DNA from: Nitrospirota bacterium
Lineage (GTDB): Bacteria; Nitrospirota; Thermodesulfovibrionia; UBA6902
Reading direction: 5' to 3'
Assembly (NCBI GenBank): GCA_016217725.1
Contig: JACRHB010000220.1
Coordinates: 11,970 to 75,969 of the forward strand
DNA: 64,000 nucleotides
Under the pieces are notes generated by a model. It saw only the letters and a list, made by a program, of their open reading frames with translations. It had not been told where the DNA came from and did not search any database. Below are positions 1 to 64,000 of the stretch, piece by piece; within the stretch, counting starts at the first letter, position 1; the number at the start of each line of letters is the position of its first letter. Made by a program: the position numbers and the translations under genes.

Positions 1-184
1 GGTGAGCTTTTAATTCTTCTGCCGTATTTATTACTGGATGTTTATTGTCTTTGACTTATTGTTATTAGTCTCGTTTGTCTCAGCAATTACATTGTTTGCA
101 TCAGCCACGGCTATGATGTAGTAGACGCCGGGAGTTAACCACGGAGACACGGAGAAAAAACACTTTAATGTTATTTGAGGCGTT

Positions 185-403
185 TTATGATGGGAATTTT
201 ACTTTTCTTCTTTTATATCCGACAGGGATGAAGTCGTCCTTTTCCTTTTCTTCCATCTTCTTTAATCCGACGTCCATAAGGACTCGTTTCTTCTCCTCGT
301 CTCTTTTAACGCTCTTTCTATACCTTTTAAAGCCGAGTTTGTCCTGCAAGACAAGCGATTCTACAGGCGATATATCTTCAAATTTCTTTATCCCCGGCTT
401 CAT
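185..403 (-). CDS. hypothetical small basic protein (72 aa), 4-nt overlap with the upstream nucleotidyltransferase-fold gene
   Basis: ORF overlaps the stop of 400..966 by 4 nt (ATGA-style coupling); Lys/Arg/Glu-rich; no recognisable motif. Confidence 0.3.
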   Translation of the reverse strand: MKPGIKKFEDISPVESLVLQDKLGFKRYRKSVKRDEEKKRVLMDVGLKKMEEKEKDDFIPVGYKRRKVKFPS

Positions 404-966
404 CGCTCCGCCTTCTTCTTCAATTCCAGAAGCTCGGACAGAGTATTGTTATCCGGCAGGGCTGCTTTTTTCTCCAGATAAGTCCAGTCCAATTCTTTTG
501 AATACCGCCGAACAAGCAGCTCCGCCATCTCACAGTCCATCTCTGATTTCCAATGCTTGCATGCATTCAAACGGTCTATTATCAAATCCTCTATCCCTAT
601 AATCGTGCATTGAAGGCCTTCCGTAAGCTCAACAATTTCAATCGGGGAATCTTCACCGACAAGCGATGATGCAGGAGCTTCAACAGCCATCTTCAACTCC
701 TCACTCACCCAGTACCTTCCCTCTTTCCGAAATCCGAGCTCCTTTAACACTGCGTCCAACGCCTCTCTGTCGGCATAAGCCAGATCCAGATCCGCAGTAA
801 AATAAACCTCTCTTGAGTAATACGACAAAGCACAGCCGCCTATAACTATCGGCGCAGGCTTGCCCTGCCGCTCAAGCAGGCTTGTAATCAATGCCGCCGT
901 GAGCAACTGCCTCTTTAAAGGAGACTCCGTCCGTTTTATTTTTTCGAGCGCTTCATTCGTATTCAT
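400..966 (-). CDS. minimal nucleotidyltransferase (MNT)-fold protein
   Basis: hG[GS]-x(9-13)-DhDh nucleotidyltransferase signature in 'IVIGGCALSYYSREVYFTADLDLAYA'; 188 aa; paired with a small downstream ORF. Confidence 0.5.
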   Translation of the reverse strand: MNTNEALEKIKRTESPLKRQLLTAALITSLLERQGKPAPIVIGGCALSYYSREVYFTADLDLAYADREALDAVLKELGFRKEGRYWVSEELKMAVEAPASSLVGEDSPIEIVELTEGLQCTIIGIEDLIIDRLNACKHWKSEMDCEMAELLVRRYSKELDWTYLEKKAALPDNNTLSELLELKKKAER

Positions 967-1104
967 TTCTTAATAATAGCAACTCCACGCCGTTACTACA
1001 AGTTATTCAAAGAAAAAGGCGGGGTTTACTTTTTAGACCGATTTTGATAATTTACATGCTTGATGCAACAGGGACTATTTAATTTTTTTAAGGAGGGTTC
1101 ATCT

Positions 1105-1374
1105 GTGGAAAAGATACAGATGCTTGAGGAGAAAATAACTAAAGTTATCGGCAAGATCAAAGCGCTCACGGAAGAAAATGAGCAATTAAACGTAAAGATA
1201 AACAAACTCCAGGATGAGTTGGCGGAGAAGGATGACGAGATGGCGGCGCTCAAGCGCGACCTGAGGAGCGCCGAGACCTGGAAGACGGATATAGAAAAGC
1301 TTAACAGCGAGCGTGAGGCGGTGAAGTCTCAGCTGGAGAATTTGATCAGAGAGCTTGAGTCGGTGGAGCTGTAA
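1105..1374 (+). CDS. zapB: ZapB-like coiled-coil cell-division protein (probable GTG start; ORF-track ATG at 1060)
   Basis: About 90 aa, entirely heptad-repeat coiled coil (LEEKI..KINKLQDELAEKDDEMAALKRDL..); AGGAGG 8 nt upstream of GTG at 1105; directly upstream of zapA. Confidence 0.5.
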   Translation: MEKIQMLEEKITKVIGKIKALTEENEQLNVKINKLQDELAEKDDEMAALKRDLRSAETWKTDIEKLNSEREAVKSQLENLIRELESVEL

Positions 1375-1379
1375 TATAA

Positions 1380-1646
1380 ATGCATTCCGTGGAAGTCCAG
1401 ATACTCGGCCAGAGCTATTCGATAAAAACCGACGAGGATGAGGCTTACATAAAGTCTCTGGCTAAATACATTGACGAAAAATTAAAAGAGATTTACAGCG
1501 TCGCCCCGAATATAAACCAGTCGAGGGCGATGGTCATGGCCGCCTTCGGTATAGCCGACGAGCTTTTCAAGCTTAGAGCGGAGCTTCAGCATCTGGATAG
1601 GATTATTGAGGAGAAGACGAAGATTTTATCGGGGTTCCTTGAATAG
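1380..1646 (+). CDS. zapA: cell division protein ZapA
   Basis: 88 aa; 'VEVQILGQSYSIKTDEDEAYIKSLAKYIDEKLKEI' matches the ZapA family N-terminal beta-strand plus coiled coil. Confidence 0.75.
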   Translation: MHSVEVQILGQSYSIKTDEDEAYIKSLAKYIDEKLKEIYSVAPNINQSRAMVMAAFGIADELFKLRAELQHLDRIIEEKTKILSGFLE

Positions 1647-1649
1647 GTT

Positions 1650-3152
1650 TTGAAGGATGAAGGCATAATGGAAGATTTAAACGACTTAATACAAGAGAGA
1701 CTCAAAAAGCTCAACAGGCTCCGTGAAGCGGGGATTGAGCCTTACGGGATGCCTTTTGCCGTCAAAGACAAGGCTGCGGAGGTAGCGAATAAGTTCGGCG
1801 GATTAAGCAAGGAAGAGCTTGAGGCCAAGAATGAAAGATGCACCCTTGCGGGACGCATGATCTCGTTCAGGGATTTCGGCAAGACCGCTTTCGCCCACAT
1901 ACAGGACGCCTCAGGAAAAATACAGGTCTATTTCTCAAAGGACGTTATCACGGGCAAACAGGATATTTTCAAAAACCTCGACATAGGAGACATAGTCGGG
2001 ATACACGGGCAGTTGTTCAGGACCAGGACGAATGAGCTTACCGTCCATGTAAATGATCTTACGATGCTCTGCAAATCCCTGAGACCCCTGCCGGAAAAAT
2101 GGCACGGCCTGAAAGACCTCGAGATCCGCTGCAGGCAGAGGTACGTCGACCTGATCGTCAATCCGCACGTTAAGGAGCTTTTTATCAAGCGGAGCAGGCT
2201 GGTAAAGGCGATCAGGAGCTATTTCGACGACCGGGGATTCATTGAAGTAGAGACCCCGATGATGCACCGAATCCCCGGAGGCGCGACCGCGCGGCCGTTT
2301 AAAACCCACCACAATGCATTGGGGATGGACCTTTATTTGAGGATAGCCCCCGAGCTTTATCTGAAAAAGCTCCTTGTCGGCGGTTTTGAAAGGGTCTATG
2401 AGCTCAACAGGAATTTCAGAAATGAAGGCATATCGGCAAAGCACAACCCTGAATTCACCATGCTCGAGTTCTACGTCGCTTACGAGGATTACAATTATCT
2501 GATGAGTTTTACGGAAGAGCTTATTCCTTATCTCTGCAAAGAAATAAACGGCGGCCTCCGCGTCCCATTCGGTGAGGAGAGCGGCGAATTCATTGATTTT
2601 ACACCTCCCTGGCCGCGTATAAGCATGATGGATGCGATGGCAAAGGAAGGCGTAGCCCCCGCTGTTTTCAAGGAGATGGATAAGGCGAGACAGTTCGCCC
2701 TTGACAACAAGATCGACGTCGACAGAAAAACCGTTCACGGCAAGCTACTCGATGAGATATTCAAAAAGAAGGTTGAGCCGAAGCTCATACAACCGACCTT
2801 TATAACGGACTATCCCGTAGAGCTTTCCCCTCTGGCAAAGAGGAAAAAAGACCACCCGGAGATGGCGGAGAGGTTTGAGCTTTTTATCGGCGGCAGGGAA
2901 GTCGCCAACGCCTTTTCAGAGCTGAACGACCCTGCGGACCAGCGGGAAAGATTTCAGGAGCAGGTGGAAGCGAGAAAACAGGGAGACGAAGAGGCGGGTT
3001 TTATGGACGAGGATTTTGTCAGGGCGCTGGAATACTGCATGCCCCCTGCCGCGGGCGAAGGGATAGGCATCGACAGGCTGATTATGCTGTTGACGAATAC
3101 TTTTTCCATACGCGACGTAATACTGTTCCCGCAGTTGAAGCCGGAACAGTAA
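1650..3152 (+). CDS. lysS: lysine--tRNA ligase, class II
   Basis: 500 aa; N-terminal OB anticodon-binding region and class II motifs (FRNEG, GGIGIDRL, ELFIGGREVANAFSELNDP). Confidence 0.95.
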   Translation: MKDEGIMEDLNDLIQERLKKLNRLREAGIEPYGMPFAVKDKAAEVANKFGGLSKEELEAKNERCTLAGRMISFRDFGKTAFAHIQDASGKIQVYFSKDVITGKQDIFKNLDIGDIVGIHGQLFRTRTNELTVHVNDLTMLCKSLRPLPEKWHGLKDLEIRCRQRYVDLIVNPHVKELFIKRSRLVKAIRSYFDDRGFIEVETPMMHRIPGGATARPFKTHHNALGMDLYLRIAPELYLKKLLVGGFERVYELNRNFRNEGISAKHNPEFTMLEFYVAYEDYNYLMSFTEELIPYLCKEINGGLRVPFGEESGEFIDFTPPWPRISMMDAMAKEGVAPAVFKEMDKARQFALDNKIDVDRKTVHGKLLDEIFKKKVEPKLIQPTFITDYPVELSPLAKRKKDHPEMAERFELFIGGREVANAFSELNDPADQRERFQEQVEARKQGDEEAGFMDEDFVRALEYCMPPAAGEGIGIDRLIMLLTNTFSIRDVILFPQLKPEQ

Positions 3153-3161
3153 CAAATAAAT

Positions 3162-3213
3162 AAAGTTGTTAGTTGTTAGTTTTTAGTCTAACAACTAACA
3201 ACTAACAACTTTA
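3162..3213. terminator. perfect palindrome (GTTGTTAG)n / (CTAACAAC)n between lysS and lolC; terminator-like hairpin
   Basis: aaagttgttagttgttagtttttagtctaacaactaacaactaacaacttt; the same word-palindrome recurs at 11652-11710. Confidence 0.6.
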
Positions 3214-3217
3214 CGAT

Positions 3218-4450
3218 ATGAATTTCCCCTATCATATTTTCATAGCCCTTCGTTATTTTAAATCAAAAAAGAAGCACCGGGGCATCTCCATCAACACGGT
3301 TATTTCCATAGCCGGGGTCGCGCTCGGGGTGATGACCCTCTTAACCGTGCTTTCCGTAATGAGCGGGTTTCATGAAGACCTGCAGGAGAAGATCCTCGGA
3401 GTTAATTCGCATGTCATAGTGCAGAGCTTTGACGGCAATATAAAGGATTATGAAGCGCTGAGAGAAAAGATCAACGGGCTCGAAGGCGTTGTCGGCTCCT
3501 CGCCGGTCGTATACGGGCAGGTTATGCTGCGGTTCGGCGGCAGGGCGTCGGGAGTCGTTGTAAGGGGCATTGACCCGGATATTGAGAAGGGCACGACCGA
3601 GATCCTTAACAAACTCAAAGCCGGCAGCGTTGACGGCCTGAAAGACGATACGGCAGGGACGCCGGGAATAATAATCGGCAGGGAATTAATGAGGAACCTG
3701 GGGTTATTCGTCGGAGACGATATAGAGATGATATCGCCGGTAGGCGAGCTCGGGCCGCTGGGCATGATCCCGAAGATGAAGAGGTTCAGGATAGCCGGCT
3801 ATTTTGAGGCGGGGATGTACGAATATGATTCGAGCCTCGCTTTTCTGAACTTGCACGTCGCCCAGGATTTTTTCGCATTGCGCGACGCGGTCACTACCAT
3901 TGAGGTAAAAATAAACAACCCGTATGACGCAAAGAGGACGGCGGAGAAAATCGACAAGCTTATCGGTCTTCCTTACATTGCAAGGGACTGGATGCAGATG
4001 AACAGGAACCTCTTCTCCGCGCTCAAACTCGAAAAGATCGTGATGTTCATAATCCTCACGCTGATAATACTTGTGGCTTCCTTCAACATTGTAAGCAATC
4101 TCATCATGATCGTCATTGAAAAGGCGAAGGAGATAGCCATTATGAAGGCTATGGGGGCGACCGGCAAGGGCGTCATGTCCATTTTTATGATACACGGCCT
4201 TATCATAGGCGTTTTGGGCACTGTAATCGGCGTTGTCGGCGGTTATACGCTCTGCCGGCTTTTGAAGACGTATAAATTTATAAATCTCCCTGCGGACGTG
4301 TACTACCTGAGTTATCTCCCCGTCAAGATAAATCCGTTTGATTTTTTGGTAGTCCCGGCAGCGGCGATTTTAATAAGCTTCCTGGCGACCGTATATCCGT
4401 CATGGCAGGCTTCAAAGCTCGACCCCGTGGAGTCGTTGAGGTATGAATGA
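3218..4450 (+). CDS. lolC: lipoprotein-releasing system permease, LolC/LolE (FtsX-like) family
   Basis: 410 aa; N-terminal TM, large periplasmic domain, three C-terminal TMs; FtsX/MacB-type permease motifs; followed by lolD. Confidence 0.85.
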   Translation: MNFPYHIFIALRYFKSKKKHRGISINTVISIAGVALGVMTLLTVLSVMSGFHEDLQEKILGVNSHVIVQSFDGNIKDYEALREKINGLEGVVGSSPVVYGQVMLRFGGRASGVVVRGIDPDIEKGTTEILNKLKAGSVDGLKDDTAGTPGIIIGRELMRNLGLFVGDDIEMISPVGELGPLGMIPKMKRFRIAGYFEAGMYEYDSSLAFLNLHVAQDFFALRDAVTTIEVKINNPYDAKRTAEKIDKLIGLPYIARDWMQMNRNLFSALKLEKIVMFIILTLIILVASFNIVSNLIMIVIEKAKEIAIMKAMGATGKGVMSIFMIHGLIIGVLGTVIGVVGGYTLCRLLKTYKFINLPADVYYLSYLPVKINPFDFLVVPAAAILISFLATVYPSWQASKLDPVESLRYE

Positions 4451-4463
4451 GTTTTTAAAAATA

Positions 4464-4560
4464 CACCCTCCCCTTCATCCCCTCCCATCAAGGGAGGGGA
4501 GATTAAAAAGTCTCCTCTCTCCTTGTGGGAGAGGGTTAGGGTGAGGGGGATTTGAGAGGG
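4464..4560. repeat. CCCCTC/GAGGGG hairpin-cluster repeat (family also at 39626-39731, 47556-47660, 60065-60165, 61576-61619)
   Basis: caccctccccttcatcccctcccatcaagggagggga...ctctctccttgtgggagagggttagggtgaggggga; arms of nested GC-rich stem-loops. Confidence 0.7.
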
Positions 4561-4564
4561 CTTT

Positions 4565-4822
4565 ATGCTTAAATTCTTTTTCAGGTCGATAATAGTTATT
4601 TTGATTGTAATATTTTTGTCGGCAGGGCTTGCCGTATGGAAAGGCGGGGAACCTTTCAGATGGCTCGGGGAAAGTATTGTAAGCGCGGGAGAGTCCATAC
4701 AGAGGCTCGGCGATTTTGTAGACAAGGTGAAAGAAGAAACCCCGAAGGCGAAGAAGACATATGATTTACTCAAAGAAATCTTCACTTCTGAAAAGGAGGA
4801 GGAGCAGGAAAGCAAAAAATAA
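4565..4822 (+). CDS. hypothetical small membrane protein (85 aa)
   Basis: One N-terminal TM helix (IIVILIVIFLSAGLAVW); stop abuts the lolD start (4822/4823), suggesting translational coupling. Confidence 0.4.
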   Translation: MLKFFFRSIIVILIVIFLSAGLAVWKGGEPFRWLGESIVSAGESIQRLGDFVDKVKEETPKAKKTYDLLKEIFTSEKEEEQESKK

Positions 4823-5494
4823 ATGGAGCCTTTGATAAGCGTCAGGGATTTAAATAAAATATTCATCACCCCGGGCAGCAGGATTCACGTGCTGAAAGAC
4901 ATTTCACTTGATATTCCCGGAGGAGGCTTGACCGCGCTCATGGGGCCTTCGGGGGTCGGCAAGAGCACGCTCCTTCATATACTCGGCACGCTCGACAGAC
5001 CTACGTCGGGCCATGTGCTTTATGAAGACAGGGATGTATTTGCGTTTAAGGACGACGAGCTGGCTGATTTCAGGAGCAGGGCGATAGGGTTTGTCTTTCA
5101 GTTCCATCATCTCCTGCCGGAATTCAATACCCTTGAAAACACGACAATGCCGGCGCTTATTACAGGCATGAGCTTCAGGGACGCAAGCGAAAAGGCAAGG
5201 CGTCTGCTTTCCGACGTCGGACTTTCGGAAAGACTGCTGCACAGGCCCGGTGAGCTTTCAGGAGGCGAGCAGCAGAGGGCCGCGGTTGCAAGGGCGTTAA
5301 TGCTCGACCCGAAAGTCGTGCTTGCCGATGAGCCTACGGGAAATCTCGACACCCAAACCGGCGAGGAATTATTCGGTCTCCTGATTGAGTTAAACAAGAA
5401 AGGCATAACCTTTATCATCGTTACCCATAATGAAAGCCTTGCAGCGCGGTGCGGCAGGATATTGCGAATGAAGGATGGGAGAATAATGGAGTGA
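4823..5494 (+). CDS. lolD: lipoprotein-releasing system ATP-binding protein LolD (ABC ATPase)
   Basis: Walker A GPSGVGKST, ABC signature LSGGEQQR, Walker B VVLADEPTGNLD; 223 aa. Confidence 0.9.
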   Translation: MEPLISVRDLNKIFITPGSRIHVLKDISLDIPGGGLTALMGPSGVGKSTLLHILGTLDRPTSGHVLYEDRDVFAFKDDELADFRSRAIGFVFQFHHLLPEFNTLENTTMPALITGMSFRDASEKARRLLSDVGLSERLLHRPGELSGGEQQRAAVARALMLDPKVVLADEPTGNLDTQTGEELFGLLIELNKKGITFIIVTHNESLAARCGRILRMKDGRIME

Positions 5495-5530
5495 AGGAGT
5501 TAAGAAGTCAAGGAGTGATGGAGTTTTTTA

Positions 5531-5570
5531 CTTCTGCACTTCTGCACTTTTGCACTTTTGCACTTCTTCG
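5531..5570. repeat. CTGCAC/TTTTGCAC word-repeat (half copy of the GTGCAGAAG-TGCAAAAG hairpin family; full copies at 50048-50212 and 51407-51517)
   Basis: cttctgcacttctgcacttttgcacttttgcacttcttc immediately downstream of the lolD stop. Confidence 0.6.
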
Positions 5571-5576
5571 CTTTTT

Positions 5577-6419
5577 ATGACTCACCTGTCTGACGACACT
5601 TTTGAGGCATTTCTGCCGATAATTTTAAATAGAGACACAATCGACTTGCGGGAGGTTGCTTTTATCGACCCTTTCGGAATGGTCGGTTTGCTTGAGACCG
5701 GAAGATATTTTACATTAACCCGAAAAAAACAAACCTTGCTGCTTCCCGGATCCGCAGAACTGCTCAAGTATCTTGAACGGATGGACTTCTTCAAGTTTGC
5801 GGGAAGATATTTCGAGCTTGTCCCGGAAGCGCCGGATCTCTCCGGCAAATATCTGAGAAGCGCCGTTACGGACGTTCTTCTTGAGATCACCCCGATAGAA
5901 AAATCGGACGACATCCATTACATAGTCGGAAAAGTTAAACAGCGCGCGCAGGCGATCCTTGCAAGGCACCTCCATTATAATGAAAGGGCGATAGATATTT
6001 TTATCGTCGCCCTTTCGGAAGTGTGTCAGAACATTCTCGAGCATAGTGAAAATACCGGCTTCGTAGGCATCCAGAAATATTTTTTCCAAAAACAGGAGAA
6101 GAACGTGGTGAAGATAGCGGTCATGGATCCGGGGCTGGGCTTCAGAAAAACCATCTCGGAGAGAATAGCCGTAAAAAACGATCTTGAGGCGATTGAGAAG
6201 GCTCTGCTTCACGGCGTGTCGAGATATGAAGACGCGGGAAGGGGGCACGGCCTTGCCGCGGTAAGGAGATTCGTGAGAGAATGGAATGGAAAAATCTCGA
6301 TACGGTCAGGGACGGCAAAATTGTCGATAATTCCGGATTGGGCCCGGGGGAGGGAGAAAGAAATCAATCTGACATATTTCCCCGGGGCGCAGATCAACAT
6401 AATGCTGCCGGAGGTATAA
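5577..6419 (+). CDS. GHKL-type ATPase domain protein (anti-sigma regulatory factor / Ser kinase-like); start uncertain (ORF-track start 5550 lies in the repeat)
   Basis: C-terminal region with ...NILEHSENTGFVGI...VMDPGLGF...GRGHGLAAVRRF resembling the HATPase_c N, G1 and G2 boxes; N-terminal about 100 aa unassigned. Confidence 0.5.
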   Translation: MTHLSDDTFEAFLPIILNRDTIDLREVAFIDPFGMVGLLETGRYFTLTRKKQTLLLPGSAELLKYLERMDFFKFAGRYFELVPEAPDLSGKYLRSAVTDVLLEITPIEKSDDIHYIVGKVKQRAQAILARHLHYNERAIDIFIVALSEVCQNILEHSENTGFVGIQKYFFQKQEKNVVKIAVMDPGLGFRKTISERIAVKNDLEAIEKALLHGVSRYEDAGRGHGLAAVRRFVREWNGKISIRSGTAKLSIIPDWARGREKEINLTYFPGAQINIMLPEV

Positions 6420-6424
6420 AGAAT

Positions 6425-6479
6425 GTAGCACCCCCGTTAACCGGGGGCGGTTATCGCCGGGGATAAACCCCGACGCTGC
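6425..6479. repeat. twin-hairpin element (family of 3 GC-stem/AT-loop twin-hairpin elements; the other two share a GTAGCG...CGCTAC frame, at 10500-10555 and 35205-35260)
   Basis: gtagcacccccgttaaccgggggcggttatcgccggggataaaccccgacgctgc: two adjacent G/C stems with 4-nt AT loops. Confidence 0.55.
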
Positions 6480-6605
6480 CGAAAGCAAGGTTATTGTGAT
6501 TGATATGGACAAAGAAGGCGTTCCGAATAGTCGCAACGCCTTCTTTTAAGCAATCTGTTCTGCTGCTGAATTAATTAGAGTCTATCCATAAACTCAAACA
6601 TTAAG

Positions 6606-6690
6606 CCGTCATTCCCGCAGTCTTTTGAGCGGGAATCCAGTCTTTTAAATAAGCTCTGGCTGCCCGATTACTGACTTCGGGCATGACGAA
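6606..6690. mobile_element. ~85-bp MITE-like element with GTCATTCCCG terminal inverted repeats and two internal hairpins (copies at 19926-20004 and 41897-41977)
   Basis: ccgtcattcccgcagtcttttgagcgggaatccag...gcccgattactgacttcgggcatgacg; the TIR cgtcat(t/g)cccg is shared by all three copies. Confidence 0.55.
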
Positions 6691-6732
6691 ATTGAAAATC
6701 TGTAATTTATAAACAGACTCTATTTAAGCTTG

Positions 6733-6984
6733 TTACGGCTTCTGGATAAAGATCTCCCAGTAGCCTTTGTCTTCGATTTTGATCAGCTCGAACGGAAAAC
6801 CCTGTTTCTCGCAGTATTTCGGTATGGTGTCTTCGGCGGACGCAGGCGCGTCGCAAAGCACTTTTAACAGGGTGCCGTTCGGCGCTTTCTCCATCGTCTT
6901 TTTTGTTATTACGAGCGGGTAAGGACAAACCCTTCCCAATACGTCCAGGGTCTGTGTCGGTGTTAGCGCTTTTAAGTCTGCCAT
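6733..6984 (-). CDS. tusA: TusA-family sulfurtransferase
   Basis: 83 aa; conserved CPxP active-site motif (LDVLGRVCPYPLV). Confidence 0.8.
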   Translation of the reverse strand: MADLKALTPTQTLDVLGRVCPYPLVITKKTMEKAPNGTLLKVLCDAPASAEDTIPKYCEKQGFPFELIKIEDKGYWEIFIQKP

Positions 6985-7020
6985 TATATGCCTCCTATTT
7001 TTATTTTAATTTTTAGCTTC

Positions 7021-7434
7021 TTAAAAGAAAAGCAGATGGTTCACTTCTTCCATCATCTTTGTTATGTCTGTAAAGGGAACGACTTTTACCGTTACTTCCG
7101 CGCCGAATTCTTCTGCATCGATCACAATGTCGTTCTCTGTTAAACCGAACCTGTCGAGGTCTTCTTTGCATACAAGAACGTTCAGATCGAGAAGGAGCGA
7201 CATCTTGATATGTGTTTCGGTGCTTGTAAGTTTATACAGATCCATCGCCTTCTGATCTTTTTTGCAGTTTAGAACGCCGTCGCCAATAAACGCAATGTCC
7301 GCCGTGACGACGTCGCCTTCATTCAGATAAACCTCAACGCTCTGGGACGCTATGGCATGAGTAATGGCCAGTTTTGGATTTTCACTCTTGTACCCCGGTC
7401 TTTGAACGATAAATCCGAGTTTAGTCGTTGCCAT
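7021..7434 (-). CDS. DsrE/DsrF (TusC/TusD)-family sulfur relay protein
   Basis: 137 aa; N-terminal KLGFIVQRPGY and ...VLVCKEDLDRFGL resemble the TusC/DsrF pattern; lies between dsrE-like and tusA. Confidence 0.6.
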   Translation of the reverse strand: MATTKLGFIVQRPGYKSENPKLAITHAIASQSVEVYLNEGDVVTADIAFIGDGVLNCKKDQKAMDLYKLTSTETHIKMSLLLDLNVLVCKEDLDRFGLTENDIVIDAEEFGAEVTVKVVPFTDITKMMEEVNHLLFF

Positions 7435-7436
7435 TG

Positions 7437-7796
7437 TTATTCACCTCCTATATGCAAAACCCTGTCGGCATCAAATGTGCTTGCAAGGTACCAGTCCATG
7501 CTGTGTCTCTTAAAACCTTCCATTGTATTTTCCTTGTGATAACCCCTGGCTTCAGCGCAGGCCTCACAGGCTGTCACGTTAAGGCCTTTTGCCATTAACT
7601 CTTTCAAGGGACCTTCAAGAAAAGAATAGTCTTTAAAAGCCCTCTGTCCCTTTATTGAAAGCATCGTCCCATTGCCTGAGACCCATAGATCAACTTTATG
7701 GCCTTTTTCCATGGCCGTACCTGCAAGCTTTACTGCAAAATCAAGGCTCATCGAGCCGACTAGTGAAGCAAAACAACCGATAGTAAGCTTTCCCAT
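7437..7796 (-). CDS. DsrE/TusD-like sulfur relay protein (start at internal MGKLTIG; ORF-track start 7820)
   Basis: Conserved Cys in ...NVTACEACAEARGY, comparable to the TusD/DsrE active-site region ICVAAALRRG. Confidence 0.6.
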   Translation of the reverse strand: MGKLTIGCFASLVGSMSLDFAVKLAGTAMEKGHKVDLWVSGNGTMLSIKGQRAFKDYSFLEGPLKELMAKGLNVTACEACAEARGYHKENTMEGFKRHSMDWYLASTFDADRVLHIGGE

Positions 7797-7810
7797 TGGT
7801 TCAATTCCTC

Positions 7811-8107
7811 CTATAACCAAGCAGTTTTATCGTATTCGTTGAAGATCAAATCTACTATATCGCTGTAACTTATAACCTTAACGTTGTCGGCGACGTCTGC
7901 ATTGCCCAGGCCCCTTGTCTGCAGGTCGTCTATCAGGACATAAAAGTCGGCTGTTTTTTGCAGCAGGGATGAGGGACTTCCTTTCTCTTTGGTTGTGGCA
8001 TGGTAAACGCCGTTTTGAACAAGTATAATGCAGAGCTTTTCAGGATTTAACCGGTCAAGAGTGTCTACATTAAGCCTGTAATCACTTACAAAAGCAGCTA
8101 ATTTCAT
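7811..8107 (-). CDS. DsrH/TusB-like protein (start at MKLAAF with AGGAGG RBS; ORF-track start 8188)
   Basis: 99 aa; ...LCIILVQNGVYHA... matches the DsrH/TusB LLLQDGV motif; GGAGG 7 nt upstream of ATG 8107. Confidence 0.6.
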   Translation of the reverse strand: MKLAAFVSDYRLNVDTLDRLNPEKLCIILVQNGVYHATTKEKGSPSSLLQKTADFYVLIDDLQTRGLGNADVADNVKVISYSDIVDLIFNEYDKTAWL

Positions 8108-8299
8108 ATGTACCTCCTGAATGGAAAATATGTTGGAAGTTTCTAAAAAAAGATGAATAATTTTATCCGGTAACCAGTTTTTTGTCAAGAAAGAATGAGG
8201 GTATAAAAATTCTTTATAAAAAAGCTTTGACGTAAGCCGTATCCGGTTAACGTGACCGTAAGAAACCGGACACGGACAACGGTCACGATCAACGTTTTT

Positions 8300-9640
8300 T
8301 CATCCTTCCAGCTTTCTCATTATCTCCATAAATCCCGGGAAAGACGTATTAATGCAATCCGTGTCGGAGACCACCGTCTCTCCGTCAGCCAAAAGCCCGG
8401 CGACAGCCAGCGACATTGCGATCCTGTGGTCGCCATAGCTTTGGACCACGGCGGATCTTAACTTTTCCCTACCTTCAATGATAAGGCCGTCTTCAAGCTC
8501 CGCAACATTGACCCCCATCTTCCGCAGCTCCGAAGCAACGGTCGCTATTCTGTCCGATTCCTTCACCCTCAATTCCTTTGCCCCGGTTATCTTTGTTTTT
8601 CCCTGAGCCAATGCCGCAGCTACGCAAAGAATCGGGAATTCGTCTATGGTCTTTGGAACCATCTCGCCGCCGAGATCTATCCCCGAAAGAGTTGAGTGTT
8701 TAACATAAATATCCGCAACGGGCTCTCCGGAGACTTCTCTCTCATTTTCGAGTCTGATGTCGGCGCCCATTGTCTGAAGTATCTCAAGCAACCCCGTTCT
8801 TGTCGGATTGACCCCGGTGTTTTTTATCAATATCTCCGAGCCGGGGACCAATATGCCGGCAGCGATGAAAAAAGCAGCCGATGAGAAATCCGCCGGCACG
8901 GTTAAATCCTGAGGACTTAATACAGTCCTCCCTTTAACGCGTGCCGTTGAACCCTCGACTTTTATCTCTGCTCCTGCCGCTTTCAACATGCGTTCGGTAT
9001 GGTCACGAGACTTTTCAGGCTCAGTTACGGTTGTAACGCCGTCGCAGTAAAGACCGGCAAGCAGAATGGCTGATTTAACCTGTGCGCTTGCAACGGGAGA
9101 TTTATAAGTTATCGGCTTGAGCTCCCCGCCCGTTACACTTAAAGGGGGATAACCGTTTTCCGATTTAAACACCGCGCCCATCTGAGTCAGAGGCTCCATT
9201 ACCCTTCTCATAGGCCTGCGTGTTAATGAGGCGTCGCCTTTCAACATTGCAGAGAACGGCTGACCCGCAAGGACGCCGCAGAGAAGTCTCATCGTTGTTC
9301 CTGAATTCCCGCAGTCTATGTCGCCTTGCGGCTTTCGCAAGCCCGATAGCCCGTTACCGTTGATTATTACTACCCCCCCTTGTTCCCCCCTTAGCAAGGG
9401 GGGGATGGGGGGGTGACTTCTGACTTCTGACTTCTGACTTCTGACTTCTATCTCCACCCCCATCTGTCTGAACGCCCCGACGGTGCTGAGGGGGTCTTCC
9501 GCGTGCAGGAAATTCCTTATAACGCTTTTGCCTTCTGCAAGGGCTGAAAGTATAACGGCGCGATGGGAGATCGATTTGTCCGGCGGGGGGATGAGCTCAC
9601 CGCGCAGAGGGTTTGTGAATTTAATTCTAATCTGATCCAA
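8300..9640 (-). CDS. aroA: 3-phosphoshikimate 1-carboxyvinyltransferase (EPSP synthase), with an in-frame ~23-aa repeat-derived insertion
   Basis: 446 aa; class II EPSPS motifs (ISHRAVILSAL, DCGNSGTTMRLL, RVKESDR); the extra loop VRSQKSEVRSHPPIPPLLRGEQG is encoded by the palindromic/tandem repeat at 9373-9448. Confidence 0.95.
   Translation of the reverse strand: MDQIRIKFTNPLRGELIPPPDKSISHRAVILSALAEGKSVIRNFLHAEDPLSTVGAFRQMGVEIEVRSQKSEVRSHPPIPPLLRGEQGGVVIINGNGLSGLRKPQGDIDCGNSGTTMRLLCGVLAGQPFSAMLKGDASLTRRPMRRVMEPLTQMGAVFKSENGYPPLSVTGGELKPITYKSPVASAQVKSAILLAGLYCDGVTTVTEPEKSRDHTERMLKAAGAEIKVEGSTARVKGRTVLSPQDLTVPADFSSAAFFIAAGILVPGSEILIKNTGVNPTRTGLLEILQTMGADIRLENEREVSGEPVADIYVKHSTLSGIDLGGEMVPKTIDEFPILCVAAALAQGKTKITGAKELRVKESDRIATVASELRKMGVNVAELEDGLIIEGREKLRSAVVQSYGDHRIAMSLAVAGLLADGETVVSDTDCINTSFPGFMEIMRKLEG
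9373..9448. repeat. G-rich palindrome plus (TTCTGAC)n tandem repeat embedded in-frame in aroA
   Basis: cccccccttgttccccccttagcaagggggggatgggggggtgacttctgacttctgacttctgacttc; the same style as the intergenic hairpin repeats. Confidence 0.7.
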
Positions 9641-10487
9641 GGAGTTTTCTTGCCTCTTGGGCCCTTATAAATTCTTTTTCAAGGCCGTCCCAGTCCGATC
9701 TTTCAATAAGCCCTGTTACGTGAGAGATGGAAGAGGAGAATTTTTTTAGACTCTTTAATATATTCTTTTTGTTGCAGGCGCATATATCCCGCCAGAGGCC
9801 CGGGGGGCTTAATGCGATCCTCGTCATGTCCCTCAATCCTCTGCCGCCGTAAGGGAGAATCTTGCCGTCAGCCTTCATGATGCCGTTTACCAATGCATAG
9901 GCGGCCACGTGCGGCATGTGGCTTACCGAGGCATAGATCATGTCATGCGCTTCAGGTTTCATAAGCAATGTTTTTGAGCCGACTGCCTTCCAGAGGGCAA
10001 TAATCGTTTTGAGCGCGTTTTTGTTCGTATTCGGACCGGGGGTAATGATGCAGCGAGCATTCCGATAAAGATCGGCAGAGGCGCAGCTTATGCCGGAGCA
10101 TTCCTTCCCCGCAATTGGATGCGCTCCCACAAAGTGCACGCCTTCCGGCATCAGAGGCTCAATCTTTTTAACTATCAGGGCCTTTACGCTGCCCACGTCG
10201 GTGACTATTGCGCCTTTCTTTATGCCGCCTCTTATATTTCCGACAATCGCTTCAAACTGCCCGACGGGGACCGCAAGTAAAATCAGGTCGGCGTCCTTTA
10301 TACCTTCCGCGTGAGAAGTGGAATAATTGTCTATGATCCCAAGCCTTTTTGCCTTGATTAAATTTTTCTTATTCCTTCCGATGCCGGTTATCCGGCCCTT
10401 GAACCCTTTCTTTTTAAGGGCCAGGGCGAATGAGCTGCCCATAAGTCCGACGCCGATTATTGCAATGTGTTTAAAATGTATGGTCAT
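9627..10487 (-). CDS. tyrA: prephenate (arogenate) dehydrogenase
   Basis: 286 aa; N-terminal Rossmann fold GVGLMGSSFA; TyrA-family core; located within the aromatic amino-acid operon. Confidence 0.85.
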   Translation of the reverse strand: MTIHFKHIAIIGVGLMGSSFALALKKKGFKGRITGIGRNKKNLIKAKRLGIIDNYSTSHAEGIKDADLILLAVPVGQFEAIVGNIRGGIKKGAIVTDVGSVKALIVKKIEPLMPEGVHFVGAHPIAGKECSGISCASADLYRNARCIITPGPNTNKNALKTIIALWKAVGSKTLLMKPEAHDMIYASVSHMPHVAAYALVNGIMKADGKILPYGGRGLRDMTRIALSPPGLWRDICACNKKNILKSLKKFSSSISHVTGLIERSDWDGLEKEFIRAQEARKLLGSD

Positions 10488-10499
10488 AAGTTGTTTTTT

Positions 10500-10555
10500 G
10501 TAGCGTCGGGGTTAATCCCCGACGATGAACGCCCCCGATAAACGAGGGCGCTACG
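10500..10555. repeat. GTAGCG...CGCTAC twin-hairpin element between tyrA and hisC
   Basis: gtagcgtcggggttaatccccgacgatgaacgcccccgataaacgagggcgctac. Confidence 0.55.
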
Positions 10556-11648
10556 TACGGGCGGGTTTTAAACCCGCCCCTTCTTCCTTCAACGCTTCCA
10601 TAAATCTCTTATTCTCCTCAGGGAGTCCTATTGTAACACGGACTGCGCCGGCTCCCATCGGTCTTATGATGACCCCCTTTTGAAGAAGGTCGTTGTACAG
10701 TTTGAAAGCCGTATCTTTTTTCAAAGGGATATAAATGAAATTTGCCTCTGTCGGAACGTAATCCATACCCAAAGCTTCAAGCTCCTTGTAAAGATATTTT
10801 TTGCCTCTTTCGTTTATCCTTTTGGTCTTTGCAAGGTGCTTCTCGTCTTTCAATGCCGCAAGGGCGGCCTTCTGCGCCGGAGAGTTTATGTTGAACGGCT
10901 GCCGCACCTTGTTCATTTCTGTAATTATGGATGCCTTTGCAATTGCATACCCTATCCTGAGACCGGCAAGACCGTATATTTTAGAAAAGGTCCTAAGGAT
11001 AAGTATATCCCTGTCCTGCCTGAAATACTTCATGCCGTCCGCATAATCCGGCGCAGAGACATATTCATAGTATGCTTCATCAACGACCACGAGTACCCCT
11101 TCGGGAATCTTCTCCATAAAGGCGTCCATTTCATCCTTTGTATTTATCGTTCCCGTAGGGTTATTGGGATTTGCAATAAAAATTATCTTTGTCTTTTCCG
11201 TTATCCTTGAAGCCATCTCCTGAAGGTCATGCCGCTGCCCTTTAAGCGGCACAATTATATTGTTGCCGTGCGCCGCCTGAGCAATCGAGGAGTATACGAC
11301 AAAAGAGGGGTGCGCCATTAACGCCTCGTCTCCGGGAGCGAGGAACGTCCTCACCGCCAATTCTATAATCTCATTAGAGCCGTTGCCGAATATTATCTCA
11401 TCCGGGCTGACCCGCAATTTCTCCGACAAGGCCTGACGGAGATAATGGCAGCTTCCGTCAGGATATCTGTTCAGGTCTTTTAAACCCTTGCGAAGCGCCT
11501 GGATTGCGAGAGGCGACGGGCCGAGAGGGTTTTCATTCGATGCAAGCTTTATCGAGCCTTTAATCCCCAGCTCCCGCTCAAGCTCTTCCAACGGCTTGCC
11601 CGGGACGTAAGGCGTTAAGGTTTTTATGTGTTCGGGGGCGTATATCAT
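10551..11648 (-). CDS. hisC: histidinol-phosphate / aromatic aminotransferase (class II PLP aminotransferase); the C-terminal 9 aa are encoded by a palindromic repeat
   Basis: 365 aa; ...KLASNENPLGPSP..., ...TFSKIYGLAGLRIGY (PLP lysine region); the C-terminus ...EEGAGLKPART comes from the gggcgggttttaaacccgccc element. Confidence 0.9.
   Translation of the reverse strand: MIYAPEHIKTLTPYVPGKPLEELERELGIKGSIKLASNENPLGPSPLAIQALRKGLKDLNRYPDGSCHYLRQALSEKLRVSPDEIIFGNGSNEIIELAVRTFLAPGDEALMAHPSFVVYSSIAQAAHGNNIIVPLKGQRHDLQEMASRITEKTKIIFIANPNNPTGTINTKDEMDAFMEKIPEGVLVVVDEAYYEYVSAPDYADGMKYFRQDRDILILRTFSKIYGLAGLRIGYAIAKASIITEMNKVRQPFNINSPAQKAALAALKDEKHLAKTKRINERGKKYLYKELEALGMDYVPTEANFIYIPLKKDTAFKLYNDLLQKGVIIRPMGAGAVRVTIGLPEENKRFMEALKEEGAGLKPART
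10558..10595. repeat. palindrome GGGCGGGTTTTAAACCCGCCC(CTTCTTCCTTCA), copy 1 (the hisC 3' end is encoded inside it); copy 2 at 14257-14294 lies in-frame inside the Mo-enzyme gene
   Basis: A ~35-nt block shared with 14257-14294; both encode ..EGAGLKPA.. on the minus strand. Confidence 0.7.
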
Positions 11649-11651
11649 GAG

Positions 11652-11710
11652 GAAGTTGTTAGTTGTTAGTTGTTAGTCCAAAAACTAAAAACTAACAACT
11701 AACAACTTTT
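11652..11710. repeat. (GTTGTTAG)n/(CTAACAAC)n palindrome between pheA and hisC (same family as 3162-3213)
   Basis: gaagttgttagttgttagttgttagtccaaaaactaaaaactaacaactaacaactttt. Confidence 0.65.
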
Positions 11711-11713
11711 TGT

Positions 11714-12781
11714 TCATTCCGCCGACGGGTAGGAACCCAGAACCTTCAGATAAAGACATTCCTTTTTTACTTCATTAAGCGCCTTCTTGACCCCTTTGTC
11801 TTCCATATGGCCTTCCATGTCTATGAAGAAGATGTATTCCCATGCCTTTCTCCTCGAAGGCCTGGATTCGATCTTTGTGAGGCTGATTTTGTTTCTCGCA
11901 AACGGCCTCAATATTGAATAAAGGGCGCCGGCTCTGTCTTTTATGGACAGCATGACCGACGTCTTGTCCTTGCCCGTCACGAGCGGCGATTCTTTTGCAA
12001 TCACCAGGAAGCGGGTGAAATTGTTTTTGTAGTCCTCTATTCCCTTTTCAACGAATTTGAGATTATAAACCGAGGCGGCAAGCTCGCTTGCAACCGCAGC
12101 CGCAGAGGGGTCTTTTGAGACGCGCTTGGCAGCAGCGGCGGTGCTCAGCTCCTCAACGACCGGCGTGCCCGGGAAATTCTTTTCGAGCCAGCCCTTGCAC
12201 TGCGCCGTCGCCTGCGGATAGGAATAGATCTTGTTTATGTCCGACCTTACGCCTGTTTTTGACAGGAGGTTGTGCCTTATCTCAAGCATTATCTCAAAGG
12301 CGATCTTTAAATCCGAATCGATAAATACGTCGAGGGTTGAATTGACCACCCCTTCGGTTGAATTTTCGATCGGCACCACTCCGTACTGCGCCTTCCCCCT
12401 CGCCACCGCTTCAAAGACGCCCTTTATGGTGCTTTCGGGCAGGTATTCCGCAGAGGAGCCGAATTTCCTGATCGATGCAAGATGCGTGAAAGTTGCGGTC
12501 GGCCCGAGATAGGCGACCTTTAAAGGCTGCTGCAGGGAGAGCGACGCGGAGAGGATTTCTTCATAGATCAGCTTTAGGGCATTGTCGGGAAACGGCCCCG
12601 GGTTGTTTCCCGAAAGTCTTCTCAGTACCTCTCTCTCTCTTTCGGGTGAATGGATGTTTAAATTCTTATCCTGTTTTGCCTTGCCGATCTCTATCGCGAT
12701 CTCCGCCCTCCTGTTCAGTAATTCGAGGATGCGGAGGTCGAGCTCGTCGATCTTTTTCCGGAGCTTATCGAGTTCAGACAT
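11714..12781 (-). CDS. pheA: bifunctional chorismate mutase / prephenate dehydratase (P-protein); start at MSELDKLRK (ORF-track start 12934)
   Basis: CM domain (LDKLRKKIDELDLRILELLNRRAEIAIEIG), PDT domain (VAYLGPTATFTHLA...) and C-terminal ACT domain. Confidence 0.9.
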   Translation of the reverse strand: MSELDKLRKKIDELDLRILELLNRRAEIAIEIGKAKQDKNLNIHSPEREREVLRRLSGNNPGPFPDNALKLIYEEILSASLSLQQPLKVAYLGPTATFTHLASIRKFGSSAEYLPESTIKGVFEAVARGKAQYGVVPIENSTEGVVNSTLDVFIDSDLKIAFEIMLEIRHNLLSKTGVRSDINKIYSYPQATAQCKGWLEKNFPGTPVVEELSTAAAAKRVSKDPSAAAVASELAASVYNLKFVEKGIEDYKNNFTRFLVIAKESPLVTGKDKTSVMLSIKDRAGALYSILRPFARNKISLTKIESRPSRRKAWEYIFFIDMEGHMEDKGVKKALNEVKKECLYLKVLGSYPSAE

Positions 12782-13047
12782 GATGAAGGTTAATTTAGCA
12801 ATTACCCCCGGATTTTTCAAGGGATGGGCTTTTAACTTAAGAACGGCAGTTATATCCACAGATTTCACAGATAAAGACAATGACATAAATGAGATAGTCA
12901 CATATTGTATATTCACCCAAAAGGTGAAAGGCAAAAGTCAGTTAAGCTTTTAATAACTCTGTGATAATCTGCGTTAATCTGTGGATAAATGCTTTTTTTA
13001 GGTTTAAGGATTTGTAGAAGCAAAAAACCGGCCTTGGCAGGAGTCAG

Positions 13048-13126
13048 GAGTTAAGAGTTAAGAGTTAAGAGTTAAGAGTTGAGAGTTAACGGGCTCTAAA
13101 ACTTTTAACTTTTAACTTTCAACTTC
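13048..13126. repeat. (GAGTTA)n ... (AACTTTTA)n imperfect palindromic word-repeat; overlaps the stop of the Mo-oxidoreductase gene
   Basis: gagttaagagttaagagttaagagttaagagttgagagttaacgggctctaaaacttttaacttttaactttcaacttc. Confidence 0.6.
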
Positions 13127-16100
13127 TTTAATCATCCTCACCATCACGTCCCCGAACCCGGGCATGCCGGTGAAAGGGGAAAGGTTATCCGGATCGAGGC
13201 ATTCATTGATATTCGGAATGTATTCGGAGACATTATTTATAAAACCCGGGCCGGAAGCCTTTTGTCCGCCGGGACCGAATGCGGTCTTGATGACGCCCGG
13301 CATTACTTCTTCCGTCAGAAAAACTTTCCCGCTCACCCGCTTTTTGAAGGGCGTTTCGAGCGCTATGACGTCTCCGTTTTTAACACCCAGCCGCTCGCCG
13401 TCGGAATTATTCACGGCTAAGACGGGAATGGAGCCCCCTTCATCCAGCCGCTTCATGCACTCCGTCTCCGTTTCCGCAAGATACGGGCAGACCGCCGTCA
13501 TCGTCATTGAATGATGGACCCTGCCTGTAATCAACTGGAACGGATACTCCCTGCTTATCTGTTTGTATTGTGAATTCTTCGGATTCCATTTGCAGTCTCT
13601 CCAGTAAAAGGTCGTCGGGAAACCGGTCCCGAGCCTTCTGTTGCTGTTTTCGAGGTAACCGAACTTGAATTCAAATTTCCCTGAGCCGGTCTTCGGATAT
13701 ACGCCGGATGAGGCGCCGGTTGACTTTCTGTGCCTGTAATAGCTTGCAGGCCATACCGCTGCGCCGTTATGTTTTCTGAGCCAGTCCACTGTGAGCGGTT
13801 CGCCCTGTTTGAGGAGCTTCTTTCCCCAGACGGCGGTCGGATTATCCGGTGCGCCGGTTATCAAACAGCCTTCCGGCAGATCCGGGTAAGGGAGCGGTTC
13901 TCCGACATTGTAATACCCCGGCGTTTCGGCAAGGAGCTCATTTATAAAATCCTCTTCTTCGTTATATCTCCGCCCGAAATCTTCCGCCCTGACGTCGGGA
14001 TCGCCGTTTCTTACTAATGCTTCGGAAAGGGTAAGCATAATTTCAAAGGGAGTCCTTGCTTCATAAAGAGGCTTGATTACCTGATCCCTGATCGCTATTT
14101 CCGGGCTCATTGTGTAAACGTCGCTGACTCCCATCCTTTCGAGATAACCGGCTTCGGGCAGAATTATGTCCGCATATTTCCCGGTTTCAGAAATGTGCGT
14201 GTCGATAAAGACTATAAGCTCAAGCTGGTATCTGCTTAAGGATTCCCCTTCATCCGTAGGGGCGGGTTTTAAACCCGCCCCTTCTCCTTCATCAAAAGGA
14301 AGGGGCAGGAGATCGTTTTTCAAGGTCAAGGCGTCAATCCAGTCCGGGGTGCTGCCTGCCGTCATGACGGGATTGCCCGCCCTTGTTATAAAGGCCTTTA
14401 CCGGGTAGGAATAGTCTTTAAAGACCCCGTGCTTTAGCTTTATCCCGTCCCTTATTTTTTGCGGCAGATCGGCCAACACGCCTTTCCATGCAGCCGGGAA
14501 ATCGCCGAAAAGATCTTTATGAAGCCCGGAAAGCTTGTCCGAAACCTCGCTCCCGTCAATATTTCTGCCGACGACCTTTTCCAGAAAATCTTTTCCTGCG
14601 GCTTTATCCCCCCTCCGGGGCTTTTGTGAATCGATGAATACAAGCCCTCCCGGCGTATCGATATTGCCCGTTATCAAGCAGAGCGCCGTCATGAGTATCG
14701 ATGAAACGTCGCCGTTTGCATGGTGTGAAACGCCGTGCATCCCCAGCTCGATCGAGGCGGGCTTTGTGCTGCCGAAAAGGTGCGATATCCTGATGATGTT
14801 TTCCGCGGATATCCCCGTCTTCTCCGCCGCCCATTCAAGGGTGAAAAATTTCATATCGTTTGAAGGGTCTCTCTTTTCCGAGTATGAAAGGAGCGCGTCT
14901 TTGAATTCCTCCCAGCCGTTTGTGTAATTTTTTATGAAATCGTGATCTATATATTTCTGCTCCGGATCATTCTGGATGATGTAATGGAGCATTGCCGCAA
15001 GCAGCGCCGCATCCGTCCCCGGTGTTATGGGAAGCCATATGTCCGCATGAGCGGCGGAATTGGTATATGCGGGGTCAATCACAATATACATGCATCCGTT
15101 TTCTTTTGCCGCAGGTATCCCCCGGGACATGTAATTGAATCTCGTCGCCACAAACGGGTTGGCCCCGAGATTCAGGATGAGCTTTGCGTCATGCTCCCTT
15201 TTGAGATGCAGCCCGCCGTCGTCATCTCTGATCAATAAAGGCCGTTGAACGTCGGGCAGCGGTCTTTCATCGCCTAACATAAGGCCCTGTCCCCATCTGC
15301 GGTTGGGATCGCAAATGCTGCCGTGGTTGTATGTGTTCGGAGTGCCGAAGGCATGAAACAGCCTGTAATACGCCTCTCTGTCGGTCACGTCGCCGCAGTC
15401 TAAAAAAACGGATTCCGCCCCGTATCTGTTTTTTATCTCGAGCAGCTTCTTTGCAATATAATCGGAAGCCTCCTCCCACGTGATTTCCTTCCATTTATCC
15501 TCGCCCCTTTCCCCGGTCCTTATCAGAGGGGTTTTTATCCTGTGAGGAGAGTATGTAAGCTGCAGCCCGGAAGCGCCCTTTGCGCAGAAGGCCCCGTTGT
15601 TTACAAGTGTATGCGGACTGCCGTATATTTTTTTGGCAATGCCGTTGTCAACAAGCACGGATATCCCGCATTCGGAAGGGCACATGGCGCATGATGAATA
15701 TCTTGATTTTAATGTGCCTTCTGTCTGTTCAGGAGATTTCTTTACCTTAATGCGTCGGGTAGATTTTGTGTCTGAGGGGATCGTATAATCCTTCAGCGGA
15801 GCATTGCAGACGTCACCTTTAAAGATGTAAAAGACCGAGGGGTTGGTCCCGAGCTCGGGATTGAGGACTTTTAACTGATGCTTGGAAAGCTCAGCCGATA
15901 TTTCACTTTTGGGGTCGTTTATGTCGCCGAAAAGCATCGCCCTCCCCATGCAGCTCTGCGCACAGACTGGCTGAAGACCCCTTGTAATTCTTTCATAGCA
16001 GAAATCGCATTTCTCGGCCTGTCCCGTGCTCGGGCTTATCTCGATCGCGTTATAAGGGCATTTATCCTCGCACATCTTGCAGCCGATACAGCCGCTCCCA

Positions 16101-16369
16101 TTCAAGATGACGACGCCGTCCTGATTTTTATAAAGGGCTTTCTCCTTGCATTCTTCAATGCACGGTGCAGTATCGCAGTGATTGCAGAGACGGGGAAGGA
16201 AAACTTTTTTGATTTGCGGATAACCGCCGGACCGATAAGTCTCAACCCTGCAGCGGAAAGCTCCAAACGGGATATTATATTCAGCCTTGCACGTTACCTG
16301 ACAGGCGTGGCATCCGATGCACCTGTCGAGGTCGATCAACATTCCGTATCTCTTTTGATGTTTCGCCAT
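13112..16369 (-). CDS. molybdopterin (MopB-family) oxidoreductase fused to an N-terminal 4x[4Fe-4S] ferredoxin module (PsrB/PsrA-like fusion); no Tat signal
   Basis: 1085 aa; the N-terminal ~190 aa carry four CxxCxxCxxxCP ferredoxin motifs (CIGCHACQVTC...CNHCDTAPCIEEC...CIGCKMCEDKCP...); then the MopB CxxCxxxC (CAMCPSECG) and Molybdop_Fe4S4, Molybdopterin and Molydop_binding regions. Confidence 0.85.
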   Translation of the reverse strand: MAKHQKRYGMLIDLDRCIGCHACQVTCKAEYNIPFGAFRCRVETYRSGGYPQIKKVFLPRLCNHCDTAPCIEECKEKALYKNQDGVVILNGSGCIGCKMCEDKCPYNAIEISPSTGQAEKCDFCYERITRGLQPVCAQSCMGRAMLFGDINDPKSEISAELSKHQLKVLNPELGTNPSVFYIFKGDVCNAPLKDYTIPSDTKSTRRIKVKKSPEQTEGTLKSRYSSCAMCPSECGISVLVDNGIAKKIYGSPHTLVNNGAFCAKGASGLQLTYSPHRIKTPLIRTGERGEDKWKEITWEEASDYIAKKLLEIKNRYGAESVFLDCGDVTDREAYYRLFHAFGTPNTYNHGSICDPNRRWGQGLMLGDERPLPDVQRPLLIRDDDGGLHLKREHDAKLILNLGANPFVATRFNYMSRGIPAAKENGCMYIVIDPAYTNSAAHADIWLPITPGTDAALLAAMLHYIIQNDPEQKYIDHDFIKNYTNGWEEFKDALLSYSEKRDPSNDMKFFTLEWAAEKTGISAENIIRISHLFGSTKPASIELGMHGVSHHANGDVSSILMTALCLITGNIDTPGGLVFIDSQKPRRGDKAAGKDFLEKVVGRNIDGSEVSDKLSGLHKDLFGDFPAAWKGVLADLPQKIRDGIKLKHGVFKDYSYPVKAFITRAGNPVMTAGSTPDWIDALTLKNDLLPLPFDEGEGAGLKPAPTDEGESLSRYQLELIVFIDTHISETGKYADIILPEAGYLERMGVSDVYTMSPEIAIRDQVIKPLYEARTPFEIMLTLSEALVRNGDPDVRAEDFGRRYNEEEDFINELLAETPGYYNVGEPLPYPDLPEGCLITGAPDNPTAVWGKKLLKQGEPLTVDWLRKHNGAAVWPASYYRHRKSTGASSGVYPKTGSGKFEFKFGYLENSNRRLGTGFPTTFYWRDCKWNPKNSQYKQISREYPFQLITGRVHHSMTMTAVCPYLAETETECMKRLDEGGSIPVLAVNNSDGERLGVKNGDVIALETPFKKRVSGKVFLTEEVMPGVIKTAFGPGGQKASGPGFINNVSEYIPNINECLDPDNLSPFTGMPGFGDVMVRMIKEVES

Positions 16370-16572
16370 CAGTTTTATATTACTAAACAGACCGTCTTTT
16401 TGTGAACTTTGGAACGTAATGAACAGCGTATGCAGAAAAAAATAAGTGAAAAAAATGACGCTGCAGAAAATTGAGAAGATGTTAAATCAAGCTTACTTGA
16501 CTTCCCATCTTCTCATTTAATGACATTTAAAAATAGGAGGGAGACATGATTGTAAATACGCTGCTTGCGTGG

Positions 16573-16947
16573 TCATTCAACAATCAACTTCCCTACCATT
16601 CCTCCCCAAAAGTAATGAAAACCTTTTTCGATATAACAGCCGTACTCAAATTCGCCTGTCTGAGAGGCGTAAAATTCGCCGGTTACTTTTTGACCTTTCG
16701 GAATCTTAAAGCGCAGATCATAGCCAACGAGTCTGAAATTGTAATCCCAGTCAACGCTTTCAACTTCAAGTATCACGTGGGAGCCTTTTTTAACCCTCAC
16801 AAGGTCGGGAATCCATTTGCAGTTATCACCTTTTATCTTGACTGTTTCAGTTGGAACTCCCGAGGGCATACCCTCCAGGGACATTAGTCTCTGCCCGGCA
16901 CATCCTATTAATAATATCAAAAGAATTGCCGTAAATATTTTTTTCAT
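16573..16947 (-). CDS. lipoprotein, possible cupredoxin-like fold (start at MKKIF; ORF-track start 16989)
   Basis: Signal peptide with lipobox LLIGC; C-terminal C-x6-H-x5-M spacing resembles type-1 copper ligand geometry, but weakly. Confidence 0.4.
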   Translation of the reverse strand: MKKIFTAILLILLIGCAGQRLMSLEGMPSGVPTETVKIKGDNCKWIPDLVRVKKGSHVILEVESVDWDYNFRLVGYDLRFKIPKGQKVTGEFYASQTGEFEYGCYIEKGFHYFWGGMVGKLIVE

Positions 16948-17229
16948 CACTGCCTCCTTTCCGCCTGTTTGTCTCCGTTTCTCACTCAATGCGAGGGGAG
17001 AAATCTCAAATATCTTTAGCTTTTATATATCATGTCAAACCTATATTGTCAACTCACCCCAATCAATCAAATGATTAAAAACTTTAATCTGACGCTTTTC
17101 GCGGAATGAATGTAATTGAATTATAAAAATTTCTAATTGTTCCTAAAATAAAATAGTATGTTATAATTTTTCGACGAAATTTCTTTTTCTAAAGGTTAAT
17201 CTGAATTACATCAGAGGATTTATTCTAAT

Positions 17230-18750
17230 ATGCTGCTTTATCTATTTCTAATAATATATTTTTTCGTCCTGATTACTGTTTTCATTTACGCGTCACACCG
17301 CTATTACATGGTTTATCTGTACTTCAAACATCAGAAAAACAAGCCTGTTCTTAAAAAAAAGCTGGAGCGCCTGCCGAGGGTGACCATCCAGCTTCCTATA
17401 TTTAATGAGATGTACGTCGTAAGGCGTTTGATCACAGCGTCATGCGGGATAGATTATCCGAGAGAGCTTCTCGACATACAGGTTCTTGATGATTCTACGG
17501 ATGAAACAGCGGCAGTTGCACAAAAATGCGTAAAGGAATTCAGGGAAAAAGGATTTGATATACACTATATCCATCGTGAAAACAGGGAAGGTTTTAAAGG
17601 AGGTGCCTTAGCTAACGGTCTCAAGTCTGCCCAGGGTGAATTCGTTGCAGTTTTTGACGCGGATTTTGTCCCGGGAAAAGATATATTGCAAAAGACCATT
17701 CATTATTTTGCCGACAAATCCGTCGGGATGGTGCAGACCAGGTGGACTTATTTGAACAGGGACTATTCGCTTTTAACCAGGATACAGGCCATCATGCTGG
17801 ACGGGCATTTTGTTATAGAGCATACTGCGAGGAACTGGTCCGGACGCTTTTTTAATTTTAACGGCACGGCCGGGGTCTGGAGAAAAGAGGCCATAGAGAC
17901 GGCAGGCGGCTGGCAAAATGATACGCTTACAGAAGACCTCGATTTGAGCTACAGGTCGCAATTGAAAGGCTGGAAGTTCGTCTTCCTGAAAGATGAGATT
18001 GCGCCTTCTGAGATCCCCGTGGACATCAATGCATTCAAGACCCAGCAGAACAGATGGGCCAAAGGCTCCATTCAAACGGCCAGGAAGCTCCTTTCACAAA
18101 TTTTCAAGAGCAAGCTCCCTCTGAAGGTTAAAATAGAGGCCTTCTTCCACCTGACAAACAATATGTCTTATCTTCTCATGCTGCTGCTTTCTTTACTAAT
18201 GTATCCTTCAATGGTTGCAAGGATCAACCTGGGATGGTTCCAGATGATAGTCACCGATGTGCCGTTTTTGCTTGTTGCGACCGTAGGGATATCGTTCTTT
18301 TACCTTTGCTCGCAGAAAGCGGCGTATAAGGACTGGAAATCGAGATTGATCTATATGCCCATGCTTATGTCCCTGGGCATAGGGCTTTCTGTCAACAATT
18401 CAAAGGCGGTCTTAGAGGCGTTGTTCAATATAAAGACGGAATTCAAGCGGACCCCGAAATACAAGATTGAAAAGAAAAGGGACCGATGGTTCGGCAAGAA
18501 ATACAGGGGAGAGATAAACCTTTCGGTCCTGATTGAGCTGCTCCTCGGGATTTATTTCACGTTCAATGTTTATTTTGCGTATATAAATAAAATATACGTC
18601 TCGATACCGTTTCTCATGATCTTCCAGATCGGTTTCTTTTATATTGCTTTTTTATCGCTCTATCAAGTAATATTGACAGGCATAGCTTCAAACCGATTTG
18701 CACGCCACTTTATTTCAAAAAGAGAAACGGAAGACGTAATGGCTGCATAA
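17230..18750 (+). CDS. processive family-2 glycosyltransferase (cellulose/chitin/NodC-like synthase) with C-terminal TM helices
   Basis: DDS...DAD (DxD) motifs and Q(Q/R)xRW motif (QQNRWAKG); multiple TM helices at both ends. Confidence 0.8.
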   Translation: MLLYLFLIIYFFVLITVFIYASHRYYMVYLYFKHQKNKPVLKKKLERLPRVTIQLPIFNEMYVVRRLITASCGIDYPRELLDIQVLDDSTDETAAVAQKCVKEFREKGFDIHYIHRENREGFKGGALANGLKSAQGEFVAVFDADFVPGKDILQKTIHYFADKSVGMVQTRWTYLNRDYSLLTRIQAIMLDGHFVIEHTARNWSGRFFNFNGTAGVWRKEAIETAGGWQNDTLTEDLDLSYRSQLKGWKFVFLKDEIAPSEIPVDINAFKTQQNRWAKGSIQTARKLLSQIFKSKLPLKVKIEAFFHLTNNMSYLLMLLLSLLMYPSMVARINLGWFQMIVTDVPFLLVATVGISFFYLCSQKAAYKDWKSRLIYMPMLMSLGIGLSVNNSKAVLEALFNIKTEFKRTPKYKIEKKRDRWFGKKYRGEINLSVLIELLLGIYFTFNVYFAYINKIYVSIPFLMIFQIGFFYIAFLSLYQVILTGIASNRFARHFISKRETEDVMAA

Positions 18751-18805
18751 AATGGTTTAATTTTTTAAATTAAAAAAATAAATTCTAAAACAAAGGAGCT
18801 ACACC

Positions 18806-19816
18806 ATGAAAAAGAAAATGACGATAATTTTCTTGTCCCTGGCAGCAAGTATTTTTCTTTGCAGTGAGGCTTTCTCGGCATGGACACAGGCAAAAGGGCA
18901 TTCGTACAATTCGCTCGGCTTCAGTTATTACAAGACCACGAAAAAATTTACCACTATGGAGAAAACGCCAAAATTTAACGATGAGATAATGCAATATGAA
19001 GAAGGCGACGTAGCATCCACGCACGGAGAGCTTATCAGAAGGGAAGAAGAGGAATTTACGTCTAAAAAGATTACGTATTACGGAGAGTACGGCATTATAG
19101 ATACGCTTACGGTTATTGCATCCATTCCATGGGACTGGCAGAAGTCCAATGATGCGGAGAAATACGGTGACAATGACGGACCCAGCGGGATCGGAGATAT
19201 AAATCTGGGTCTAAGGTATAATCTCACACAGAGCCTTCTCGGCTCCGGCACCGTTATGTCCGTCCAGGGAGAAGTAAAAATCCCGGAGGCCTATAAGTAT
19301 GAAAACCCCCTTACGCATTTAAGTCTCGGAGACGGACAATATGACGCCTCGCTGCTCCTTCAATTAGGCAGAGGGATCGGAAAAGGATACGCCGTATTCA
19401 GCGGAGGATATAAGTACAGATTTGAAAATGAAAAGATCCAAGACCATGAATTCAAACCATCCGACCAGTTTAAGGCCTCAATCAGCGGAGGATATGCTCT
19501 TACGCCCAAAATTTCGTTATTGGCTTCTTTAGACTGGTTCAGGTCCGTAGGAAACGCAAAGGTTTCCAACGAGCTCATAGCGAATGCTCCCGAGGCGGGC
19601 ATTAAGGCCGAGCACGCGGAAGGAGAGCTTATAAAAGATTCTCTGGGACTTGAGCCGTATGATTTAAACTGGTTTATCGGGGTGCAATATAGTATAACAG
19701 ATACGGTGCAAGTCGTAGCTTCCTACAACACGGACCTCGACGGTATCGGTCCTTTTAAGACGGAAAACTACGGACTCGGCGAAACCTTCGGCTTGTCCCT
19801 GGTTTATATACATTAA
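18806..19816 (+). CDS. secreted protein, possible outer-membrane beta-barrel (downstream of the GT2 synthase)
   Basis: Signal peptide (MKKKMTIIFLSLAASIFLCSEAFSA); alternating-hydrophobic beta-strand-like segments; Gly/Tyr-rich. Confidence 0.4.
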   Translation: MKKKMTIIFLSLAASIFLCSEAFSAWTQAKGHSYNSLGFSYYKTTKKFTTMEKTPKFNDEIMQYEEGDVASTHGELIRREEEEFTSKKITYYGEYGIIDTLTVIASIPWDWQKSNDAEKYGDNDGPSGIGDINLGLRYNLTQSLLGSGTVMSVQGEVKIPEAYKYENPLTHLSLGDGQYDASLLLQLGRGIGKGYAVFSGGYKYRFENEKIQDHEFKPSDQFKASISGGYALTPKISLLASLDWFRSVGNAKVSNELIANAPEAGIKAEHAEGELIKDSLGLEPYDLNWFIGVQYSITDTVQVVASYNTDLDGIGPFKTENYGLGETFGLSLVYIH

Positions 19817-19925
19817 GAACGCATTAAAAAATACCTTGCTGTATAATAAAGGCTGTTTTCTTCTTCAGGTTTCCTGGAAGAAAGCAGCCTTTTAATTTCA
19901 TGAAATTAATAAGCCGGCAATTAAT

Positions 19926-20004
19926 CCGTCATTCCCGCTTGTCGGGAATCGAACGACTTATCACGCTGAAAGTAAAGAAAGATTCCGGACAAGCCGGAAT
20001 GACA
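19926..20004. mobile_element. MITE-like GTCATTCCCG element, copy 2
   Basis: ccgtcattcccgcttgtcgggaatcg...gattccggacaagccggaatgacag. Confidence 0.55.
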
Positions 20005-20039
20005 GAATTCAAATATTTGCATGCCGGGTTAATAATAAT

Positions 20040-20654
20040 ATGAGGAATAAAAATAAATTTTTATTCCTCATATTATCATGCTCCCTTCTGGCGGTGTTAT
20101 CCTTCTACGTTATCGAAAACAGGCATACCCTCCTGGCAATTTTTTATCAGACTTTAAAGCTGCAGGACAAGGCGGTTGAGGAATTTACAAAAGCCGTAGA
20201 ATCAAGTCAAAGCAACGCATATGCATATTACCAGTTAGGCTTGATATACAAAGACCGGAATGATTTTGACAAGGCTGAGGACATATATTTAAAATTATTA
20301 AAGCTCTTTCCGGGTCATCCTTACGCCAACTATGATTTAGGTTTTGTATACAGAGAAAAACGCATGTACGATAAAGCGATGGAGCAGTATAAAAAGGCTC
20401 TGGGAATTAATCCGAAGAACGTTTTTGCCCTTTCCGATATAGCTTATATCTACAAGGAAAGCGGCCGATATGAAGAGGCGTTGTCGCAATACAGGAAGGT
20501 CCTCGAAATAGACCCGTCCCAGCGTTATGCCTTGTGGGACCTCGGCGTGGTTTATGAGAAGATGGGGATGAAAGACAAGGCTGAAGCGCAGCTCAAATAC
20601 TACCATGAAATGACGGACTGCAGTCTCAGGAGATTCTGGAATTGCCTTGACTGA
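20040..20654 (+). CDS. tetratricopeptide repeat (TPR) protein
   Basis: 204 aa; N-terminal signal/TM, then 5 TPR units (AYYQLGLIYKDRNDFDKAEDIY..., ANYDLGFVYREKRMYDKAMEQY...). Confidence 0.8.
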   Translation: MRNKNKFLFLILSCSLLAVLSFYVIENRHTLLAIFYQTLKLQDKAVEEFTKAVESSQSNAYAYYQLGLIYKDRNDFDKAEDIYLKLLKLFPGHPYANYDLGFVYREKRMYDKAMEQYKKALGINPKNVFALSDIAYIYKESGRYEEALSQYRKVLEIDPSQRYALWDLGVVYEKMGMKDKAEAQLKYYHEMTDCSLRRFWNCLD

Positions 20655-20725
20655 TGAACAATGAGCAACGAAGAAAAAGACACGTTCATTGTTCATCGTT
20701 CACCGTTCATTGTTGATTGTTGATT
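20650..20725. repeat. TGTTCATTG word-repeat hairpin overlapping the TPR stop codon and the GT-C start
   Basis: ctgatgaacaatgagcaacgaagaaaaagacacgttcattgttcatcgttcaccgttcattgttgattgttg. Confidence 0.55.
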
Positions 20726-22719
20726 TGAATATAGCGGCTTACATAATAATAAACCTGCTCTTATTTTCTTCCTGGCACGTCATCCTTTTCAGGCACAGAG
20801 AGACCTTATCGTTCGCCGACAGGATAATAGGCGTTTTTGTCTTAGGGCTGGCGCAGATAATAGCTACCGAGCTGCTGTTAGGCGTAGTGTTTAAAAGGCT
20901 TTTTGCGGCGCCGCTTTTTGGGGTGAACGCGGCAATCTCTTCTGCCGTCCTGATTTATTCCGCTGCCGCTTTCAAGACACAAAAAACCCGGGCCAGCGTC
21001 CTAACCGAGGTCGCCGACAACGTCGTCCGGTTTTTTAATATCTTAAAGACCAATCCGATATTGCTCTCTATTTTTATAATTTTTTCCATTTCGATCTGCT
21101 GGATAATTTTCTTGGGATATTTATTCCCTTCATACACGTGGGATGCCCTGTGGTATCATCTCCCCATAGTCGGCTATATAATGCAGAGCGGCGCCATCCG
21201 CGAGATACCGAACGATTTTATCATCTCTCAGTTTATAAACATCTTTCCAAAAAACATCGAGCTTTTTTTCGTCTGGAACATTATTTTCTTAAAAAGCGAA
21301 GTCCTGGCGGATCTGAGCCAACTCGCTTTTACGATTATCGGCCTCTTCACAATATACAGCATGTCGCTCAAATTGCAGCTCAAAGAGAAAAACGCCGTAT
21401 TCGCCGCGCTTCTATTCTTCTTTGCGCCGATAATAATTCTCCAGTCCACGACGAATTACGTTGACATCACCGTGTCCGTGCTGTTCCTTATCGCGGTGAA
21501 TTTTCTTATTAAGAACAACCCCGGAAATATAAAGGACCGTGCGCATGAACCCGGAGGGGGTATCCCCGTTGTTTTATCAGGACTGGCGGCGGGAATCTTA
21601 CTCGGGTCCAAAGGCTCCGGCCCTTTATTTATCATCGTATTGTCGGCCGCAATTGTAATTCAAGAAACAATTAAGTGTCTTTCCGAACGGAAGACCCCGG
21701 CCGTGCAAAAAAGGCGCGGCTTCGGAGCGAGCTCAAGGCTCCTTCTAATTTACTTTGCAACTCCGGTCCTTATCATGGGAGGTTACTGGTATTTTAAAAA
21801 TTGGGCGCTTTATAACAACCCTGTCTATCCGATGGAGGTTTCCATATTCAATATTACGCTCTTCAAAGGACTATACAAAGAGTTCCTTGAACCGGCTCCC
21901 GCGGTATTCAAAGATCTCTCGCCGCTGAAAAAACTTTTGTACGTCTGGATGGAAAGAGACGAATATTATTTCTACGATTCAAGGCGGAGCGGGTTCGGCC
22001 CTTTATGGTTTATTCTTTTCTTGCCCGCCCTCATATTTTCGCTGATACACGCCGCAATAAAGAAAAGGTACGGCTTCCTTGCCGTAAGCGCAATCCTTGT
22101 CTGCGCGTTTTTGTTATATCCGAGGAATTGGAACACGAGGTACGTTATATTCCTCTTCGGATTAGGCGCGCTGGCATATGGATATATACTTGACTATTCC
22201 AATGACAAAGGGAAGGCATTGGAAGTCATCGCCGTGCTGCTAGCAGGATATACCGCTCTTGCATCCAATTCACCGTGCGTAACGCCGTCGCAAATAAAAA
22301 AATTCCTAAGGCTGCCCGCAGGCGAACGGACCATAGCAAGGCACGCCCCGTTCAGCATTGATCTGCACGCGAGGCAGGAATACGGACACTGGATATGGAT
22401 AAGCAATAATATTTCAAAAGGAGACACCCTGGCCTATACCTTTGAGCCGCTGTTCCTCGCCCCTTTGTGGAATAGTGCATTTTCCAATAAGGTGGCTTAT
22501 ATTAAATCCGACAGTTATAATAACTGGTTAAAAAAGCTTGATGAAAATAACGCGGGATACGCCTTAATAAGACGGAATTCCGAAGAGGACAAGTGGATTG
22601 ACAGGGAGAGGGAGATATTCTCTTCCGCCGGATGGCTGGGCGGCTTGAAAGAGAGGTTCAAGATCGTATATTCCGATGAAAATTATAAGATAGCAAGATA
22701 TGAAAAGAATGAAGATTAA
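20689..22719 (+). CDS. GT-C fold membrane glycosyltransferase (ArnT/PMT-like, family 39/83-like); start uncertain
   Basis: 676 aa; ~11 predicted TM helices in the N-terminal two-thirds and a soluble C-terminal domain; followed by a DPM1-like GT2. Confidence 0.6.
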   Translation: MFIVHRSLLIVDLNIAAYIIINLLLFSSWHVILFRHRETLSFADRIIGVFVLGLAQIIATELLLGVVFKRLFAAPLFGVNAAISSAVLIYSAAAFKTQKTRASVLTEVADNVVRFFNILKTNPILLSIFIIFSISICWIIFLGYLFPSYTWDALWYHLPIVGYIMQSGAIREIPNDFIISQFINIFPKNIELFFVWNIIFLKSEVLADLSQLAFTIIGLFTIYSMSLKLQLKEKNAVFAALLFFFAPIIILQSTTNYVDITVSVLFLIAVNFLIKNNPGNIKDRAHEPGGGIPVVLSGLAAGILLGSKGSGPLFIIVLSAAIVIQETIKCLSERKTPAVQKRRGFGASSRLLLIYFATPVLIMGGYWYFKNWALYNNPVYPMEVSIFNITLFKGLYKEFLEPAPAVFKDLSPLKKLLYVWMERDEYYFYDSRRSGFGPLWFILFLPALIFSLIHAAIKKRYGFLAVSAILVCAFLLYPRNWNTRYVIFLFGLGALAYGYILDYSNDKGKALEVIAVLLAGYTALASNSPCVTPSQIKKFLRLPAGERTIARHAPFSIDLHARQEYGHWIWISNNISKGDTLAYTFEPLFLAPLWNSAFSNKVAYIKSDSYNNWLKKLDENNAGYALIRRNSEEDKWIDREREIFSSAGWLGGLKERFKIVYSDENYKIARYEKNED

Positions 22720-22847
22720 GGGCCGCGAAAACACTTTGCAGATATTGTTCATGCTTATCATCCTTGTATTAGCTGTCGTGTATTTTACGTTGCCTGAAAG
22801 AACGCTGTTTATCGAGAATCAGATGAAGTGGTGGGGAGAGTTTTGGG

Positions 22848-23558
22848 ATGTATTCGGAAAGTAAGAAGGTTACTGTAATAATACCGGCGTTGAATGAGGA
22901 GGAGTCTCTGCCCCTTGTTCTTAGAGACATCCCAAGAGACCTAGTTGGCGAAATCGTTGTTGTCGACAACGGCAGCACGGACAATACCTTCTCTGTCGCA
23001 AGGGACCACGGAGCAACGGTCTTAAAAGAGGATAAAAGAGGATACGGCTCCGCGTGCTGGAGAGGAATAGAATATATTAAAGAGCAGCCCCGGCGCCCGG
23101 AGATAATAGTCTTCCTTGACGCCGACTACAGCGATTATCCCGAAGAAATATCCCTGCTTGTAAAACCTATTCTGGAGGAAGGCTATGACATGGTGTTGGG
23201 TTCGAGGATCACGGGACGACGGGAGAAAGGCTCCATGACTCCGCAATCTTTTTACGGCAACAAGCTCGGAACTTTCCTCATGAAGCTGTTCTTCGGATTC
23301 CCTTATACGGACCTCGGCCCTTTCCGGGCGATTAAATACGATAAGCTTATGGACCTGAATATGCAGGACAGGACCTACGGCTGGACCGTAGAGATGCAGA
23401 TCAAGGCTGCAAAAAAGAAATATAAGATCAAAGAAGCTCCCGTCAACTACCGGGTAAGGATAGGCAAATCAAAAGTCTCCGGCACCGTAAAAGGCACATT
23501 GATGGCAAGCTATAAAATTTTATTGACCATATTCAAATACCTGTTTTCCCCGCCGTAA
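22848..23558 (+). CDS. polyprenyl-phosphate glycosyltransferase (GT2, DPM1/ArnC/GtrB-like)
   Basis: 236 aa; VTVIIPALNEEESLPLVLRDIP...VVVDNGSTDNT and DAD motifs typical of Dol-P/Und-P sugar transferases. Confidence 0.85.
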   Translation: MYSESKKVTVIIPALNEEESLPLVLRDIPRDLVGEIVVVDNGSTDNTFSVARDHGATVLKEDKRGYGSACWRGIEYIKEQPRRPEIIVFLDADYSDYPEEISLLVKPILEEGYDMVLGSRITGRREKGSMTPQSFYGNKLGTFLMKLFFGFPYTDLGPFRAIKYDKLMDLNMQDRTYGWTVEMQIKAAKKKYKIKEAPVNYRVRIGKSKVSGTVKGTLMASYKILLTIFKYLFSPP

Positions 23559-23581
23559 CGCTTCCCCGACGGCCTATCAGC

Positions 23582-23959
23582 TCATTCATATTCCCTCAAA
23601 TCCCTCTCGGAAAGTCCGAAATAATGGCCGACTTCATGGATGAGCGTTTTTCGTATCTGCTCGACAAGCTCCTTTTCGTTTGAACAAATGCTTTCAATGT
23701 TTTTCTGAAAGAGCATTATCCTGTCGGGTAATGGATAAGGGACATCAAAAAAACCCCTTTTATGCGGATACGGCACGCCGCTGAAAAGTCCGAGAAGGTG
23801 TTCTTTCTTCGTATTCATACGTCTTAAATCTTCCTTGTCCGGATAATCCTCCACGATAATAGTGATGTTCTCAAAATACGTTTTGTACTCATCCGGCAAT
23901 AATTCCAAAGCGTCCCCGGCAAGTCTTTCAAAACGCTCTCTGCTTACCCTGAAGGCCAT
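23582..23959 (-). CDS. zincin-like metallopeptidase family protein (HExxH)
   Basis: 125 aa; C-terminal HEVGHYFGLSERDL zinc-binding motif characteristic of the small Zincin_1-type proteins. Confidence 0.7.
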   Translation of the reverse strand: MAFRVSRERFERLAGDALELLPDEYKTYFENITIIVEDYPDKEDLRRMNTKKEHLLGLFSGVPYPHKRGFFDVPYPLPDRIMLFQKNIESICSNEKELVEQIRKTLIHEVGHYFGLSERDLREYE

Positions 23960-24041
23960 GAGTTTATTTTACCTTTTATTTCGTTGATTTCTACCATAAA
24001 AATCCTTATCCTTAATGAAACAGTAAATTATGGAAAGATCC

Positions 24042-25115
24042 ATGCCGAAAACAAATGAAGCGACTGATACGGATTTGAAAGTAATAGAGTGGCTTCAGCA
24101 GGTCGACCGGGAACGAGGGTGACGTCTTTGATAAACGCTGATGACATAAAAATCCTTATCAAAGAAGGGGAAGGGCTTACCGTCGAATTCAAAGAGCGTT
24201 TTACGTCGCGCATTGATGAAGATATTGTTGCATTTGCAAACACCAAGGGCGGGATAATTATTCTGGGCGTCAGAGATGACCGGACTGTAAGCGGCGAGAA
24301 ACTGACAAATGATCTTAAAGCCCGCATCAATTCCGTTGCAAGGAACTGTAATCCCCCGGTTCAGGTAAAGATAAAACAATTACAGAACATCATAGCCATA
24401 GAAGCGCCTCAGGGGGAGGAGAAACCGTATAGTTGCAGTTCCGGTTAATGCCGCCGTACTTTTCCTGATGAAGCATTTAAACCGCCGCAGCGAAATAAAA
24501 GGCATAAATCGTAACGACGTCTATGAGATACCTTTTGAGGCCTTGCGCGAGGCAATCGCCAACGCAATAATTCATCGGGACTACAGCGTGCGCGGCACAA
24601 GTCTTATGGTTGAAGTATATGACGACAGAGTTGAGATAATAAATCCGGGCATATTCCCGGGACGTCAAATGAAAGATTTCGGCAAGATTTCCGTTCGGAG
24701 AAACGAACGTATTGCCGACCTCTTTTTCCGTATGGATAAGGTGGAGCGCGCAGGTACGGGAATAAGGCGGATGAAAGAGGCAATGGCGGAGGCCGGCTTG
24801 CCTGTGCCGGACATTAGACAGACGGATTTTTATACAATTATATTTAAACGGCCAATTGAACGGGCCGGGGTAAAGGTCGGAAGAAAGTCGGAGAGAAAGT
24901 TGGGTGAAAAGTTGGGTGAAAAGTTGGGTGAAAATGAAAAAAGAGTTTTAGAAATTATTGTAAAAAATAAGTTCGCAACAATAACTGAGCTTTCCAGGTC
25001 ATTGGGAATAAGCACGACCGCTGTAGAAAATAATCTTGCAAAACTGAAAGCAAAAGAGATCATCAAACGCATAGGCCCTGATAAGGGAGGACATTGGGAG
25101 ATTATCGACTGCTAA
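24042..25115 (+). pseudogene. AlbA_2 (Schlafen-like) plus HATPase_c_4 plus HTH transcriptional-regulator-family gene, disrupted by frameshifts (fragments 24042-24122, 24089-24448, 24468-25115 in three frames)
   Basis: N-terminal AlbA_2 signature (GEGLTVEFKERFTSRIDEDIVAFANTKGGIIILGV), then a RecG-C-terminal-like ATPase domain (NAIIHRDYSVRGTSLMVEVYDDRVEIINPG) and a wHTH; homologues are single ~450-aa ORFs. Also contains a (GGGTGAAAAGTT)x3 tandem repeat at 24895-24936. Confidence 0.6.
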
Positions 25116-25284
25116 ATTTCAAAAACGATTTGATATTGTGTCGAAGGCAAATGAAGCGGCTGATGCGGATTTGGAAGCTGTTGAGAGGCAAAAGAGGGTT
25201 AGCAAGGCTTTCGTCTTTTTCAGAACTTTAAACTTTTATCAATTTTAAAGTAAAATTATCGAAGACAATTTTCAAGAGGAGATT

Positions 25285-26304
25285 ATGGATAACATAACTG
25301 TTAACCTTGATGGCATTCCAACTGAAATCAAACGATTAAAAATTCCCCTTAAGAAACTTATCCTCGATATAGAAAACCCCCGCATACAATATTTTCTTGA
25401 TACTCGCTTGAATGATGATGTAACTCAAGAGAAAATCAAGTTTGCTTTGGCTGAAGGCAATGACCAATACGAAAAGCTGAAAGAGCATATAGAAAGAAAT
25501 GGCGGCATTTACGATCCGATATGGGTTGTGCCCAAAGACGAATATTTTGTTGTCATCGAAGGCAACACAAGAGCTTTCATCTATGAGGAGTTGTCTGAAA
25601 AATATGTTAATGATGAGAAGTGGCATTCTATTGATGTATATCTTTTGCCATATAAGATCAATCGAAACGTTATTAATTTTATTCGATTGGAAAAGCACCT
25701 CTTTGGGCCTACACCGTGGGATGCTTATGAGAAGGCAAGAGAACTTTATCGACTAAATACAGATGAAGATTACTCACTGAAGCGACTCGAGCAACTAACG
25801 AAATTAAAAGCATCTGACATCAGAAATAATATTCAGGCTTTTATGGATATGGAGAAACAATATCTCCCTAAATACAATAAACCGGCTGAAAGACTCAAGT
25901 TCAGTTACTTTGTTGAATTCAGGAAAAATAAAGAACTGAAACGTATGGTCAAAGAGGGAAAAGTTTCACTTATGGATTTTTGTGATTGGGTTGGCGAAGG
26001 GAAGTTCAGACGCGGTGAAGATATACGTAAACTTCCATTAGTGCTTAAAGATGAACAATCAAGGCAAGCGCTTATTGATGATAGTTTTCAGGCAGCTCTT
26101 GATCAGTTGGAACAAAAGAACCCGGCGGCGAAATCAAAGCTTTTTGAGAAGATAGAGGATGTAGTTGAAGGACTTGAAGGTCTTCCTTTTGGCGAATTGG
26201 ACGAAATTAAAAGAGGACAACAACCGGCTAAGGTTGATTCCCTAAAAAGACTGCATTATGTGACAAAAAATCTTTTGGAAGATATAGGCACTCTTACTCA
26301 ATAG
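25285..26304 (+). CDS. ParB/Srx-fold (ParB N-terminal nuclease-like) domain protein, island gene 1
   Basis: ParB box-like LILDIENPRIQYF and arginine-finger-like VVIEGNTRAFIY; paralogous to 28124..29170 (shared ENPRI, V(I/V)EGNTR, WDAYEKA); ~33% GC. Confidence 0.55.
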   Translation: MDNITVNLDGIPTEIKRLKIPLKKLILDIENPRIQYFLDTRLNDDVTQEKIKFALAEGNDQYEKLKEHIERNGGIYDPIWVVPKDEYFVVIEGNTRAFIYEELSEKYVNDEKWHSIDVYLLPYKINRNVINFIRLEKHLFGPTPWDAYEKARELYRLNTDEDYSLKRLEQLTKLKASDIRNNIQAFMDMEKQYLPKYNKPAERLKFSYFVEFRKNKELKRMVKEGKVSLMDFCDWVGEGKFRRGEDIRKLPLVLKDEQSRQALIDDSFQAALDQLEQKNPAAKSKLFEKIEDVVEGLEGLPFGELDEIKRGQQPAKVDSLKRLHYVTKNLLEDIGTLTQ

Positions 26305-26711
26305 TGGCTGGGAACAGACATCAATTTATTCTTGGTTTGGTTGTTAAGAAGATGCGGGAAGAAGGGGCGGAGCTTTACGGCATTGATGGTAACTATCCAG
26401 GGCTCTTCGGCGAAAAAGTGCCATTGCCGCCTCAAATATTAAGACACCGCCCCGATGCGATAGGAATAAAAAGTAATGGGCAATTATGCATAGGGGAAGC
26501 AAAAACAGAGGGGGATATTCTCAATACAAGGACATATGAGCAGTTGCAGGACTTCACCAGTGTTGAAATAAACGGCTCAAAGTGCGAAGTATTTGTTGGC
26601 GCACCGCAATCCAGTGAAAATAATTTTGGAAAAAGTCTGGAGAAAACCGGATTGAAAGGATGTGATAATCTCCATGTACTTTATATTCCAGACGAAATAA
26701 TCAATGATTAA
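26304..26711 (+). CDS. small PD-(D/E)xK nuclease-fold-like protein, island gene 2
   Basis: 135 aa; ...HRPDAIGIKSNGQLCIGEAKTEGD gives the D...(E)xK spacing typical of restriction-endonuclease-like folds; start overlaps the stop of gene 1. Confidence 0.4.
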   Translation: MAGNRHQFILGLVVKKMREEGAELYGIDGNYPGLFGEKVPLPPQILRHRPDAIGIKSNGQLCIGEAKTEGDILNTRTYEQLQDFTSVEINGSKCEVFVGAPQSSENNFGKSLEKTGLKGCDNLHVLYIPDEIIND

Positions 26712-28134
26712 AGAGAAACAGCTTTTTGAACCAAAGACACAAGCCCTTCCACATCAAATAGAAGCTACTAATTATATTAATAATCACCAGGAGGTAGCTT
26801 TATTTGATGAGCAGGGATTGGGAAAAACAAAGATCGTCATTGATTCATTATGCTGTTCAATGAAGCACGGTGAAATTGAAGGGGTGCTTGTGGTATGTCC
26901 CATGTCTCTTATATACAATTGGGAGCAGGAGGTGCATAAACATTCTTTTCTTATTCCGGTTGTGCTTAAGGGCAGTGATAGAGAAAAAAGATATAAATTC
27001 ATGACAGGCGCAAACTTTTATATCACCAATTATGAAGCTGTTGTTGCTGAGACAAACAGAATAAAACGGTTTTGTAAGAGCCGCAAGGTTGCAATTGTGC
27101 TCGACGAATCTGCCCGCATAAAAGACCCTGCTACAAAAACCGCACAAGCGCTATTTGATTTGAGACCATTTTCAACAAAGAGAATAATCATTACCGGAAC
27201 CCCTGTTGCGAATAAGCCGATTGATCTATGGTCACAGTTTTATTTCCTTGATGGCGGGAAACTGTTCAGTGAAGACTTTAATGATTTCAAGGCAGAATTC
27301 AATGAGCGGCATACCTTATACAAGGATAATCTCGCTGAATTAAACACCATTGTTTCAGCCAACTCTCTCCGTCGCTGCAAAGACGATGTACTTGAACTTC
27401 CTGATAAGAGATTCATCAACGTATATGTCCGTCTTAAAGGGAAGCAGCTTGAACTCTACAATCAACTTCGCGAGGAATTAAAAATTGAAGTGCAGGACAT
27501 GGAGGGGAATGTTTTTGTTGATGAGGCCGAAAATATTCTCAAGAAATTACTCAGACTGACACAGATTGCAAGCAATCCTCTTTTAATTGATAAGGGGTAT
27601 GATGAGACTCCTTCCAAATTTATTATGCTTGATGACTTGCTCAACGATATTGCAGCAAGAAAGGAAAAGGCTATAATTTGGACAGGCTTTGTTGAAAATA
27701 TAATTATTTTAAAAAACAGGTTCAAACAATATAAGCCATTAATCATTCATGGTGATATTCCGGTTAAGGAACGGGCAGAAGCGGTCAAGGTCTTTCAGGA
27801 GTCAGAGAACAATATTATAATGATTGCAAATCCTTCTGCTGCACGTGAAGGGCTTACACTTACGAAGGCGAATAATGCGATTTACGTAGACAGAAATTTC
27901 AATCTTGTAGATTATTTGCAATCACAGGATAGAATACATAGAATATCTCAGACAAAAGAGTGTAATATATTCAAAATTCTTGCAAAAGATACAATTGATG
28001 AATATATTGATAGGGTCATTGATGTAAAAAAAGAAATAGCTGGTTATGTTCAAGGCGATTTAAAGAAAGTAAAAGTTGAAAGCCTTAATTTTCTTTTAAA
28101 CAAAACTGAACTCTTATGTATTCTTGGGGGGTAA
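26704..28134 (+). CDS. SNF2-family DEAD/DEAH-box helicase (compact, 476 aa), island gene 3
   Basis: Walker A DEQGLGKT, DExH VLDESARIKD, SNF2 motif TGTPVANKPIDLW, helicase-C motif VI QSQDRIHRISQ; 8-nt overlap with gene 2. Confidence 0.85.
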   Translation: MIKEKQLFEPKTQALPHQIEATNYINNHQEVALFDEQGLGKTKIVIDSLCCSMKHGEIEGVLVVCPMSLIYNWEQEVHKHSFLIPVVLKGSDREKRYKFMTGANFYITNYEAVVAETNRIKRFCKSRKVAIVLDESARIKDPATKTAQALFDLRPFSTKRIIITGTPVANKPIDLWSQFYFLDGGKLFSEDFNDFKAEFNERHTLYKDNLAELNTIVSANSLRRCKDDVLELPDKRFINVYVRLKGKQLELYNQLREELKIEVQDMEGNVFVDEAENILKKLLRLTQIASNPLLIDKGYDETPSKFIMLDDLLNDIAARKEKAIIWTGFVENIIILKNRFKQYKPLIIHGDIPVKERAEAVKVFQESENNIIMIANPSAAREGLTLTKANNAIYVDRNFNLVDYLQSQDRIHRISQTKECNIFKILAKDTIDEYIDRVIDVKKEIAGYVQGDLKKVKVESLNFLLNKTELLCILGG

Positions 28135-29170
28135 TGTGCCTGTAGAAACAATCACCGTATTAGGCAGAGATATAACTTATGAAATAAAAAATGTTGATAT
28201 ACACAACCTTGAATACTATCCGGAAAACCCTCGAATCAACTATATAATCAGCAGATATCCTCGTGGGAAAGTCACGCAGGATTTCATTGAACAAGAACTC
28301 TTAAAGTTAGATTCAACAAAGGAAAGGATAAAAGACCTCGAAGAAAATAAAGGTCTTTTAGATGAAGTCTATGTCGTTGAAAATAAAGTGGTCGAGGGAA
28401 ATACGCGGCTCTGTGCTTACAGAAGGTTGAGTCGAAAATATCCTGATGACACGCGATGGAAACGCATCAAATCCCGTATTCTTAAAGGTAAGATCAAAGA
28501 TGAAGAGCTTTTCTATATACTTGGCACTTTTCATATTAAAGGAAAGACAGAATGGGATGCATATGAAAAGGCCGCATATATACACAAAATGATCAGGATC
28601 CTCAATAAAAATCCTGAAGACATTGCAAAGCAATTAGGGAAACAGAAAAAGTCTATAGAAGCCATGCTAAGGGCATATGACGTTATGTCGAAAAAATACC
28701 TTACATCCTCTAATGAACCATCACTTGTAAACGGTGCGAGAGATGAACTTAAGAAATACAGTTACTTTGAGGCATTTTTTCTCCAAAAAGAACTGGCAAA
28801 AAAATCAGAGGATACTCCTGACTTTATCGATCAGTTTGTTGAATGGGTAAAGGAAGATAGGTTCAAGAAGGCGCAGAATGTTCGAGAGTTGCCAAAGATA
28901 TTAAGTCATAAGAAGGCGACGAAGGCTTTTTATGAAGGGGATGCTGAGGATGCATTTGATGAAGCCAAGCATATTCTTTATGAGCATAAGCCGGAGAAGG
29001 TTGACAGATTCTATAAAAAGGTAAGAGAATTTCGAGAGTTGATCCACGAGGCTGAGGCGTTTAAAATAAGAGATGAAATTGAGAGCAACAAGAATAAGAA
29101 AAATGAGTTAAGAGAGTGTTATAAAGATTTAAAGAGGTTTTGTAAGGAAGTGGGATTGGATGCTCAATAA
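28124..29170 (+). CDS. ParB/Srx-fold domain protein, paralog 2, island gene 4
   Basis: LEYYPENPRINYI and VVEGNTRLCAYRRL motifs; 11-nt overlap with the SNF2 gene. Confidence 0.55.
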   Translation: MGGNVPVETITVLGRDITYEIKNVDIHNLEYYPENPRINYIISRYPRGKVTQDFIEQELLKLDSTKERIKDLEENKGLLDEVYVVENKVVEGNTRLCAYRRLSRKYPDDTRWKRIKSRILKGKIKDEELFYILGTFHIKGKTEWDAYEKAAYIHKMIRILNKNPEDIAKQLGKQKKSIEAMLRAYDVMSKKYLTSSNEPSLVNGARDELKKYSYFEAFFLQKELAKKSEDTPDFIDQFVEWVKEDRFKKAQNVRELPKILSHKKATKAFYEGDAEDAFDEAKHILYEHKPEKVDRFYKKVREFRELIHEAEAFKIRDEIESNKNKKNELRECYKDLKRFCKEVGLDAQ

Positions 29171-30185
29171 GCCAAAGGAGAGGATCATGAAAAGAACATT
29201 TAAGGCGATTGAAATGGTACAAAATAAATGGAAGTTTTATGTGTTTAGTATAAAATCCGACTTGTTATACAAAATAGCTTATATCAGTAGGAGACACGAG
29301 AATAAGGAAGAAGGATATCAGCGAAATCTGTCAAAAAAACGCGCAAGAGAAATATATGATTATATTTTTACCTTACACGGTGTTATCCCCAATAATATTA
29401 TTCTGAACTTTGATACGAATCTAAATTATGATACAAAAAGTCAGACAATTTCCTTTAAAGATGATGAAAATATTGCGTGGATTATTGATGGTCAACATAG
29501 GCTGTATGGCTTGTCTTTAAGCAAAAAACCCATTGATGTTATGGTGGTAGCTTTTGAGAAATTAGATATACAAAATCAAGCAAAAATATTTAGGGTAATT
29601 AACTCCACCCAAAAAGGTGTTAATGCGTCACTTATCTATGATCTTATTGACTTGGTTAAAGATGCGAGTTTTCTTGAGGAACGTGCTCATGAACTTGCAA
29701 AAAAACTCAATAGCGACCCGGAGTCACCATGGTATATGCAAATAAAAATGTTGGGGATAGGGGCTGGCCTGATTTCTCAAAGCGCATTTGTAAATAACTT
29801 AATACTTTTGTTGGATGAAGAAAGACGGGCACCATTGCAGGTATATACAGAAGAAGAGCAATATGGCATATTAAAAAATTATTTCAATGCAGTCAAATAC
29901 TCATTCCCAAATGACTGGGGACAGGCGAATTCCTTACTCACTAAGACAATGGGATTTTACTCATTAATAGCCGTACTGCCAACTGTTTTACAAATGTGCT
30001 CAGGCAACTTTACGACTGATTCGGTAATTAAAATACTTGAACCAATAAAGGATTATAATTTTGCAAGTAGTGGACCATTGAAAGGCGTTTCCGGCAAGGC
30101 TGGGGTTGAGAGAATCACATCTGAAATAAACTCTCTTTTAACAGCAACAAGGAAATCAAAGAAGACGCCGATAATAAAGCTTTAA
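29160..30185 (+). CDS. DGQHR-domain protein (DndB/DpdB-like ParB-superfamily), island gene 5
   Basis: GYQRNLSKKRAREIYDYI ... WIIDGQHRLYGL: the diagnostic DGQHR motif, plus an FxxxN motif (FRVINSTQ); 11-nt overlap with gene 4. Confidence 0.8.
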   Translation: MLNKPKERIMKRTFKAIEMVQNKWKFYVFSIKSDLLYKIAYISRRHENKEEGYQRNLSKKRAREIYDYIFTLHGVIPNNIILNFDTNLNYDTKSQTISFKDDENIAWIIDGQHRLYGLSLSKKPIDVMVVAFEKLDIQNQAKIFRVINSTQKGVNASLIYDLIDLVKDASFLEERAHELAKKLNSDPESPWYMQIKMLGIGAGLISQSAFVNNLILLLDEERRAPLQVYTEEEQYGILKNYFNAVKYSFPNDWGQANSLLTKTMGFYSLIAVLPTVLQMCSGNFTTDSVIKILEPIKDYNFASSGPLKGVSGKAGVERITSEINSLLTATRKSKKTPIIKL

Positions 30186-30187
30186 TC

Positions 30188-31021
30188 ATGTTCCATAAAA
30201 TCGTTGCTAATTTTAGAGAAGTTAGTGGAGTGTGTGAAGGGTTTGTAAAAGATGCTGTCAGAACAAATCCTGCATTACCGTTATCTTTAATTACACATAA
30301 ATTCCAACCGTTTTATTCTAATGAGTTGAAAAATAAATTTTTCAAAGAAGTTAACCTTTATTTAGACAAGGCCATGTATCAATACATAATAAGTCGTTCC
30401 CTGTTGCATGAAGGTATTTTTTCTTGGGGAGCAGTAACACAATATTATGCCAATTTCTTTGCAATTTCTGGATTAATAAGGCTACATGAAAATGGATTTT
30501 CAAGGATAGGCAATTTAGATGTAGAGGTTCAACAGCAATCTGATATATATGAAATTAGAAAAACTAAAACAGAGGGACTACACAGAATTGTTTGGTCTAA
30601 ATTTTATGCCCTATACAAAGGGTTTGATTATAAGCCTCAGATCTTTTATACAGTCTATTCACCAATTAATAATAACAATTATTTTGAATCAGACAGGCGC
30701 AATGACATTAACTACAATCCAGCATCAGGATATCAAGAAATTTATCAAACGTATAGCACGGTGAAGTCTTTAATAAAAGAGCGCACAAAAGATGCCTATT
30801 CTGCGGACAAGATTGAATTAGCAAATGAATGGATTGATTCAGATACAAGAACTCAATACAGAATCAGATTGCTCGCAAATATTATTTCTGAAATAGACGC
30901 ACTTAGTCATTTCCCTACTCACGTCAAGGAACGATTAATAAATAGAGAGAAATTTATTCAACGATATGAAACGGACAAAAGATATCGGGTTCGTTTCTTA
31001 GGCTGGTTAACAGGTGAATAG
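30188..31021 (+). CDS. hypothetical protein (277 aa), island gene 6
   Basis: No recognisable motif; AT-rich codon usage as in the rest of the operon; 3-nt gap from gene 5 and 8-nt overlap with gene 7. Confidence 0.5.
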   Translation: MFHKIVANFREVSGVCEGFVKDAVRTNPALPLSLITHKFQPFYSNELKNKFFKEVNLYLDKAMYQYIISRSLLHEGIFSWGAVTQYYANFFAISGLIRLHENGFSRIGNLDVEVQQQSDIYEIRKTKTEGLHRIVWSKFYALYKGFDYKPQIFYTVYSPINNNNYFESDRRNDINYNPASGYQEIYQTYSTVKSLIKERTKDAYSADKIELANEWIDSDTRTQYRIRLLANIISEIDALSHFPTHVKERLINREKFIQRYETDKRYRVRFLGWLTGE

Positions 31022-32396
31022 AATGAATATACTTCTTGTTGAACCAGGTTACAAAAATAAATATCCACCTCTTGGTCTTATGAAAATATCTGCATTCCAC
31101 AAACAGCGCGGTGATAACGTACGTTTTATAAAGGGACTAAACAAAGAGGTCAAAGCACAAATGTGGGATAGAATTTATATAACCACCCTGTTTAGTTTTT
31201 ATTGGAATGAAACTATTAATACTATCAGATACTATGAATACAGCATACAAGACCCTCAGAATCTTTTTATAGGCGGGCCGATGGCAACGCTTATGTCAGA
31301 CGAAATAGAGAAAGAAACAGGATATAGGCCGGTAAAGGGATTACTGAATGAAAAAAGAAAATTGAGGTTGCCGAATGATTATAAAGTTGACAGCCTGGTT
31401 CCCGACTACAGCATCCTTGAACAAATAGAGTACAAGTATCCGGCATCAAACGCCTATTTTGCTCATGCAACAAGAGGCTGTATAAGAAAATGCCCGTTCT
31501 GCGCTGTTCCCAAAATTGAACCTTTTTATACAGATTATATCCCCTTAAAGAAACAGATAATAATGATTAATGAAAAATATGGAGAAAAGAAAGACCTTCT
31601 ATTGCTGGATAACAATGTCCTTGCATCTTCACAATTTGACAAAATAATTGATGAAATCAAAGAAGCGGGGTTTTATAGGGGAGCTAAATTAAATAACAGG
31701 AACAGATACGTAGACTTTAATCAGGGAATAGATCTGAGACTCCTTACGAAAGAGAAAATGAGGCTGTTGGCTGAACTTTCCATAAAGCCTTTGCGAATTG
31801 CCTTTGACCACATTAAATTGGAGAAGGAATACGTTAAAAGAGTAGAGTGGGCTTCTGAATTCGGAATAAACAATTTATCAAATTATATCCTATATAACTT
31901 TCATGACACTCCAGAAGATTTTTATAGACGGTTAGAAATAAACATTGAACTGAATGAAAGATTAGGGACTAAAATATTTTCATTTCCGATGAAATATATC
32001 CCCATAGATAATAGGGATCGAAAGCATAAAGGCAAGTATTGGAATCTTCGATACTTGAGAGGTATTCAATGTATTTTACAAGCCACACACGGAGTCGTAA
32101 GTCCCCAAAGAGAATTTTTTCATGCAGCATTCGGGAGAAACGTCGAAGCTTTCAAAAAGCTTCTTTTAATGCCTGATAACTATATTATCTTTCGCGAAAA
32201 TCACAAGAATAATGGTACTGCTGATTGGGCTAAGATATACGATTCCTTATCTAATGAGCAACAAAAGGAATTTCACGACATAGTTTTTGAGAATCAATTC
32301 AATAATGGATTGCTGTCGAAATATTCAAAGATAAATATTCTCTTAGCTCACTATAAGGTGCCGAAACAACAAGTTTCTCTAAAAGAGCTTTCTTAG
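31014..32396 (+). CDS. radical SAM enzyme with an N-terminal B12-binding-like (Rossmann) domain, island gene 7
   Basis: Canonical CxxxCxxC (ATRGCIRKCPFCAV); the N-terminus MNILLVEPGYKNKYPPLGLMKISAFHKQRGDNVRFI resembles the N-terminal domain of class-B radical SAM enzymes; ~34% GC. Confidence 0.7.
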   Translation: MNRMNILLVEPGYKNKYPPLGLMKISAFHKQRGDNVRFIKGLNKEVKAQMWDRIYITTLFSFYWNETINTIRYYEYSIQDPQNLFIGGPMATLMSDEIEKETGYRPVKGLLNEKRKLRLPNDYKVDSLVPDYSILEQIEYKYPASNAYFAHATRGCIRKCPFCAVPKIEPFYTDYIPLKKQIIMINEKYGEKKDLLLLDNNVLASSQFDKIIDEIKEAGFYRGAKLNNRNRYVDFNQGIDLRLLTKEKMRLLAELSIKPLRIAFDHIKLEKEYVKRVEWASEFGINNLSNYILYNFHDTPEDFYRRLEINIELNERLGTKIFSFPMKYIPIDNRDRKHKGKYWNLRYLRGIQCILQATHGVVSPQREFFHAAFGRNVEAFKKLLLMPDNYIIFRENHKNNGTADWAKIYDSLSNEQQKEFHDIVFENQFNNGLLSKYSKINILLAHYKVPKQQVSLKELS

Positions 32397-32604
32397 TGTA
32401 GAAAGATTTCCAACCTGACAACTATGGCAAGCCATAACACAGAATACAATCCACCCGGAGAAATAATGCAGGAGGAAAATCTTGACTAGGCAGGTAACCC
32501 CGAACAGATACGCCACCCTTATTGAACGTCTTGCGGACATTATCCATTTCGCATGGACAACCGCGCCCGCTTCTTGATATTTTCGTCGTCAAATAGCATG
32601 ATAT

Positions 32605-33777
32605 ATGACGACGATGGCGACAAAGGCGAAAAATCACGATGATATTTATATCGATAGAATATTGAGCCTGCCGGGGCTGTTGGAGAAAAAATCCTATTTC
32701 CTTTTCGGGCCCCGCCAGACGGGGAAATCGTCCCTTATCCGGCATACCCTGAAGGGCGCAAAGGTCTACGACCTCCTGGACACATCGATATTTCTGGCTC
32801 TGAGTCAAAACCCAGGCCGTCTGTCCCAGGAATTGAGCGCCGGAGACCGGATCGTGGTAATCGATGAAATACAGCGCCTGCCCATTCTGCTCAATGAGGT
32901 TCACCGGCTGATTGAAGAGAGAGGCCTTCGTTTTTTGCTCACCGGCTCGAGTGCCCGGAAGCTCCGCGGCGGCGGCGTGAACCTGCTTGGCGGGAGGGCG
33001 CGTACGAAAAATCTGCATCCTCTCACCTGCCGGGAGCTCGGGCGGCATTTCGACCTGTTCCGTGCAATCGAACGCGGCTTGCTGCCGTCCATATATTTTT
33101 CGGATGATCCACGCGCGGATCTTCGCGCCTATGCAGGCTCTTACCTGCAGCAGGAGATTATTGCCGAAGGGGCCGCCCGCAATGTGCCTGCCTTCAGCCG
33201 TTTCCTGAAGGTTGCCGCATTATGCAACGGCACGATCGTCAATTTTACTAATATAGCCAATGATGCCCAGGTGCCCCGCACGACAGTGTACGAGTATTTC
33301 GAGATCCTCAAAGACACTCTTATCCTCCACGAGCTTCCTGCCTGGCGCCGGTCATTAAGGCGCAAGCCTTTGGCCTCCTCGAAGTACTATTTTTTTGATA
33401 TCGGCATAGTGTCGGAGCTGCAGGGTCGAAGATTCAGGCCCGGCACGCCTGAATTCGGAGAGGCCTTTGAGACATATATTATGCATGAGCTCCGAAGCTA
33501 TATCGATTATATTTCTGCCGAGCCTCTCAGCTACTGGCGGTCGACGTCAGGTTTTGAGGTGGATTTCATCCTGGGCGATCATACGGCCATTGAGGTGAAG
33601 GCAAAAGAGAATGTATCGGTACAGGAGCTTAAATCGCTGCGTGCCCTTAAGGAAGAAAAGATATTGAAGCGCTACCTTTGTGTAAGTCTCGAATCCCGTA
33701 CAAGAACGGTCGACGGAATTATTATTCTGCCATACCGGAAATTTCTCGACGGCTTATGGAGCGGAGAGTATTCATGA
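32605..33777 (+). CDS. AAA-family ATPase (AAA_14 plus DUF4143 architecture)
   Basis: Walker A GPRQTGKS, Walker B VVIDEIQ; C-terminal DUF4143-like region; GC-rich (~60%). Confidence 0.85.
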   Translation: MTTMATKAKNHDDIYIDRILSLPGLLEKKSYFLFGPRQTGKSSLIRHTLKGAKVYDLLDTSIFLALSQNPGRLSQELSAGDRIVVIDEIQRLPILLNEVHRLIEERGLRFLLTGSSARKLRGGGVNLLGGRARTKNLHPLTCRELGRHFDLFRAIERGLLPSIYFSDDPRADLRAYAGSYLQQEIIAEGAARNVPAFSRFLKVAALCNGTIVNFTNIANDAQVPRTTVYEYFEILKDTLILHELPAWRRSLRRKPLASSKYYFFDIGIVSELQGRRFRPGTPEFGEAFETYIMHELRSYIDYISAEPLSYWRSTSGFEVDFILGDHTAIEVKAKENVSVQELKSLRALKEEKILKRYLCVSLESRTRTVDGIIILPYRKFLDGLWSGEYS

Positions 33778-33836
33778 TCCTGGGCAAGCTGTGGTAAAAT
33801 CGCTTTGTCCGGTTAAGCCCGGAGAGAGGAGGGCGT

Positions 33837-34367
33837 ATGGAAATCAAAATCAACAAAAGCACATTGTCACTGGTTGAAGGCGATATTACAAAACAGGACA
33901 CGGACGCAATAGTGAATGCGGCGAATAAAACCCTTCGCGGCGGAGGCGGCGTTGACGGGGCGATCCACAGGGCGGGCGGCCCGAAGATCCTTGAGGAATG
34001 TATAAAGATTGGCGGCTGCGAGACCGGCGAGGCTGTGATAACCACGGGCGGGAATCTCAAGGCCAAATATGTAATCCATACGGTCGGTCCGGTTTACAGG
34101 GACGGCCTGCACAATGAGCCGAAGCTTCTTGAGAACGCTTATAGAAACAGTCTGAAACTTGCTTCGTCGAAGGGTATAAAAAGCATCGCCTTCCCGTCAA
34201 TAAGCACGGGAGCTTACGGTTATCCATTGGAAGATGCAGCGGAGATCGCATTAAAGACCGCGATTAATTATCTCTGGGAGCATCCCGACATAGAACTGGT
34301 CCGTTTTGTCCTTTTCGGACAGAAGACGCTTGAGGTTTATGAGAAGAAACTGAAGCCACTGGTTTAG
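33837..34367 (+). CDS. macro-domain protein (O-acetyl-ADP-ribose deacetylase, YmdB/MacroD-like)
   Basis: 176 aa; DIT..DAIVNAAN..L.GGGGVDGAIHRAAG and ...AFPSISTGAYGYP motifs. Confidence 0.9.
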   Translation: MEIKINKSTLSLVEGDITKQDTDAIVNAANKTLRGGGGVDGAIHRAGGPKILEECIKIGGCETGEAVITTGGNLKAKYVIHTVGPVYRDGLHNEPKLLENAYRNSLKLASSKGIKSIAFPSISTGAYGYPLEDAAEIALKTAINYLWEHPDIELVRFVLFGQKTLEVYEKKLKPLV

Positions 34368-34451
34368 CAGGAAACTCAAAGTGTCATGCTGAACTTGTTT
34401 CAGCATCTAAAGACCCTGAACCAAGTTCAGGGTGACAAAATGGGACAAGAT

Positions 34452-35111
34452 TTAGATACCCAGATTGACGTACATGACGTTTTTTGGGCCTTCCGCCTGT
34501 CCCGTCAATTTGCGGTATGCATAAGCGTAAGCCGTCAGTGAGGTCGGGATCGTTGCGAACAGTCCGACAAGCAGGAACAGGGCGCCTGCCAGATTGATGA
34601 GTCCCAGCAGCCCCCCGAGTAAAAACAAATCCCATTTTGCGCCTTCAGTCGCTTTGCCGCTCGCCTTAAGCGCCTCAAGCGGGCCGAGGCCTTTATCGAC
34701 GATGAAGTAAGAGTAAAGACTGAACTTAACTCCCCATATGACGCCGGGGACAATGAATAGGATAAATCCCCCGAGCATAATAAGGGCATAAACCAAAGAG
34801 CTTGCGATAAACGTTAGTAGAAGGTTGAAAGAGGACAGGAGGTCGTCAAGCTGTCCCTTTATGCCGTCGCAAAACTTAAGGCCGATCTTGATAAGGCCCA
34901 TCTGCACGACAAAGCCCAGGACCCAGCTTGCAAAATACAGCGTAACACTTATAAAGGGGAGCGCTTCACGCACGAAGTTCGCTATTATCGCGGGAAGGTT
35001 CTCAATGAGAAAGGCGACGGTAAGAAGCCCGAGGAAGAACCCGATATGGTCCTTCATTATTGCCCATCCGAACTTTACGGCCTCGCCGATTGAAAGCTTT
35101 TTCCCGTCCAT
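34452..35111 (-). CDS. integral membrane protein (6 TM, DUF975-like)
   Basis: 219 aa; six hydrophobic helices; no catalytic motif. Confidence 0.55.
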   Translation of the reverse strand: MDGKKLSIGEAVKFGWAIMKDHIGFFLGLLTVAFLIENLPAIIANFVREALPFISVTLYFASWVLGFVVQMGLIKIGLKFCDGIKGQLDDLLSSFNLLLTFIASSLVYALIMLGGFILFIVPGVIWGVKFSLYSYFIVDKGLGPLEALKASGKATEGAKWDLFLLGGLLGLINLAGALFLLVGLFATIPTSLTAYAYAYRKLTGQAEGPKNVMYVNLGI

Positions 35112-35204
35112 TCCGTCTCTCCTTTATAAAAGCTGTAAGACTTTATCAATATAAGCTGATTATGTCAATGAATAAGAAAAGTTAAAAGTTAAAAGTTGAA
35201 AGTG

Positions 35205-35260
35205 TAGCGTTGGGGTTTATCCCCAACGAAAAAATCGCCCCCAATAAATGAGGGCGCTAC
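35205..35260. repeat. GTAGCG...CGCTAC twin-hairpin element, copy 3, flanked by (AAAAGTT)n words
   Basis: gtagcgttggggtttatccccaacgaaaaaatcgcccccaataaatgagggcgctac, preceded by aaaagttaaaagttaaaagttgaaagt. Confidence 0.55.
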
Positions 35261-35388
35261 TTAACTTTTGATATTCGTGGCTAAACGCCGTTTTCAGGCT
35301 TGTTGAATTGTGTGTTCGGAGGGGAGTGTGAGAGACCGGAGGGAGGCTGTCCCTCCGGTCTGTTCGATTGTTTTATGATCGGAAGCCG

Positions 35389-36873
35389 TCAGCCTATTCC
35401 TTCGTACTTCTTCATCCTCCAGTATTCCGCATTGAGGGTCTCCACGATATAGTCAACCCTGCGCGTTCTTATCAGCTTTCCGAGCGCGTCAAGAAAGACC
35501 TTCGGGTGTCTGAAGAGTATGGTGAACAGTATGGAGTAGAAGCTTATGTTGGTCTTCTGTGTGAAATAATTCTTCACAAAGAAGGCGTTCTGCAATTTTC
35601 TTCGGATGTCCCTGAGCTCCTCTTTCTTGAACGTTATCGCCATGAGGGGAAGCTCGGGCTGTCTGTGCGCCCATATTTCGGAGAACGGCAGATTGGGATC
35701 CAGCCAGCCGTTTTTAATAGCCATGTCATAAATGTCGGTTCCGGGATAGGGCGTCAGGAAATAAAAGGCGGTATAGTCCGCCTGGATATCTTTTGCCACC
35801 TGGAAGCTCTGCTCTATATCGTCTCTGGTTTCTTCAGGGTTTCCGATAATAAAGGTTGCCAGGGTCCTGATGTCGAGGTCCTTGCAGAGTTTGAAGGAAT
35901 GTCTTATCTGCGCGGTCCTGTCTCCGGCGCCTCCTTTACCGAGCACCCTGAGGATCTTTTCGGAGCCGCTTTCAACGCCGAAATCAAGCTGCACGAGACC
36001 GCTGTCTTTCATCATTTTCATCAAACCCATGTCCGTCTGGTCCACCCTGGACTGGCAGCCCCACTTGATGTTCAGGTTTCTACGCTTTAATTCCTCGCAA
36101 TATTCTTTCACCCATTTGGGACTCAGCGTAAAGGTGTCGTCGCAGTAATATATTCCCTTTATGTCGTAATTTTTATAGAGATATTCTATTTCATCAACTA
36201 CGTTCTTCACCGAGCGTCTTCTTGTTTTTCTGCCGAAGATGTTATGGCTGCCGCAATAGATGCATTTGAAAGGGCAGCCCCTGCTTGTAACAATGGTGGT
36301 CTGGTTCTTGGTTGCGTAGCCTCTTATTATTCCGGGCGGCTTGAGGTACGGCTTCATGTCGATAAGGTGCCGCGCAGGGAAAGGGATGGTATCCAGGTCT
36401 TGTATCATTTCGCGCCTGCCGTTATCTACGATGCCGACGTTGTCGCGGTACATGACGCCTTTGACGCCTGCAAGGCTTTGGTTGTTTCCCAGCTTCTCGC
36501 ATACCTCGACAATTGTGTCTTCGCCTTCGCCGACCACTATAAAATCAACGCCGAACTCTTCCATGGTCTCTTTCGGCTTTACGGTCGTATGAACTCCGCC
36601 GGAGCAGAATATTTTGCCGGGCAATTCCTTTTTCAGGTTTTGCATCAGATGCAGCGCCCTCTGGTATCCTACCGTCAGGAAGCTGAGGCCTATCAAGTCA
36701 GGGTTGAAATCCTTTATCTCATTCAGCATGCTTGCCTGATATTCGGGGTCTGAATCATAAATCTGAACGGCGTGTCCCGCCTTTTCAAGGACTGCGGCGA
36801 TATACATCAGTCCCAACGGCGGCACAACGTTGTTGCCGTCTAACACTTGAGCATTAACCAATGTTACTCTCAT
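35389..36873 (-). CDS. B12-binding domain radical SAM protein (class B)
   Basis: N-terminal B12-binding Rossmann fold (VTLVNAQ...VVPPLGLMYIAAVLEKAGHAVQIYD) and CxxxCxxC (SRGCPFKCIYCGS). Confidence 0.85.
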   Translation of the reverse strand: MRVTLVNAQVLDGNNVVPPLGLMYIAAVLEKAGHAVQIYDSDPEYQASMLNEIKDFNPDLIGLSFLTVGYQRALHLMQNLKKELPGKIFCSGGVHTTVKPKETMEEFGVDFIVVGEGEDTIVEVCEKLGNNQSLAGVKGVMYRDNVGIVDNGRREMIQDLDTIPFPARHLIDMKPYLKPPGIIRGYATKNQTTIVTSRGCPFKCIYCGSHNIFGRKTRRRSVKNVVDEIEYLYKNYDIKGIYYCDDTFTLSPKWVKEYCEELKRRNLNIKWGCQSRVDQTDMGLMKMMKDSGLVQLDFGVESGSEKILRVLGKGGAGDRTAQIRHSFKLCKDLDIRTLATFIIGNPEETRDDIEQSFQVAKDIQADYTAFYFLTPYPGTDIYDMAIKNGWLDPNLPFSEIWAHRQPELPLMAITFKKEELRDIRRKLQNAFFVKNYFTQKTNISFYSILFTILFRHPKVFLDALGKLIRTRRVDYIVETLNAEYWRMKKYEGIG

Positions 36874-36904
36874 AATTCCCTTCCCCTTTTCTTATTCAAA
36901 AATT

Positions 36905-39313
36905 TTAACCGCAGGCGCAGCACCCGCATTCCACCTTAGGTTTTGAGCCTTTCATGGTTACTGAATAAAACTGTATAAACTGAACTTTCTTATAGAGATA
37001 ATTCTTCGTCAATTGGACGTCGGGGAAGCCTGCGTTTTCAGCGGCGTCTTTGAACCTCTTATCCGTGAGGGCTCCCGACAGGCAGGCGTTCCACAGCTCT
37101 TTGTCCCTTTTCAGATATCCGGGGACGGGCTTGTCCGAGACAATATCCGAGATGATAAATCTGCCGCCGGGCTTTAAAATCCTGTAGATCTCATCAAGAA
37201 CCTTTGTCTTGTCTTCCGTAAGGTTGATGACGCAATTGGAGATGACGAGGTCGACCGTATTGCTCTCAACCGGCAGCTCCATTATGTTCCCGCTTTTGAA
37301 TTCGACGACGTTGTAACCCAGAACCTTTGCGACTTTCTCAGCGCTTACCGTCGCCTTTCCCACCATTTCATCGGTCATGTCTATCCCGATTACTTTACCT
37401 TTAGGCCCCAGCTTTTTTGCGGCTATGAAGCAGTCTATGCCTCCGCCCGCGCCCAAATCCACGATAGTCTCTCCTTCTTTTATATCCGCAAGGGCGGCGG
37501 GATTTCCGCAGCCGTAAGACACGTCAAGGACTTCGTTCGGAATATGCTCCAGGTCTTTCGGGCTGTACCCGGTAGGGCAGTAATAATCGGCAACCGGCAT
37601 ATTGGCGGCCTTTGAAAATTTTTTCTTCACGGTCTTTGTAACGTGGCCTTTTATCTCGGGCTTGCATACTTCCTCGTCGTCTTCAACGTCTACAGACAGG
37701 ACGCAGGAGCAGTGGTAGCATCCGACCTCGAATTTCTTATCGAGCGGCTTGATCCCCGCGCCGAGATGCGACGGCAGCTTTGAGTCCATTGCGTTATAGA
37801 CAAGCGGCGCAGAGTATCCTTTACCGTCTTGTGCCGGAACCCCTTCTGAGGCCAGCTCCCAGATTATATCTTCAAACAGCGCCTTGTATGTCAAACAATA
37901 AGGGTCCCGCGCGGTTACGGAGCCTTTGCCGGTGTCAACCTCGCTTGCGTAATAACTGTGCGAGGTGCAGCCTCCCCCGCAAAAGAACTCAAGATAGCAA
38001 TCCCTGCATGCCGGTTTGTTGTGCACGCTGTTGGCCCTGCCCCTTGCCATGACCTTTGAATTCAGCCAGATGTCCTTCAGGGATTTCTTTCTTACCGAAC
38101 CGGCGTCAAAATAAGGGTCGCCGTTCAAGGATGCGCACGGATAAACATGGCCATCCGAGTTTACGCAGACTTTTTCAAAGCAGTTATTGCAAAGGTCGTT
38201 CTTCCGGCCTCTTTTTGTGCGCACGCGCACTTTCAGGGATTCTATATTATCGAGGATGAGATCCTGCTCCTTGTATGACTTTTTAAGGTTTTTCATGGCA
38301 AGGGCGATGCGCTCCGAAGGCACGAATAATTCATTAACGTTATTTGCGCCCCGGCCCTTTGCGTGCATCCAGAGGATGTTATGCTCTTTAATTCCCAGCT
38401 TTGATAAAAACCGGGAAGTCTTTAATATCTCTTTCTCGTTATATTTATTGATCGCCGTTGAGATGATAGGGGTTATTCCGATGCCGACAAGTTTTTTAAT
38501 ACCGTTCACGGCGGCGTCAAAGCTGCCTTTGCCGCGCAGCTTGTCATGGATCCCGGCATTCGGGCCTTCCAGGCTTACCTGGAGGAGGAGTTTCGGACCC
38601 ATCACCTTTTTCAACTCGGCAATCCTCCTGTCGTCAAAGAGGGTGGCGTTTGTGAGGACGATGAGCTCGCGCTTCTTTATTTTTGTAATATATTTTATGA
38701 GCTCAAATATCCCTTCTTTAATAAACGGCTCCCCCCCCGTAATATAAAACCGTTTAACGCCGAGCTTTATCGCTTCATCTACGACGCCTTTGATCTCTTC
38801 CGTAGTTAATTCCTTTTTCAGGCTGCTCCCTGCGCTGACAAGACAGTGCTTGCACCTGAGATTGCAGGCGAGGGTGTAGTATATCCACAACTCGTCCAAT
38901 TTATAAGGCGCGATCGCATTGCTTCTGCCGGGATATTCAGGTCGTTCGAGCTTTTTATTGGATACGAACTCAAGCAGTCCGGCGGCGCTGAGAAAATCGG
39001 CGACCTCTTTTCCGGCCTGTGCGGTGTCCGGGACGTTATATTTTTTACGGACGGCTTCCTGTATCTCTGAAACCGTGTGTCTGCCGTCACACAGCTTGAT
39101 GATCTCCGCCCCCGTATTATTCACGCTGATCCAGTTGGGCGCCTTGGGATCAATGAAAAGGGCTATCCCGTCTCTTTGTTTTTTAACGTATTCAGGAGCG
39201 TACAGGACGTCGTCGGGACGGAATTCCTTGAGCTCGGGATTTGTGACCCTCCAGTAATCCAGACTGTATTTTTTTATCCGATCTTCTCTTGTATCGCAGC
39301 AGCCTTGCGCCAT
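36905..39313 (-). CDS. fusion protein: PqqD-like RRE domain, radical SAM/SPASM domain and a C-terminal class I SAM-dependent (ArsM-like) methyltransferase
   Basis: 802 aa; N-terminus matches the PqqD pattern (RPDDVLYAPEYV...DGIALFIDPKAPNWISVNNTGAEIIKLCDGRHTVSEIQEAV); radical SAM CNLRCKHC; SPASM CRDCYLEFFCGGGC; MT motif I VLDVSYGCGNP...IVDLGAGGGIDCF; Cys-rich C-terminus CGCCACG. Confidence 0.8.
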   Translation of the reverse strand: MAQGCCDTREDRIKKYSLDYWRVTNPELKEFRPDDVLYAPEYVKKQRDGIALFIDPKAPNWISVNNTGAEIIKLCDGRHTVSEIQEAVRKKYNVPDTAQAGKEVADFLSAAGLLEFVSNKKLERPEYPGRSNAIAPYKLDELWIYYTLACNLRCKHCLVSAGSSLKKELTTEEIKGVVDEAIKLGVKRFYITGGEPFIKEGIFELIKYITKIKKRELIVLTNATLFDDRRIAELKKVMGPKLLLQVSLEGPNAGIHDKLRGKGSFDAAVNGIKKLVGIGITPIISTAINKYNEKEILKTSRFLSKLGIKEHNILWMHAKGRGANNVNELFVPSERIALAMKNLKKSYKEQDLILDNIESLKVRVRTKRGRKNDLCNNCFEKVCVNSDGHVYPCASLNGDPYFDAGSVRKKSLKDIWLNSKVMARGRANSVHNKPACRDCYLEFFCGGGCTSHSYYASEVDTGKGSVTARDPYCLTYKALFEDIIWELASEGVPAQDGKGYSAPLVYNAMDSKLPSHLGAGIKPLDKKFEVGCYHCSCVLSVDVEDDEEVCKPEIKGHVTKTVKKKFSKAANMPVADYYCPTGYSPKDLEHIPNEVLDVSYGCGNPAALADIKEGETIVDLGAGGGIDCFIAAKKLGPKGKVIGIDMTDEMVGKATVSAEKVAKVLGYNVVEFKSGNIMELPVESNTVDLVISNCVINLTEDKTKVLDEIYRILKPGGRFIISDIVSDKPVPGYLKRDKELWNACLSGALTDKRFKDAAENAGFPDVQLTKNYLYKKVQFIQFYSVTMKGSKPKVECGCCACG

Positions 39314-39625
39314 TTGCTGAAAAAACCTTTTATAGTAAGATTAAATTAATTTAAGAGTTACCGCCGCCTTATGTCAAGCATTTTAGAATCCATTGCCTCG
39401 ATTCCCTGAATGAGAACGGGAATGTTGATGGTTAATTCAAAGCGTCATTTTACTTTGTGTTTTATACGGAAAATCATCCGAAAAACTTGAGTAAAGCAAC
39501 TATGAATGAAGGATTTGAAAAAACCGGAACATATAAAGCGTCACGTTTAATTATAAACATTTAACCATAAATTAACAACAGTGAATTTGCTCGTATCCCT
39601 TCAGTGGAGCGTAGGGTGTTTAATT

Positions 39626-39731
39626 CCCCTCTTTGACAAAGAGGGGTTAGGGGAGATTTTTAAATAATTTAATCTAAAAATCCCCCTACATCCCCAAATC
39701 CCCCTACATCCCCCTTTTCCAAAGGGGGATT
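39626..39731. repeat. CCCCTC/GAGGGG hairpin-cluster repeat, copy 2
   Basis: cccctctttgacaaagaggggttaggggagatttttaaat...aaaaatccccctacatccccaaatccccctacatcccccttttccaaagggggatt. Confidence 0.7.
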
Positions 39732-39837
39732 AATTTCTTCCAGTCTAATATAGGGTAACCACCACTCTTCACTGAGTTATCTTTGTTCGGCAAGCGGACT
39801 TATGGCTTTTGTTATGTTTCTTTTGTAATAATATTGA

Positions 39838-40692
39838 ATGATTGAGTCAAAGGTCATGAAAAAATACGACGAAGGATTAGGCACGGTTTATGAGAGGTTT
39901 ATGCTTAATGATTATTTCGAGCGCTTAATGAATTCCCACGACATAAAAAACATTCTTGAAGTTCCCTTTTACGGCATGACGGGTTTGACGGGCATCAACA
40001 GTGTCTATTTTGCCGGGAAGGGTTGCAGCATAGTATTAGTGGATACAAAAAAAGAAAACGTCTCGGAAGCGGAGAAGCTTTTGGGAGAGCTGCCTATCAA
40101 AGGGAAGTATGATGTTTTACTGCATGAAGAGCTTTCAAAGCTGCCTTTCGGCGACGACAGTTTTGATCTTGTATGGAACTTTGCTGCAATCTGGCATGTG
40201 AAGGACGCCGATCTATTACTGAAAGAGATGGCAAGGGTTTCATCCAATCTCTTATTGATCTTTATTCCAAATAAAAAACAAATAGGATATACTTTAAGGA
40301 AATATCTTATCGACAGGAAATTCTTTGATACGGTTGACGAATCGTGGATCAACCTTGATCGAATTACCGCTCATCTGAAGAAGCAGGGGATGAAGATAGT
40401 CGAAGAGGGGCTGATAGACATCCCTTTTTGGCCGGATACCGCGATCCCCGTTAAAAATATTTTTAAAAGGAATATTAAGAAAAGCACTGAATCTGACGAT
40501 AATAAGTCTACTGAAACAAAAAAGATATTTGACGGATTCTGGAATTGGGATATAATGAGCTATTATATGGGAAACAACCCCCGTCTGAAAGATAAGATGG
40601 AGAAATTGTCTTTTCTCGAAAAGATGCCGCTGCCTAAGAAAGTAAAGACTTTTTGGGCCCATCACTTGTACATTTTATGTTCAAAGCAATGA
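39838..40692 (+). CDS. class I SAM-dependent methyltransferase (Methyltransf_11/25-like)
   Basis: ...SIVLVDTKKENVSEAEKLL... and ...LPFGDDSFDLVWNFAAIWHV... pattern (motifs I-III); 284 aa. Confidence 0.55.
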   Translation: MIESKVMKKYDEGLGTVYERFMLNDYFERLMNSHDIKNILEVPFYGMTGLTGINSVYFAGKGCSIVLVDTKKENVSEAEKLLGELPIKGKYDVLLHEELSKLPFGDDSFDLVWNFAAIWHVKDADLLLKEMARVSSNLLLIFIPNKKQIGYTLRKYLIDRKFFDTVDESWINLDRITAHLKKQGMKIVEEGLIDIPFWPDTAIPVKNIFKRNIKKSTESDDNKSTETKKIFDGFWNWDIMSYYMGNNPRLKDKMEKLSFLEKMPLPKKVKTFWAHHLYILCSKQ

Positions 40693-40704
40693 GGAGGTAA
40701 AAAT

Positions 40705-41526
40705 ATGTCGGACCATACCAACCATGAGCATGATCACCATCATGACCACCACCAGGAACACGAGCATCACCATGAGCATGAGCACCAGCACGATCATCAT
40801 CATGACCATGATCATAAACCCGTAAAGGTTAAATTCAGAAGCTTCAAGATGGACAGGGCTTTTGCCTTTGACCCTAAGAAGGGCGAGAAGGGAATAATAA
40901 CCTATACTATAACGGAGCCTGCGAGGATAAGCATAAAGGTAATTAAAAAAGGGACGAGAGAGCTGTACCTTTCGACTATATTAAACTGGGAAATGCGCGA
41001 TGCGGGGACGCATACCGAGTACTGGGACGGTAAGGATTACAGCGGTAATATCATTGAAGACCTGTCTTCGGTTTTAATGGTGATGGAAGGAGAGCCGATG
41101 TCTACGTTCAAACCCGGCGCTTATTCCGTCGAAGGCCTGTCGGACGAAGAGATCATACACGGCCATAAATGGGGACATCCTCATAATTACTATCAGGAAG
41201 GCACAAATGTAATACCGGTGATCTCGATAACTTCCGTCAAAGACGGAGACGTTCTTTCAGGTATTGTGAAAGTTGAATCAAGGCTTGAAACGAGCGAAAG
41301 AGGCTACGGTGAAAAAGTCGGCTACGGCGTCAGGTACTATTTAAATAATATTCTTGTGACCGAAGAATTTTATGACTCAAAGAGCGACGGTAAATTTTCG
41401 TATGACATCGATACGACCGCCTTCCCCGACGGGGAATATATGCTGTACGTAGGGATGTGCGATCATCATCAGCACACAACCTCAAGGGGCTGCAAGGTTA
41501 AGATAAACAACAATTCCGGGAATTGA
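40705..41526 (+). CDS. His-rich (N-terminal HDHHHDHH..HEHEH..) Ig-like/FlgD-like beta-sandwich protein
   Basis: The N-terminal 37 aa are >60% His/Asp/Glu; the rest is paralogous to 42027..42737 (FDPKKGEKGIITYTITEPARISIKV / FDPALGKPATISYKLTKAGTIRLRI; YWDGKDYSGNIIED / QWDGRDASGNIIDN). Confidence 0.6.
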   Translation: MSDHTNHEHDHHHDHHQEHEHHHEHEHQHDHHHDHDHKPVKVKFRSFKMDRAFAFDPKKGEKGIITYTITEPARISIKVIKKGTRELYLSTILNWEMRDAGTHTEYWDGKDYSGNIIEDLSSVLMVMEGEPMSTFKPGAYSVEGLSDEEIIHGHKWGHPHNYYQEGTNVIPVISITSVKDGDVLSGIVKVESRLETSERGYGEKVGYGVRYYLNNILVTEEFYDSKSDGKFSYDIDTTAFPDGEYMLYVGMCDHHQHTTSRGCKVKINNNSGN

Positions 41527-41582
41527 GCGGGGGTTAAAGCCTGCGCGTTGATGCAATTGATTTTTTTAAAAGGAGACAACCG

Positions 41583-41861
41583 ATGAGCAATAACGTCATA
41601 CTTGCAAATAATGAATGGATTGAGGTCACGCCGAGGGTAAAGGTTTCAGGCCCCCACCATGAGATTTTTTTAGAAGGGGTTGTCAGCACCCAGCCGGAGA
41701 ATGACGACGAAGACATCAGATACGAAAACGGCAGGATCTTTGTAAGGCGCAGAAACGACAAGGACGACGACAGACACTTTGTCATAACTTACAGGGTCAG
41801 CGTTTACGGGCAGGAGACTTTCACGAACACACGGGTTATCGTGAGAAAGCCGTCTAAATAG
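41583..41861 (+). CDS. hypothetical protein (92 aa)
   Basis: ORF with a plausible RBS (aaggagacaaccgATG) between the two His-rich/Ig-like paralogs. Confidence 0.4.
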   Translation: MSNNVILANNEWIEVTPRVKVSGPHHEIFLEGVVSTQPENDDEDIRYENGRIFVRRRNDKDDDRHFVITYRVSVYGQETFTNTRVIVRKPSK

Positions 41862-41896
41862 AGTCTGTTTATAAATGGCATAAAACGTTCAACAAG

Positions 41897-41977
41897 GTGT
41901 CATTCCCGCAGTCTGTTGAGCGGGAATCCAGAGAATACAAAGATAGATTCCGGCTTAAGGACTGCCGGAATGACAGA
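41897..41977. mobile_element. MITE-like GTCATTCCCG element, copy 3
   Basis: ggtgtcattcccgcagtctgttgagcgggaatccag...gattccggcttaaggactgccggaatgacagac. Confidence 0.55.
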
Positions 41978-42026
41978 CACGCAAATTGAATTAATACACA
42001 GACACTAATCAAGGAGAGATTTATCT

Positions 42027-42737
42027 ATGAGCATAGATTCAAAAGAAAAAAATGAAGGGACGAATAAGCTGCATAAGATAAAGATAAATACGCCGGATAC
42101 GGGATATGAGCCTTTCCCGGTATATATAATCAACAGGTCTACATATGAAGCGCTGAATTTCGATCCGGCGCTCGGCAAGCCTGCGACCATCTCGTATAAG
42201 CTGACTAAGGCCGGCACGATACGACTGAGAATTGCAAGAAGGGATAACCCCGGGCTGATACTCTTAACCCTTCTGGACTGGACCGAACAGCCGTTCGGTG
42301 AACATAAAGTCCAATGGGACGGCCGTGACGCGTCGGGGAATATCATCGACAACAAAAAAATATTGATACACTTTGACGCCAAAGACCAGGCCTTAGGCGG
42401 GAAACATCGGGAGCATGACAAACTCAACTGCGGTGATCCGAAGCTTATTATCAAGACAAATCCGGAGACGCTCCGGAACATTAAAGGTAATTTAGAGCTC
42501 AGGGCTTCTTTTTCCGACGGACCGGACCGGATAAAATGGAGCTCCGGCTGCGAGGTCAAATATTTTATTGATTACGGTCTGATTAAAAAGGAAGTCTTTC
42601 AGAAAGTTCAAAACGAGTTCTCTCTTGTAATAGACACTTCAAAGTTAAGCGCCGGCGAGCATCTCATCACTGTTAATATCAGCGACATGAACGATCACGT
42701 GGGAACCGCCGGTTTAAGAATTACCGTCGCCGGTTAA
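42027..42737 (+). CDS. Ig-like/FlgD-like beta-sandwich protein, paralog of 40705..41526, lacking the His-rich N-terminus
   Basis: Shared blocks as listed for 40705..41526. Confidence 0.6.
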   Translation: MSIDSKEKNEGTNKLHKIKINTPDTGYEPFPVYIINRSTYEALNFDPALGKPATISYKLTKAGTIRLRIARRDNPGLILLTLLDWTEQPFGEHKVQWDGRDASGNIIDNKKILIHFDAKDQALGGKHREHDKLNCGDPKLIIKTNPETLRNIKGNLELRASFSDGPDRIKWSSGCEVKYFIDYGLIKKEVFQKVQNEFSLVIDTSKLSAGEHLITVNISDMNDHVGTAGLRITVAG

Positions 42738-42943
42738 AAAATTACGTATGCCTAAGAACGGGCACATGATCAGATTTGGAGCTGGAGCACCATAAGCATA
42801 CTCATATAATCTCGTCGCTTCACATGTGACGCTGCCTGAAATATCAGGAAGCGGCTTGAGCTAACGCCGTAAAAGAAATTGCACATATCCTTCCCGGCTG
42901 CAGATATGTATATGTGACCGAGAGGGCGAAGCATTGCCGATTA

Positions 42944-43099
42944 CCGTGATCCGTGTCCGTTTAACGTGACCGTAAAAGAGGAAGGATCAATGAACAATGT
43001 GCAATTAACAATTAAAATCTCGCTTCCGCAATTGCTCATTGATAATTGTTCATTGTTAATTGTTTTTACGGACACGTTAACCGGACACGGTTCACAAGA
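42944..43099. repeat. ~155-bp long hairpin element (GTGTCCG / CAATGAACAATTG words) immediately upstream of cbiM; partner copy at 46001-46165 downstream of cbiO
   Basis: Outer arms cgtgatccgtgtccgtttaacgtgaccgtaaaa / ttttacggacacgttaaccggacacggttcac; inner palindromes caattaacaatt and caatgaacaat/attgttcattg. Confidence 0.7.
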
Positions 43100-43111
43100 A
43101 AGGAATACCCC

Positions 43112-44134
43112 ATGCATATCCCCGACGGTTATCTGAGTCCGCAAACGTATATACCTCTTTACGGGATAATGCTCCCGGTCTGGTACTGGGGCTCCAGGAT
43201 ATTAAAGAAGACTTTAAATGCGCGGCAGATACCTTTTTTGGCCCTCGGCGCCGCTTTTTCATTCGTCATCATGATGTTCAATATCCCGATACCCGGCGGC
43301 TCGACGGGGCATGCAGTCGGCGCTGCATTGATCGCAATTCTGTTAGGACCGTGGGCGGCGCTTATGGCCGTATCCATGGCGCTCATAATACAGGCGCTGC
43401 TTTTCGGCGACGGAGGGATTACCGCAATAGCGGCGAACTGTTTTAATATGGCTTTTATAATGTCTTTTTCAGGATATTATATTTATAAGCTTCTGAGTTT
43501 AAATTCCGGCTCCAATATCGCCCGAAGGGTCTTTGCTGCAAGTGTGGCGGCGTATATATCTATAAACCTGTCCGCCTTTTTTACCGCTGTAGAATTTGGA
43601 ATTCAACCGTACATTGCGCACAAGCCGGACGGCACTCCTTTGTACGGGCCTTACGGCTTGAACGTAGCGGTCCCGATAATGACGATTGAGCACCTTGCAT
43701 TTTTTGGATTTGTAGAGGCGCTGGTGACGGGATTGGTAGTCGCTTACATTGCGAAGACCGAGCCGGAGATGCTGAACATCTCCACTCCTGCGTTACAGAC
43801 GGCAGCAGACCGGCCGGCTTTTTCAAAGACGGCGAAAAGGCTCTGGATCGGACTCGCCGTACTTATTATTCTGACGCCCCTCGGGCTTATCGCCTCAGGA
43901 ACCGCATGGGGAGAATGGGGAGCGGAGGATCTGCTCGCAATATTCGGCTTTGTGCCTCAGGGGTTGAAAGGGCTTTCTAACGTTTGGCATTCTTTTTTCC
44001 CGGATTACTCGGTTCCGGGGATGGAGGGTCCCTTAATGCTTGCAGCGGGATATATCCTCTCCGCGCTTATCGCTACGGGTTTGATAGTGTTGACGGCCTT
44101 CGTCATCAGCAGGATAATGTTCAGAGGAAGATAG
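43112..44134 (+). CDS. cbiM: ECF-type cobalt/nickel transporter substrate-capture component CbiM/NikM with an extra C-terminal 2-TM (CbiN/PDGLE-like) extension; start at MHIPDGYLS
   Basis: Hallmark N-terminus MHIPDGYLS; ~7 TM in the first 245 aa; additional ~95 aa with 2 TM. Confidence 0.85.
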   Translation: MHIPDGYLSPQTYIPLYGIMLPVWYWGSRILKKTLNARQIPFLALGAAFSFVIMMFNIPIPGGSTGHAVGAALIAILLGPWAALMAVSMALIIQALLFGDGGITAIAANCFNMAFIMSFSGYYIYKLLSLNSGSNIARRVFAASVAAYISINLSAFFTAVEFGIQPYIAHKPDGTPLYGPYGLNVAVPIMTIEHLAFFGFVEALVTGLVVAYIAKTEPEMLNISTPALQTAADRPAFSKTAKRLWIGLAVLIILTPLGLIASGTAWGEWGAEDLLAIFGFVPQGLKGLSNVWHSFFPDYSVPGMEGPLMLAAGYILSALIATGLIVLTAFVISRIMFRGR

Positions 44135-44135
44135 A

Positions 44136-45065
44136 TTGTCTTTCCATTGGCTTAAAACAGACCACAGCCTTCCACCGGCTCCTCAGTCAAACGGAGCTCC
44201 AAATAAGAAGGGATACCTCGAGAAGACCCTCAGGGAGATCACGTCGTTTTTTGTCAACGGGATATTCTCGGAGGAGACAACCGCAAAGGCGGGATTTCTT
44301 CAGGCGCTGGACCCCAGGGCCAAGGTTTTTACCCTGGGGATTTTCGTTATAGCGGTCACCCTGTATAAAAACATCTACATCCTACTCGGCGCATACGCAT
44401 TTACTATTTTATTAGCGCATCTTTCAAAAATCGGCATCGGATTTTTTCTGATCCGAGTCTGGCTTTTTATCCCGCTGTTTTCAGGGATCATAGCCCTTCC
44501 GGCGGTGCTTAATATCTTTGTCCCGGGGGATCCGCTTGTTGACCTTGTTACATTAGAAAAAGAGATTATGCTTGGCCCGCTGAAAATTCCTCAGACCGTC
44601 TCGGTGACGAAACAGGGACTTTTATCGGCGTCCGTATTTGTTATGAGAGTTGCAACGTCGGTATCCCTTGTAGTGCTTCTGACCCTCACGACAAAGTGGC
44701 CTCATATTCTGAAGTCGCTGAGCGTATTCAGGGTGCCCCAGTTCTTCACCTTTATTCTCGGCATGACGTACAGGTACATACATCTGCTATTGCGGCTTAT
44801 TGAAGACGTGCATCTTGCGCGGCGAAGCAGGACTATTGGAAAGGAGAAGGCGAGCTCGGGACGGAAATGGATCATATCACAGATAAGGTTTGTCATGAAG
44901 AAGTCGCTCAGCACGGGGGAGCAGGTTTATTCGGCTATGGTTTCAAGGGGATTTATGTATGAGCTGAAGACAGCCGATAATTTCAAGATAAAGCCTATTG
45001 ATTATGCCTGGTCGGCGTTTGCCGTCACTGTAACGGCTGTCACACTGGTGTTAAATTGGATATAG
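44136..45065 (+). CDS. cbiQ: ECF transporter transmembrane (T) component CbiQ
   Basis: 309 aa; 5-6 TM; Arg-rich cytoplasmic loop (...HLARRSRTIG...) typical of EcfT/CbiQ coupling helices. Confidence 0.8.
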   Translation: MSFHWLKTDHSLPPAPQSNGAPNKKGYLEKTLREITSFFVNGIFSEETTAKAGFLQALDPRAKVFTLGIFVIAVTLYKNIYILLGAYAFTILLAHLSKIGIGFFLIRVWLFIPLFSGIIALPAVLNIFVPGDPLVDLVTLEKEIMLGPLKIPQTVSVTKQGLLSASVFVMRVATSVSLVVLLTLTTKWPHILKSLSVFRVPQFFTFILGMTYRYIHLLLRLIEDVHLARRSRTIGKEKASSGRKWIISQIRFVMKKSLSTGEQVYSAMVSRGFMYELKTADNFKIKPIDYAWSAFAVTVTAVTLVLNWI

Positions 45066-45117
45066 ATTCAAATAAGGAGGCTGAACGCCTCCTTGAATTA
45101 TCTTTGGGAAGTTTGAT

Positions 45118-45999
45118 ATGGACATAGACATCAAATTAGATTCGGAGCTCGACAATATCTTTGAAGTCAGAAACCTTCATTACTCTTTCCTGGGAAGATA
45201 TCCGGCGCTGTGCGACGTTTCCTTCGATGTTAAAAGAGGAGAAAGGGTGGTCGTGCTCGGGGCCAACGGCTCCGGGAAGTCAAGCCTCATGAACCTCCTT
45301 GACGGACTGGTTTTCCCACAGAAGGGCGAGATCAGATTCATGGGGCGGGAGATAAGCGAGCAAAATCTGAAGGATGAGAATTTCAACAGGTTCTTCAGGA
45401 ACAAGGTGGGTTTTGTATTCCAGAATTCCGACGTCCAGCTCTTTTCGAGCACTGTTTGGGATGAAATCGCGTTCGGCCCTTTGCACCTCGAGCTGCCTCA
45501 CGATGAGGTGAAAGCGAGGGTTGAAGATATATCGGGCCTGTTAGGGATAAAGAAATTGTGGGAAAGGGCGCCGTACCAATTGAGCGGCGGCGAGAAGAAA
45601 AAGGTAGCCATTGCATCCACGGTCGTCGTCAATCCGGACGTCCTTTTATTGGACGAGCCGACAAACGGCCTGGACCCGAGGAGCCAGGCCGAGCTTGTCG
45701 ATTTCCTGCAGGAGCTGTATCAGGCGGGCAAGACGATAATAATCTCCACTCATGACCTGAACATCGCCAAAATGATCTCGGACCGCGCGATAGTCCTGAA
45801 TGAATCCCATACCGTTGAGGCTGAAGGAGCCACCCGCGACATCCTTGAAAACACCGAGCTCCTTCTGAAAGCCAATCTCATCCATGAGCATATACATTGC
45901 CACGACGGCGAGATCCACAGGCACCCTCACGGCCACGTCGGAGAGCACGACCACGAGCACGGCCGCGGCCATGCGCACAAACACAGTCATAAGCATTAA
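45118..45999 (+). CDS. cbiO: ECF transporter ATPase CbiO with a C-terminal His-rich tail
   Basis: Walker A GANGSGKSS, signature LSGGEKKKVAIA, Walker B LLLDEPTNGLD; the C-terminal ~40 aa HEHIHCHDGEIHRHPHGHVGEHDHEHGRGHAHKHSHKH. Confidence 0.9.
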   Translation: MDIDIKLDSELDNIFEVRNLHYSFLGRYPALCDVSFDVKRGERVVVLGANGSGKSSLMNLLDGLVFPQKGEIRFMGREISEQNLKDENFNRFFRNKVGFVFQNSDVQLFSSTVWDEIAFGPLHLELPHDEVKARVEDISGLLGIKKLWERAPYQLSGGEKKKVAIASTVVVNPDVLLLDEPTNGLDPRSQAELVDFLQELYQAGKTIIISTHDLNIAKMISDRAIVLNESHTVEAEGATRDILENTELLLKANLIHEHIHCHDGEIHRHPHGHVGEHDHEHGRGHAHKHSHKH

Positions 46000-46000
46000 A

Positions 46001-46165
46001 ACTCATACGTGTCCGGTTAGCGTGTCCGTGTCCGTAAAACAATTATCAATGAACAATTACCAATGAGCAATTGCGGCAATAGTTTTTTAATTGTTAATTG
46101 CACATTGTTCATTGATCATTCCTCTTTTACGGTCACGAAAAACGGACACGGATCACGAAATCGGT
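46001..46165. repeat. ~160-bp long hairpin element downstream of cbiO (partner of 42944-43099)
   Basis: acgtgtccggttagcgtgtccgtgtccgtaaaacaattatcaatgaacaatt...aattgttaattgcacattgttcattgatcattcctcttttacggtcacgaaaaacggacacggatcacg. Confidence 0.7.
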
Positions 46166-46169
46166 TGAT

Positions 46170-46889
46170 ATGCCTTCCGTTGCCGGAATAAAAGCGAGAG
46201 ACGGTTATCTGTTTTTCGTCAACGCCTTGACCGAAGATCCCAGGAACACATCGGCAGTCGTCGAATTGAGCGACCGCTGCGGGGCCTTGGTCCTTACGAG
46301 CAATGAGAAGCAATTGCAGAGATTAAATAACGTCCTCAATAAGTGCGTATCCTGTACACTGAATAAGACGGATGACTTAAGCGATGACCTCGTCAACAAG
46401 GCCGTCTCTTTTCTGAAGAAAGAATTTCATGAGGAGCCGTCGTATAAGACCAAACCTCTGACCTTCCTCCTTCTCGTGGTCGGGACGAACAGTGGCGCGC
46501 AGGGGCGACTTGAATACATCTATATAAGGCACAGGGTTTCGGAAAGGCTTGAAAAAGAGGGCGCGCGGGAGTTCGTGACAACGTTTGACGTAGAGCCTCC
46601 CGTGCCTGCGCATAATGTCTTTTACGGCGATTCGGACATTATCCAGTATCTTGCGCAGCAGGCGGACGGAGAGAATATCCCGATGAATGCCGTCAAGATC
46701 CTGGCCTGTCTTTCAATCCCCGAAGCTTACTATAAGGATAGCGCATTACAGTCAGGCGTCAGCATGGCGTTGCTCTCTGCTGAAAACGGTTTCGAATGGG
46801 TCAGGACGGATGAAGTTCTTTCATTGGCCGACAAAGCTGAAAAAGTTAATTCAATGCTTGTCGAAGGGCTGAATGATATATGGACATAA
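46170..46889 (+). CDS. hypothetical protein, weak proteasome alpha/beta-fold-like N-terminus
   Basis: VAGIKARDGYLFFVNALTED...VVELSDRCGALVLTSNEKQ loosely resembles the proteasome-subunit pattern TAVGIKGKDGVVLAVEK...KIFKIDDHIGCAFAGL; no Thr1. Confidence 0.35.
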   Translation: MPSVAGIKARDGYLFFVNALTEDPRNTSAVVELSDRCGALVLTSNEKQLQRLNNVLNKCVSCTLNKTDDLSDDLVNKAVSFLKKEFHEEPSYKTKPLTFLLLVVGTNSGAQGRLEYIYIRHRVSERLEKEGAREFVTTFDVEPPVPAHNVFYGDSDIIQYLAQQADGENIPMNAVKILACLSIPEAYYKDSALQSGVSMALLSAENGFEWVRTDEVLSLADKAEKVNSMLVEGLNDIWT

Positions 46890-47557
46890 TCGAAGGCATA
46901 GAAAAAAGAAAGAGCATCAGGGCCTTCAAGCCTGATCCGGTGCCGAGGAAAGCCCTTGAAAAAGTCTTGCAAGCCGCTGTTGCCGCGCCTTCCAAAGGCA
47001 ATTCGCAGATATGGGAGTTCGTCGCCATTACCGGTAATGAGCTGAAAGATATCAAGGTGATGCTCGGGGAGCTGCTTAAAACCGACTTTATCCCTTTAAT
47101 GAAGCTAACGGATGAAGAAGCGCCAAGCCCCGCCCTTGAAAAGGCAAAGATCAGGAGCAGCCGGAATAAAGAAGAGATGTCAAAGATATTAAATCCGATG
47201 GGCCTTGATTTTGATGACTTTATGCTTGAAGGGACTTTCAGATTCTTCGATGCCCCCGCAGCCGTTATGGTTTTCATAGAGGATATTTATTTGAAAAACC
47301 TTCCCCATCTTTTAAGTGTCGGGGCGGCGGTCCAAAATATGCTGTTGTCCGCGCAGACGCTCGGGTTAGGCACGTGCTGGATAGGAGGCGTATGGAGATA
47401 TACAAAGCAGATAAGAAAGATCCTTGGAATACCTGATAACAAGATGCTGGTCTCATCGGTAGCCATAGGATATCCTGATAACGACTCTCCGATAAACAAA
47501 TATAAATCAGGCAGGGACTCTATCGACGATTTGGTTCAATGGAAGGGATTTGAATAA
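46880..47557 (+). CDS. nitroreductase-family (FMN-dependent) oxidoreductase
   Basis: N-terminal RKSIRAFKPDPVP...L..AAVAAPSKGNSQIWEFV and C-terminal CWIGG nitroreductase signatures. Confidence 0.85.
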   Translation: MDIIEGIEKRKSIRAFKPDPVPRKALEKVLQAAVAAPSKGNSQIWEFVAITGNELKDIKVMLGELLKTDFIPLMKLTDEEAPSPALEKAKIRSSRNKEEMSKILNPMGLDFDDFMLEGTFRFFDAPAAVMVFIEDIYLKNLPHLLSVGAAVQNMLLSAQTLGLGTCWIGGVWRYTKQIRKILGIPDNKMLVSSVAIGYPDNDSPINKYKSGRDSIDDLVQWKGFE

Positions 47558-47660
47558 ATCCCCCTACATCCCCCTTTTTCAAAGGGGGACCTTCCCCTCT
47601 AACAAGAGGGGTTAGGGGTGTGTTCCCCTCTTTTGCAAAGAGGGGTGAGGGGAGATTTTC
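47556..47660. repeat. CCCCTC/GAGGGG hairpin-cluster repeat, copy 3 (starts inside the nitroreductase stop codon)
   Basis: aaatccccctacatccccctttttcaaagggggaccttcccctctaacaagaggggttaggggtgtgttcccctcttttgcaaagaggggtgaggggagattttc. Confidence 0.7.
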
Positions 47661-47683
47661 AGATCAAATAAAGGAGCAGTATT

Positions 47684-48400
47684 TTGTCTCTGACAATATT
47701 ATTAAGATCGCCTGACGGCATCGTCATGGCGGCTGACAGCAGGGTGACGGAGGGCTATACTCTGCAGGGACCGAAGACCAAGGACGACTCCGTTAAGTTC
47801 ATTCGGTTGAGTGATGATTTCGGGGTCATGACGCACGGTCTTTACGACATAGGCACTGACGGGATCAATGCATTAAAAGAGAAGGTCGGCGGAAGCGGGA
47901 ATGGGATTTCATCTTTAGCAGAGCTTATCGGCAATGCGAAGAAAATCTTTGCAGAGGTAAATAATGAATGGTCCGTGAAGAACCCGGAAGTAAAACGAAG
48001 GGACAAAGATACCGGTTTCATAATTGGCGGGTTCGACAGACGGGAAGCGGCGTTTAAAGTCTATAACTTTGAAAGCCCTGAATTTGCTCCGAAACCGGTG
48101 GCCGGCAATTTCTTCATCGCAGGCCAGTGGCAGATAGCCAGGTTTTTGCTGATGAAATTGAACGGCGGTAAAAAGAATATCAATTCCCTTAAAAAGCTGT
48201 CAGCCGTTCTGCTTACGGCAACGGCTTCGGTCGACAAAACAGTCGGCGGCCCCATGCGTATTGCCTCCATTACGGCATCAGAAGGATTTCGATGGGTCGA
48301 TGACGAGGAGATGAAAAAGCTGGCGGACTTTAATGCGTCGTTCCGCAGGGTATTTCAGGAGACCCTCGAAGCGTCTCTGAACGCAGTTTCAAAAAATTAG
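47684..48400 (+). CDS. proteasome beta-subunit-like Ntn-hydrolase fold protein (HslV/20S-beta/Anbu-like)
   Basis: N-terminus MSLTILLRSPDGIVMAADSRVTEGY matches the proteasome-type consensus T-[IL]-h-h-x-x-x-DG-hhhAAD-[ST]-R-x-T; 238 aa. Confidence 0.6.
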   Translation: MSLTILLRSPDGIVMAADSRVTEGYTLQGPKTKDDSVKFIRLSDDFGVMTHGLYDIGTDGINALKEKVGGSGNGISSLAELIGNAKKIFAEVNNEWSVKNPEVKRRDKDTGFIIGGFDRREAAFKVYNFESPEFAPKPVAGNFFIAGQWQIARFLLMKLNGGKKNINSLKKLSAVLLTATASVDKTVGGPMRIASITASEGFRWVDDEEMKKLADFNASFRRVFQETLEASLNAVSKN

Positions 48401-48567
48401 CCACGAATAAACACGAATGAACACGAAGGAATAAAAAAACAAAAAATGAATTTGGACGCAGATAAACGCAGATTATCAAGATTTAAAGAAACAAACTTAT
48501 CTGCGTATATCCGCGAAAATCTGCGTCCTAATTTTATTCGAGTTAATTCGAGTTAATTCGTGGCTAA
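48397..48567. mobile_element. ~170-bp MITE-like element with 12-bp perfect TIRs TTAGCCACGAAT/ATTCGTGGCTAA; second copy at 63155-63323
   Basis: Perfect TIRs; internal inverted repeats (ggacgcagat...atctgcgtcc) and ACACGAAT word repeats; ~85% identity between copies; the left TIR contains the TAG stop of 47684..48400. Confidence 0.7.
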
Positions 48568-48611
48568 AAAGTTTTTTTAGTATTTAACACATAGTAAAAG
48601 GAATAAAACAT

Positions 48612-50120
48612 ATGAACGTGATCTTGGTTCAACCCGCGACTTCGGACAGGGGATTTATTCATCTGGGATTGGGCTTTATTGCAGCCTCCCTGGAGCAAAG
48701 GGGGCATAAGGTAAGCATCCTCGATCTCGGGATAGAAGGCGAGTCCTCAAAAAAGATAAGAAGGATAATCCAGGAGGCGGCCCCGGAAGTGGCGGGGATA
48801 ACGGCGCTTACCCCTACTTATCCGACGGCGCTCAGGATGGCGCAGTTGATAAGGGAGATAAATCCCCGGTGCATAACCGTCTTCGGAGGGACTCATCCCA
48901 CTATATTGACCGAGGAGGTCCTTAATGAGCCCTTCGTGGACATTGTGGTAAGGGGCGAAGGGGAGATAACCATGTGCGAAATATTGGACGCCCTGAAGGA
49001 CGGAAAAGGCCTTTCGAGTATTTCAGGCATTGTCTATAAGGAAAACGGGAAAACGGTCTATAACCCCGACAGGCCTTTCATAGAAGACCTGGACACTCTC
49101 CCGCCGATACCCTGGCATCTCTTTAAAGTGGAAAAATATACCGGCAACCTGAACGGGAGAAGGGCGGTGGGCCTCTCCGCTGCCAGGGGATGTCCTTTCA
49201 GTTGTGTCTTTTGCTACAGAGGCCCGGCTGCCGGCAAGGTCGTAAGGTACTGGAGCCCTGAAAGGGTCGTAAAGGAGGTCAAGCGCGTTAAGGAAAAATA
49301 TAATATAACGGCCTTCCACTTCTGGAACGACGTATTTACTTACGACAAAAAGTGGGCGATCACCCTGTGCGATATGATCATAAAGGAGAAACTGGACATT
49401 GAATGGGACTGTCAGACCAGGGCGGACCTGATCAATGAGGAAGTATTGAGGAAGATGAAAGAGGCGGGCTGCACCGCGATAATGTTAGGCGTGGAGAGCG
49501 GGAGCAATGAGATCCTGAAGCACGTGAACAAGAAGCTGACCAAAGAGCAGATATATGACTCCTTCCAATTGCTCCATCAGGTGGGTTTTGAGACCACCGC
49601 AACTTTTACAATGGGTCTTCCCTGGGACACCAAAGAGACCATCCAGGAAACCATCGATTTCGCCAAGGCGATAAACCCGAGTTTTGCGATGTTCTACGTA
49701 GCCACTCCGTTCCCCGGCTCCCCCATCTGGGAGATCTGCCTTCAGAAAGGGATACCGCTTTCGAGAGACTGGGAGAATTACAGGATCATTCCTTTTGAGA
49801 TAGACCTCGATAAATTCGCCCCTGTCTTTGATACGTCCAGATTGTCCGTAGAGGATTTAAAGAGGTTCATCAAGACCGCCCAGATAGAATTTCAGGTCGG
49901 CAGATTTAAAAAGGGGCAGAGATTAAGGGGTCTGAAAAATATCTACGAGATCTTCGCCTTGATATTCAGACGGAGCAAATCGGTGACAAAGCTGATGCAA
50001 TTGATTTTCAGGGTGCTCGGGGATACGCTCTATCTCATCAGAATAAAGTGCAGAAGTGCAAAAGTGCAAAAGAGCAATAGCGCAGAAGAGCAGAAGAACA
50101 AAAGTGCAAAAGAGCAATAG
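48612..50120 (+). CDS. B12-binding domain radical SAM protein; the C-terminal tail is encoded by a word-repeat
   Basis: MNVILVQP...HLGLGFIAASLEQRGHKVSILD B12-like domain; CxxxCxxC (ARGCPFSCVFCYR); the last ~25 aa (KCRSAKVQKSNSAEEQKNKSAKEQ) read through the GTGCAGAAG repeat. Confidence 0.85.
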   Translation: MNVILVQPATSDRGFIHLGLGFIAASLEQRGHKVSILDLGIEGESSKKIRRIIQEAAPEVAGITALTPTYPTALRMAQLIREINPRCITVFGGTHPTILTEEVLNEPFVDIVVRGEGEITMCEILDALKDGKGLSSISGIVYKENGKTVYNPDRPFIEDLDTLPPIPWHLFKVEKYTGNLNGRRAVGLSAARGCPFSCVFCYRGPAAGKVVRYWSPERVVKEVKRVKEKYNITAFHFWNDVFTYDKKWAITLCDMIIKEKLDIEWDCQTRADLINEEVLRKMKEAGCTAIMLGVESGSNEILKHVNKKLTKEQIYDSFQLLHQVGFETTATFTMGLPWDTKETIQETIDFAKAINPSFAMFYVATPFPGSPIWEICLQKGIPLSRDWENYRIIPFEIDLDKFAPVFDTSRLSVEDLKRFIKTAQIEFQVGRFKKGQRLRGLKNIYEIFALIFRRSKSVTKLMQLIFRVLGDTLYLIRIKCRSAKVQKSNSAEEQKNKSAKEQ

Positions 50121-50212
50121 TGCAGCGCCGGGAAGACTGACTTTCATTGTTTTCCCTTTTGCACTTCTGCACTTTTGTACTTTTGCACTTCTGCACTTTT
50201 GTACTTTTGCAC
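50048..50212. repeat. long hairpin of GTGCAGAAG/TGCAAAAG words (left arm coding, right arm reverse complement)
   Basis: gtgcagaagtgcaaaagtgcaaaagagcaatagcgcagaagagcagaag... / ...ttttgcacttctgcacttttgtacttttgcacttctgcacttttgtacttttgcac. Confidence 0.7.
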
Positions 50213-50233
50213 TAAAGAATCAAGAAAAATTTA

Positions 50234-51448
50234 ATGGACTACAACAAATTAAAAGAAGCCGTCATCACTGAAATCGATAAGCTGGCGGAAGAGATGAAGG
50301 CCGTTGCAAAGGCCATTCATGAAAAACCCGAAATAGGTTATCAGGAATACGAAGCCTCACGGCTCCTCTGCGGCTTTCTCGAAAAAAACGATTTTAAAGT
50401 GAAGCGCAATATCGCAGGGATGGAGACGGCTTTTGCCGCCTCCTATCCTGAAAAGGCGGACGGTCCGACAATCGCCTTGTTGGCCGAATATGACGCCCTG
50501 CCCGGCCTCGGGCACGGATGCGGACATAACCTCATCGGCACTGCGAGCGTCGGGGCTGCCGTCGGATTAAGTAAGGTTTTACCGAAGCTGAAAGGAAGAA
50601 TAGCTGTAATGGGCTGTCCTGCGGAAGAGGCCGGGATAGACAACGCAGGGGGGAAGGTCCGGCTGATCAAAAAAGGATCATTCAAAGATATCGACGCCGC
50701 GTTCATCTTTCATCCCTTCCCCATGACGACGGTCGGGGGAGAGACCACAACGCTGCTCGGGCTTGAATTTAATTTTAAAGGTAACCCCGCACATGCCGCA
50801 GGAAATCCCTGGGACGGGATCAACGCGCTGGACGGTGTATTGCTGACCTTCAACGCGATCAACGCCCTCAGGCAGCATATACGCGACGGCGTGCGCATTC
50901 ACGGCATCATAACCCACGGAGGCGACGCCCCGAATATAGTGCCGGAAAAGGCGTCCGCGCGTTTCTTTCTCCGCACGGAGAATAAAGAGTCTCTGCTCGA
51001 GATAATTCAAAAGGTCAAGGCCTGCGCCGAAGGGGCGGCGACGGCGACGGGGACCAAGCTTGAGGTCAATACTTTCTGCAATCTCTATGACTCAATGAAG
51101 AGCAATTCCGTTCTCGCAAGTATCCTCGAAAAGAACCTGAACGCACTCGGCTTGAGCGTTGAAGGCAGGAAAAAGGGGAAAGGCTCCACGGATTTCGGAA
51201 ACGTGACAAGGGTTGTGCCTGCCTGCGAGCTGGGCCTCAGGCTCGGAAACGGCATCGTCCCGCACACGAGGGAGTTTTTGCACGCGGCGAATTCCGAAGA
51301 GGGCTTCAAGGTAATGATGCAGGGAGCAAAGGTGCTGGCCTTAAGCGCGCTGGACCTTCTCTACTCGGACGGCTTACTTGAGAAGGCGAAAAAGGAATTT
51401 GAAGGAGTGCAGAAGTGCAACAGTACAAAAGTGCAAAAGGAAAAATAA
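50234..51448 (+). CDS. M20-family amidohydrolase (M20D; hippurate hydrolase / aminobenzoyl-glutamate utilisation-like)
   Basis: 404 aa; ...ALLAEYDALPGLGHGCGHNLIGTASVGAA... metal-binding region; the C-terminal tail (VQKCNSTKVQKEK) is encoded by the repeat. Confidence 0.85.
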   Translation: MDYNKLKEAVITEIDKLAEEMKAVAKAIHEKPEIGYQEYEASRLLCGFLEKNDFKVKRNIAGMETAFAASYPEKADGPTIALLAEYDALPGLGHGCGHNLIGTASVGAAVGLSKVLPKLKGRIAVMGCPAEEAGIDNAGGKVRLIKKGSFKDIDAAFIFHPFPMTTVGGETTTLLGLEFNFKGNPAHAAGNPWDGINALDGVLLTFNAINALRQHIRDGVRIHGIITHGGDAPNIVPEKASARFFLRTENKESLLEIIQKVKACAEGAATATGTKLEVNTFCNLYDSMKSNSVLASILEKNLNALGLSVEGRKKGKGSTDFGNVTRVVPACELGLRLGNGIVPHTREFLHAANSEEGFKVMMQGAKVLALSALDLLYSDGLLEKAKKEFEGVQKCNSTKVQKEK

Positions 51449-51517
51449 AGAAGGACCATCTTCCGGAAGCCGGTCTTCTGAACTTTTGATCTTCTGCTCT
51501 TTTGCTCTTTTGCACTG
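51407..51517. repeat. GTGCAGAAG/TGCAAAAG word-repeat hairpin, copy 3
   Basis: gtgcagaagtgcaacagtacaaaagtgcaaaagg...tcttctgctcttttgctcttttgcac. Confidence 0.65.
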
Positions 51518-51526
51518 TTTGAAAAA

Positions 51527-52711
51527 TTGATAAAAATTTTTCTAATTGGCTGGTTCGGCGCGGGGAACGTCGGGGATGAGGCGATACTCCTTACGGAATT
51601 GTTGGCGATAAGAAACAGGATAAAGGGAGCAAGGTTTTATATTTTATCTTTTGATAAAGAGAAGACCAAAAAACTTACCGGCGAAATTTCCGAAGTCGAA
51701 AGGATCATTGAGCTCGGCGCCAAAAAGAGATTTTTTAGATCGGATTTCAGGGGGTTGCTGAGCGCGTTCAAAAATTCCGATGCGGTCGTAATAGGCGGTG
51801 GCGGCATTTTTCAGGACCTTTACAATTACTATCCGGTCCCGTTTTTTACCTTAATGGCCCTTATGGCGAGACTATTCAGGAAGCTGCTTGTGCTTCACGC
51901 CGTCGGGATAGGCCCCCTTAACAAGCTTATCAGCAGGAGATTGTGCAGGACGGCCGCCGGGCTCGCGCACATGATCTCTGTAAGGGACTTTGAATCAAAA
52001 GAGCTTTTAAAAGAAATCGGGGTAAACAAAGAGATACACGCAGCGGCGGACCCTGTCTTTTTGCTCAGGGACCTGCTCGGGGAAAAGATCGAAAGACTTA
52101 TGGACAGGCATAAAACCGGCAAAGAACGGCCCACAGTCGGGATCTGCATCCAGAACCTCCTTTCCTGGAGCCGGGATAATAAGCAGGCGCTTGCCGCTGC
52201 GCTCGACGCACTTGCAAGAGAAAGAAATACGCGCCTCGTGTTTATACCTTTCGGCGTTTACCCGGACGGATGGTTCCGAAAAGAAGATACCGAGCCTATA
52301 GACGTTATCGCCTCCAAGGAGCTGGCAGGCCTGCTGAAAAGCGAGCATTCCATTATGACGTCGCATACGACCCCCGAAGAGACCATGGCCGTTATCGGGG
52401 GGCTGGACCTTGTGATCAGCATGAGACTTCACGGAATAATCATGGGCCTCAGTATGGGTGTGCCGGTCCTCGCGCTTACATACGCCGACGAGTCAAAGAT
52501 AAGCAACCTCATGAAGCGGGTAGGGCGTGAAGAAGACGTCTTCCATGTAAACGATCTGGATGCTGAAAAATTACTGAGCAGGCTAAAAGCCGTTCTTGCA
52601 AGAAATGACGAATTCAAGAGGGACCTAAGAGAAAAGGTAATTCATTTAAAGAGGGAAGCTGAAAAAAGTTTTGAGCTATTGTCGGGAAGATTATCGCTGT
52701 CGCCCCATTAG
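51527..52711 (+). CDS. polysaccharide pyruvyl transferase family protein (CsaB/WcaK-like)
   Basis: IFLIGWFGAGNVGDEAIL...AVVIGGGGIFQD... and ...LVISMRLHGIIMGLSMGVPVLAL matching the PS_pyruv_trans family. Confidence 0.8.
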   Translation: MIKIFLIGWFGAGNVGDEAILLTELLAIRNRIKGARFYILSFDKEKTKKLTGEISEVERIIELGAKKRFFRSDFRGLLSAFKNSDAVVIGGGGIFQDLYNYYPVPFFTLMALMARLFRKLLVLHAVGIGPLNKLISRRLCRTAAGLAHMISVRDFESKELLKEIGVNKEIHAAADPVFLLRDLLGEKIERLMDRHKTGKERPTVGICIQNLLSWSRDNKQALAAALDALARERNTRLVFIPFGVYPDGWFRKEDTEPIDVIASKELAGLLKSEHSIMTSHTTPEETMAVIGGLDLVISMRLHGIIMGLSMGVPVLALTYADESKISNLMKRVGREEDVFHVNDLDAEKLLSRLKAVLARNDEFKRDLREKVIHLKREAEKSFELLSGRLSLSPH

Positions 52712-54236
52712 CCGGGACCTTCCGGGTAATTATCTGCGCGTCGGCGTAATGGTGTTTTTTTTCCCCATCGCCCTGTATCTGTTTACCCTCGCGCCGACCG
52801 TGATCTGGGGGGACAGCGCAAGGTTCGCGCTGGAAGTCAAAAACCTGTATCTCGGCTACAGCGCGGACAGCCACCCGCTTTTCATTGTGCTGGGAAAGGC
52901 CTTCTCTTTCCTGCCGTTTGAATTGGCATACAGCCTCAATCTGCTCGCAGCGGTATCGGCCTCCGCAGCGGTATTTCTCGTCTATCTTATTCTCATTGAG
53001 ATAACGCGATCTAAAATATCCGCCGTTGTCGGCGCCCTCGCCTTATGCGTATCGCATGCCTTCTGGCTCCATGCGGTAACGGCTGAAGTCTATGACCTGA
53101 ACGCGGCGTTTGTCGCGGCAGTGATATTATGCCTGCTGAAGTGGAGGAAAGACCCGGACCGCCGCGCTCCGTTATATGCTGCCGCTTTGTTATTCGGACT
53201 GGGTATGACCAACCATCGGATCATCCTGATCGATCTGATAGGCATAGTAATATTCGTGCTTGTCACAGACTTTAAAATTATCAAAAGGGGCAGGGCGCTG
53301 CTGTCGGTCTTTATTTCATTCTTCGCCGGCAGCCTTTTACTTGTCTACGTCATAATTCAGAAGATGCTTGATAAGCCCGTTACGGTAGTAGCCGACACGT
53401 TCTCCGCAGAGGGATACAAAGACGCCGTCGTCAAATATTCTCCGAAAATTCTTGAAGAGATAGGAATGTATCTTTCATACCTTTTTTATCAGTTCCCCCT
53501 TGCCGGGTTCATCCTCGGCCTTGCAGGGATTGTCGCTCTTTTCAGAAAAGATAAAAAACTCGCCCTGCTCTTTTGCCTGCTGATAATTATGAACTGGCTT
53601 CTATTATTCAAGCTCGGCCCGAGTTACGGTCATTCAAAATACACCTTCTATATCTCGGCATATACGGTCTTCTCGATATTGATCGGCTACGGTTTCTTCT
53701 CACTGAAAAATTACCTGGAGGACAAAGGGCGCTCCGTTGAGAAGCTCTCTCTTATAACGGCCGCATCAGTTGTTCTGCTGCCTGCGCTTCTTTATAATGT
53801 CACTCCGCACCTGACAAAAAGGCTCGGCATCGACCTTCTTCACGCAAGGCCGGTCCCCTACAGGGATAATGATGAATTTTTCCTGAACCCCTCAAAAAGA
53901 GGCTACACCGGGGCGGAGAGGTATGCCAAAGAAGCCTTTGAGACGGCCTCGGCAGGCTCGGTAATAATCTCGGATTATACGCCTTATACGGTGCTTAAAT
54001 ACCTGCAGGATGTAAAGGGCGTAAGGACCGACGTCCTTCTCATCAGGATCGCGGGCCACGGCGGCGTCATCCCGAAGATTTTATCCGAATACTCCGGTAA
54101 GAGAGACATATATTTGGCCGATACGGGCATTCCAAAGTCTTACAAAATGCGCTACCTGGCAAAAAAGTACGCCATCGTCCGGCAGGGCGTATTGCACAAG
54201 CTCATCCAAAAGGAAGTCCCTCCAGCTACCAATTAA
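52671..54236 (+). CDS. DUF2723/TMEM260-like GT-C fold membrane protein (probable start at MVFFF, 52749)
   Basis: ~11 TM helices; the conserved acidic first loop (VIWGDSARF) is typical of PMT/ArnT-like GT-C enzymes. Confidence 0.55.
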   Translation: MSYCREDYRCRPISRDLPGNYLRVGVMVFFFPIALYLFTLAPTVIWGDSARFALEVKNLYLGYSADSHPLFIVLGKAFSFLPFELAYSLNLLAAVSASAAVFLVYLILIEITRSKISAVVGALALCVSHAFWLHAVTAEVYDLNAAFVAAVILCLLKWRKDPDRRAPLYAAALLFGLGMTNHRIILIDLIGIVIFVLVTDFKIIKRGRALLSVFISFFAGSLLLVYVIIQKMLDKPVTVVADTFSAEGYKDAVVKYSPKILEEIGMYLSYLFYQFPLAGFILGLAGIVALFRKDKKLALLFCLLIIMNWLLLFKLGPSYGHSKYTFYISAYTVFSILIGYGFFSLKNYLEDKGRSVEKLSLITAASVVLLPALLYNVTPHLTKRLGIDLLHARPVPYRDNDEFFLNPSKRGYTGAERYAKEAFETASAGSVIISDYTPYTVLKYLQDVKGVRTDVLLIRIAGHGGVIPKILSEYSGKRDIYLADTGIPKSYKMRYLAKKYAIVRQGVLHKLIQKEVPPATN

Positions 54237-55517
54237 ATGCTGAGATCTTTATTTTTACTCAGGGAGCTTCAGAGCAATCTAAAGCTTAAAAGAGACGAAC
54301 TGGAGCGGATACAGCTCGGGAAGCTTAAGGCCTTGCTCAGGCACGCATACGAAAACGTCCGCTATTACAGAGGGCTTCTTGATTCCGCCGGTATTAAGCC
54401 CGACGACGTTCAGACCTTAAGCGACCTCCGTCTAATTCCCGTAACGGAGAAGGCCGCGTTGCGAAAGCTGGACTTGCAGGAGAAGACCGCAGGGAACATA
54501 GACGTCAAAGCTTGTGTGAAAGTCTTTACAAGCGGCTCCACCGGCATGCCGACACATATCTATTTCACCCGTTATGACCATCTCATGATCGATATGGTGT
54601 ATTTAAGGTCTTTCCTTGTAAACGGGCTCCGGTTCAGGGACAAGAGGGCGTTCATACTCGACCCCCACAGCTTCGAGACAAAAAAATGCTGGTACCACCG
54701 CCTGGGATTGGCCGCATACGAAAACATCTCCTGTTTTACCGACGCCGGGGAGCAGCTGGAGAGGCTGAGGCGCATTCAGCCTGATTTTATCCACGGATAC
54801 CCGTCAAGCCTGGCGCTCATAGCCCGCCTGATGCTTGAAAAAGGGACCAAGGACGTAAGACCGCGCCTGGTCTCGACGTCAGCAGAGCTCCTTCATCAAA
54901 AACAGAGGGAGACGATCAACGCCGCCTTCGGCATAAGTCTCTATGACAGGTACGCCGCAAGGGAATGCGGCAATATCGCATGGGAATGCGACAGGCATGA
55001 CGGATACCATATAAACATCGACACTTCGGTAGTGGAGATCATCAGAGACGACAAGCCCGCCGGATACGGAGAGCCCGGCGACGTAATTGTCACGAACCTC
55101 CATTCATATGCAATGCCTTTTATCAGATATAAGATCGGCGACATAGGCGCTTTGTCCGACCGAACCTGTCCGTGCGGCGTCGAAACGCCTCTGATGCGGA
55201 CCGTCGAAGGAAGGGACGAAGACTTCATCATACTTAAAGACGGGAGGCTCATATCCCCTATGATGGTGACGGGCACCCTCGATTATGTGCCGGGCATACG
55301 ACAGTTCAGAGTGGTTCAGGAAAGCATGGACGTCGTAACTGCGCTCCTTGCAAAAGGCGACGGCTTTGCGCCCGAAACCGTAGATAAGGCGAAGGAGAGC
55401 CTGAGAGAGATATTCGGCAGCGGTATCGAGATAAGGTGCAGCGCGGTCGAAGAGCTCCCGGGAGAGAATAATGGAAAAGTGCGGGCGGTGCTTTCAAAGG
55501 TGCGTGAAACAAATTAG
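54237..55517 (+). CDS. phenylacetate-CoA ligase-like adenylate-forming enzyme (PaaK / CapK / coenzyme F390 synthetase family)
   Basis: 426 aa; P-loop-like FTSGSTGMPT; N-terminal YENVRYYRGLLDSAGIKPDDVQTLSDLRLIPVTEK matches the PaaK-family N-terminus; paralog at 60206..61510. Confidence 0.8.
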   Translation: MLRSLFLLRELQSNLKLKRDELERIQLGKLKALLRHAYENVRYYRGLLDSAGIKPDDVQTLSDLRLIPVTEKAALRKLDLQEKTAGNIDVKACVKVFTSGSTGMPTHIYFTRYDHLMIDMVYLRSFLVNGLRFRDKRAFILDPHSFETKKCWYHRLGLAAYENISCFTDAGEQLERLRRIQPDFIHGYPSSLALIARLMLEKGTKDVRPRLVSTSAELLHQKQRETINAAFGISLYDRYAARECGNIAWECDRHDGYHINIDTSVVEIIRDDKPAGYGEPGDVIVTNLHSYAMPFIRYKIGDIGALSDRTCPCGVETPLMRTVEGRDEDFIILKDGRLISPMMVTGTLDYVPGIRQFRVVQESMDVVTALLAKGDGFAPETVDKAKESLREIFGSGIEIRCSAVEELPGENNGKVRAVLSKVRETN

Positions 55518-55579
55518 CTGCATCCGGCAACGGAGCTGTTTTTATGATAATAAAATCAAGCTGAACAAATAACCGCGAT

Positions 55580-56863
55580 ATGAAAATTCTATTAATAAAA
55601 CCCGATCAATTAAATGCAAACGGAGATAAACTGGGAATGAAGACGCCCATGAGGACCCTGAACCTTCCTTATCTGGCTGCTTTGACACCCCGTGAAATTA
55701 CCGTTGAAATAGTCGATGACAGCATGGAGGAAATAAATTTCACCGGCGCTTATGACTTCATAGGCATAACGGCAATGACAGGTCAGGCGACCAGGGCCTA
55801 TCAAATAGCCGATAAATTCAGAGAGAAAGGCCGGAAAGTCATAATGGGCGGCATTCACGCCACCGCGCTTCCGGAGGAGGCGCTTCAACACTGCGATTCC
55901 GTTGTTATCGGGGAAGTGGAGAATTTATGGAAAGACATTCTTGAAGATTTCAGATCGGGAAAACCTGAACAGATTTATAAAGCGGAACAGTTGGCCGATC
56001 TCAGGAGCTTGCCGATGCCGAGGTATGAGCTCCTCAAACAGAAGAAATTCTTTTCTCCTTTTGTCCCGATCCAGGCGACCAGGGGATGTCCTCATAATTG
56101 CAATTTCTGCGCTGTAAGCACATATTACGGCAATAAATACCGGTTCCGGCCGGTAGAAGACGTGGTAAAAGAAATAGTCGGCTCCGGTTATAAAAAATTT
56201 TATTTTTGCGATGACAATATTACGGCGAATAGAAAATATTCGCGCGAATTATTTAAGGCCCTGATACCTCTCAAGATAAACTGGGTGGGCCAGTCTACGG
56301 TAAACCTGGGGAGGGACGAGGAGCTTTGTAAATTGGCGGCGGCGAGCGGCTGCCACTTCATGTGTCTCGGGATAGAGAGCGTGGATCAGGATAATCTCAT
56401 ATCCATGAACAAGGGATGGAGCAAGGTTTCGGATTTCCACGTCTTATTGAACAACATGCGCAGAAACGGCTTGAGCTTTGTCCTGAACATGATCGTAGGG
56501 TTTGATAAGGACGACAACAAGGTGTTCTCAAAGATATATGATTTTTCAATGGAGTGCAAGACATTTTTTCTTGCATTGAATACCCCGATCCCGTATCCCG
56601 GGACGAAATTTGCGCAGGAGCTGGAGGATAACGGGAGGCTTTTACATAAAGACTGGTCGAAATACGTGCAGGGCGGCATAGTCTACAAATTGCAAAACAT
56701 GGATCCTGAGGAGCTGAGAGACGGTTATTGGAGGCTTCTGCGGAAATTCTTCTCTATAAGATCCATCTTGATAAGAGCGGGCGGACAGCCTCTGCATAAT
56801 CTGGCTTTTTATTTTGACAGGAATATCGGCACATACCTGTCTGTGAAGAAAGGGCGGTATTAG
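55580..56863 (+). CDS. B12-binding domain radical SAM protein
   Basis: KILLIKP...LNLPYLAAL...; CxxxCxxC (TRGCPHNCNFCAV). Confidence 0.85.
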   Translation: MKILLIKPDQLNANGDKLGMKTPMRTLNLPYLAALTPREITVEIVDDSMEEINFTGAYDFIGITAMTGQATRAYQIADKFREKGRKVIMGGIHATALPEEALQHCDSVVIGEVENLWKDILEDFRSGKPEQIYKAEQLADLRSLPMPRYELLKQKKFFSPFVPIQATRGCPHNCNFCAVSTYYGNKYRFRPVEDVVKEIVGSGYKKFYFCDDNITANRKYSRELFKALIPLKINWVGQSTVNLGRDEELCKLAAASGCHFMCLGIESVDQDNLISMNKGWSKVSDFHVLLNNMRRNGLSFVLNMIVGFDKDDNKVFSKIYDFSMECKTFFLALNTPIPYPGTKFAQELEDNGRLLHKDWSKYVQGGIVYKLQNMDPEELRDGYWRLLRKFFSIRSILIRAGGQPLHNLAFYFDRNIGTYLSVKKGRY

Positions 56864-57023
56864 AGCCAATTTGTAGAAATTTGCGGCTGATATCTTTTCC
56901 TCCTGCTGGTTCAATCTTGTAGATTGAACCAACCGTTTAACAGACATTAAATATAAAGGTTCAAACTACAAGCCTGAACCAGCAGAGTCGGCTGTTAGCT
57001 GATAGCTGTCAGCTTTTTACATC

Positions 57024-58637
57024 ATGAGCATATTCTCCAACATCCCTGTCTTATACAAACACTACAAGGCCACCTCCGCCATATTGAGGAAGGTCTTTAA
57101 ATATCCTTTAACGCCCGACAAGAGCGGGCAGATAATTGCGGACAGGCTCAGCAGGCGGAATGAAAATTTTCTTGAGACCGTGGAGAAGACGATATATGCT
57201 TTCCCCTCGAGTCCGTACAGGCTGCTCCTGGAGCGCGCCGGGTATGGGTTTCAGGACATATATAAGCTCGTGATGACGAAAGGGCTCGAAGACACCCTCG
57301 GGGATTTATATTCAAAAGGGGTCTACATCGACATATTGGAATTCAAGGGCAAGAAAACAGCGGTGAGAGGTGATTCGAGCTTCAATTTCAAAGAGAAGGA
57401 TTTCTCCAACCCTCTGCTTACAACGGGACTGGACACAAAGAGCGGCGGCACGAGGAGCGCGGGCACGAGCATTGTGGTTCCCCTTGAGTACATTGAGCAG
57501 CATAACGCTTACGGCGTATTTGCCGCCCGTGAAAACAATATGATGAAGAACCCGGCCGTCATCTGGCTTCCCATCCTGCCTGCCGGTGAAGGCCTGTTCT
57601 TCAACCTGAGGTTTGCGGCAATGGGCAACCCGCCCGTGAAATGGTTTTCACAGGTCGACGAAAAATACATAAAGCCCTCCATGACCGACAAGCTGAAGAC
57701 AAAGACCTCGATATGGACTGCTGCGTTTTACGGCAAAAAGATACCGGCGCCGGAGTTCGTAGACATGAGGAAGACGGTGAGCATTGCGCGATGGATGAAC
57801 GGGAATCTCGGTAAGGCAGCCGGCTTCTCGGTGGTGACATATGCAAGCTCCGCGCTCCGGCTGATAACCGAGGCGAAGAAACATGATCTCAGGCTCGGGG
57901 AAACGGCCTTCTGGCTGATGGGCGAGCCGCTGACCGATAAAATATCGGATGAGATCAGGGATTTCGGGTGCAGGGCGTATTCGCTTTACGGCTGCAACGA
58001 GCTGATGATAATAGGGCAGGGCTGCGCAAACCCTCGCGAGCCCGACGACATGCATTTCTGCAAGGACAAGCTCGCGGTCCTTCAGCGCAAAACAGAAGTA
58101 GAGCATTCCGACGTCTCCGTCGATGCGTTTTACTTCTCGACGATATTGAAATCCAGCCCGAAGATATTCCTCAACACCCAGACCGGAGATTATGGAGTGA
58201 TCGAAAAAAGGAGCTGCGGCTGCGGCTTTGAAAAGCTCGGTTTCACCGAGCACATACACACCGTGAGGAGCTTTGAAAAACTCACTGCGGAGGGCGCGAC
58301 CTTTATCGGCAGCGACCTTATCCCGCTCGTGCAAAAGATCCTGCCTTCGGAATTCGGCGGCGACGCAACGGACTATCAATTCGTGGAGGAGCCGGATGAA
58401 AGCGGCTTCCCCAGGCTCTTCATACTGGTAAACCCCGACCTGGGCGAGCTTGACGATACCAAAATGAAAGCGCTGGTGTTTGAGACCATGGGCGCGGGGG
58501 AATATTCGCATGCGTACTCAAGGTCCTACTGGAGCCAGGCGGACACTGTCCGGATAAAAAGGGAGCATCCGATACCGACCGCGCGCGGGAAGATAGTCCC
58601 GCTGCACATAAGAAAAAAAACTGGAGGGAATTCTTGA
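57024..58637 (+). CDS. hypothetical protein, possibly a divergent adenylate-forming enzyme (PaaK/LuxE/GH3-like)
   Basis: 537 aa; ...DTKSGGTRSAGTSIVVP... resembles the Ser/Thr/Gly-rich AMP-binding P-loop; otherwise unassigned. Confidence 0.4.
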   Translation: MSIFSNIPVLYKHYKATSAILRKVFKYPLTPDKSGQIIADRLSRRNENFLETVEKTIYAFPSSPYRLLLERAGYGFQDIYKLVMTKGLEDTLGDLYSKGVYIDILEFKGKKTAVRGDSSFNFKEKDFSNPLLTTGLDTKSGGTRSAGTSIVVPLEYIEQHNAYGVFAARENNMMKNPAVIWLPILPAGEGLFFNLRFAAMGNPPVKWFSQVDEKYIKPSMTDKLKTKTSIWTAAFYGKKIPAPEFVDMRKTVSIARWMNGNLGKAAGFSVVTYASSALRLITEAKKHDLRLGETAFWLMGEPLTDKISDEIRDFGCRAYSLYGCNELMIIGQGCANPREPDDMHFCKDKLAVLQRKTEVEHSDVSVDAFYFSTILKSSPKIFLNTQTGDYGVIEKRSCGCGFEKLGFTEHIHTVRSFEKLTAEGATFIGSDLIPLVQKILPSEFGGDATDYQFVEEPDESGFPRLFILVNPDLGELDDTKMKALVFETMGAGEYSHAYSRSYWSQADTVRIKREHPIPTARGKIVPLHIRKKTGGNS

Positions 58638-58638
58638 C

Positions 58639-60057
58639 ATGAAGATAACGTTGGTATATCCGGGGATCGCGCAGATCGGCTTCGGCAGCTTCGGCCGTGG
58701 CACGCCGACTACGAACCTTATGAGCCTCGGCCTCGGCTATCTCGGGGCGTCTATAAAAAAGAATACAAAACACGAAGTAGACGTCCTAGACCTGAGGAAG
58801 ATGAAGGGATGGGATGACTTCGGCAGGGAGCTGAAAGAGAGGTCGTGCGACATTGCCGGCATTTACACGAATACGGTTAACTTCGAATATGCGATGAAGT
58901 GCGCGGAAATCACCCATAAGATGGGCAAGACGGTAATTGCCGGAGGCCCCCACGCAACGCTCGCCCCTCAGGAGCTTCTCGATACGGGCCACGTCGACCA
59001 CGTCATCACGGGTGAAGCCGAGTTTACCATCGTTGACGTGCTTGAAAAATTTGACAGGGGTCTCGGGATGGAAAAAATTATCCAGGGTCAGCCCGTGGAA
59101 AACCTTGACGAGCTGCCGTTTCCGGACAGGGACCTGTTCAATCTGGACAAACGTCTCAAATACCTTCCGGGCATATTCCCCTTCCCTCCGAGATACGCGG
59201 GCGTGCTTGCGAGCAGGGGCTGCGGCTTCAACTGCAAGTTCTGTCAGCCCCTTGAAAGGAAGATTTTCGGCAAGAGGCTTAAATTTCGCTCTGTAGACAA
59301 CATCATAAAGGAAGTCGCGCAGTTGAAAGAGCGCTACGGCGTCGAGTTCATCATGTTCCAGGACGACCAGCTTACGCAGAACAGGGAATGGGTGCTCGAC
59401 CTGAGCGCCGAGATGAAAAAAGTAGGCATAGACTGGGGCGCGCTCGCAAGGGTGGATACGATAAACGAGCACGTGGTCAAGAGCATGAAGGAGGCGGGAT
59501 GTCTCGTGCTCCAGTTCGGCTTTGAAAGCGGCTCGCAGAAGATACTCGACTTCCTGAGGAAGAGGGCCGGGGTCGAGCAGGCGGTAGAGGCGGCAAGGCT
59601 CTGCCATGAAAACGGCGTGCTCATCTTTGCGAATTATATGATGGGCATCCCGACCGAGACAGAGGAAGACGTTGAAGCGACTTACGAGCTTATGAAAAAA
59701 ATTAACCCTGAGATCCATGCGCTGAGCTATTTCTCACCGATACCTGGAAGCGACCTCTACGATTACTGCAAGGAAAGAGACCTGATAAACGTGACTTCTT
59801 ACGACATGTATGCGCGGGGCGCCGTCGAGAACAAGCTGAAAGGGATAGATTACAAGGCGCTCGACCGTATGAAGAAGAAGATCGAAAAATGCACCCCCGC
59901 ATGGTATCAGGAGAGCTATTACGCCTCATGCGTTATGAAACGGTGGAGGAAGCTCGCAAAACAGGGGCATACCGTACACATGATAAAGGAGCTCGTGACC
60001 CACACGCCTATGCTCGACAGTACGGTGGGGGCGGTCTACAGGATGGTGAAAAGATAG
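58639..60057 (+). CDS. B12-binding domain radical SAM protein
   Basis: ITLVYPGIAQIG...LMSLGLGYLGASIKK...; CxxxCxxC (SRGCGFNCKFCQP). Confidence 0.85.
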   Translation: MKITLVYPGIAQIGFGSFGRGTPTTNLMSLGLGYLGASIKKNTKHEVDVLDLRKMKGWDDFGRELKERSCDIAGIYTNTVNFEYAMKCAEITHKMGKTVIAGGPHATLAPQELLDTGHVDHVITGEAEFTIVDVLEKFDRGLGMEKIIQGQPVENLDELPFPDRDLFNLDKRLKYLPGIFPFPPRYAGVLASRGCGFNCKFCQPLERKIFGKRLKFRSVDNIIKEVAQLKERYGVEFIMFQDDQLTQNREWVLDLSAEMKKVGIDWGALARVDTINEHVVKSMKEAGCLVLQFGFESGSQKILDFLRKRAGVEQAVEAARLCHENGVLIFANYMMGIPTETEEDVEATYELMKKINPEIHALSYFSPIPGSDLYDYCKERDLINVTSYDMYARGAVENKLKGIDYKALDRMKKKIEKCTPAWYQESYYASCVMKRWRKLAKQGHTVHMIKELVTHTPMLDSTVGAVYRMVKR

Positions 60058-60064
60058 AGTTGTT

Positions 60065-60165
60065 ATCCCCTCTCCCTTGATGGGAGAGGGTTAGGGGGAG
60101 GGTGAATCAACAGAATGTCTGAATCACCCTCCCCTTAATCCCCTCCCATCAAGGGAGGGGAAAAG
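60065..60165. repeat. CCCCTC/GAGGGG hairpin-cluster repeat, copy 4 (~45-bp arms)
   Basis: cccctctcccttgatgggagagggttagggggagggtgaatcaacagaatgtctgaatcaccctccccttaatcccctcccatcaagggagggga. Confidence 0.7.
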
Positions 60166-60205
60166 ATAAGAGACACATAGGAACGTCTGCGGAATTGAAG
60201 TTAAA

Positions 60206-61510
60206 ATGATCCTCAACTCCCTCCGACAGTTAAAGCATTTGAAAAAGAATCAGTACCTCTCCACATCGGAGCTAAGGTCGCTTCAGGAAGAGAAGCTGAG
60301 GAATATCGTCGCGCATGCTTACAAAAACGTCCGCTACTACCGGAGGCTTTTTGACGGCGCGGGGATCAGGCCGGACGATATCAGGACGCTCGACGACCTA
60401 TGCAAAATTCCCATCACGACAAAAAAAGACCTGCAGGGTTTGAAGCAGGAGGAGATAGTCTCCGGAGGCGCTGATATGGATAAATGCGTGGTCAAATACA
60501 CGAGCGGCTCCACGGGGCAGCCGTTAAAAATATTCCTGAGCCCCGGAGAGAGGGATTACCAAATCTTGCTTAACCTCCGCATACTCATGGAGAACGGCCT
60601 GCGCCTGACGGACAAGGTGGCTTATCTCATCAACCCTTACAGGTTCCCCAAATCGAAATTCTGGTTTCAGCGCTCGGGTATACTGAGGCGTGAATATCTC
60701 TCCGTATTCGATTACCCTGAAAAACACGCGGCGCTTCTTATGAGAATGAAGCCGGACGTGCTTTACGGTTATCCTTCAAACCTGACGCTTCTGGCGCTGC
60801 ATATAAAGGAAAATGCAATTAACGAGATCCGTCCCAGGCTCGTCTTTTCCGTCGCAGAGGCGCTTGAGCCGAATGCGAGGAAGGCGATAGACTCGATAAT
60901 GAACGTCAGTACCTGTGATATTCTCGGGACCATAGAAATCGGAGACATCGCATGGCAATGCGAAGCGCGCAGCGGCTATCACGTCAGCGCGGATGCGGCG
61001 CTTGTCGAATTCCTGAAAGACGACGGCAGGCCTGCGGGTCCGGGCGAAGAAGGCAAGCTGATCTGCACAAGCCTTTACGGTTACACCATGCCCCTTATAC
61101 GCTATGCCGTCAACGACATATGCGTGCCGTCAGACAGGACCTGCTCCTGCGGGAGGACGCTGCCTATGATGGAGAGTATAAAGGGACGCGCCAACGACTT
61201 CATCATACTGCCCGACGGGAAGGTGATCGCCTCGTGCTTCCTTGTAATAATCATGCAGGCCTTTCACGACGTGGCGCAGTACCGGATAGTGCAGGAAGAT
61301 AAGGCGAGGCTGATCGTGAGCCTTGTGAAGGGAAAGGATTTCAACGCGCGCACGCCGGACCTGATACGGAAGGAGATCGACAGGATCACCGGAAACGCGC
61401 TCAGGGTGGATATGGAGATATTGGATGAATTGCCGAGAGACAAGAGCGGGAAGATAAGGACGGTCGTTTCGAAGGTCATCCCCGGCATGCAGGAGAAGAT
61501 CAGCGTTTAA
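60206..61510 (+). CDS. phenylacetate-CoA ligase-like adenylate-forming enzyme (PaaK/CapK family), paralog 2
   Basis: YTSGSTGQPLK P-loop; N-terminal YKNVRYYRRLFDGAGIRPDDIRTLDDLCKIPITTKKDL, parallel to 54237..55517. Confidence 0.8.
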   Translation: MILNSLRQLKHLKKNQYLSTSELRSLQEEKLRNIVAHAYKNVRYYRRLFDGAGIRPDDIRTLDDLCKIPITTKKDLQGLKQEEIVSGGADMDKCVVKYTSGSTGQPLKIFLSPGERDYQILLNLRILMENGLRLTDKVAYLINPYRFPKSKFWFQRSGILRREYLSVFDYPEKHAALLMRMKPDVLYGYPSNLTLLALHIKENAINEIRPRLVFSVAEALEPNARKAIDSIMNVSTCDILGTIEIGDIAWQCEARSGYHVSADAALVEFLKDDGRPAGPGEEGKLICTSLYGYTMPLIRYAVNDICVPSDRTCSCGRTLPMMESIKGRANDFIILPDGKVIASCFLVIIMQAFHDVAQYRIVQEDKARLIVSLVKGKDFNARTPDLIRKEIDRITGNALRVDMEILDELPRDKSGKIRTVVSKVIPGMQEKISV

Positions 61511-61575
61511 TTGATTATTTGCCACAGAGAACACAGAGGACACAGAGGAAAATAGAAGATGAGCGCGTGCAGAGA

Positions 61576-61619
61576 TACCCTCTCCCTTGACGGGAGAGGG
61601 TTAGGGAGAGGGTGAATCA
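61576..61619. repeat. CCCTCTCCC/GGGAGAGGG hairpin (single arm of the family) plus upstream (ACAGAGGA)n tandem words at 61522-61550
   Basis: accctctcccttgacgggagagggttagggagagggtgaatcat. Confidence 0.6.
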
Positions 61620-63138
61620 TTGGTGGGCATCAGGAAAAATGAATAGAGGCATATTATTCGGCGGTGTTGCCGTATTGGTCCTTGCGGTCTTCTATCCCGT
61701 CATCGACAGTTTTTTTGTCACCGACGACATGCGGTTGATATATATCTCTTCCCCGATTTCATCGCAAGGCATAACGGATTTCTTTTCTTCCTCCGGAGGA
61801 TGGTTCGCAGGGTTTTACAGGCCGCTCATAAGGACGGCCTTCTTCGTCGATTATTCGTTATATAACTTGAACCCGGCCGGTTATCACATAACCAACCTGC
61901 TGTTTCATATCGCCTCTGCAATAATCGTATTTTACCTTGCAAGGCTTTTGACGGGCAGTGAAAAGACGGGGGCCTTCGCAGCCTTCATCTTCGCCGTGCA
62001 GCCGCTTCACACAGAGGCGGTGTCATGGATTTCGGGCCGGGGGGACGTGATGTTTACTTTTTTTTACCTCGCCGCTCTGTTAAGCTTTCTCAAGTTCAAA
62101 TCGGACGAAGACGGGGAAAAGCCTTATCTTGTCTTATCCGTTATCTGTTTTATACTTTCTTTACTGGCAAAAGAATCGGCGGTTACCCTGCCCGTCATGC
62201 TCTTTCTGACAGAATGGCTCTACAACCGCCGGGCCCCGGATAATACACGTCACGGGATAAAATTCGCGCATCACGCGCCTTTTGTTTTTGTTCTCATCCT
62301 CTACGCCCTCTTTAAATATTTTTTTATCGGGGGCGGCATGTATGACCATGGGATCGGGACCATTACGTTTCTGAGAACGGTATATCATTTCTTTCAACTG
62401 TTCGCGCCGGTAAATATCGACACCTTTAGATTCGGCAACATGCCCGGCTTTATCCTTAATTCAATAATTGTATTGAACCTCGCAGTCCTGCTGTTTGCAT
62501 ATCTGTATTTATGCCGCAATAAAAAAGGGGCGCTGCCTCTCTTTGCATACTGCGCCCTATGGCTGGTGATAACGTCCTTCCCTCTGTACTTTGTGCCGGG
62601 AGTAAGGTTCCTGTATGTTTCATCGGTCGCATCTTCCATTCTCATGGGCGTTATCCTGACCGGGCTAGCGGGCGCCGTGAAAGAGCGGCGCACGAAGGTC
62701 CCGGCGGTTTTAGTCCCCCTGCTGATTCTCAGCATAATTCTCACCTCTTCCGTCAGGACCTTTCAGAGGAACGGCATCTATGATTACGCCGGCGGCATTG
62801 CGGAAAGGGCGCTGGCTCAATTGAAAGATAAACATCCGGAATTCCCCGCGGGCTCCGTTCTTTATTGCATAAATTTCCCGCAGGACTGGGTGCGGGATAC
62901 CGAGGCGTGGGTCAAGCCCATCCCGGTAATGAGCATGGCGGTCAAGGTGAAATACGCGAATGATTCCCTGATCGTGCACGGCGCAATAAAAGGGCTCTCA
63001 ACTTTTGAAGAGAAGCTGGAGTTCCTCGAGAAAAATTCCCTGCGCAAGCACGTAGAGGAAGGCAGGAGCATATACGTTTTCGAGTACAAGGACGGCAGCG
63101 TAATCGAGACGACGGGGCTTTTCAGAAAAGAGATATGA
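61612..63138 (+). CDS. GT-C fold membrane protein (PMT/ArnT-like) with a soluble C-terminal domain
   Basis: 508 aa; ~10 TM; acidic first-loop motif (FFVTDDMRL) characteristic of GT-C family 39/83 enzymes. Confidence 0.55.
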   Translation: MNHWWASGKMNRGILFGGVAVLVLAVFYPVIDSFFVTDDMRLIYISSPISSQGITDFFSSSGGWFAGFYRPLIRTAFFVDYSLYNLNPAGYHITNLLFHIASAIIVFYLARLLTGSEKTGAFAAFIFAVQPLHTEAVSWISGRGDVMFTFFYLAALLSFLKFKSDEDGEKPYLVLSVICFILSLLAKESAVTLPVMLFLTEWLYNRRAPDNTRHGIKFAHHAPFVFVLILYALFKYFFIGGGMYDHGIGTITFLRTVYHFFQLFAPVNIDTFRFGNMPGFILNSIIVLNLAVLLFAYLYLCRNKKGALPLFAYCALWLVITSFPLYFVPGVRFLYVSSVASSILMGVILTGLAGAVKERRTKVPAVLVPLLILSIILTSSVRTFQRNGIYDYAGGIAERALAQLKDKHPEFPAGSVLYCINFPQDWVRDTEAWVKPIPVMSMAVKVKYANDSLIVHGAIKGLSTFEEKLEFLEKNSLRKHVEEGRSIYVFEYKDGSVIETTGLFRKEI

Positions 63139-63154
63139 TCCTAAAAAACGGGAA

Positions 63155-63323
63155 TAGCCACGAATGAGCACGAATAAACACGAAGGAATAAAAAACAAAA
63201 AATAAATTTGGACGCGGATGAACGCAGATTATCAGGATTTAAAAAACCAAACTCATCTGCGTATATCTGCGAAAATCTGCGTCCTGATTTTATTCGTGAT
63301 AATTTGTGAAAATTCGTGGCTAA
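63155..63323. mobile_element. MITE-like element with TAGCCACGAAT TIRs, copy 2
   Basis: atagccacgaatgagcacgaataaacacgaagg...ggacgcggatgaacgcagatt...atctgcgtatatctgcgaaaatctgcgtcc...aattcgtggctaat. Confidence 0.7.
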
Positions 63324-63368
63324 TAAGGTTGTTAGGGTAATCACAGTATGAAAGGAGATTTCAACAAC

Positions 63369-64000
63369 ATGCCGATTGACCAAAAAGACGGCGGGAGGAA
63401 GTATTCCGTCCTGCTCGCAATATTGATATTGTTTCACGTGACAAGCAATTTGATAATCGTGACCGCAGACAATACTCCGCTGCTCTGGGACGGGGGCGAT
63501 TACTTTTACAAGAGCCTGAAATATTATGACGTCTTTAGAAACTTCGACTCCGGCTTCTTTTCGAGGTTCAATGACGTAAGCCATTACAGACCGCCTCTGC
63601 TTATGCTTACGTCGCTGCCTCTTTATGCCGTATTCGGCAGGTCGGTCGACACGGCTATCATGACCAACACGCTTTATCTCATAATCCTCGTGCTTTCGGT
63701 TTACGGGCTCGGCAGGAGGCTGTATAGCAATGAGGTCGGCTTTTTGTCCGCCGTCCTGGTCATGTTTTTCCCCATCATCTTCGGCTTGAGCAGGTCGTAC
63801 TGGCAGGATTTCCCTGTTACCGCGATGGTCTCACTCAGTGTGTATCTGCTCCTGAGGACCGATTATTTCAGATGCAGAAAATACTCCCTGCTCTTCGGCA
63901 TATCGTTAGGCCTCGGCATGCTTACGAAGTGGATCCATTTTGTATTTCTGACAGGCCCTTTCCTTTACATTTTATTTCTGTCGTTGAAGCAGGACGTAAA
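63369..64000 (+). CDS. GT-C fold membrane glycosyltransferase (ArnT/PMT_2-like), 5' partial (runs off the window)
   Basis: AAAGGAG RBS 11 nt upstream of ATG 63369; open frame to the window end; TM helices and a ...WDGGDYFY... first-loop acidic motif. Confidence 0.55.
   Translation, partial: MPIDQKDGGRKYSVLLAILILFHVTSNLIIVTADNTPLLWDGGDYFYKSLKYYDVFRNFDSGFFSRFNDVSHYRPPLLMLTSLPLYAVFGRSVDTAIMTNTLYLIILVLSVYGLGRRLYSNEVGFLSAVLVMFFPIIFGLSRSYWQDFPVTAMVSLSVYLLLRTDYFRCRKYSLLFGISLGLGMLTKWIHFVFLTGPFLYILFLSLKQDV

Follow-up and report, generated by a model that had tools for sequence, protein, structure and literature searches.

Within a co-directional glycan-modification operon of an uncultured Nitrospirota bacterium, two consecutive genes, encoding a B12-binding radical SAM protein and an M20 amidohydrolase, run into long hairpins built from short tandem repeats. 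Where do these hairpins come from, and what do they mean for the two proteins and for the operon? We analysed a stretch of 64,000 nucleotides around them (hereafter the window) together with related loci. The two hairpins, named H10 and H11, are probably two copies of a foldback repeat that is non-coding, dispersed and built with tandem 8-nt arms. It would be of the STRR/LSSR kind and act like a small palindromic mobile element. The coordinates of all features are given in Table 1.

Octamer hairpins at the ends of two genes

Tandem Repeats Finder identified a repeat period of 8 with the unit GTGCARAA, in 10.0, 7.2, 4.2 and 3.9 copies in four arrays. The preliminary description had proposed a 9-nt unit, its 9-mers overlapping by a shared G; its coordinates and sequences were reproduced here, as was its claim that the repeat encodes the lysine-rich C-terminal tails and the stops of both genes. 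Folding of the 3' ends gave stable hairpins, with −82.1 kcal/mol for H10 (z = −8.9) and −42.6 kcal/mol for H11 (z = −3.35), and none of 200 shuffled sequences was as stable in either case. The inverted arms of H10 are 80–83% complementary over 58–64 nt. Its left arm combines GTGCAGAA and GTGCAAAA units with degenerate GAGCAATA, GCGCAGAA and GAACAAAA and shows a higher-order repeat of 40 nt (2 copies, 90% match), while the right arm contains a perfect 24-nt repeat (2.4 copies, 100% match, copy number uncertain).

The left arm of H10 encodes the final 24 codons of the radical SAM gene (50046–50117) and its TAG stop (50118–50120), which sits within a mutated octamer unit (GAGCAATAG). For the M20 gene, the final 13 codons (51407–51445, VQKCNSTKVQKEK) come from the left arm and loop of H11, and the TAA stop (51446–51448) lies in the loop, just beyond the left arm. 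The earlier statement that both ORFs end within a left arm thus holds for the radical SAM gene and not for the M20 gene. The GTGCARAA octamer is open (stop-free) in 6 out of 6 frames, so that translation would run on to the TAG of a mutated unit (GAGCAATAG) or the TAA of the loop; AAG and AAA abound in the unit, hence the lysine-rich composition of the predicted tails. On the downstream side, the start codon of the M20 gene stands 20 nt past the end of the H10 right arm, and the TTG start of the pyruvyl-transferase gene (51527) 9 nt past that of H11.

Table 1. Repeat elements of the window and the two genes ending in octamer hairpins
Feature	Position	Strand	Remarks
AGTTGTT heptamer hairpin, copy 1	3161..3213		(AGTTGTT)n/(AACAACT)n; fills spacer between lysS and lolC/E-like gene
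Third octamer element	5501..5575	+	degenerate period-8 purine arm 5501-5523; expanded ACTTCTGC/ACTTTTGC arm 5530-5575
In-frame insert in aroA (EPSP synthase)	9366..9449	-	(GAAGTCA)5 + C7ATC7...G-rich hairpin
AGTTGTT heptamer hairpin, copy 2	11653..11708		92-94% identical to 3161-3213; between pheA and aminotransferase gene (minus strand)
Heptamer hairpin	13048..13125	-	(GAGTTAA)6/(AACTTTT)3.7
132-nt dispersed element	42945..43076	+	AATTGTT-type heptamer arrays
132-nt element, inverted copy	46027..46157	-	90% identical; spacer between 45118..45999 and 46170..46889
170-nt nested palindromic element, copy 1	48398..48567	+	terminal inverted repeats TAGCCACGAAT/ATTCGTGGCTA; decamer arrays
B12-binding radical SAM gene	48612..50120	+	502 aa; C-terminus ...IRIKCRSAKVQKSNSAEEQKNKSAKEQ
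H10 hairpin	50045..50213	+	169 nt; arms of tandem GTGCARAA units; no coding capacity
H10 left arm	50045..50125	+	~10 octamer units; Tandem Repeats Finder array 50045-50124
H10 loop	50126..50155	+	short inner stem GGGAAGAC...GTTTTCCC
H10 right arm	50156..50213	+	7.2 units of CTTTTGCA/CTTCTGCA/CTTTTGTA; Tandem Repeats Finder array
M20 amidohydrolase gene	50234..51448	+	404 aa; C-terminus ...KKEFEGVQKCNSTKVQKEK
H11 hairpin	51406..51517	+	112 nt; arms of tandem GTGCARAA units; no coding capacity
H11 left arm	51406..51439	+	4.2 octamer units; Tandem Repeats Finder array
H11 loop	51440..51474	+	contains M20 stop and inner palindrome 51454-51475
H11 right arm	51475..51517	+	degenerate CTTCTGCT/CTTTTGCT/CTTTTGCA units; array 51483-51513
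G-rich palindromic element	60058..60157		at stop codon of gene 58639..60057; L002 has AGATAAttaaaATG instead
170-nt element, copy 2	63155..63323	+	89% identical to copy 1; after gene 61612..63138

A window-wide search for two adjacent units, allowing 3 mismatches at most, yielded 27 matches against 0.65 expected, all within three places. The third place lies between the stop codon (5494) of a gene for a LolD-like ABC ATPase (the top NCBIfam match is LolD, with a score under the cutoff) and the probable ATG of the next gene (5577), its repeat arm beginning 36 nt past the stop. A half-copy had been described after lolD: the repeat is indeed present there, on the opposite strand, and since the arm has a degenerate partner upstream, it is part of a weak asymmetric hairpin (−22 kcal/mol).

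Structures of this kind could be chimeric or fold-back joins made by a short-read assembler. We therefore compared the window with the independent Logan assembly of run SRR12113407, in which contigs L107 (48514–50185) and L001 (50184–54448) are both 100% identical to it. On the first, the radical SAM gene continues into the entire H10 left arm, its loop and 30 nt of the right arm; on the second, the rest of that right arm leads into the M20 gene, and H11 is complete. The break falls within the perfect 24-nt repeat of the H10 right arm, which indicates that the region is hard to assemble and makes the copy number of this repeat the sole uncertain part. With this full identity the hairpins are no artefact of one assembler, and the same hairpin class is present in many independent MAGs. 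The probability of an artefact is therefore practically negligible.

Insertion into closed junctions and probable spread of the repeats

None of 27 aligned radical SAM homologues has an H10-type tail, and none of 44 aligned M20 homologues, which end about KAKKEF plus 2–8 residues, has an H11-type tail. In the fully syntenic relative L002 (nucleotide identity ~72% for the radical SAM gene and ~84% for the M20 gene), the two orthologous proteins terminate in IRIKLANRNQ and EFNSSP, and the spacers between the radical SAM, M20 and pyruvyl-transferase genes measure 7 nt, without hairpins. In L085 and L086, the M20 and pyruvyl-transferase genes overlap or stand 9 nt apart, again without hairpin. All three syntenic relatives have closed junctions (spacers of 0–9 nt). 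Since these junctions are closed and the tails are lineage-specific, the hairpins are derived insertions. Judged from the sequence comparison, each insertion replaced the stop of the original gene together with its last 4–6 codons. One of the two origins envisaged in the preliminary description, insertion into gene ends followed by read-through, is supported by the missing tails, the junctions of L002, L085 and L086 and the stop-free octamer.

In the lineage of the window, the hairpins entered two ancestrally closed (0–9 nt) junctions of the operon and overwrote the native stop and last codons; ribosomes would then read into the left arm until a mutated unit or the loop stops them. The arms of H10 later diverged independently by slippage, with a 40-nt higher-order repeat on the left and a 24-nt one on the right. 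Spread may have occurred by copying, either with a transposase acting in trans or by recombination or template switching. No transposase domain was detected among 38 window ORFs scanned, so that we deduce mobility solely from the distribution of the copies. No target-site duplication was apparent at the octamer hairpins, whose flanks AGAATAA/AGAATCA and TTTGAAG/TTTGAAA gave P = 0.34 and P = 0.11, respectively, against shuffled flanks. In addition, the octamer copies are alike only within their simple arrays, and their loops are not clearly homologous; the copies might thus also have arisen independently and locally from a shared slippage-prone motif.

Some 10 palindromic repeats were counted in the window, and the arms of most are tandem arrays of 7–10 nt units. 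Among 25 window arrays, 12 have a reverse-complement partner within 150 nt, as against 0 in both the direct and the reversed-only controls, and the non-octamer unit families are likewise multi-copy (89–94% identity). Five window ORFs draw their stop wholly or partly from a repeat (at 50120, 51448, 13112, 48400 and 60057). The molybdopterin oxidoreductase gene (13112..16369, minus strand) takes its last codons (EVES) and its TAA from an arm of the 13048–13125 hairpin. The TAG stop of gene 47684..48400 corresponds to the first three bases of the 170-nt element (48398), and its product is 13 residues shorter than the L002 orthologue. The insert in aroA encodes about 20 residues (RSQKSEVRSHPPIPPLLRGEQG) that are missing from a solved EPSP synthase. 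The junction that harbours the inverted 132-nt copy measures 36 nt in L002, and partial copies of the G-rich palindromic element were found at 4464–4500 and 61578–61619. L002 itself has a heptamer hairpin (21056–21083) that likewise supplies the stop codon of an ORF in whole or in part.

The GTGCARAA array was also found, at differing loci, in about 22 Nitrospirae/Thermodesulfovibrionia stretches (82 matches vs. ~0.03 by chance). Tandem arrays reach a density per kb of 0.39 in the window and 0.40 in the 22 related loci, compared with 0.10 in control loci, and heptamers are dominant (period 7 in 39 out of 55 arrays). In 13 of the 22 related loci, the octamer array lies in-frame inside long ORFs of housekeeping enzymes, among them KdsB, Tgt, CarA, CbiA, CbiL, UDG and a histidine phosphatase, and Pfam domains span or flank it in the 10 in-frame cases scanned. 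For 12 of these 13 in-ORF arrays, GTGCAGAA is on the sense strand, encoding the hydrophilic SAEVQKCR rather than FCTSALLH; this bias implies that selection at the protein level influences which of the two orientations is tolerated. Array length differs at orthologous sites (L027 vs. L060, L021 vs. L055).

Possible roles in transcription, RNA stability and the proteins

The other reading of the preliminary description was a probable intrinsic terminator or a regulated terminator within the ORF. One form of it would be a translation-regulated attenuator: the hairpin is placed so that the stem contains the end of the upstream ORF, and folding of the terminator depends on whether ribosomes occupy it. 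Such a role would suit the great stability of the stems and the position of the stops in the left arm or loop, where a terminating ribosome would melt the stem. However, no T-run follows either outer stem (CTAAAGAATCAAG after 50213, GTTTGAAAAATTG after 51517), and neither stem was retrieved by a consensus terminator scan, which gave 8 matches in the region against 9.8 in shuffles. The arms are 40–80 nt long and A/T-rich with loops of 30–35 nt, whereas a compact G+C-rich stem of 5–20 bp with a loop of 3–8 nt is expected; only the inner hairpin of the H11 loop (51464–51480), which is followed by AACTTTTGAT and was listed as terminator-like, weakly fits this shape. Moreover, both sites lie inside the co-directional cluster 46170–63138, where termination would silence the downstream genes. 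No window repeat hairpin is placed between convergent genes, and the sense-strand RNA fold is not consistently stabler than the antisense one. Lacking a U-tract and located inside a co-directional operon, the hairpins do not support the terminator reading, which we consider very unlikely.

Could they instead be selected RNA elements of the operon, stabilising transcripts against 3'-exonucleases, offering RNase III sites or hiding the downstream start codon as long as the ORF before it is not translated? The spacers are filled by hairpins that stop 4–20 nt short of the next start codon, and the upstream ORFs run into the 5' arm and terminate there, so that translational coupling would be preserved. 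The inner hairpin of the orthologous elements L058 and L079 differs by compensatory changes that preserve it, so that structure could be selected rather than neutral, and STRR hairpins have been discussed as transcript stabilisers or coupling devices (PMC2670836). Against this, the three syntenic relatives run the same operon with closed junctions and without hairpins, the unit sequences vary between sites, no sense-strand excess was observed in stability or G-U pairs, and an Rfam search returned no match. Template-switch correction, as in quasipalindrome mutagenesis, can moreover maintain perfect palindromes in the absence of selection. A selected RNA function is thus rather unlikely in our opinion, and any effect at the RNA level (3'-exonuclease barrier, RNase III site, translation-dependent start unmasking) would be secondary.

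The lysine-rich tails themselves might be adaptive, for contact with membranes or nucleic acids or as degradation tags, the DNA repeat being only their vehicle. The sense-strand bias of the in-ORF arrays in relatives could be read in this way, but it reflects purifying tolerance and is no evidence of function. Only this lineage carries the tails, and two unrelated enzymes received the same one. Both repeat one 8-residue peptide for no other reason than the shared nucleotide unit, and how long each tail becomes depends on the chance position of a stop in a mutated unit. An adaptive role of the tails is therefore extremely improbable. The predicted tails would rather be tolerated by-products of selfish repeat DNA than selected features.

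Known repeat systems and meaning of the insertions

The octamer arrays have the make-up of LSSR/STRR-type arrays, with head-to-tail units in the range of 5–11 nt extending beyond chance length, and the densities in the window and the 22 related loci indicate that such arrays are abundant. STRR1-3 are heptamer units of heterocystous cyanobacteria, among which an octamer GTGCARAA of Nitrospirota does not qualify. Cyanobacterial STRR hairpins, e.g. between hupS and hupL, for which a role in transcript stability or in translational coupling has been suggested (PMC2670836), resemble H10 and H11 by their short-tandem-repeat arms folding into a hairpin between co-transcribed genes. They differ by their 7-nt units (vs. 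8 nt here), their unrelated sequence and their host; in addition, the 5' arm is here translated and gives the stop, and the array is found in-frame in enzymes of relatives. The LSSR-type heptamer direct repeats TAACTGA are known from Beggiatoaceae, Cyanobacteria and Bacteroidetes (PMC4679880, citing Mrazek 2007). These abundant 5–11 nt arrays also occur in few scattered lineages, are mostly intergenic and adjoin start codons, and the window heptamers share a TAAC(T) core (TAACAAC, TAACTCT, TAACTTT). In 13 TAACTGA sets the repeat runs over the stop of the preceding ORF, and only one inverted set was reported (PMC4679880), whereas half of the window arrays are paired as inverted arms. As TAACTGA stops in all forward frames, its ORF overlaps are ≤18 nt, in contrast to the tails of 13–24 residues given by the stop-free GTGCARAA.

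The hairpins also resemble MITEs, which are small, palindromic, multi-copy and non-coding, mainly intergenic, and overlap C-termini (review PMC10969869). In Coxiella, which has QMITE1 and QMITE2, the latter provides the Dugway strain's enhC with 33 additional residues and a stop (PMC5896051). At 169 and 112 nt, with inverted repeats and no coding capacity, H10 and H11 stay below the limit of about 500 bp, and three octamer copies occur in 64 kb (with likeness in the arrays only), the other families having two each. Unlike MITEs, the octamer hairpins show neither a partner insertion sequence among the 38 window ORFs scanned nor a conserved unique core, and slippage alters their arms, which are plain tandem arrays. 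REP/BIME/REPIN sequences of Proteobacteria are intergenic palindromes in operons, and REPs are known mRNA stabilisers, not terminators (PMC3733652, PMC3116915). REPs are 20–40 bp long, have a head of GTAG or CGTC and depend on a RAYT transposase. H10 and H11 show none of this: their ends are AGTGCA...TGCACT, their arms measure 40–80 nt, and no Y1 transposase was present in the scanned ORFs. In arm make-up only, and with no relationship implied, the hairpins recall the eukaryotic foldback (FB) transposons, kilobase-scale elements with long inverted arms of short tandem repeats in variable copy number.

Rickettsia palindromic elements (RPEs), as summarised from Ogata 2000, 2002 in PMC10969869, sit in-frame within various unrelated housekeeping genes, whose loops or linkers accommodate them. 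The counterpart here is the in-frame arrays of 13 out of 22 related loci and of the window aroA, not H10 and H11 themselves, which are at gene ends and not within genes. Taxon and architecture set the two apart, RPEs being described there as complex elements of ~100–150 bp restricted to Rickettsia, as against tandem 7–8 nt arrays in Thermodesulfovibrionia. As a tentative extension, Thermodesulfovibrionia may possibly harbour an undescribed foldback-repeat system with tandem 7–8 nt arms, occupying spacers, gene ends and in-frame loops or linkers of enzymes (KdsB, Tgt, CarA, CbiA, CbiL, UDG, AroA). It would be an independently evolved counterpart of RPEs, shaped by coding constraint: nearly every sense strand reads GTGCAGAA, and the translated 3' arm has become ACTTCCNG, in which pairing is limited to the GAAGU/ACUUC core. 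Its hairpin would be actively maintained, as the compensatory changes in L058 and L079 suggest. Such active maintenance, if true, would imply a dedicated mechanism of spreading or maintenance, or a post-transcriptional role in operon expression.

As operon genes stand 0–9 nt apart, an element cannot land between two of them without overwriting a stop codon; if its unit is stop-free in every frame, a new tail results. Many proteins encoded by the repeat-rich MAGs of this lineage have a final stretch of 5–25 residues, and some have internal loops, that are repeat-encoded and not homologous to those of orthologues. This matters for annotation, for the boundaries of protein families and for structure prediction. 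If this holds genome-wide, it would be the second case after Rickettsia of palindromic selfish DNA inside housekeeping proteins, and would offer a tractable case for how short-period repeat hairpins arise and spread.

Two octamer hairpins at the ends of consecutive genes

The B12-binding radical SAM ORF (48612..50120, 502 aa) and the M20 amidohydrolase ORF (50234..51448, 404 aa) end in ...IRIKCRSAKVQKSNSAEEQKNKSAKEQ and ...KKEFEGVQKCNSTKVQKEK, respectively, each within a hairpin (H10 and H11) whose arms are arrays of an octamer, GTGCARAA, and of its complement. The ORF ends and the repeats match the preliminary description, and so does the tandem arrangement of the units, but their period is 8 and not 9 (the 9-mers first proposed share one G). 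Allowing up to 3 mismatches, a two-unit pattern has 27 matches in the window vs. 0.65 expected, all confined to three places (5523-5571, 50048-50212, and 51399-51515). The arms are inverted, 58–64 nt long and 80–83% complementary, and the predicted RNA folds reach −82.1 kcal/mol for H10 (z −8.9) and −42.6 kcal/mol for H11 (z −3.35). The TAG stop of the radical SAM gene (50118-50120) lies within a mutated unit (GAGCAATAG) of the left arm of H10, and the TAA stop of the M20 gene (51446-51448) in the loop of H11, just past the left arm. In H10, the left arm contains a 40-nt repeat (90%) vs. a 24-nt repeat (100%) in the right arm, and the two arms have evolved independently of each other.

A separate Logan assembly (run SRR12113407) matches the whole region at 100% identity. 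Its contigs break off in the right arm of H10, within the perfect 24-nt repeat, so that only the copy number of this repeat is uncertain. Both genes belong to a co-directional run (46170-63138) encoding B12-radical SAM enzymes, a polysaccharide pyruvyl transferase, a PMT/TMEM260-like glycosyltransferase, and CapK-like ligases, and both hairpins are internal to the operon.

Origin of the lysine-rich tails

The tails are specific to this lineage, and each hairpin is a derived insertion at which the native stop codon was lost. None of 44 M20 homologues (to ~63% identity) carries the VQKCNSTKVQKEK tail; they finish at a conserved ...KAKKEF followed by 2–8 variable residues. Likewise, 27 radical SAM homologues finish soon after ...YLIRIK, with short and unrelated tails. 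The counter-evidence specified at the outset, a tail that homologues share as protein while their nucleotide sequences differ, did not turn up among them. The closest syntenic locus, L002 (from a Nitrospiraceae MAG), has 72–88% nucleotide identity with the window across 21 kb and the same gene order, with spacers of 7 nt and no hairpins. In the alignment, the window holds ~165 and ~110 nt of extra DNA, which begin directly after ...ATAAA and ...GAATTTGAAGG and take the place of LANRNQ-stop and NSSP-stop, respectively. From a metagenome scan for close M20 relatives, L085 and L086 were the only syntenic loci obtained. Their M20/pyruvyl-transferase junction is overlapping or 9 nt long; these loci show closed junctions, not the date of the insertion.

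The units GTGCAGAA and GTGCAAAA are free of stop codons in all three frames of either strand, each 24 nt being translated as VQKCRSAE or VQKCKSAK in sense and as FCTSALLH in antisense. Whatever its frame, translation entering an octamer array would run on to a mutated unit or to the loop: the three frames would extend over 33, 72, and 222 nt in H10 and 81, 39, and 120 nt in H11. The heptamer units of the window (AGTTGTT, GAGTTAA, and AACTTTT) have stops on both strands and add a few codons at most. Insertion into gene ends with read-through to a stop, one of the two possibilities raised at the outset, is supported by the absence of the tails in homologues, the closed junctions of relatives, and the stop-free unit. 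The lysine-rich tails are probably by-products. Selection of the repeats at the protein level was dropped as an explanation, the period of 8 not being a multiple of 3. A 48-residue translated array, searched against 5.8 billion proteins, gave only 8 weak matches to short unannotated proteins, because the real inserts (11–14 residues) are too short to score.

The other possibility, a probable intrinsic terminator, is not supported. Both H10 and H11 lack a T-run 3′ of the outer stem and are located inside an operon, and no Rfam family reached its gathering score anywhere in the window. The small inner hairpin of H11 was the only one of these stems listed by a terminator consensus scan, and shuffled versions of the region had more terminator-like sites than the region itself. 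As a test of selection at the RNA level, we compared fold energies and G-U counts between sense and antisense strands and found no consistent bias, the sense strand being more stable in 6 of 11 elements by fold energy. A side effect on the RNA is possible: the hairpins may act as an exonuclease barrier, as an RNase III site, or through a translation-dependent unmasking of the next start codon. RNA-level effects have been discussed in like terms for the STRR hairpins of cyanobacteria (PMC2670836).

Palindromic elements of the window and their probable spread

H10 and H11 belong to a class of elements that extends genome-wide. In the window there are 25 arrays of period 6–12 (0.39 per kb), of which 12 have a reverse-complement partner within 150 nt, vs. 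none in the direct and reversed-only controls. About 10 palindromic repeat elements are present, the main ones being listed with the octamer arrays in the table.

Arrays and repeat elements located in the window
Feature	Position	Strand	Copies or identity	Composition and remarks
Octamer array (H10)	50045-50124		10 copies, period 8	Tandem Repeats Finder
Octamer array (H10)	50156-50213		7.2 copies, period 8	Tandem Repeats Finder
Octamer array (H11)	51406-51439		4.2 copies, period 8	Tandem Repeats Finder
Octamer array (H11)	51483-51513		3.9 copies, period 8	Tandem Repeats Finder
AGTTGTT hairpins	3161-3213; 11653-11708		92–94% identical	
GAGTTAA/AACTTTT hairpin	13048-13125			
132-nt element	42945-43076; 46027-46157 (inverted copy)		90% identical	CGTGATCCGTGTCCGT ends, AATTGTT/CATTGAT heptamer arrays
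170-nt nested palindromic element	48398-48567; 63155-63323		89% identical	Perfect ends TAGCCACGAAT/ATTCGTGGCTA; decamer arrays (CACGAATAAA) and inner GGACGCAGAT hairpin
G-rich palindromic element	60058-60157			CCCTCTCCCTTGATGGGAGAGGGTTAGGGGGAGGGTGA...; partial copies 4464-4500 and 61578-61619, at two other junctions
In-frame insert in aroA (8300..9640)	9366-9449	minus		(GAAGTCA)5, then C/G-rich hairpin CCCCCCCATCCCCCCC...GGGGGGAACAAGGGGGGG

The palindromic elements are all located between co-directional genes, where they fill the spacer to 4–20 nt of the next start codon. In the 21 kb common to L002, each such site is closed or far shorter in L002. In five ORFs of the window, including the radical SAM and M20 genes, the stop codon is wholly or partly derived from an element. 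The molybdopterin oxidoreductase gene (13112..16369) ends with EVES-stop within an element arm. The 170-nt element provides, with its first three bases, the TAG of gene 47684..48400, whose product is 13 residues shorter than the L002 orthologue. In gene 58639..60057, the G-rich element lies exactly at the stop codon, which changed from TAA to TAG at the insertion point. L002 in turn carries a heptamer hairpin (21056-21083; (GAAGTGR)4 ... ACTTCCT/ACTTTTA), which gives ...TGSGK and a TAA stop to the orthologue of window gene 61612..63138. The same junction is occupied by the 170-nt element in the window and is therefore a shared hot spot. In such compact operons, insertion would be tolerated only at the extreme ends of genes, which accounts for the frequent overwriting of stops by elements. 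The insert in aroA adds ~20 residues that are absent in the solved EPSP synthase 3rmt. A C7ATC7/G-rich hairpin similar to that of aroA is found in frame in cbiA of L058 and L079, two Nitrospirae loci.

The elements form multi-copy families and probably spread by some copy process; the evidence on this process points both ways. Given the great diversity of units otherwise, the recurrence of one unit in one genome speaks for dispersal rather than for independent origins. Apparent flanking repeats at H10 and H11 were no better than those of shuffled flanks as target-site duplications, and no transposase was detected in 38 ORFs of the window scanned with Pfam and NCBIfam. The 170-nt element has TA at both termini, which could be a TA target duplication, and GAAAAGATA on both sides of the G-rich element (60058-60157) could be a 9-bp target duplication or part of the palindrome. 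Slippage growth of both arms, together with the template-switch correction of quasipalindromes, an established process, may plausibly contribute. A CRISPR array was rejected, there being no spacers and a period of 8.

Several other repeats were observed. A 42-nt near-perfect palindrome (20035-20076) overlaps the start of a TPR gene, two intergenic regions (39624-39729 and 47556-47659) have two segments of 34–37 nt in common (92–97% identity), and further repeats of 31–53 nt are located at 6425-6477, 6608-6640, 10502-10584, 14255-14285, and 41899-41931. The two copies of the 132-nt element flank Ni/Co transporter genes (cbiM to ABC ATPase). In this nickel/cobalt uptake cluster, histidine-rich coding repeats (40723-40815; HEHHH-type, period 6/12/18; equivalent at 853-924 in L002) and the His-rich C-terminal tail of 45118..45999 (...HEHGRGHAHKHSHKH) are ordinary metal-binding tracts outside the hairpin class. 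A period-12 coding repeat (24876-24934, in 24468..25115; AAAGTTGGGTGA, peptide GEKL three times) sits in the linker between HATPase_c_4 and winged-helix domains; its period, unlike that of the 7–8 nt arrays, is divisible by three. Finally, an extra B12-binding radical SAM gene (55580-56863) in the glycan cluster is absent from the otherwise collinear L002, where 15166-15202 is the counterpart of window 55501-57029.

The octamer family in other genomes

Using one genome per prokaryotic species, we found 82 stretches with three exact octamer units, vs. ~0.03 expected. About 22 of them belong to Nitrospirae/Thermodesulfovibrionia MAGs, including the MAG holding L002; the others are scattered (Xanthomonadaceae, Streptomyces, and Bacteroidales among others) and are mostly single-arm arrays. 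The background array density is 0.40 per kb in Nitrospirae loci vs. 0.10 per kb in control loci, heptamers being dominant. Inverted octamer arrays were also observed in other phyla, namely in Bacteroidales/Prevotellaceae (L030 1-300, L039 6140-6490, and L081 4300-4530), in L037 and L044, and in Thiohalocapsa (L049). Those of Bacteroidales have the reverse order, (CTTTTGCA)3-4 ... (TGCAAAAG)3, around an interior of ~200 nt with a long AT-rich perfect palindrome, and L030 and L039 clearly carry one element in two MAGs. A single element common to the window and to the Bacteroidales/Thiohalocapsa loci was dropped, as the arm order is reversed and the interiors are unrelated.

Among the 22 Nitrospirae arrays, 13 are internal to long open frames, with GTGCAGAA on the sense strand in 12 of the 13. 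Ten of these cases were scanned, and in them the arrays are spanned or flanked by Pfam domains; the proteins comprise KdsB, a histidine phosphatase, CbiA/CobB (two sites), CarA, Tgt, CbiL, a family-4 UDG, and a BcrAD-type activase. In these ORFs, an exactly complementary 3′ arm would be translated into the hydrophobic FCTSALLH; the actual 3′ arm is made of another octamer, ACTTCCNG (peptide TS.LPDF.), whose pairing is limited to GAAGU/ACUUC. Elements at orthologous sites in different MAGs (L027/L060 and L021/L055) are inherited, with units gained or lost. L058 and L079 have identical arrays, and compensatory changes distinguish their inner hairpins.

Four known kinds of repeats resemble this family. 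The STRR hairpins between hupS and hupL of filamentous cyanobacteria have the same architecture, a hairpin with arms of tandem repeats located between genes of an operon (PMC2670836). LSSRs and the heptamer arrays of TAACTGA belong to the same array class, and in 13 cases a TAACTGA set overlaps the stop codon of the upstream ORF (PMC4679880). Coxiella QMITEs likewise cause C-terminal extensions, one of them giving EnhC 33 additional residues and its stop (PMC5896051). Rickettsia palindromic elements likewise occur in frame in housekeeping genes (PMC10969869). The octamer family differs from all four in its unit, host phylum, paired-array form, and stop-free coding behaviour, and the literature searched for the repeat sequence and for Thermodesulfovibrio/Nitrospirae repeats gave no description of it. 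The wider pattern to be seen behind H10 and H11, tandem-octamer foldbacks residing in frame within core enzymes across Thermodesulfovibrionia, is a more interesting lead than the two hairpins themselves.
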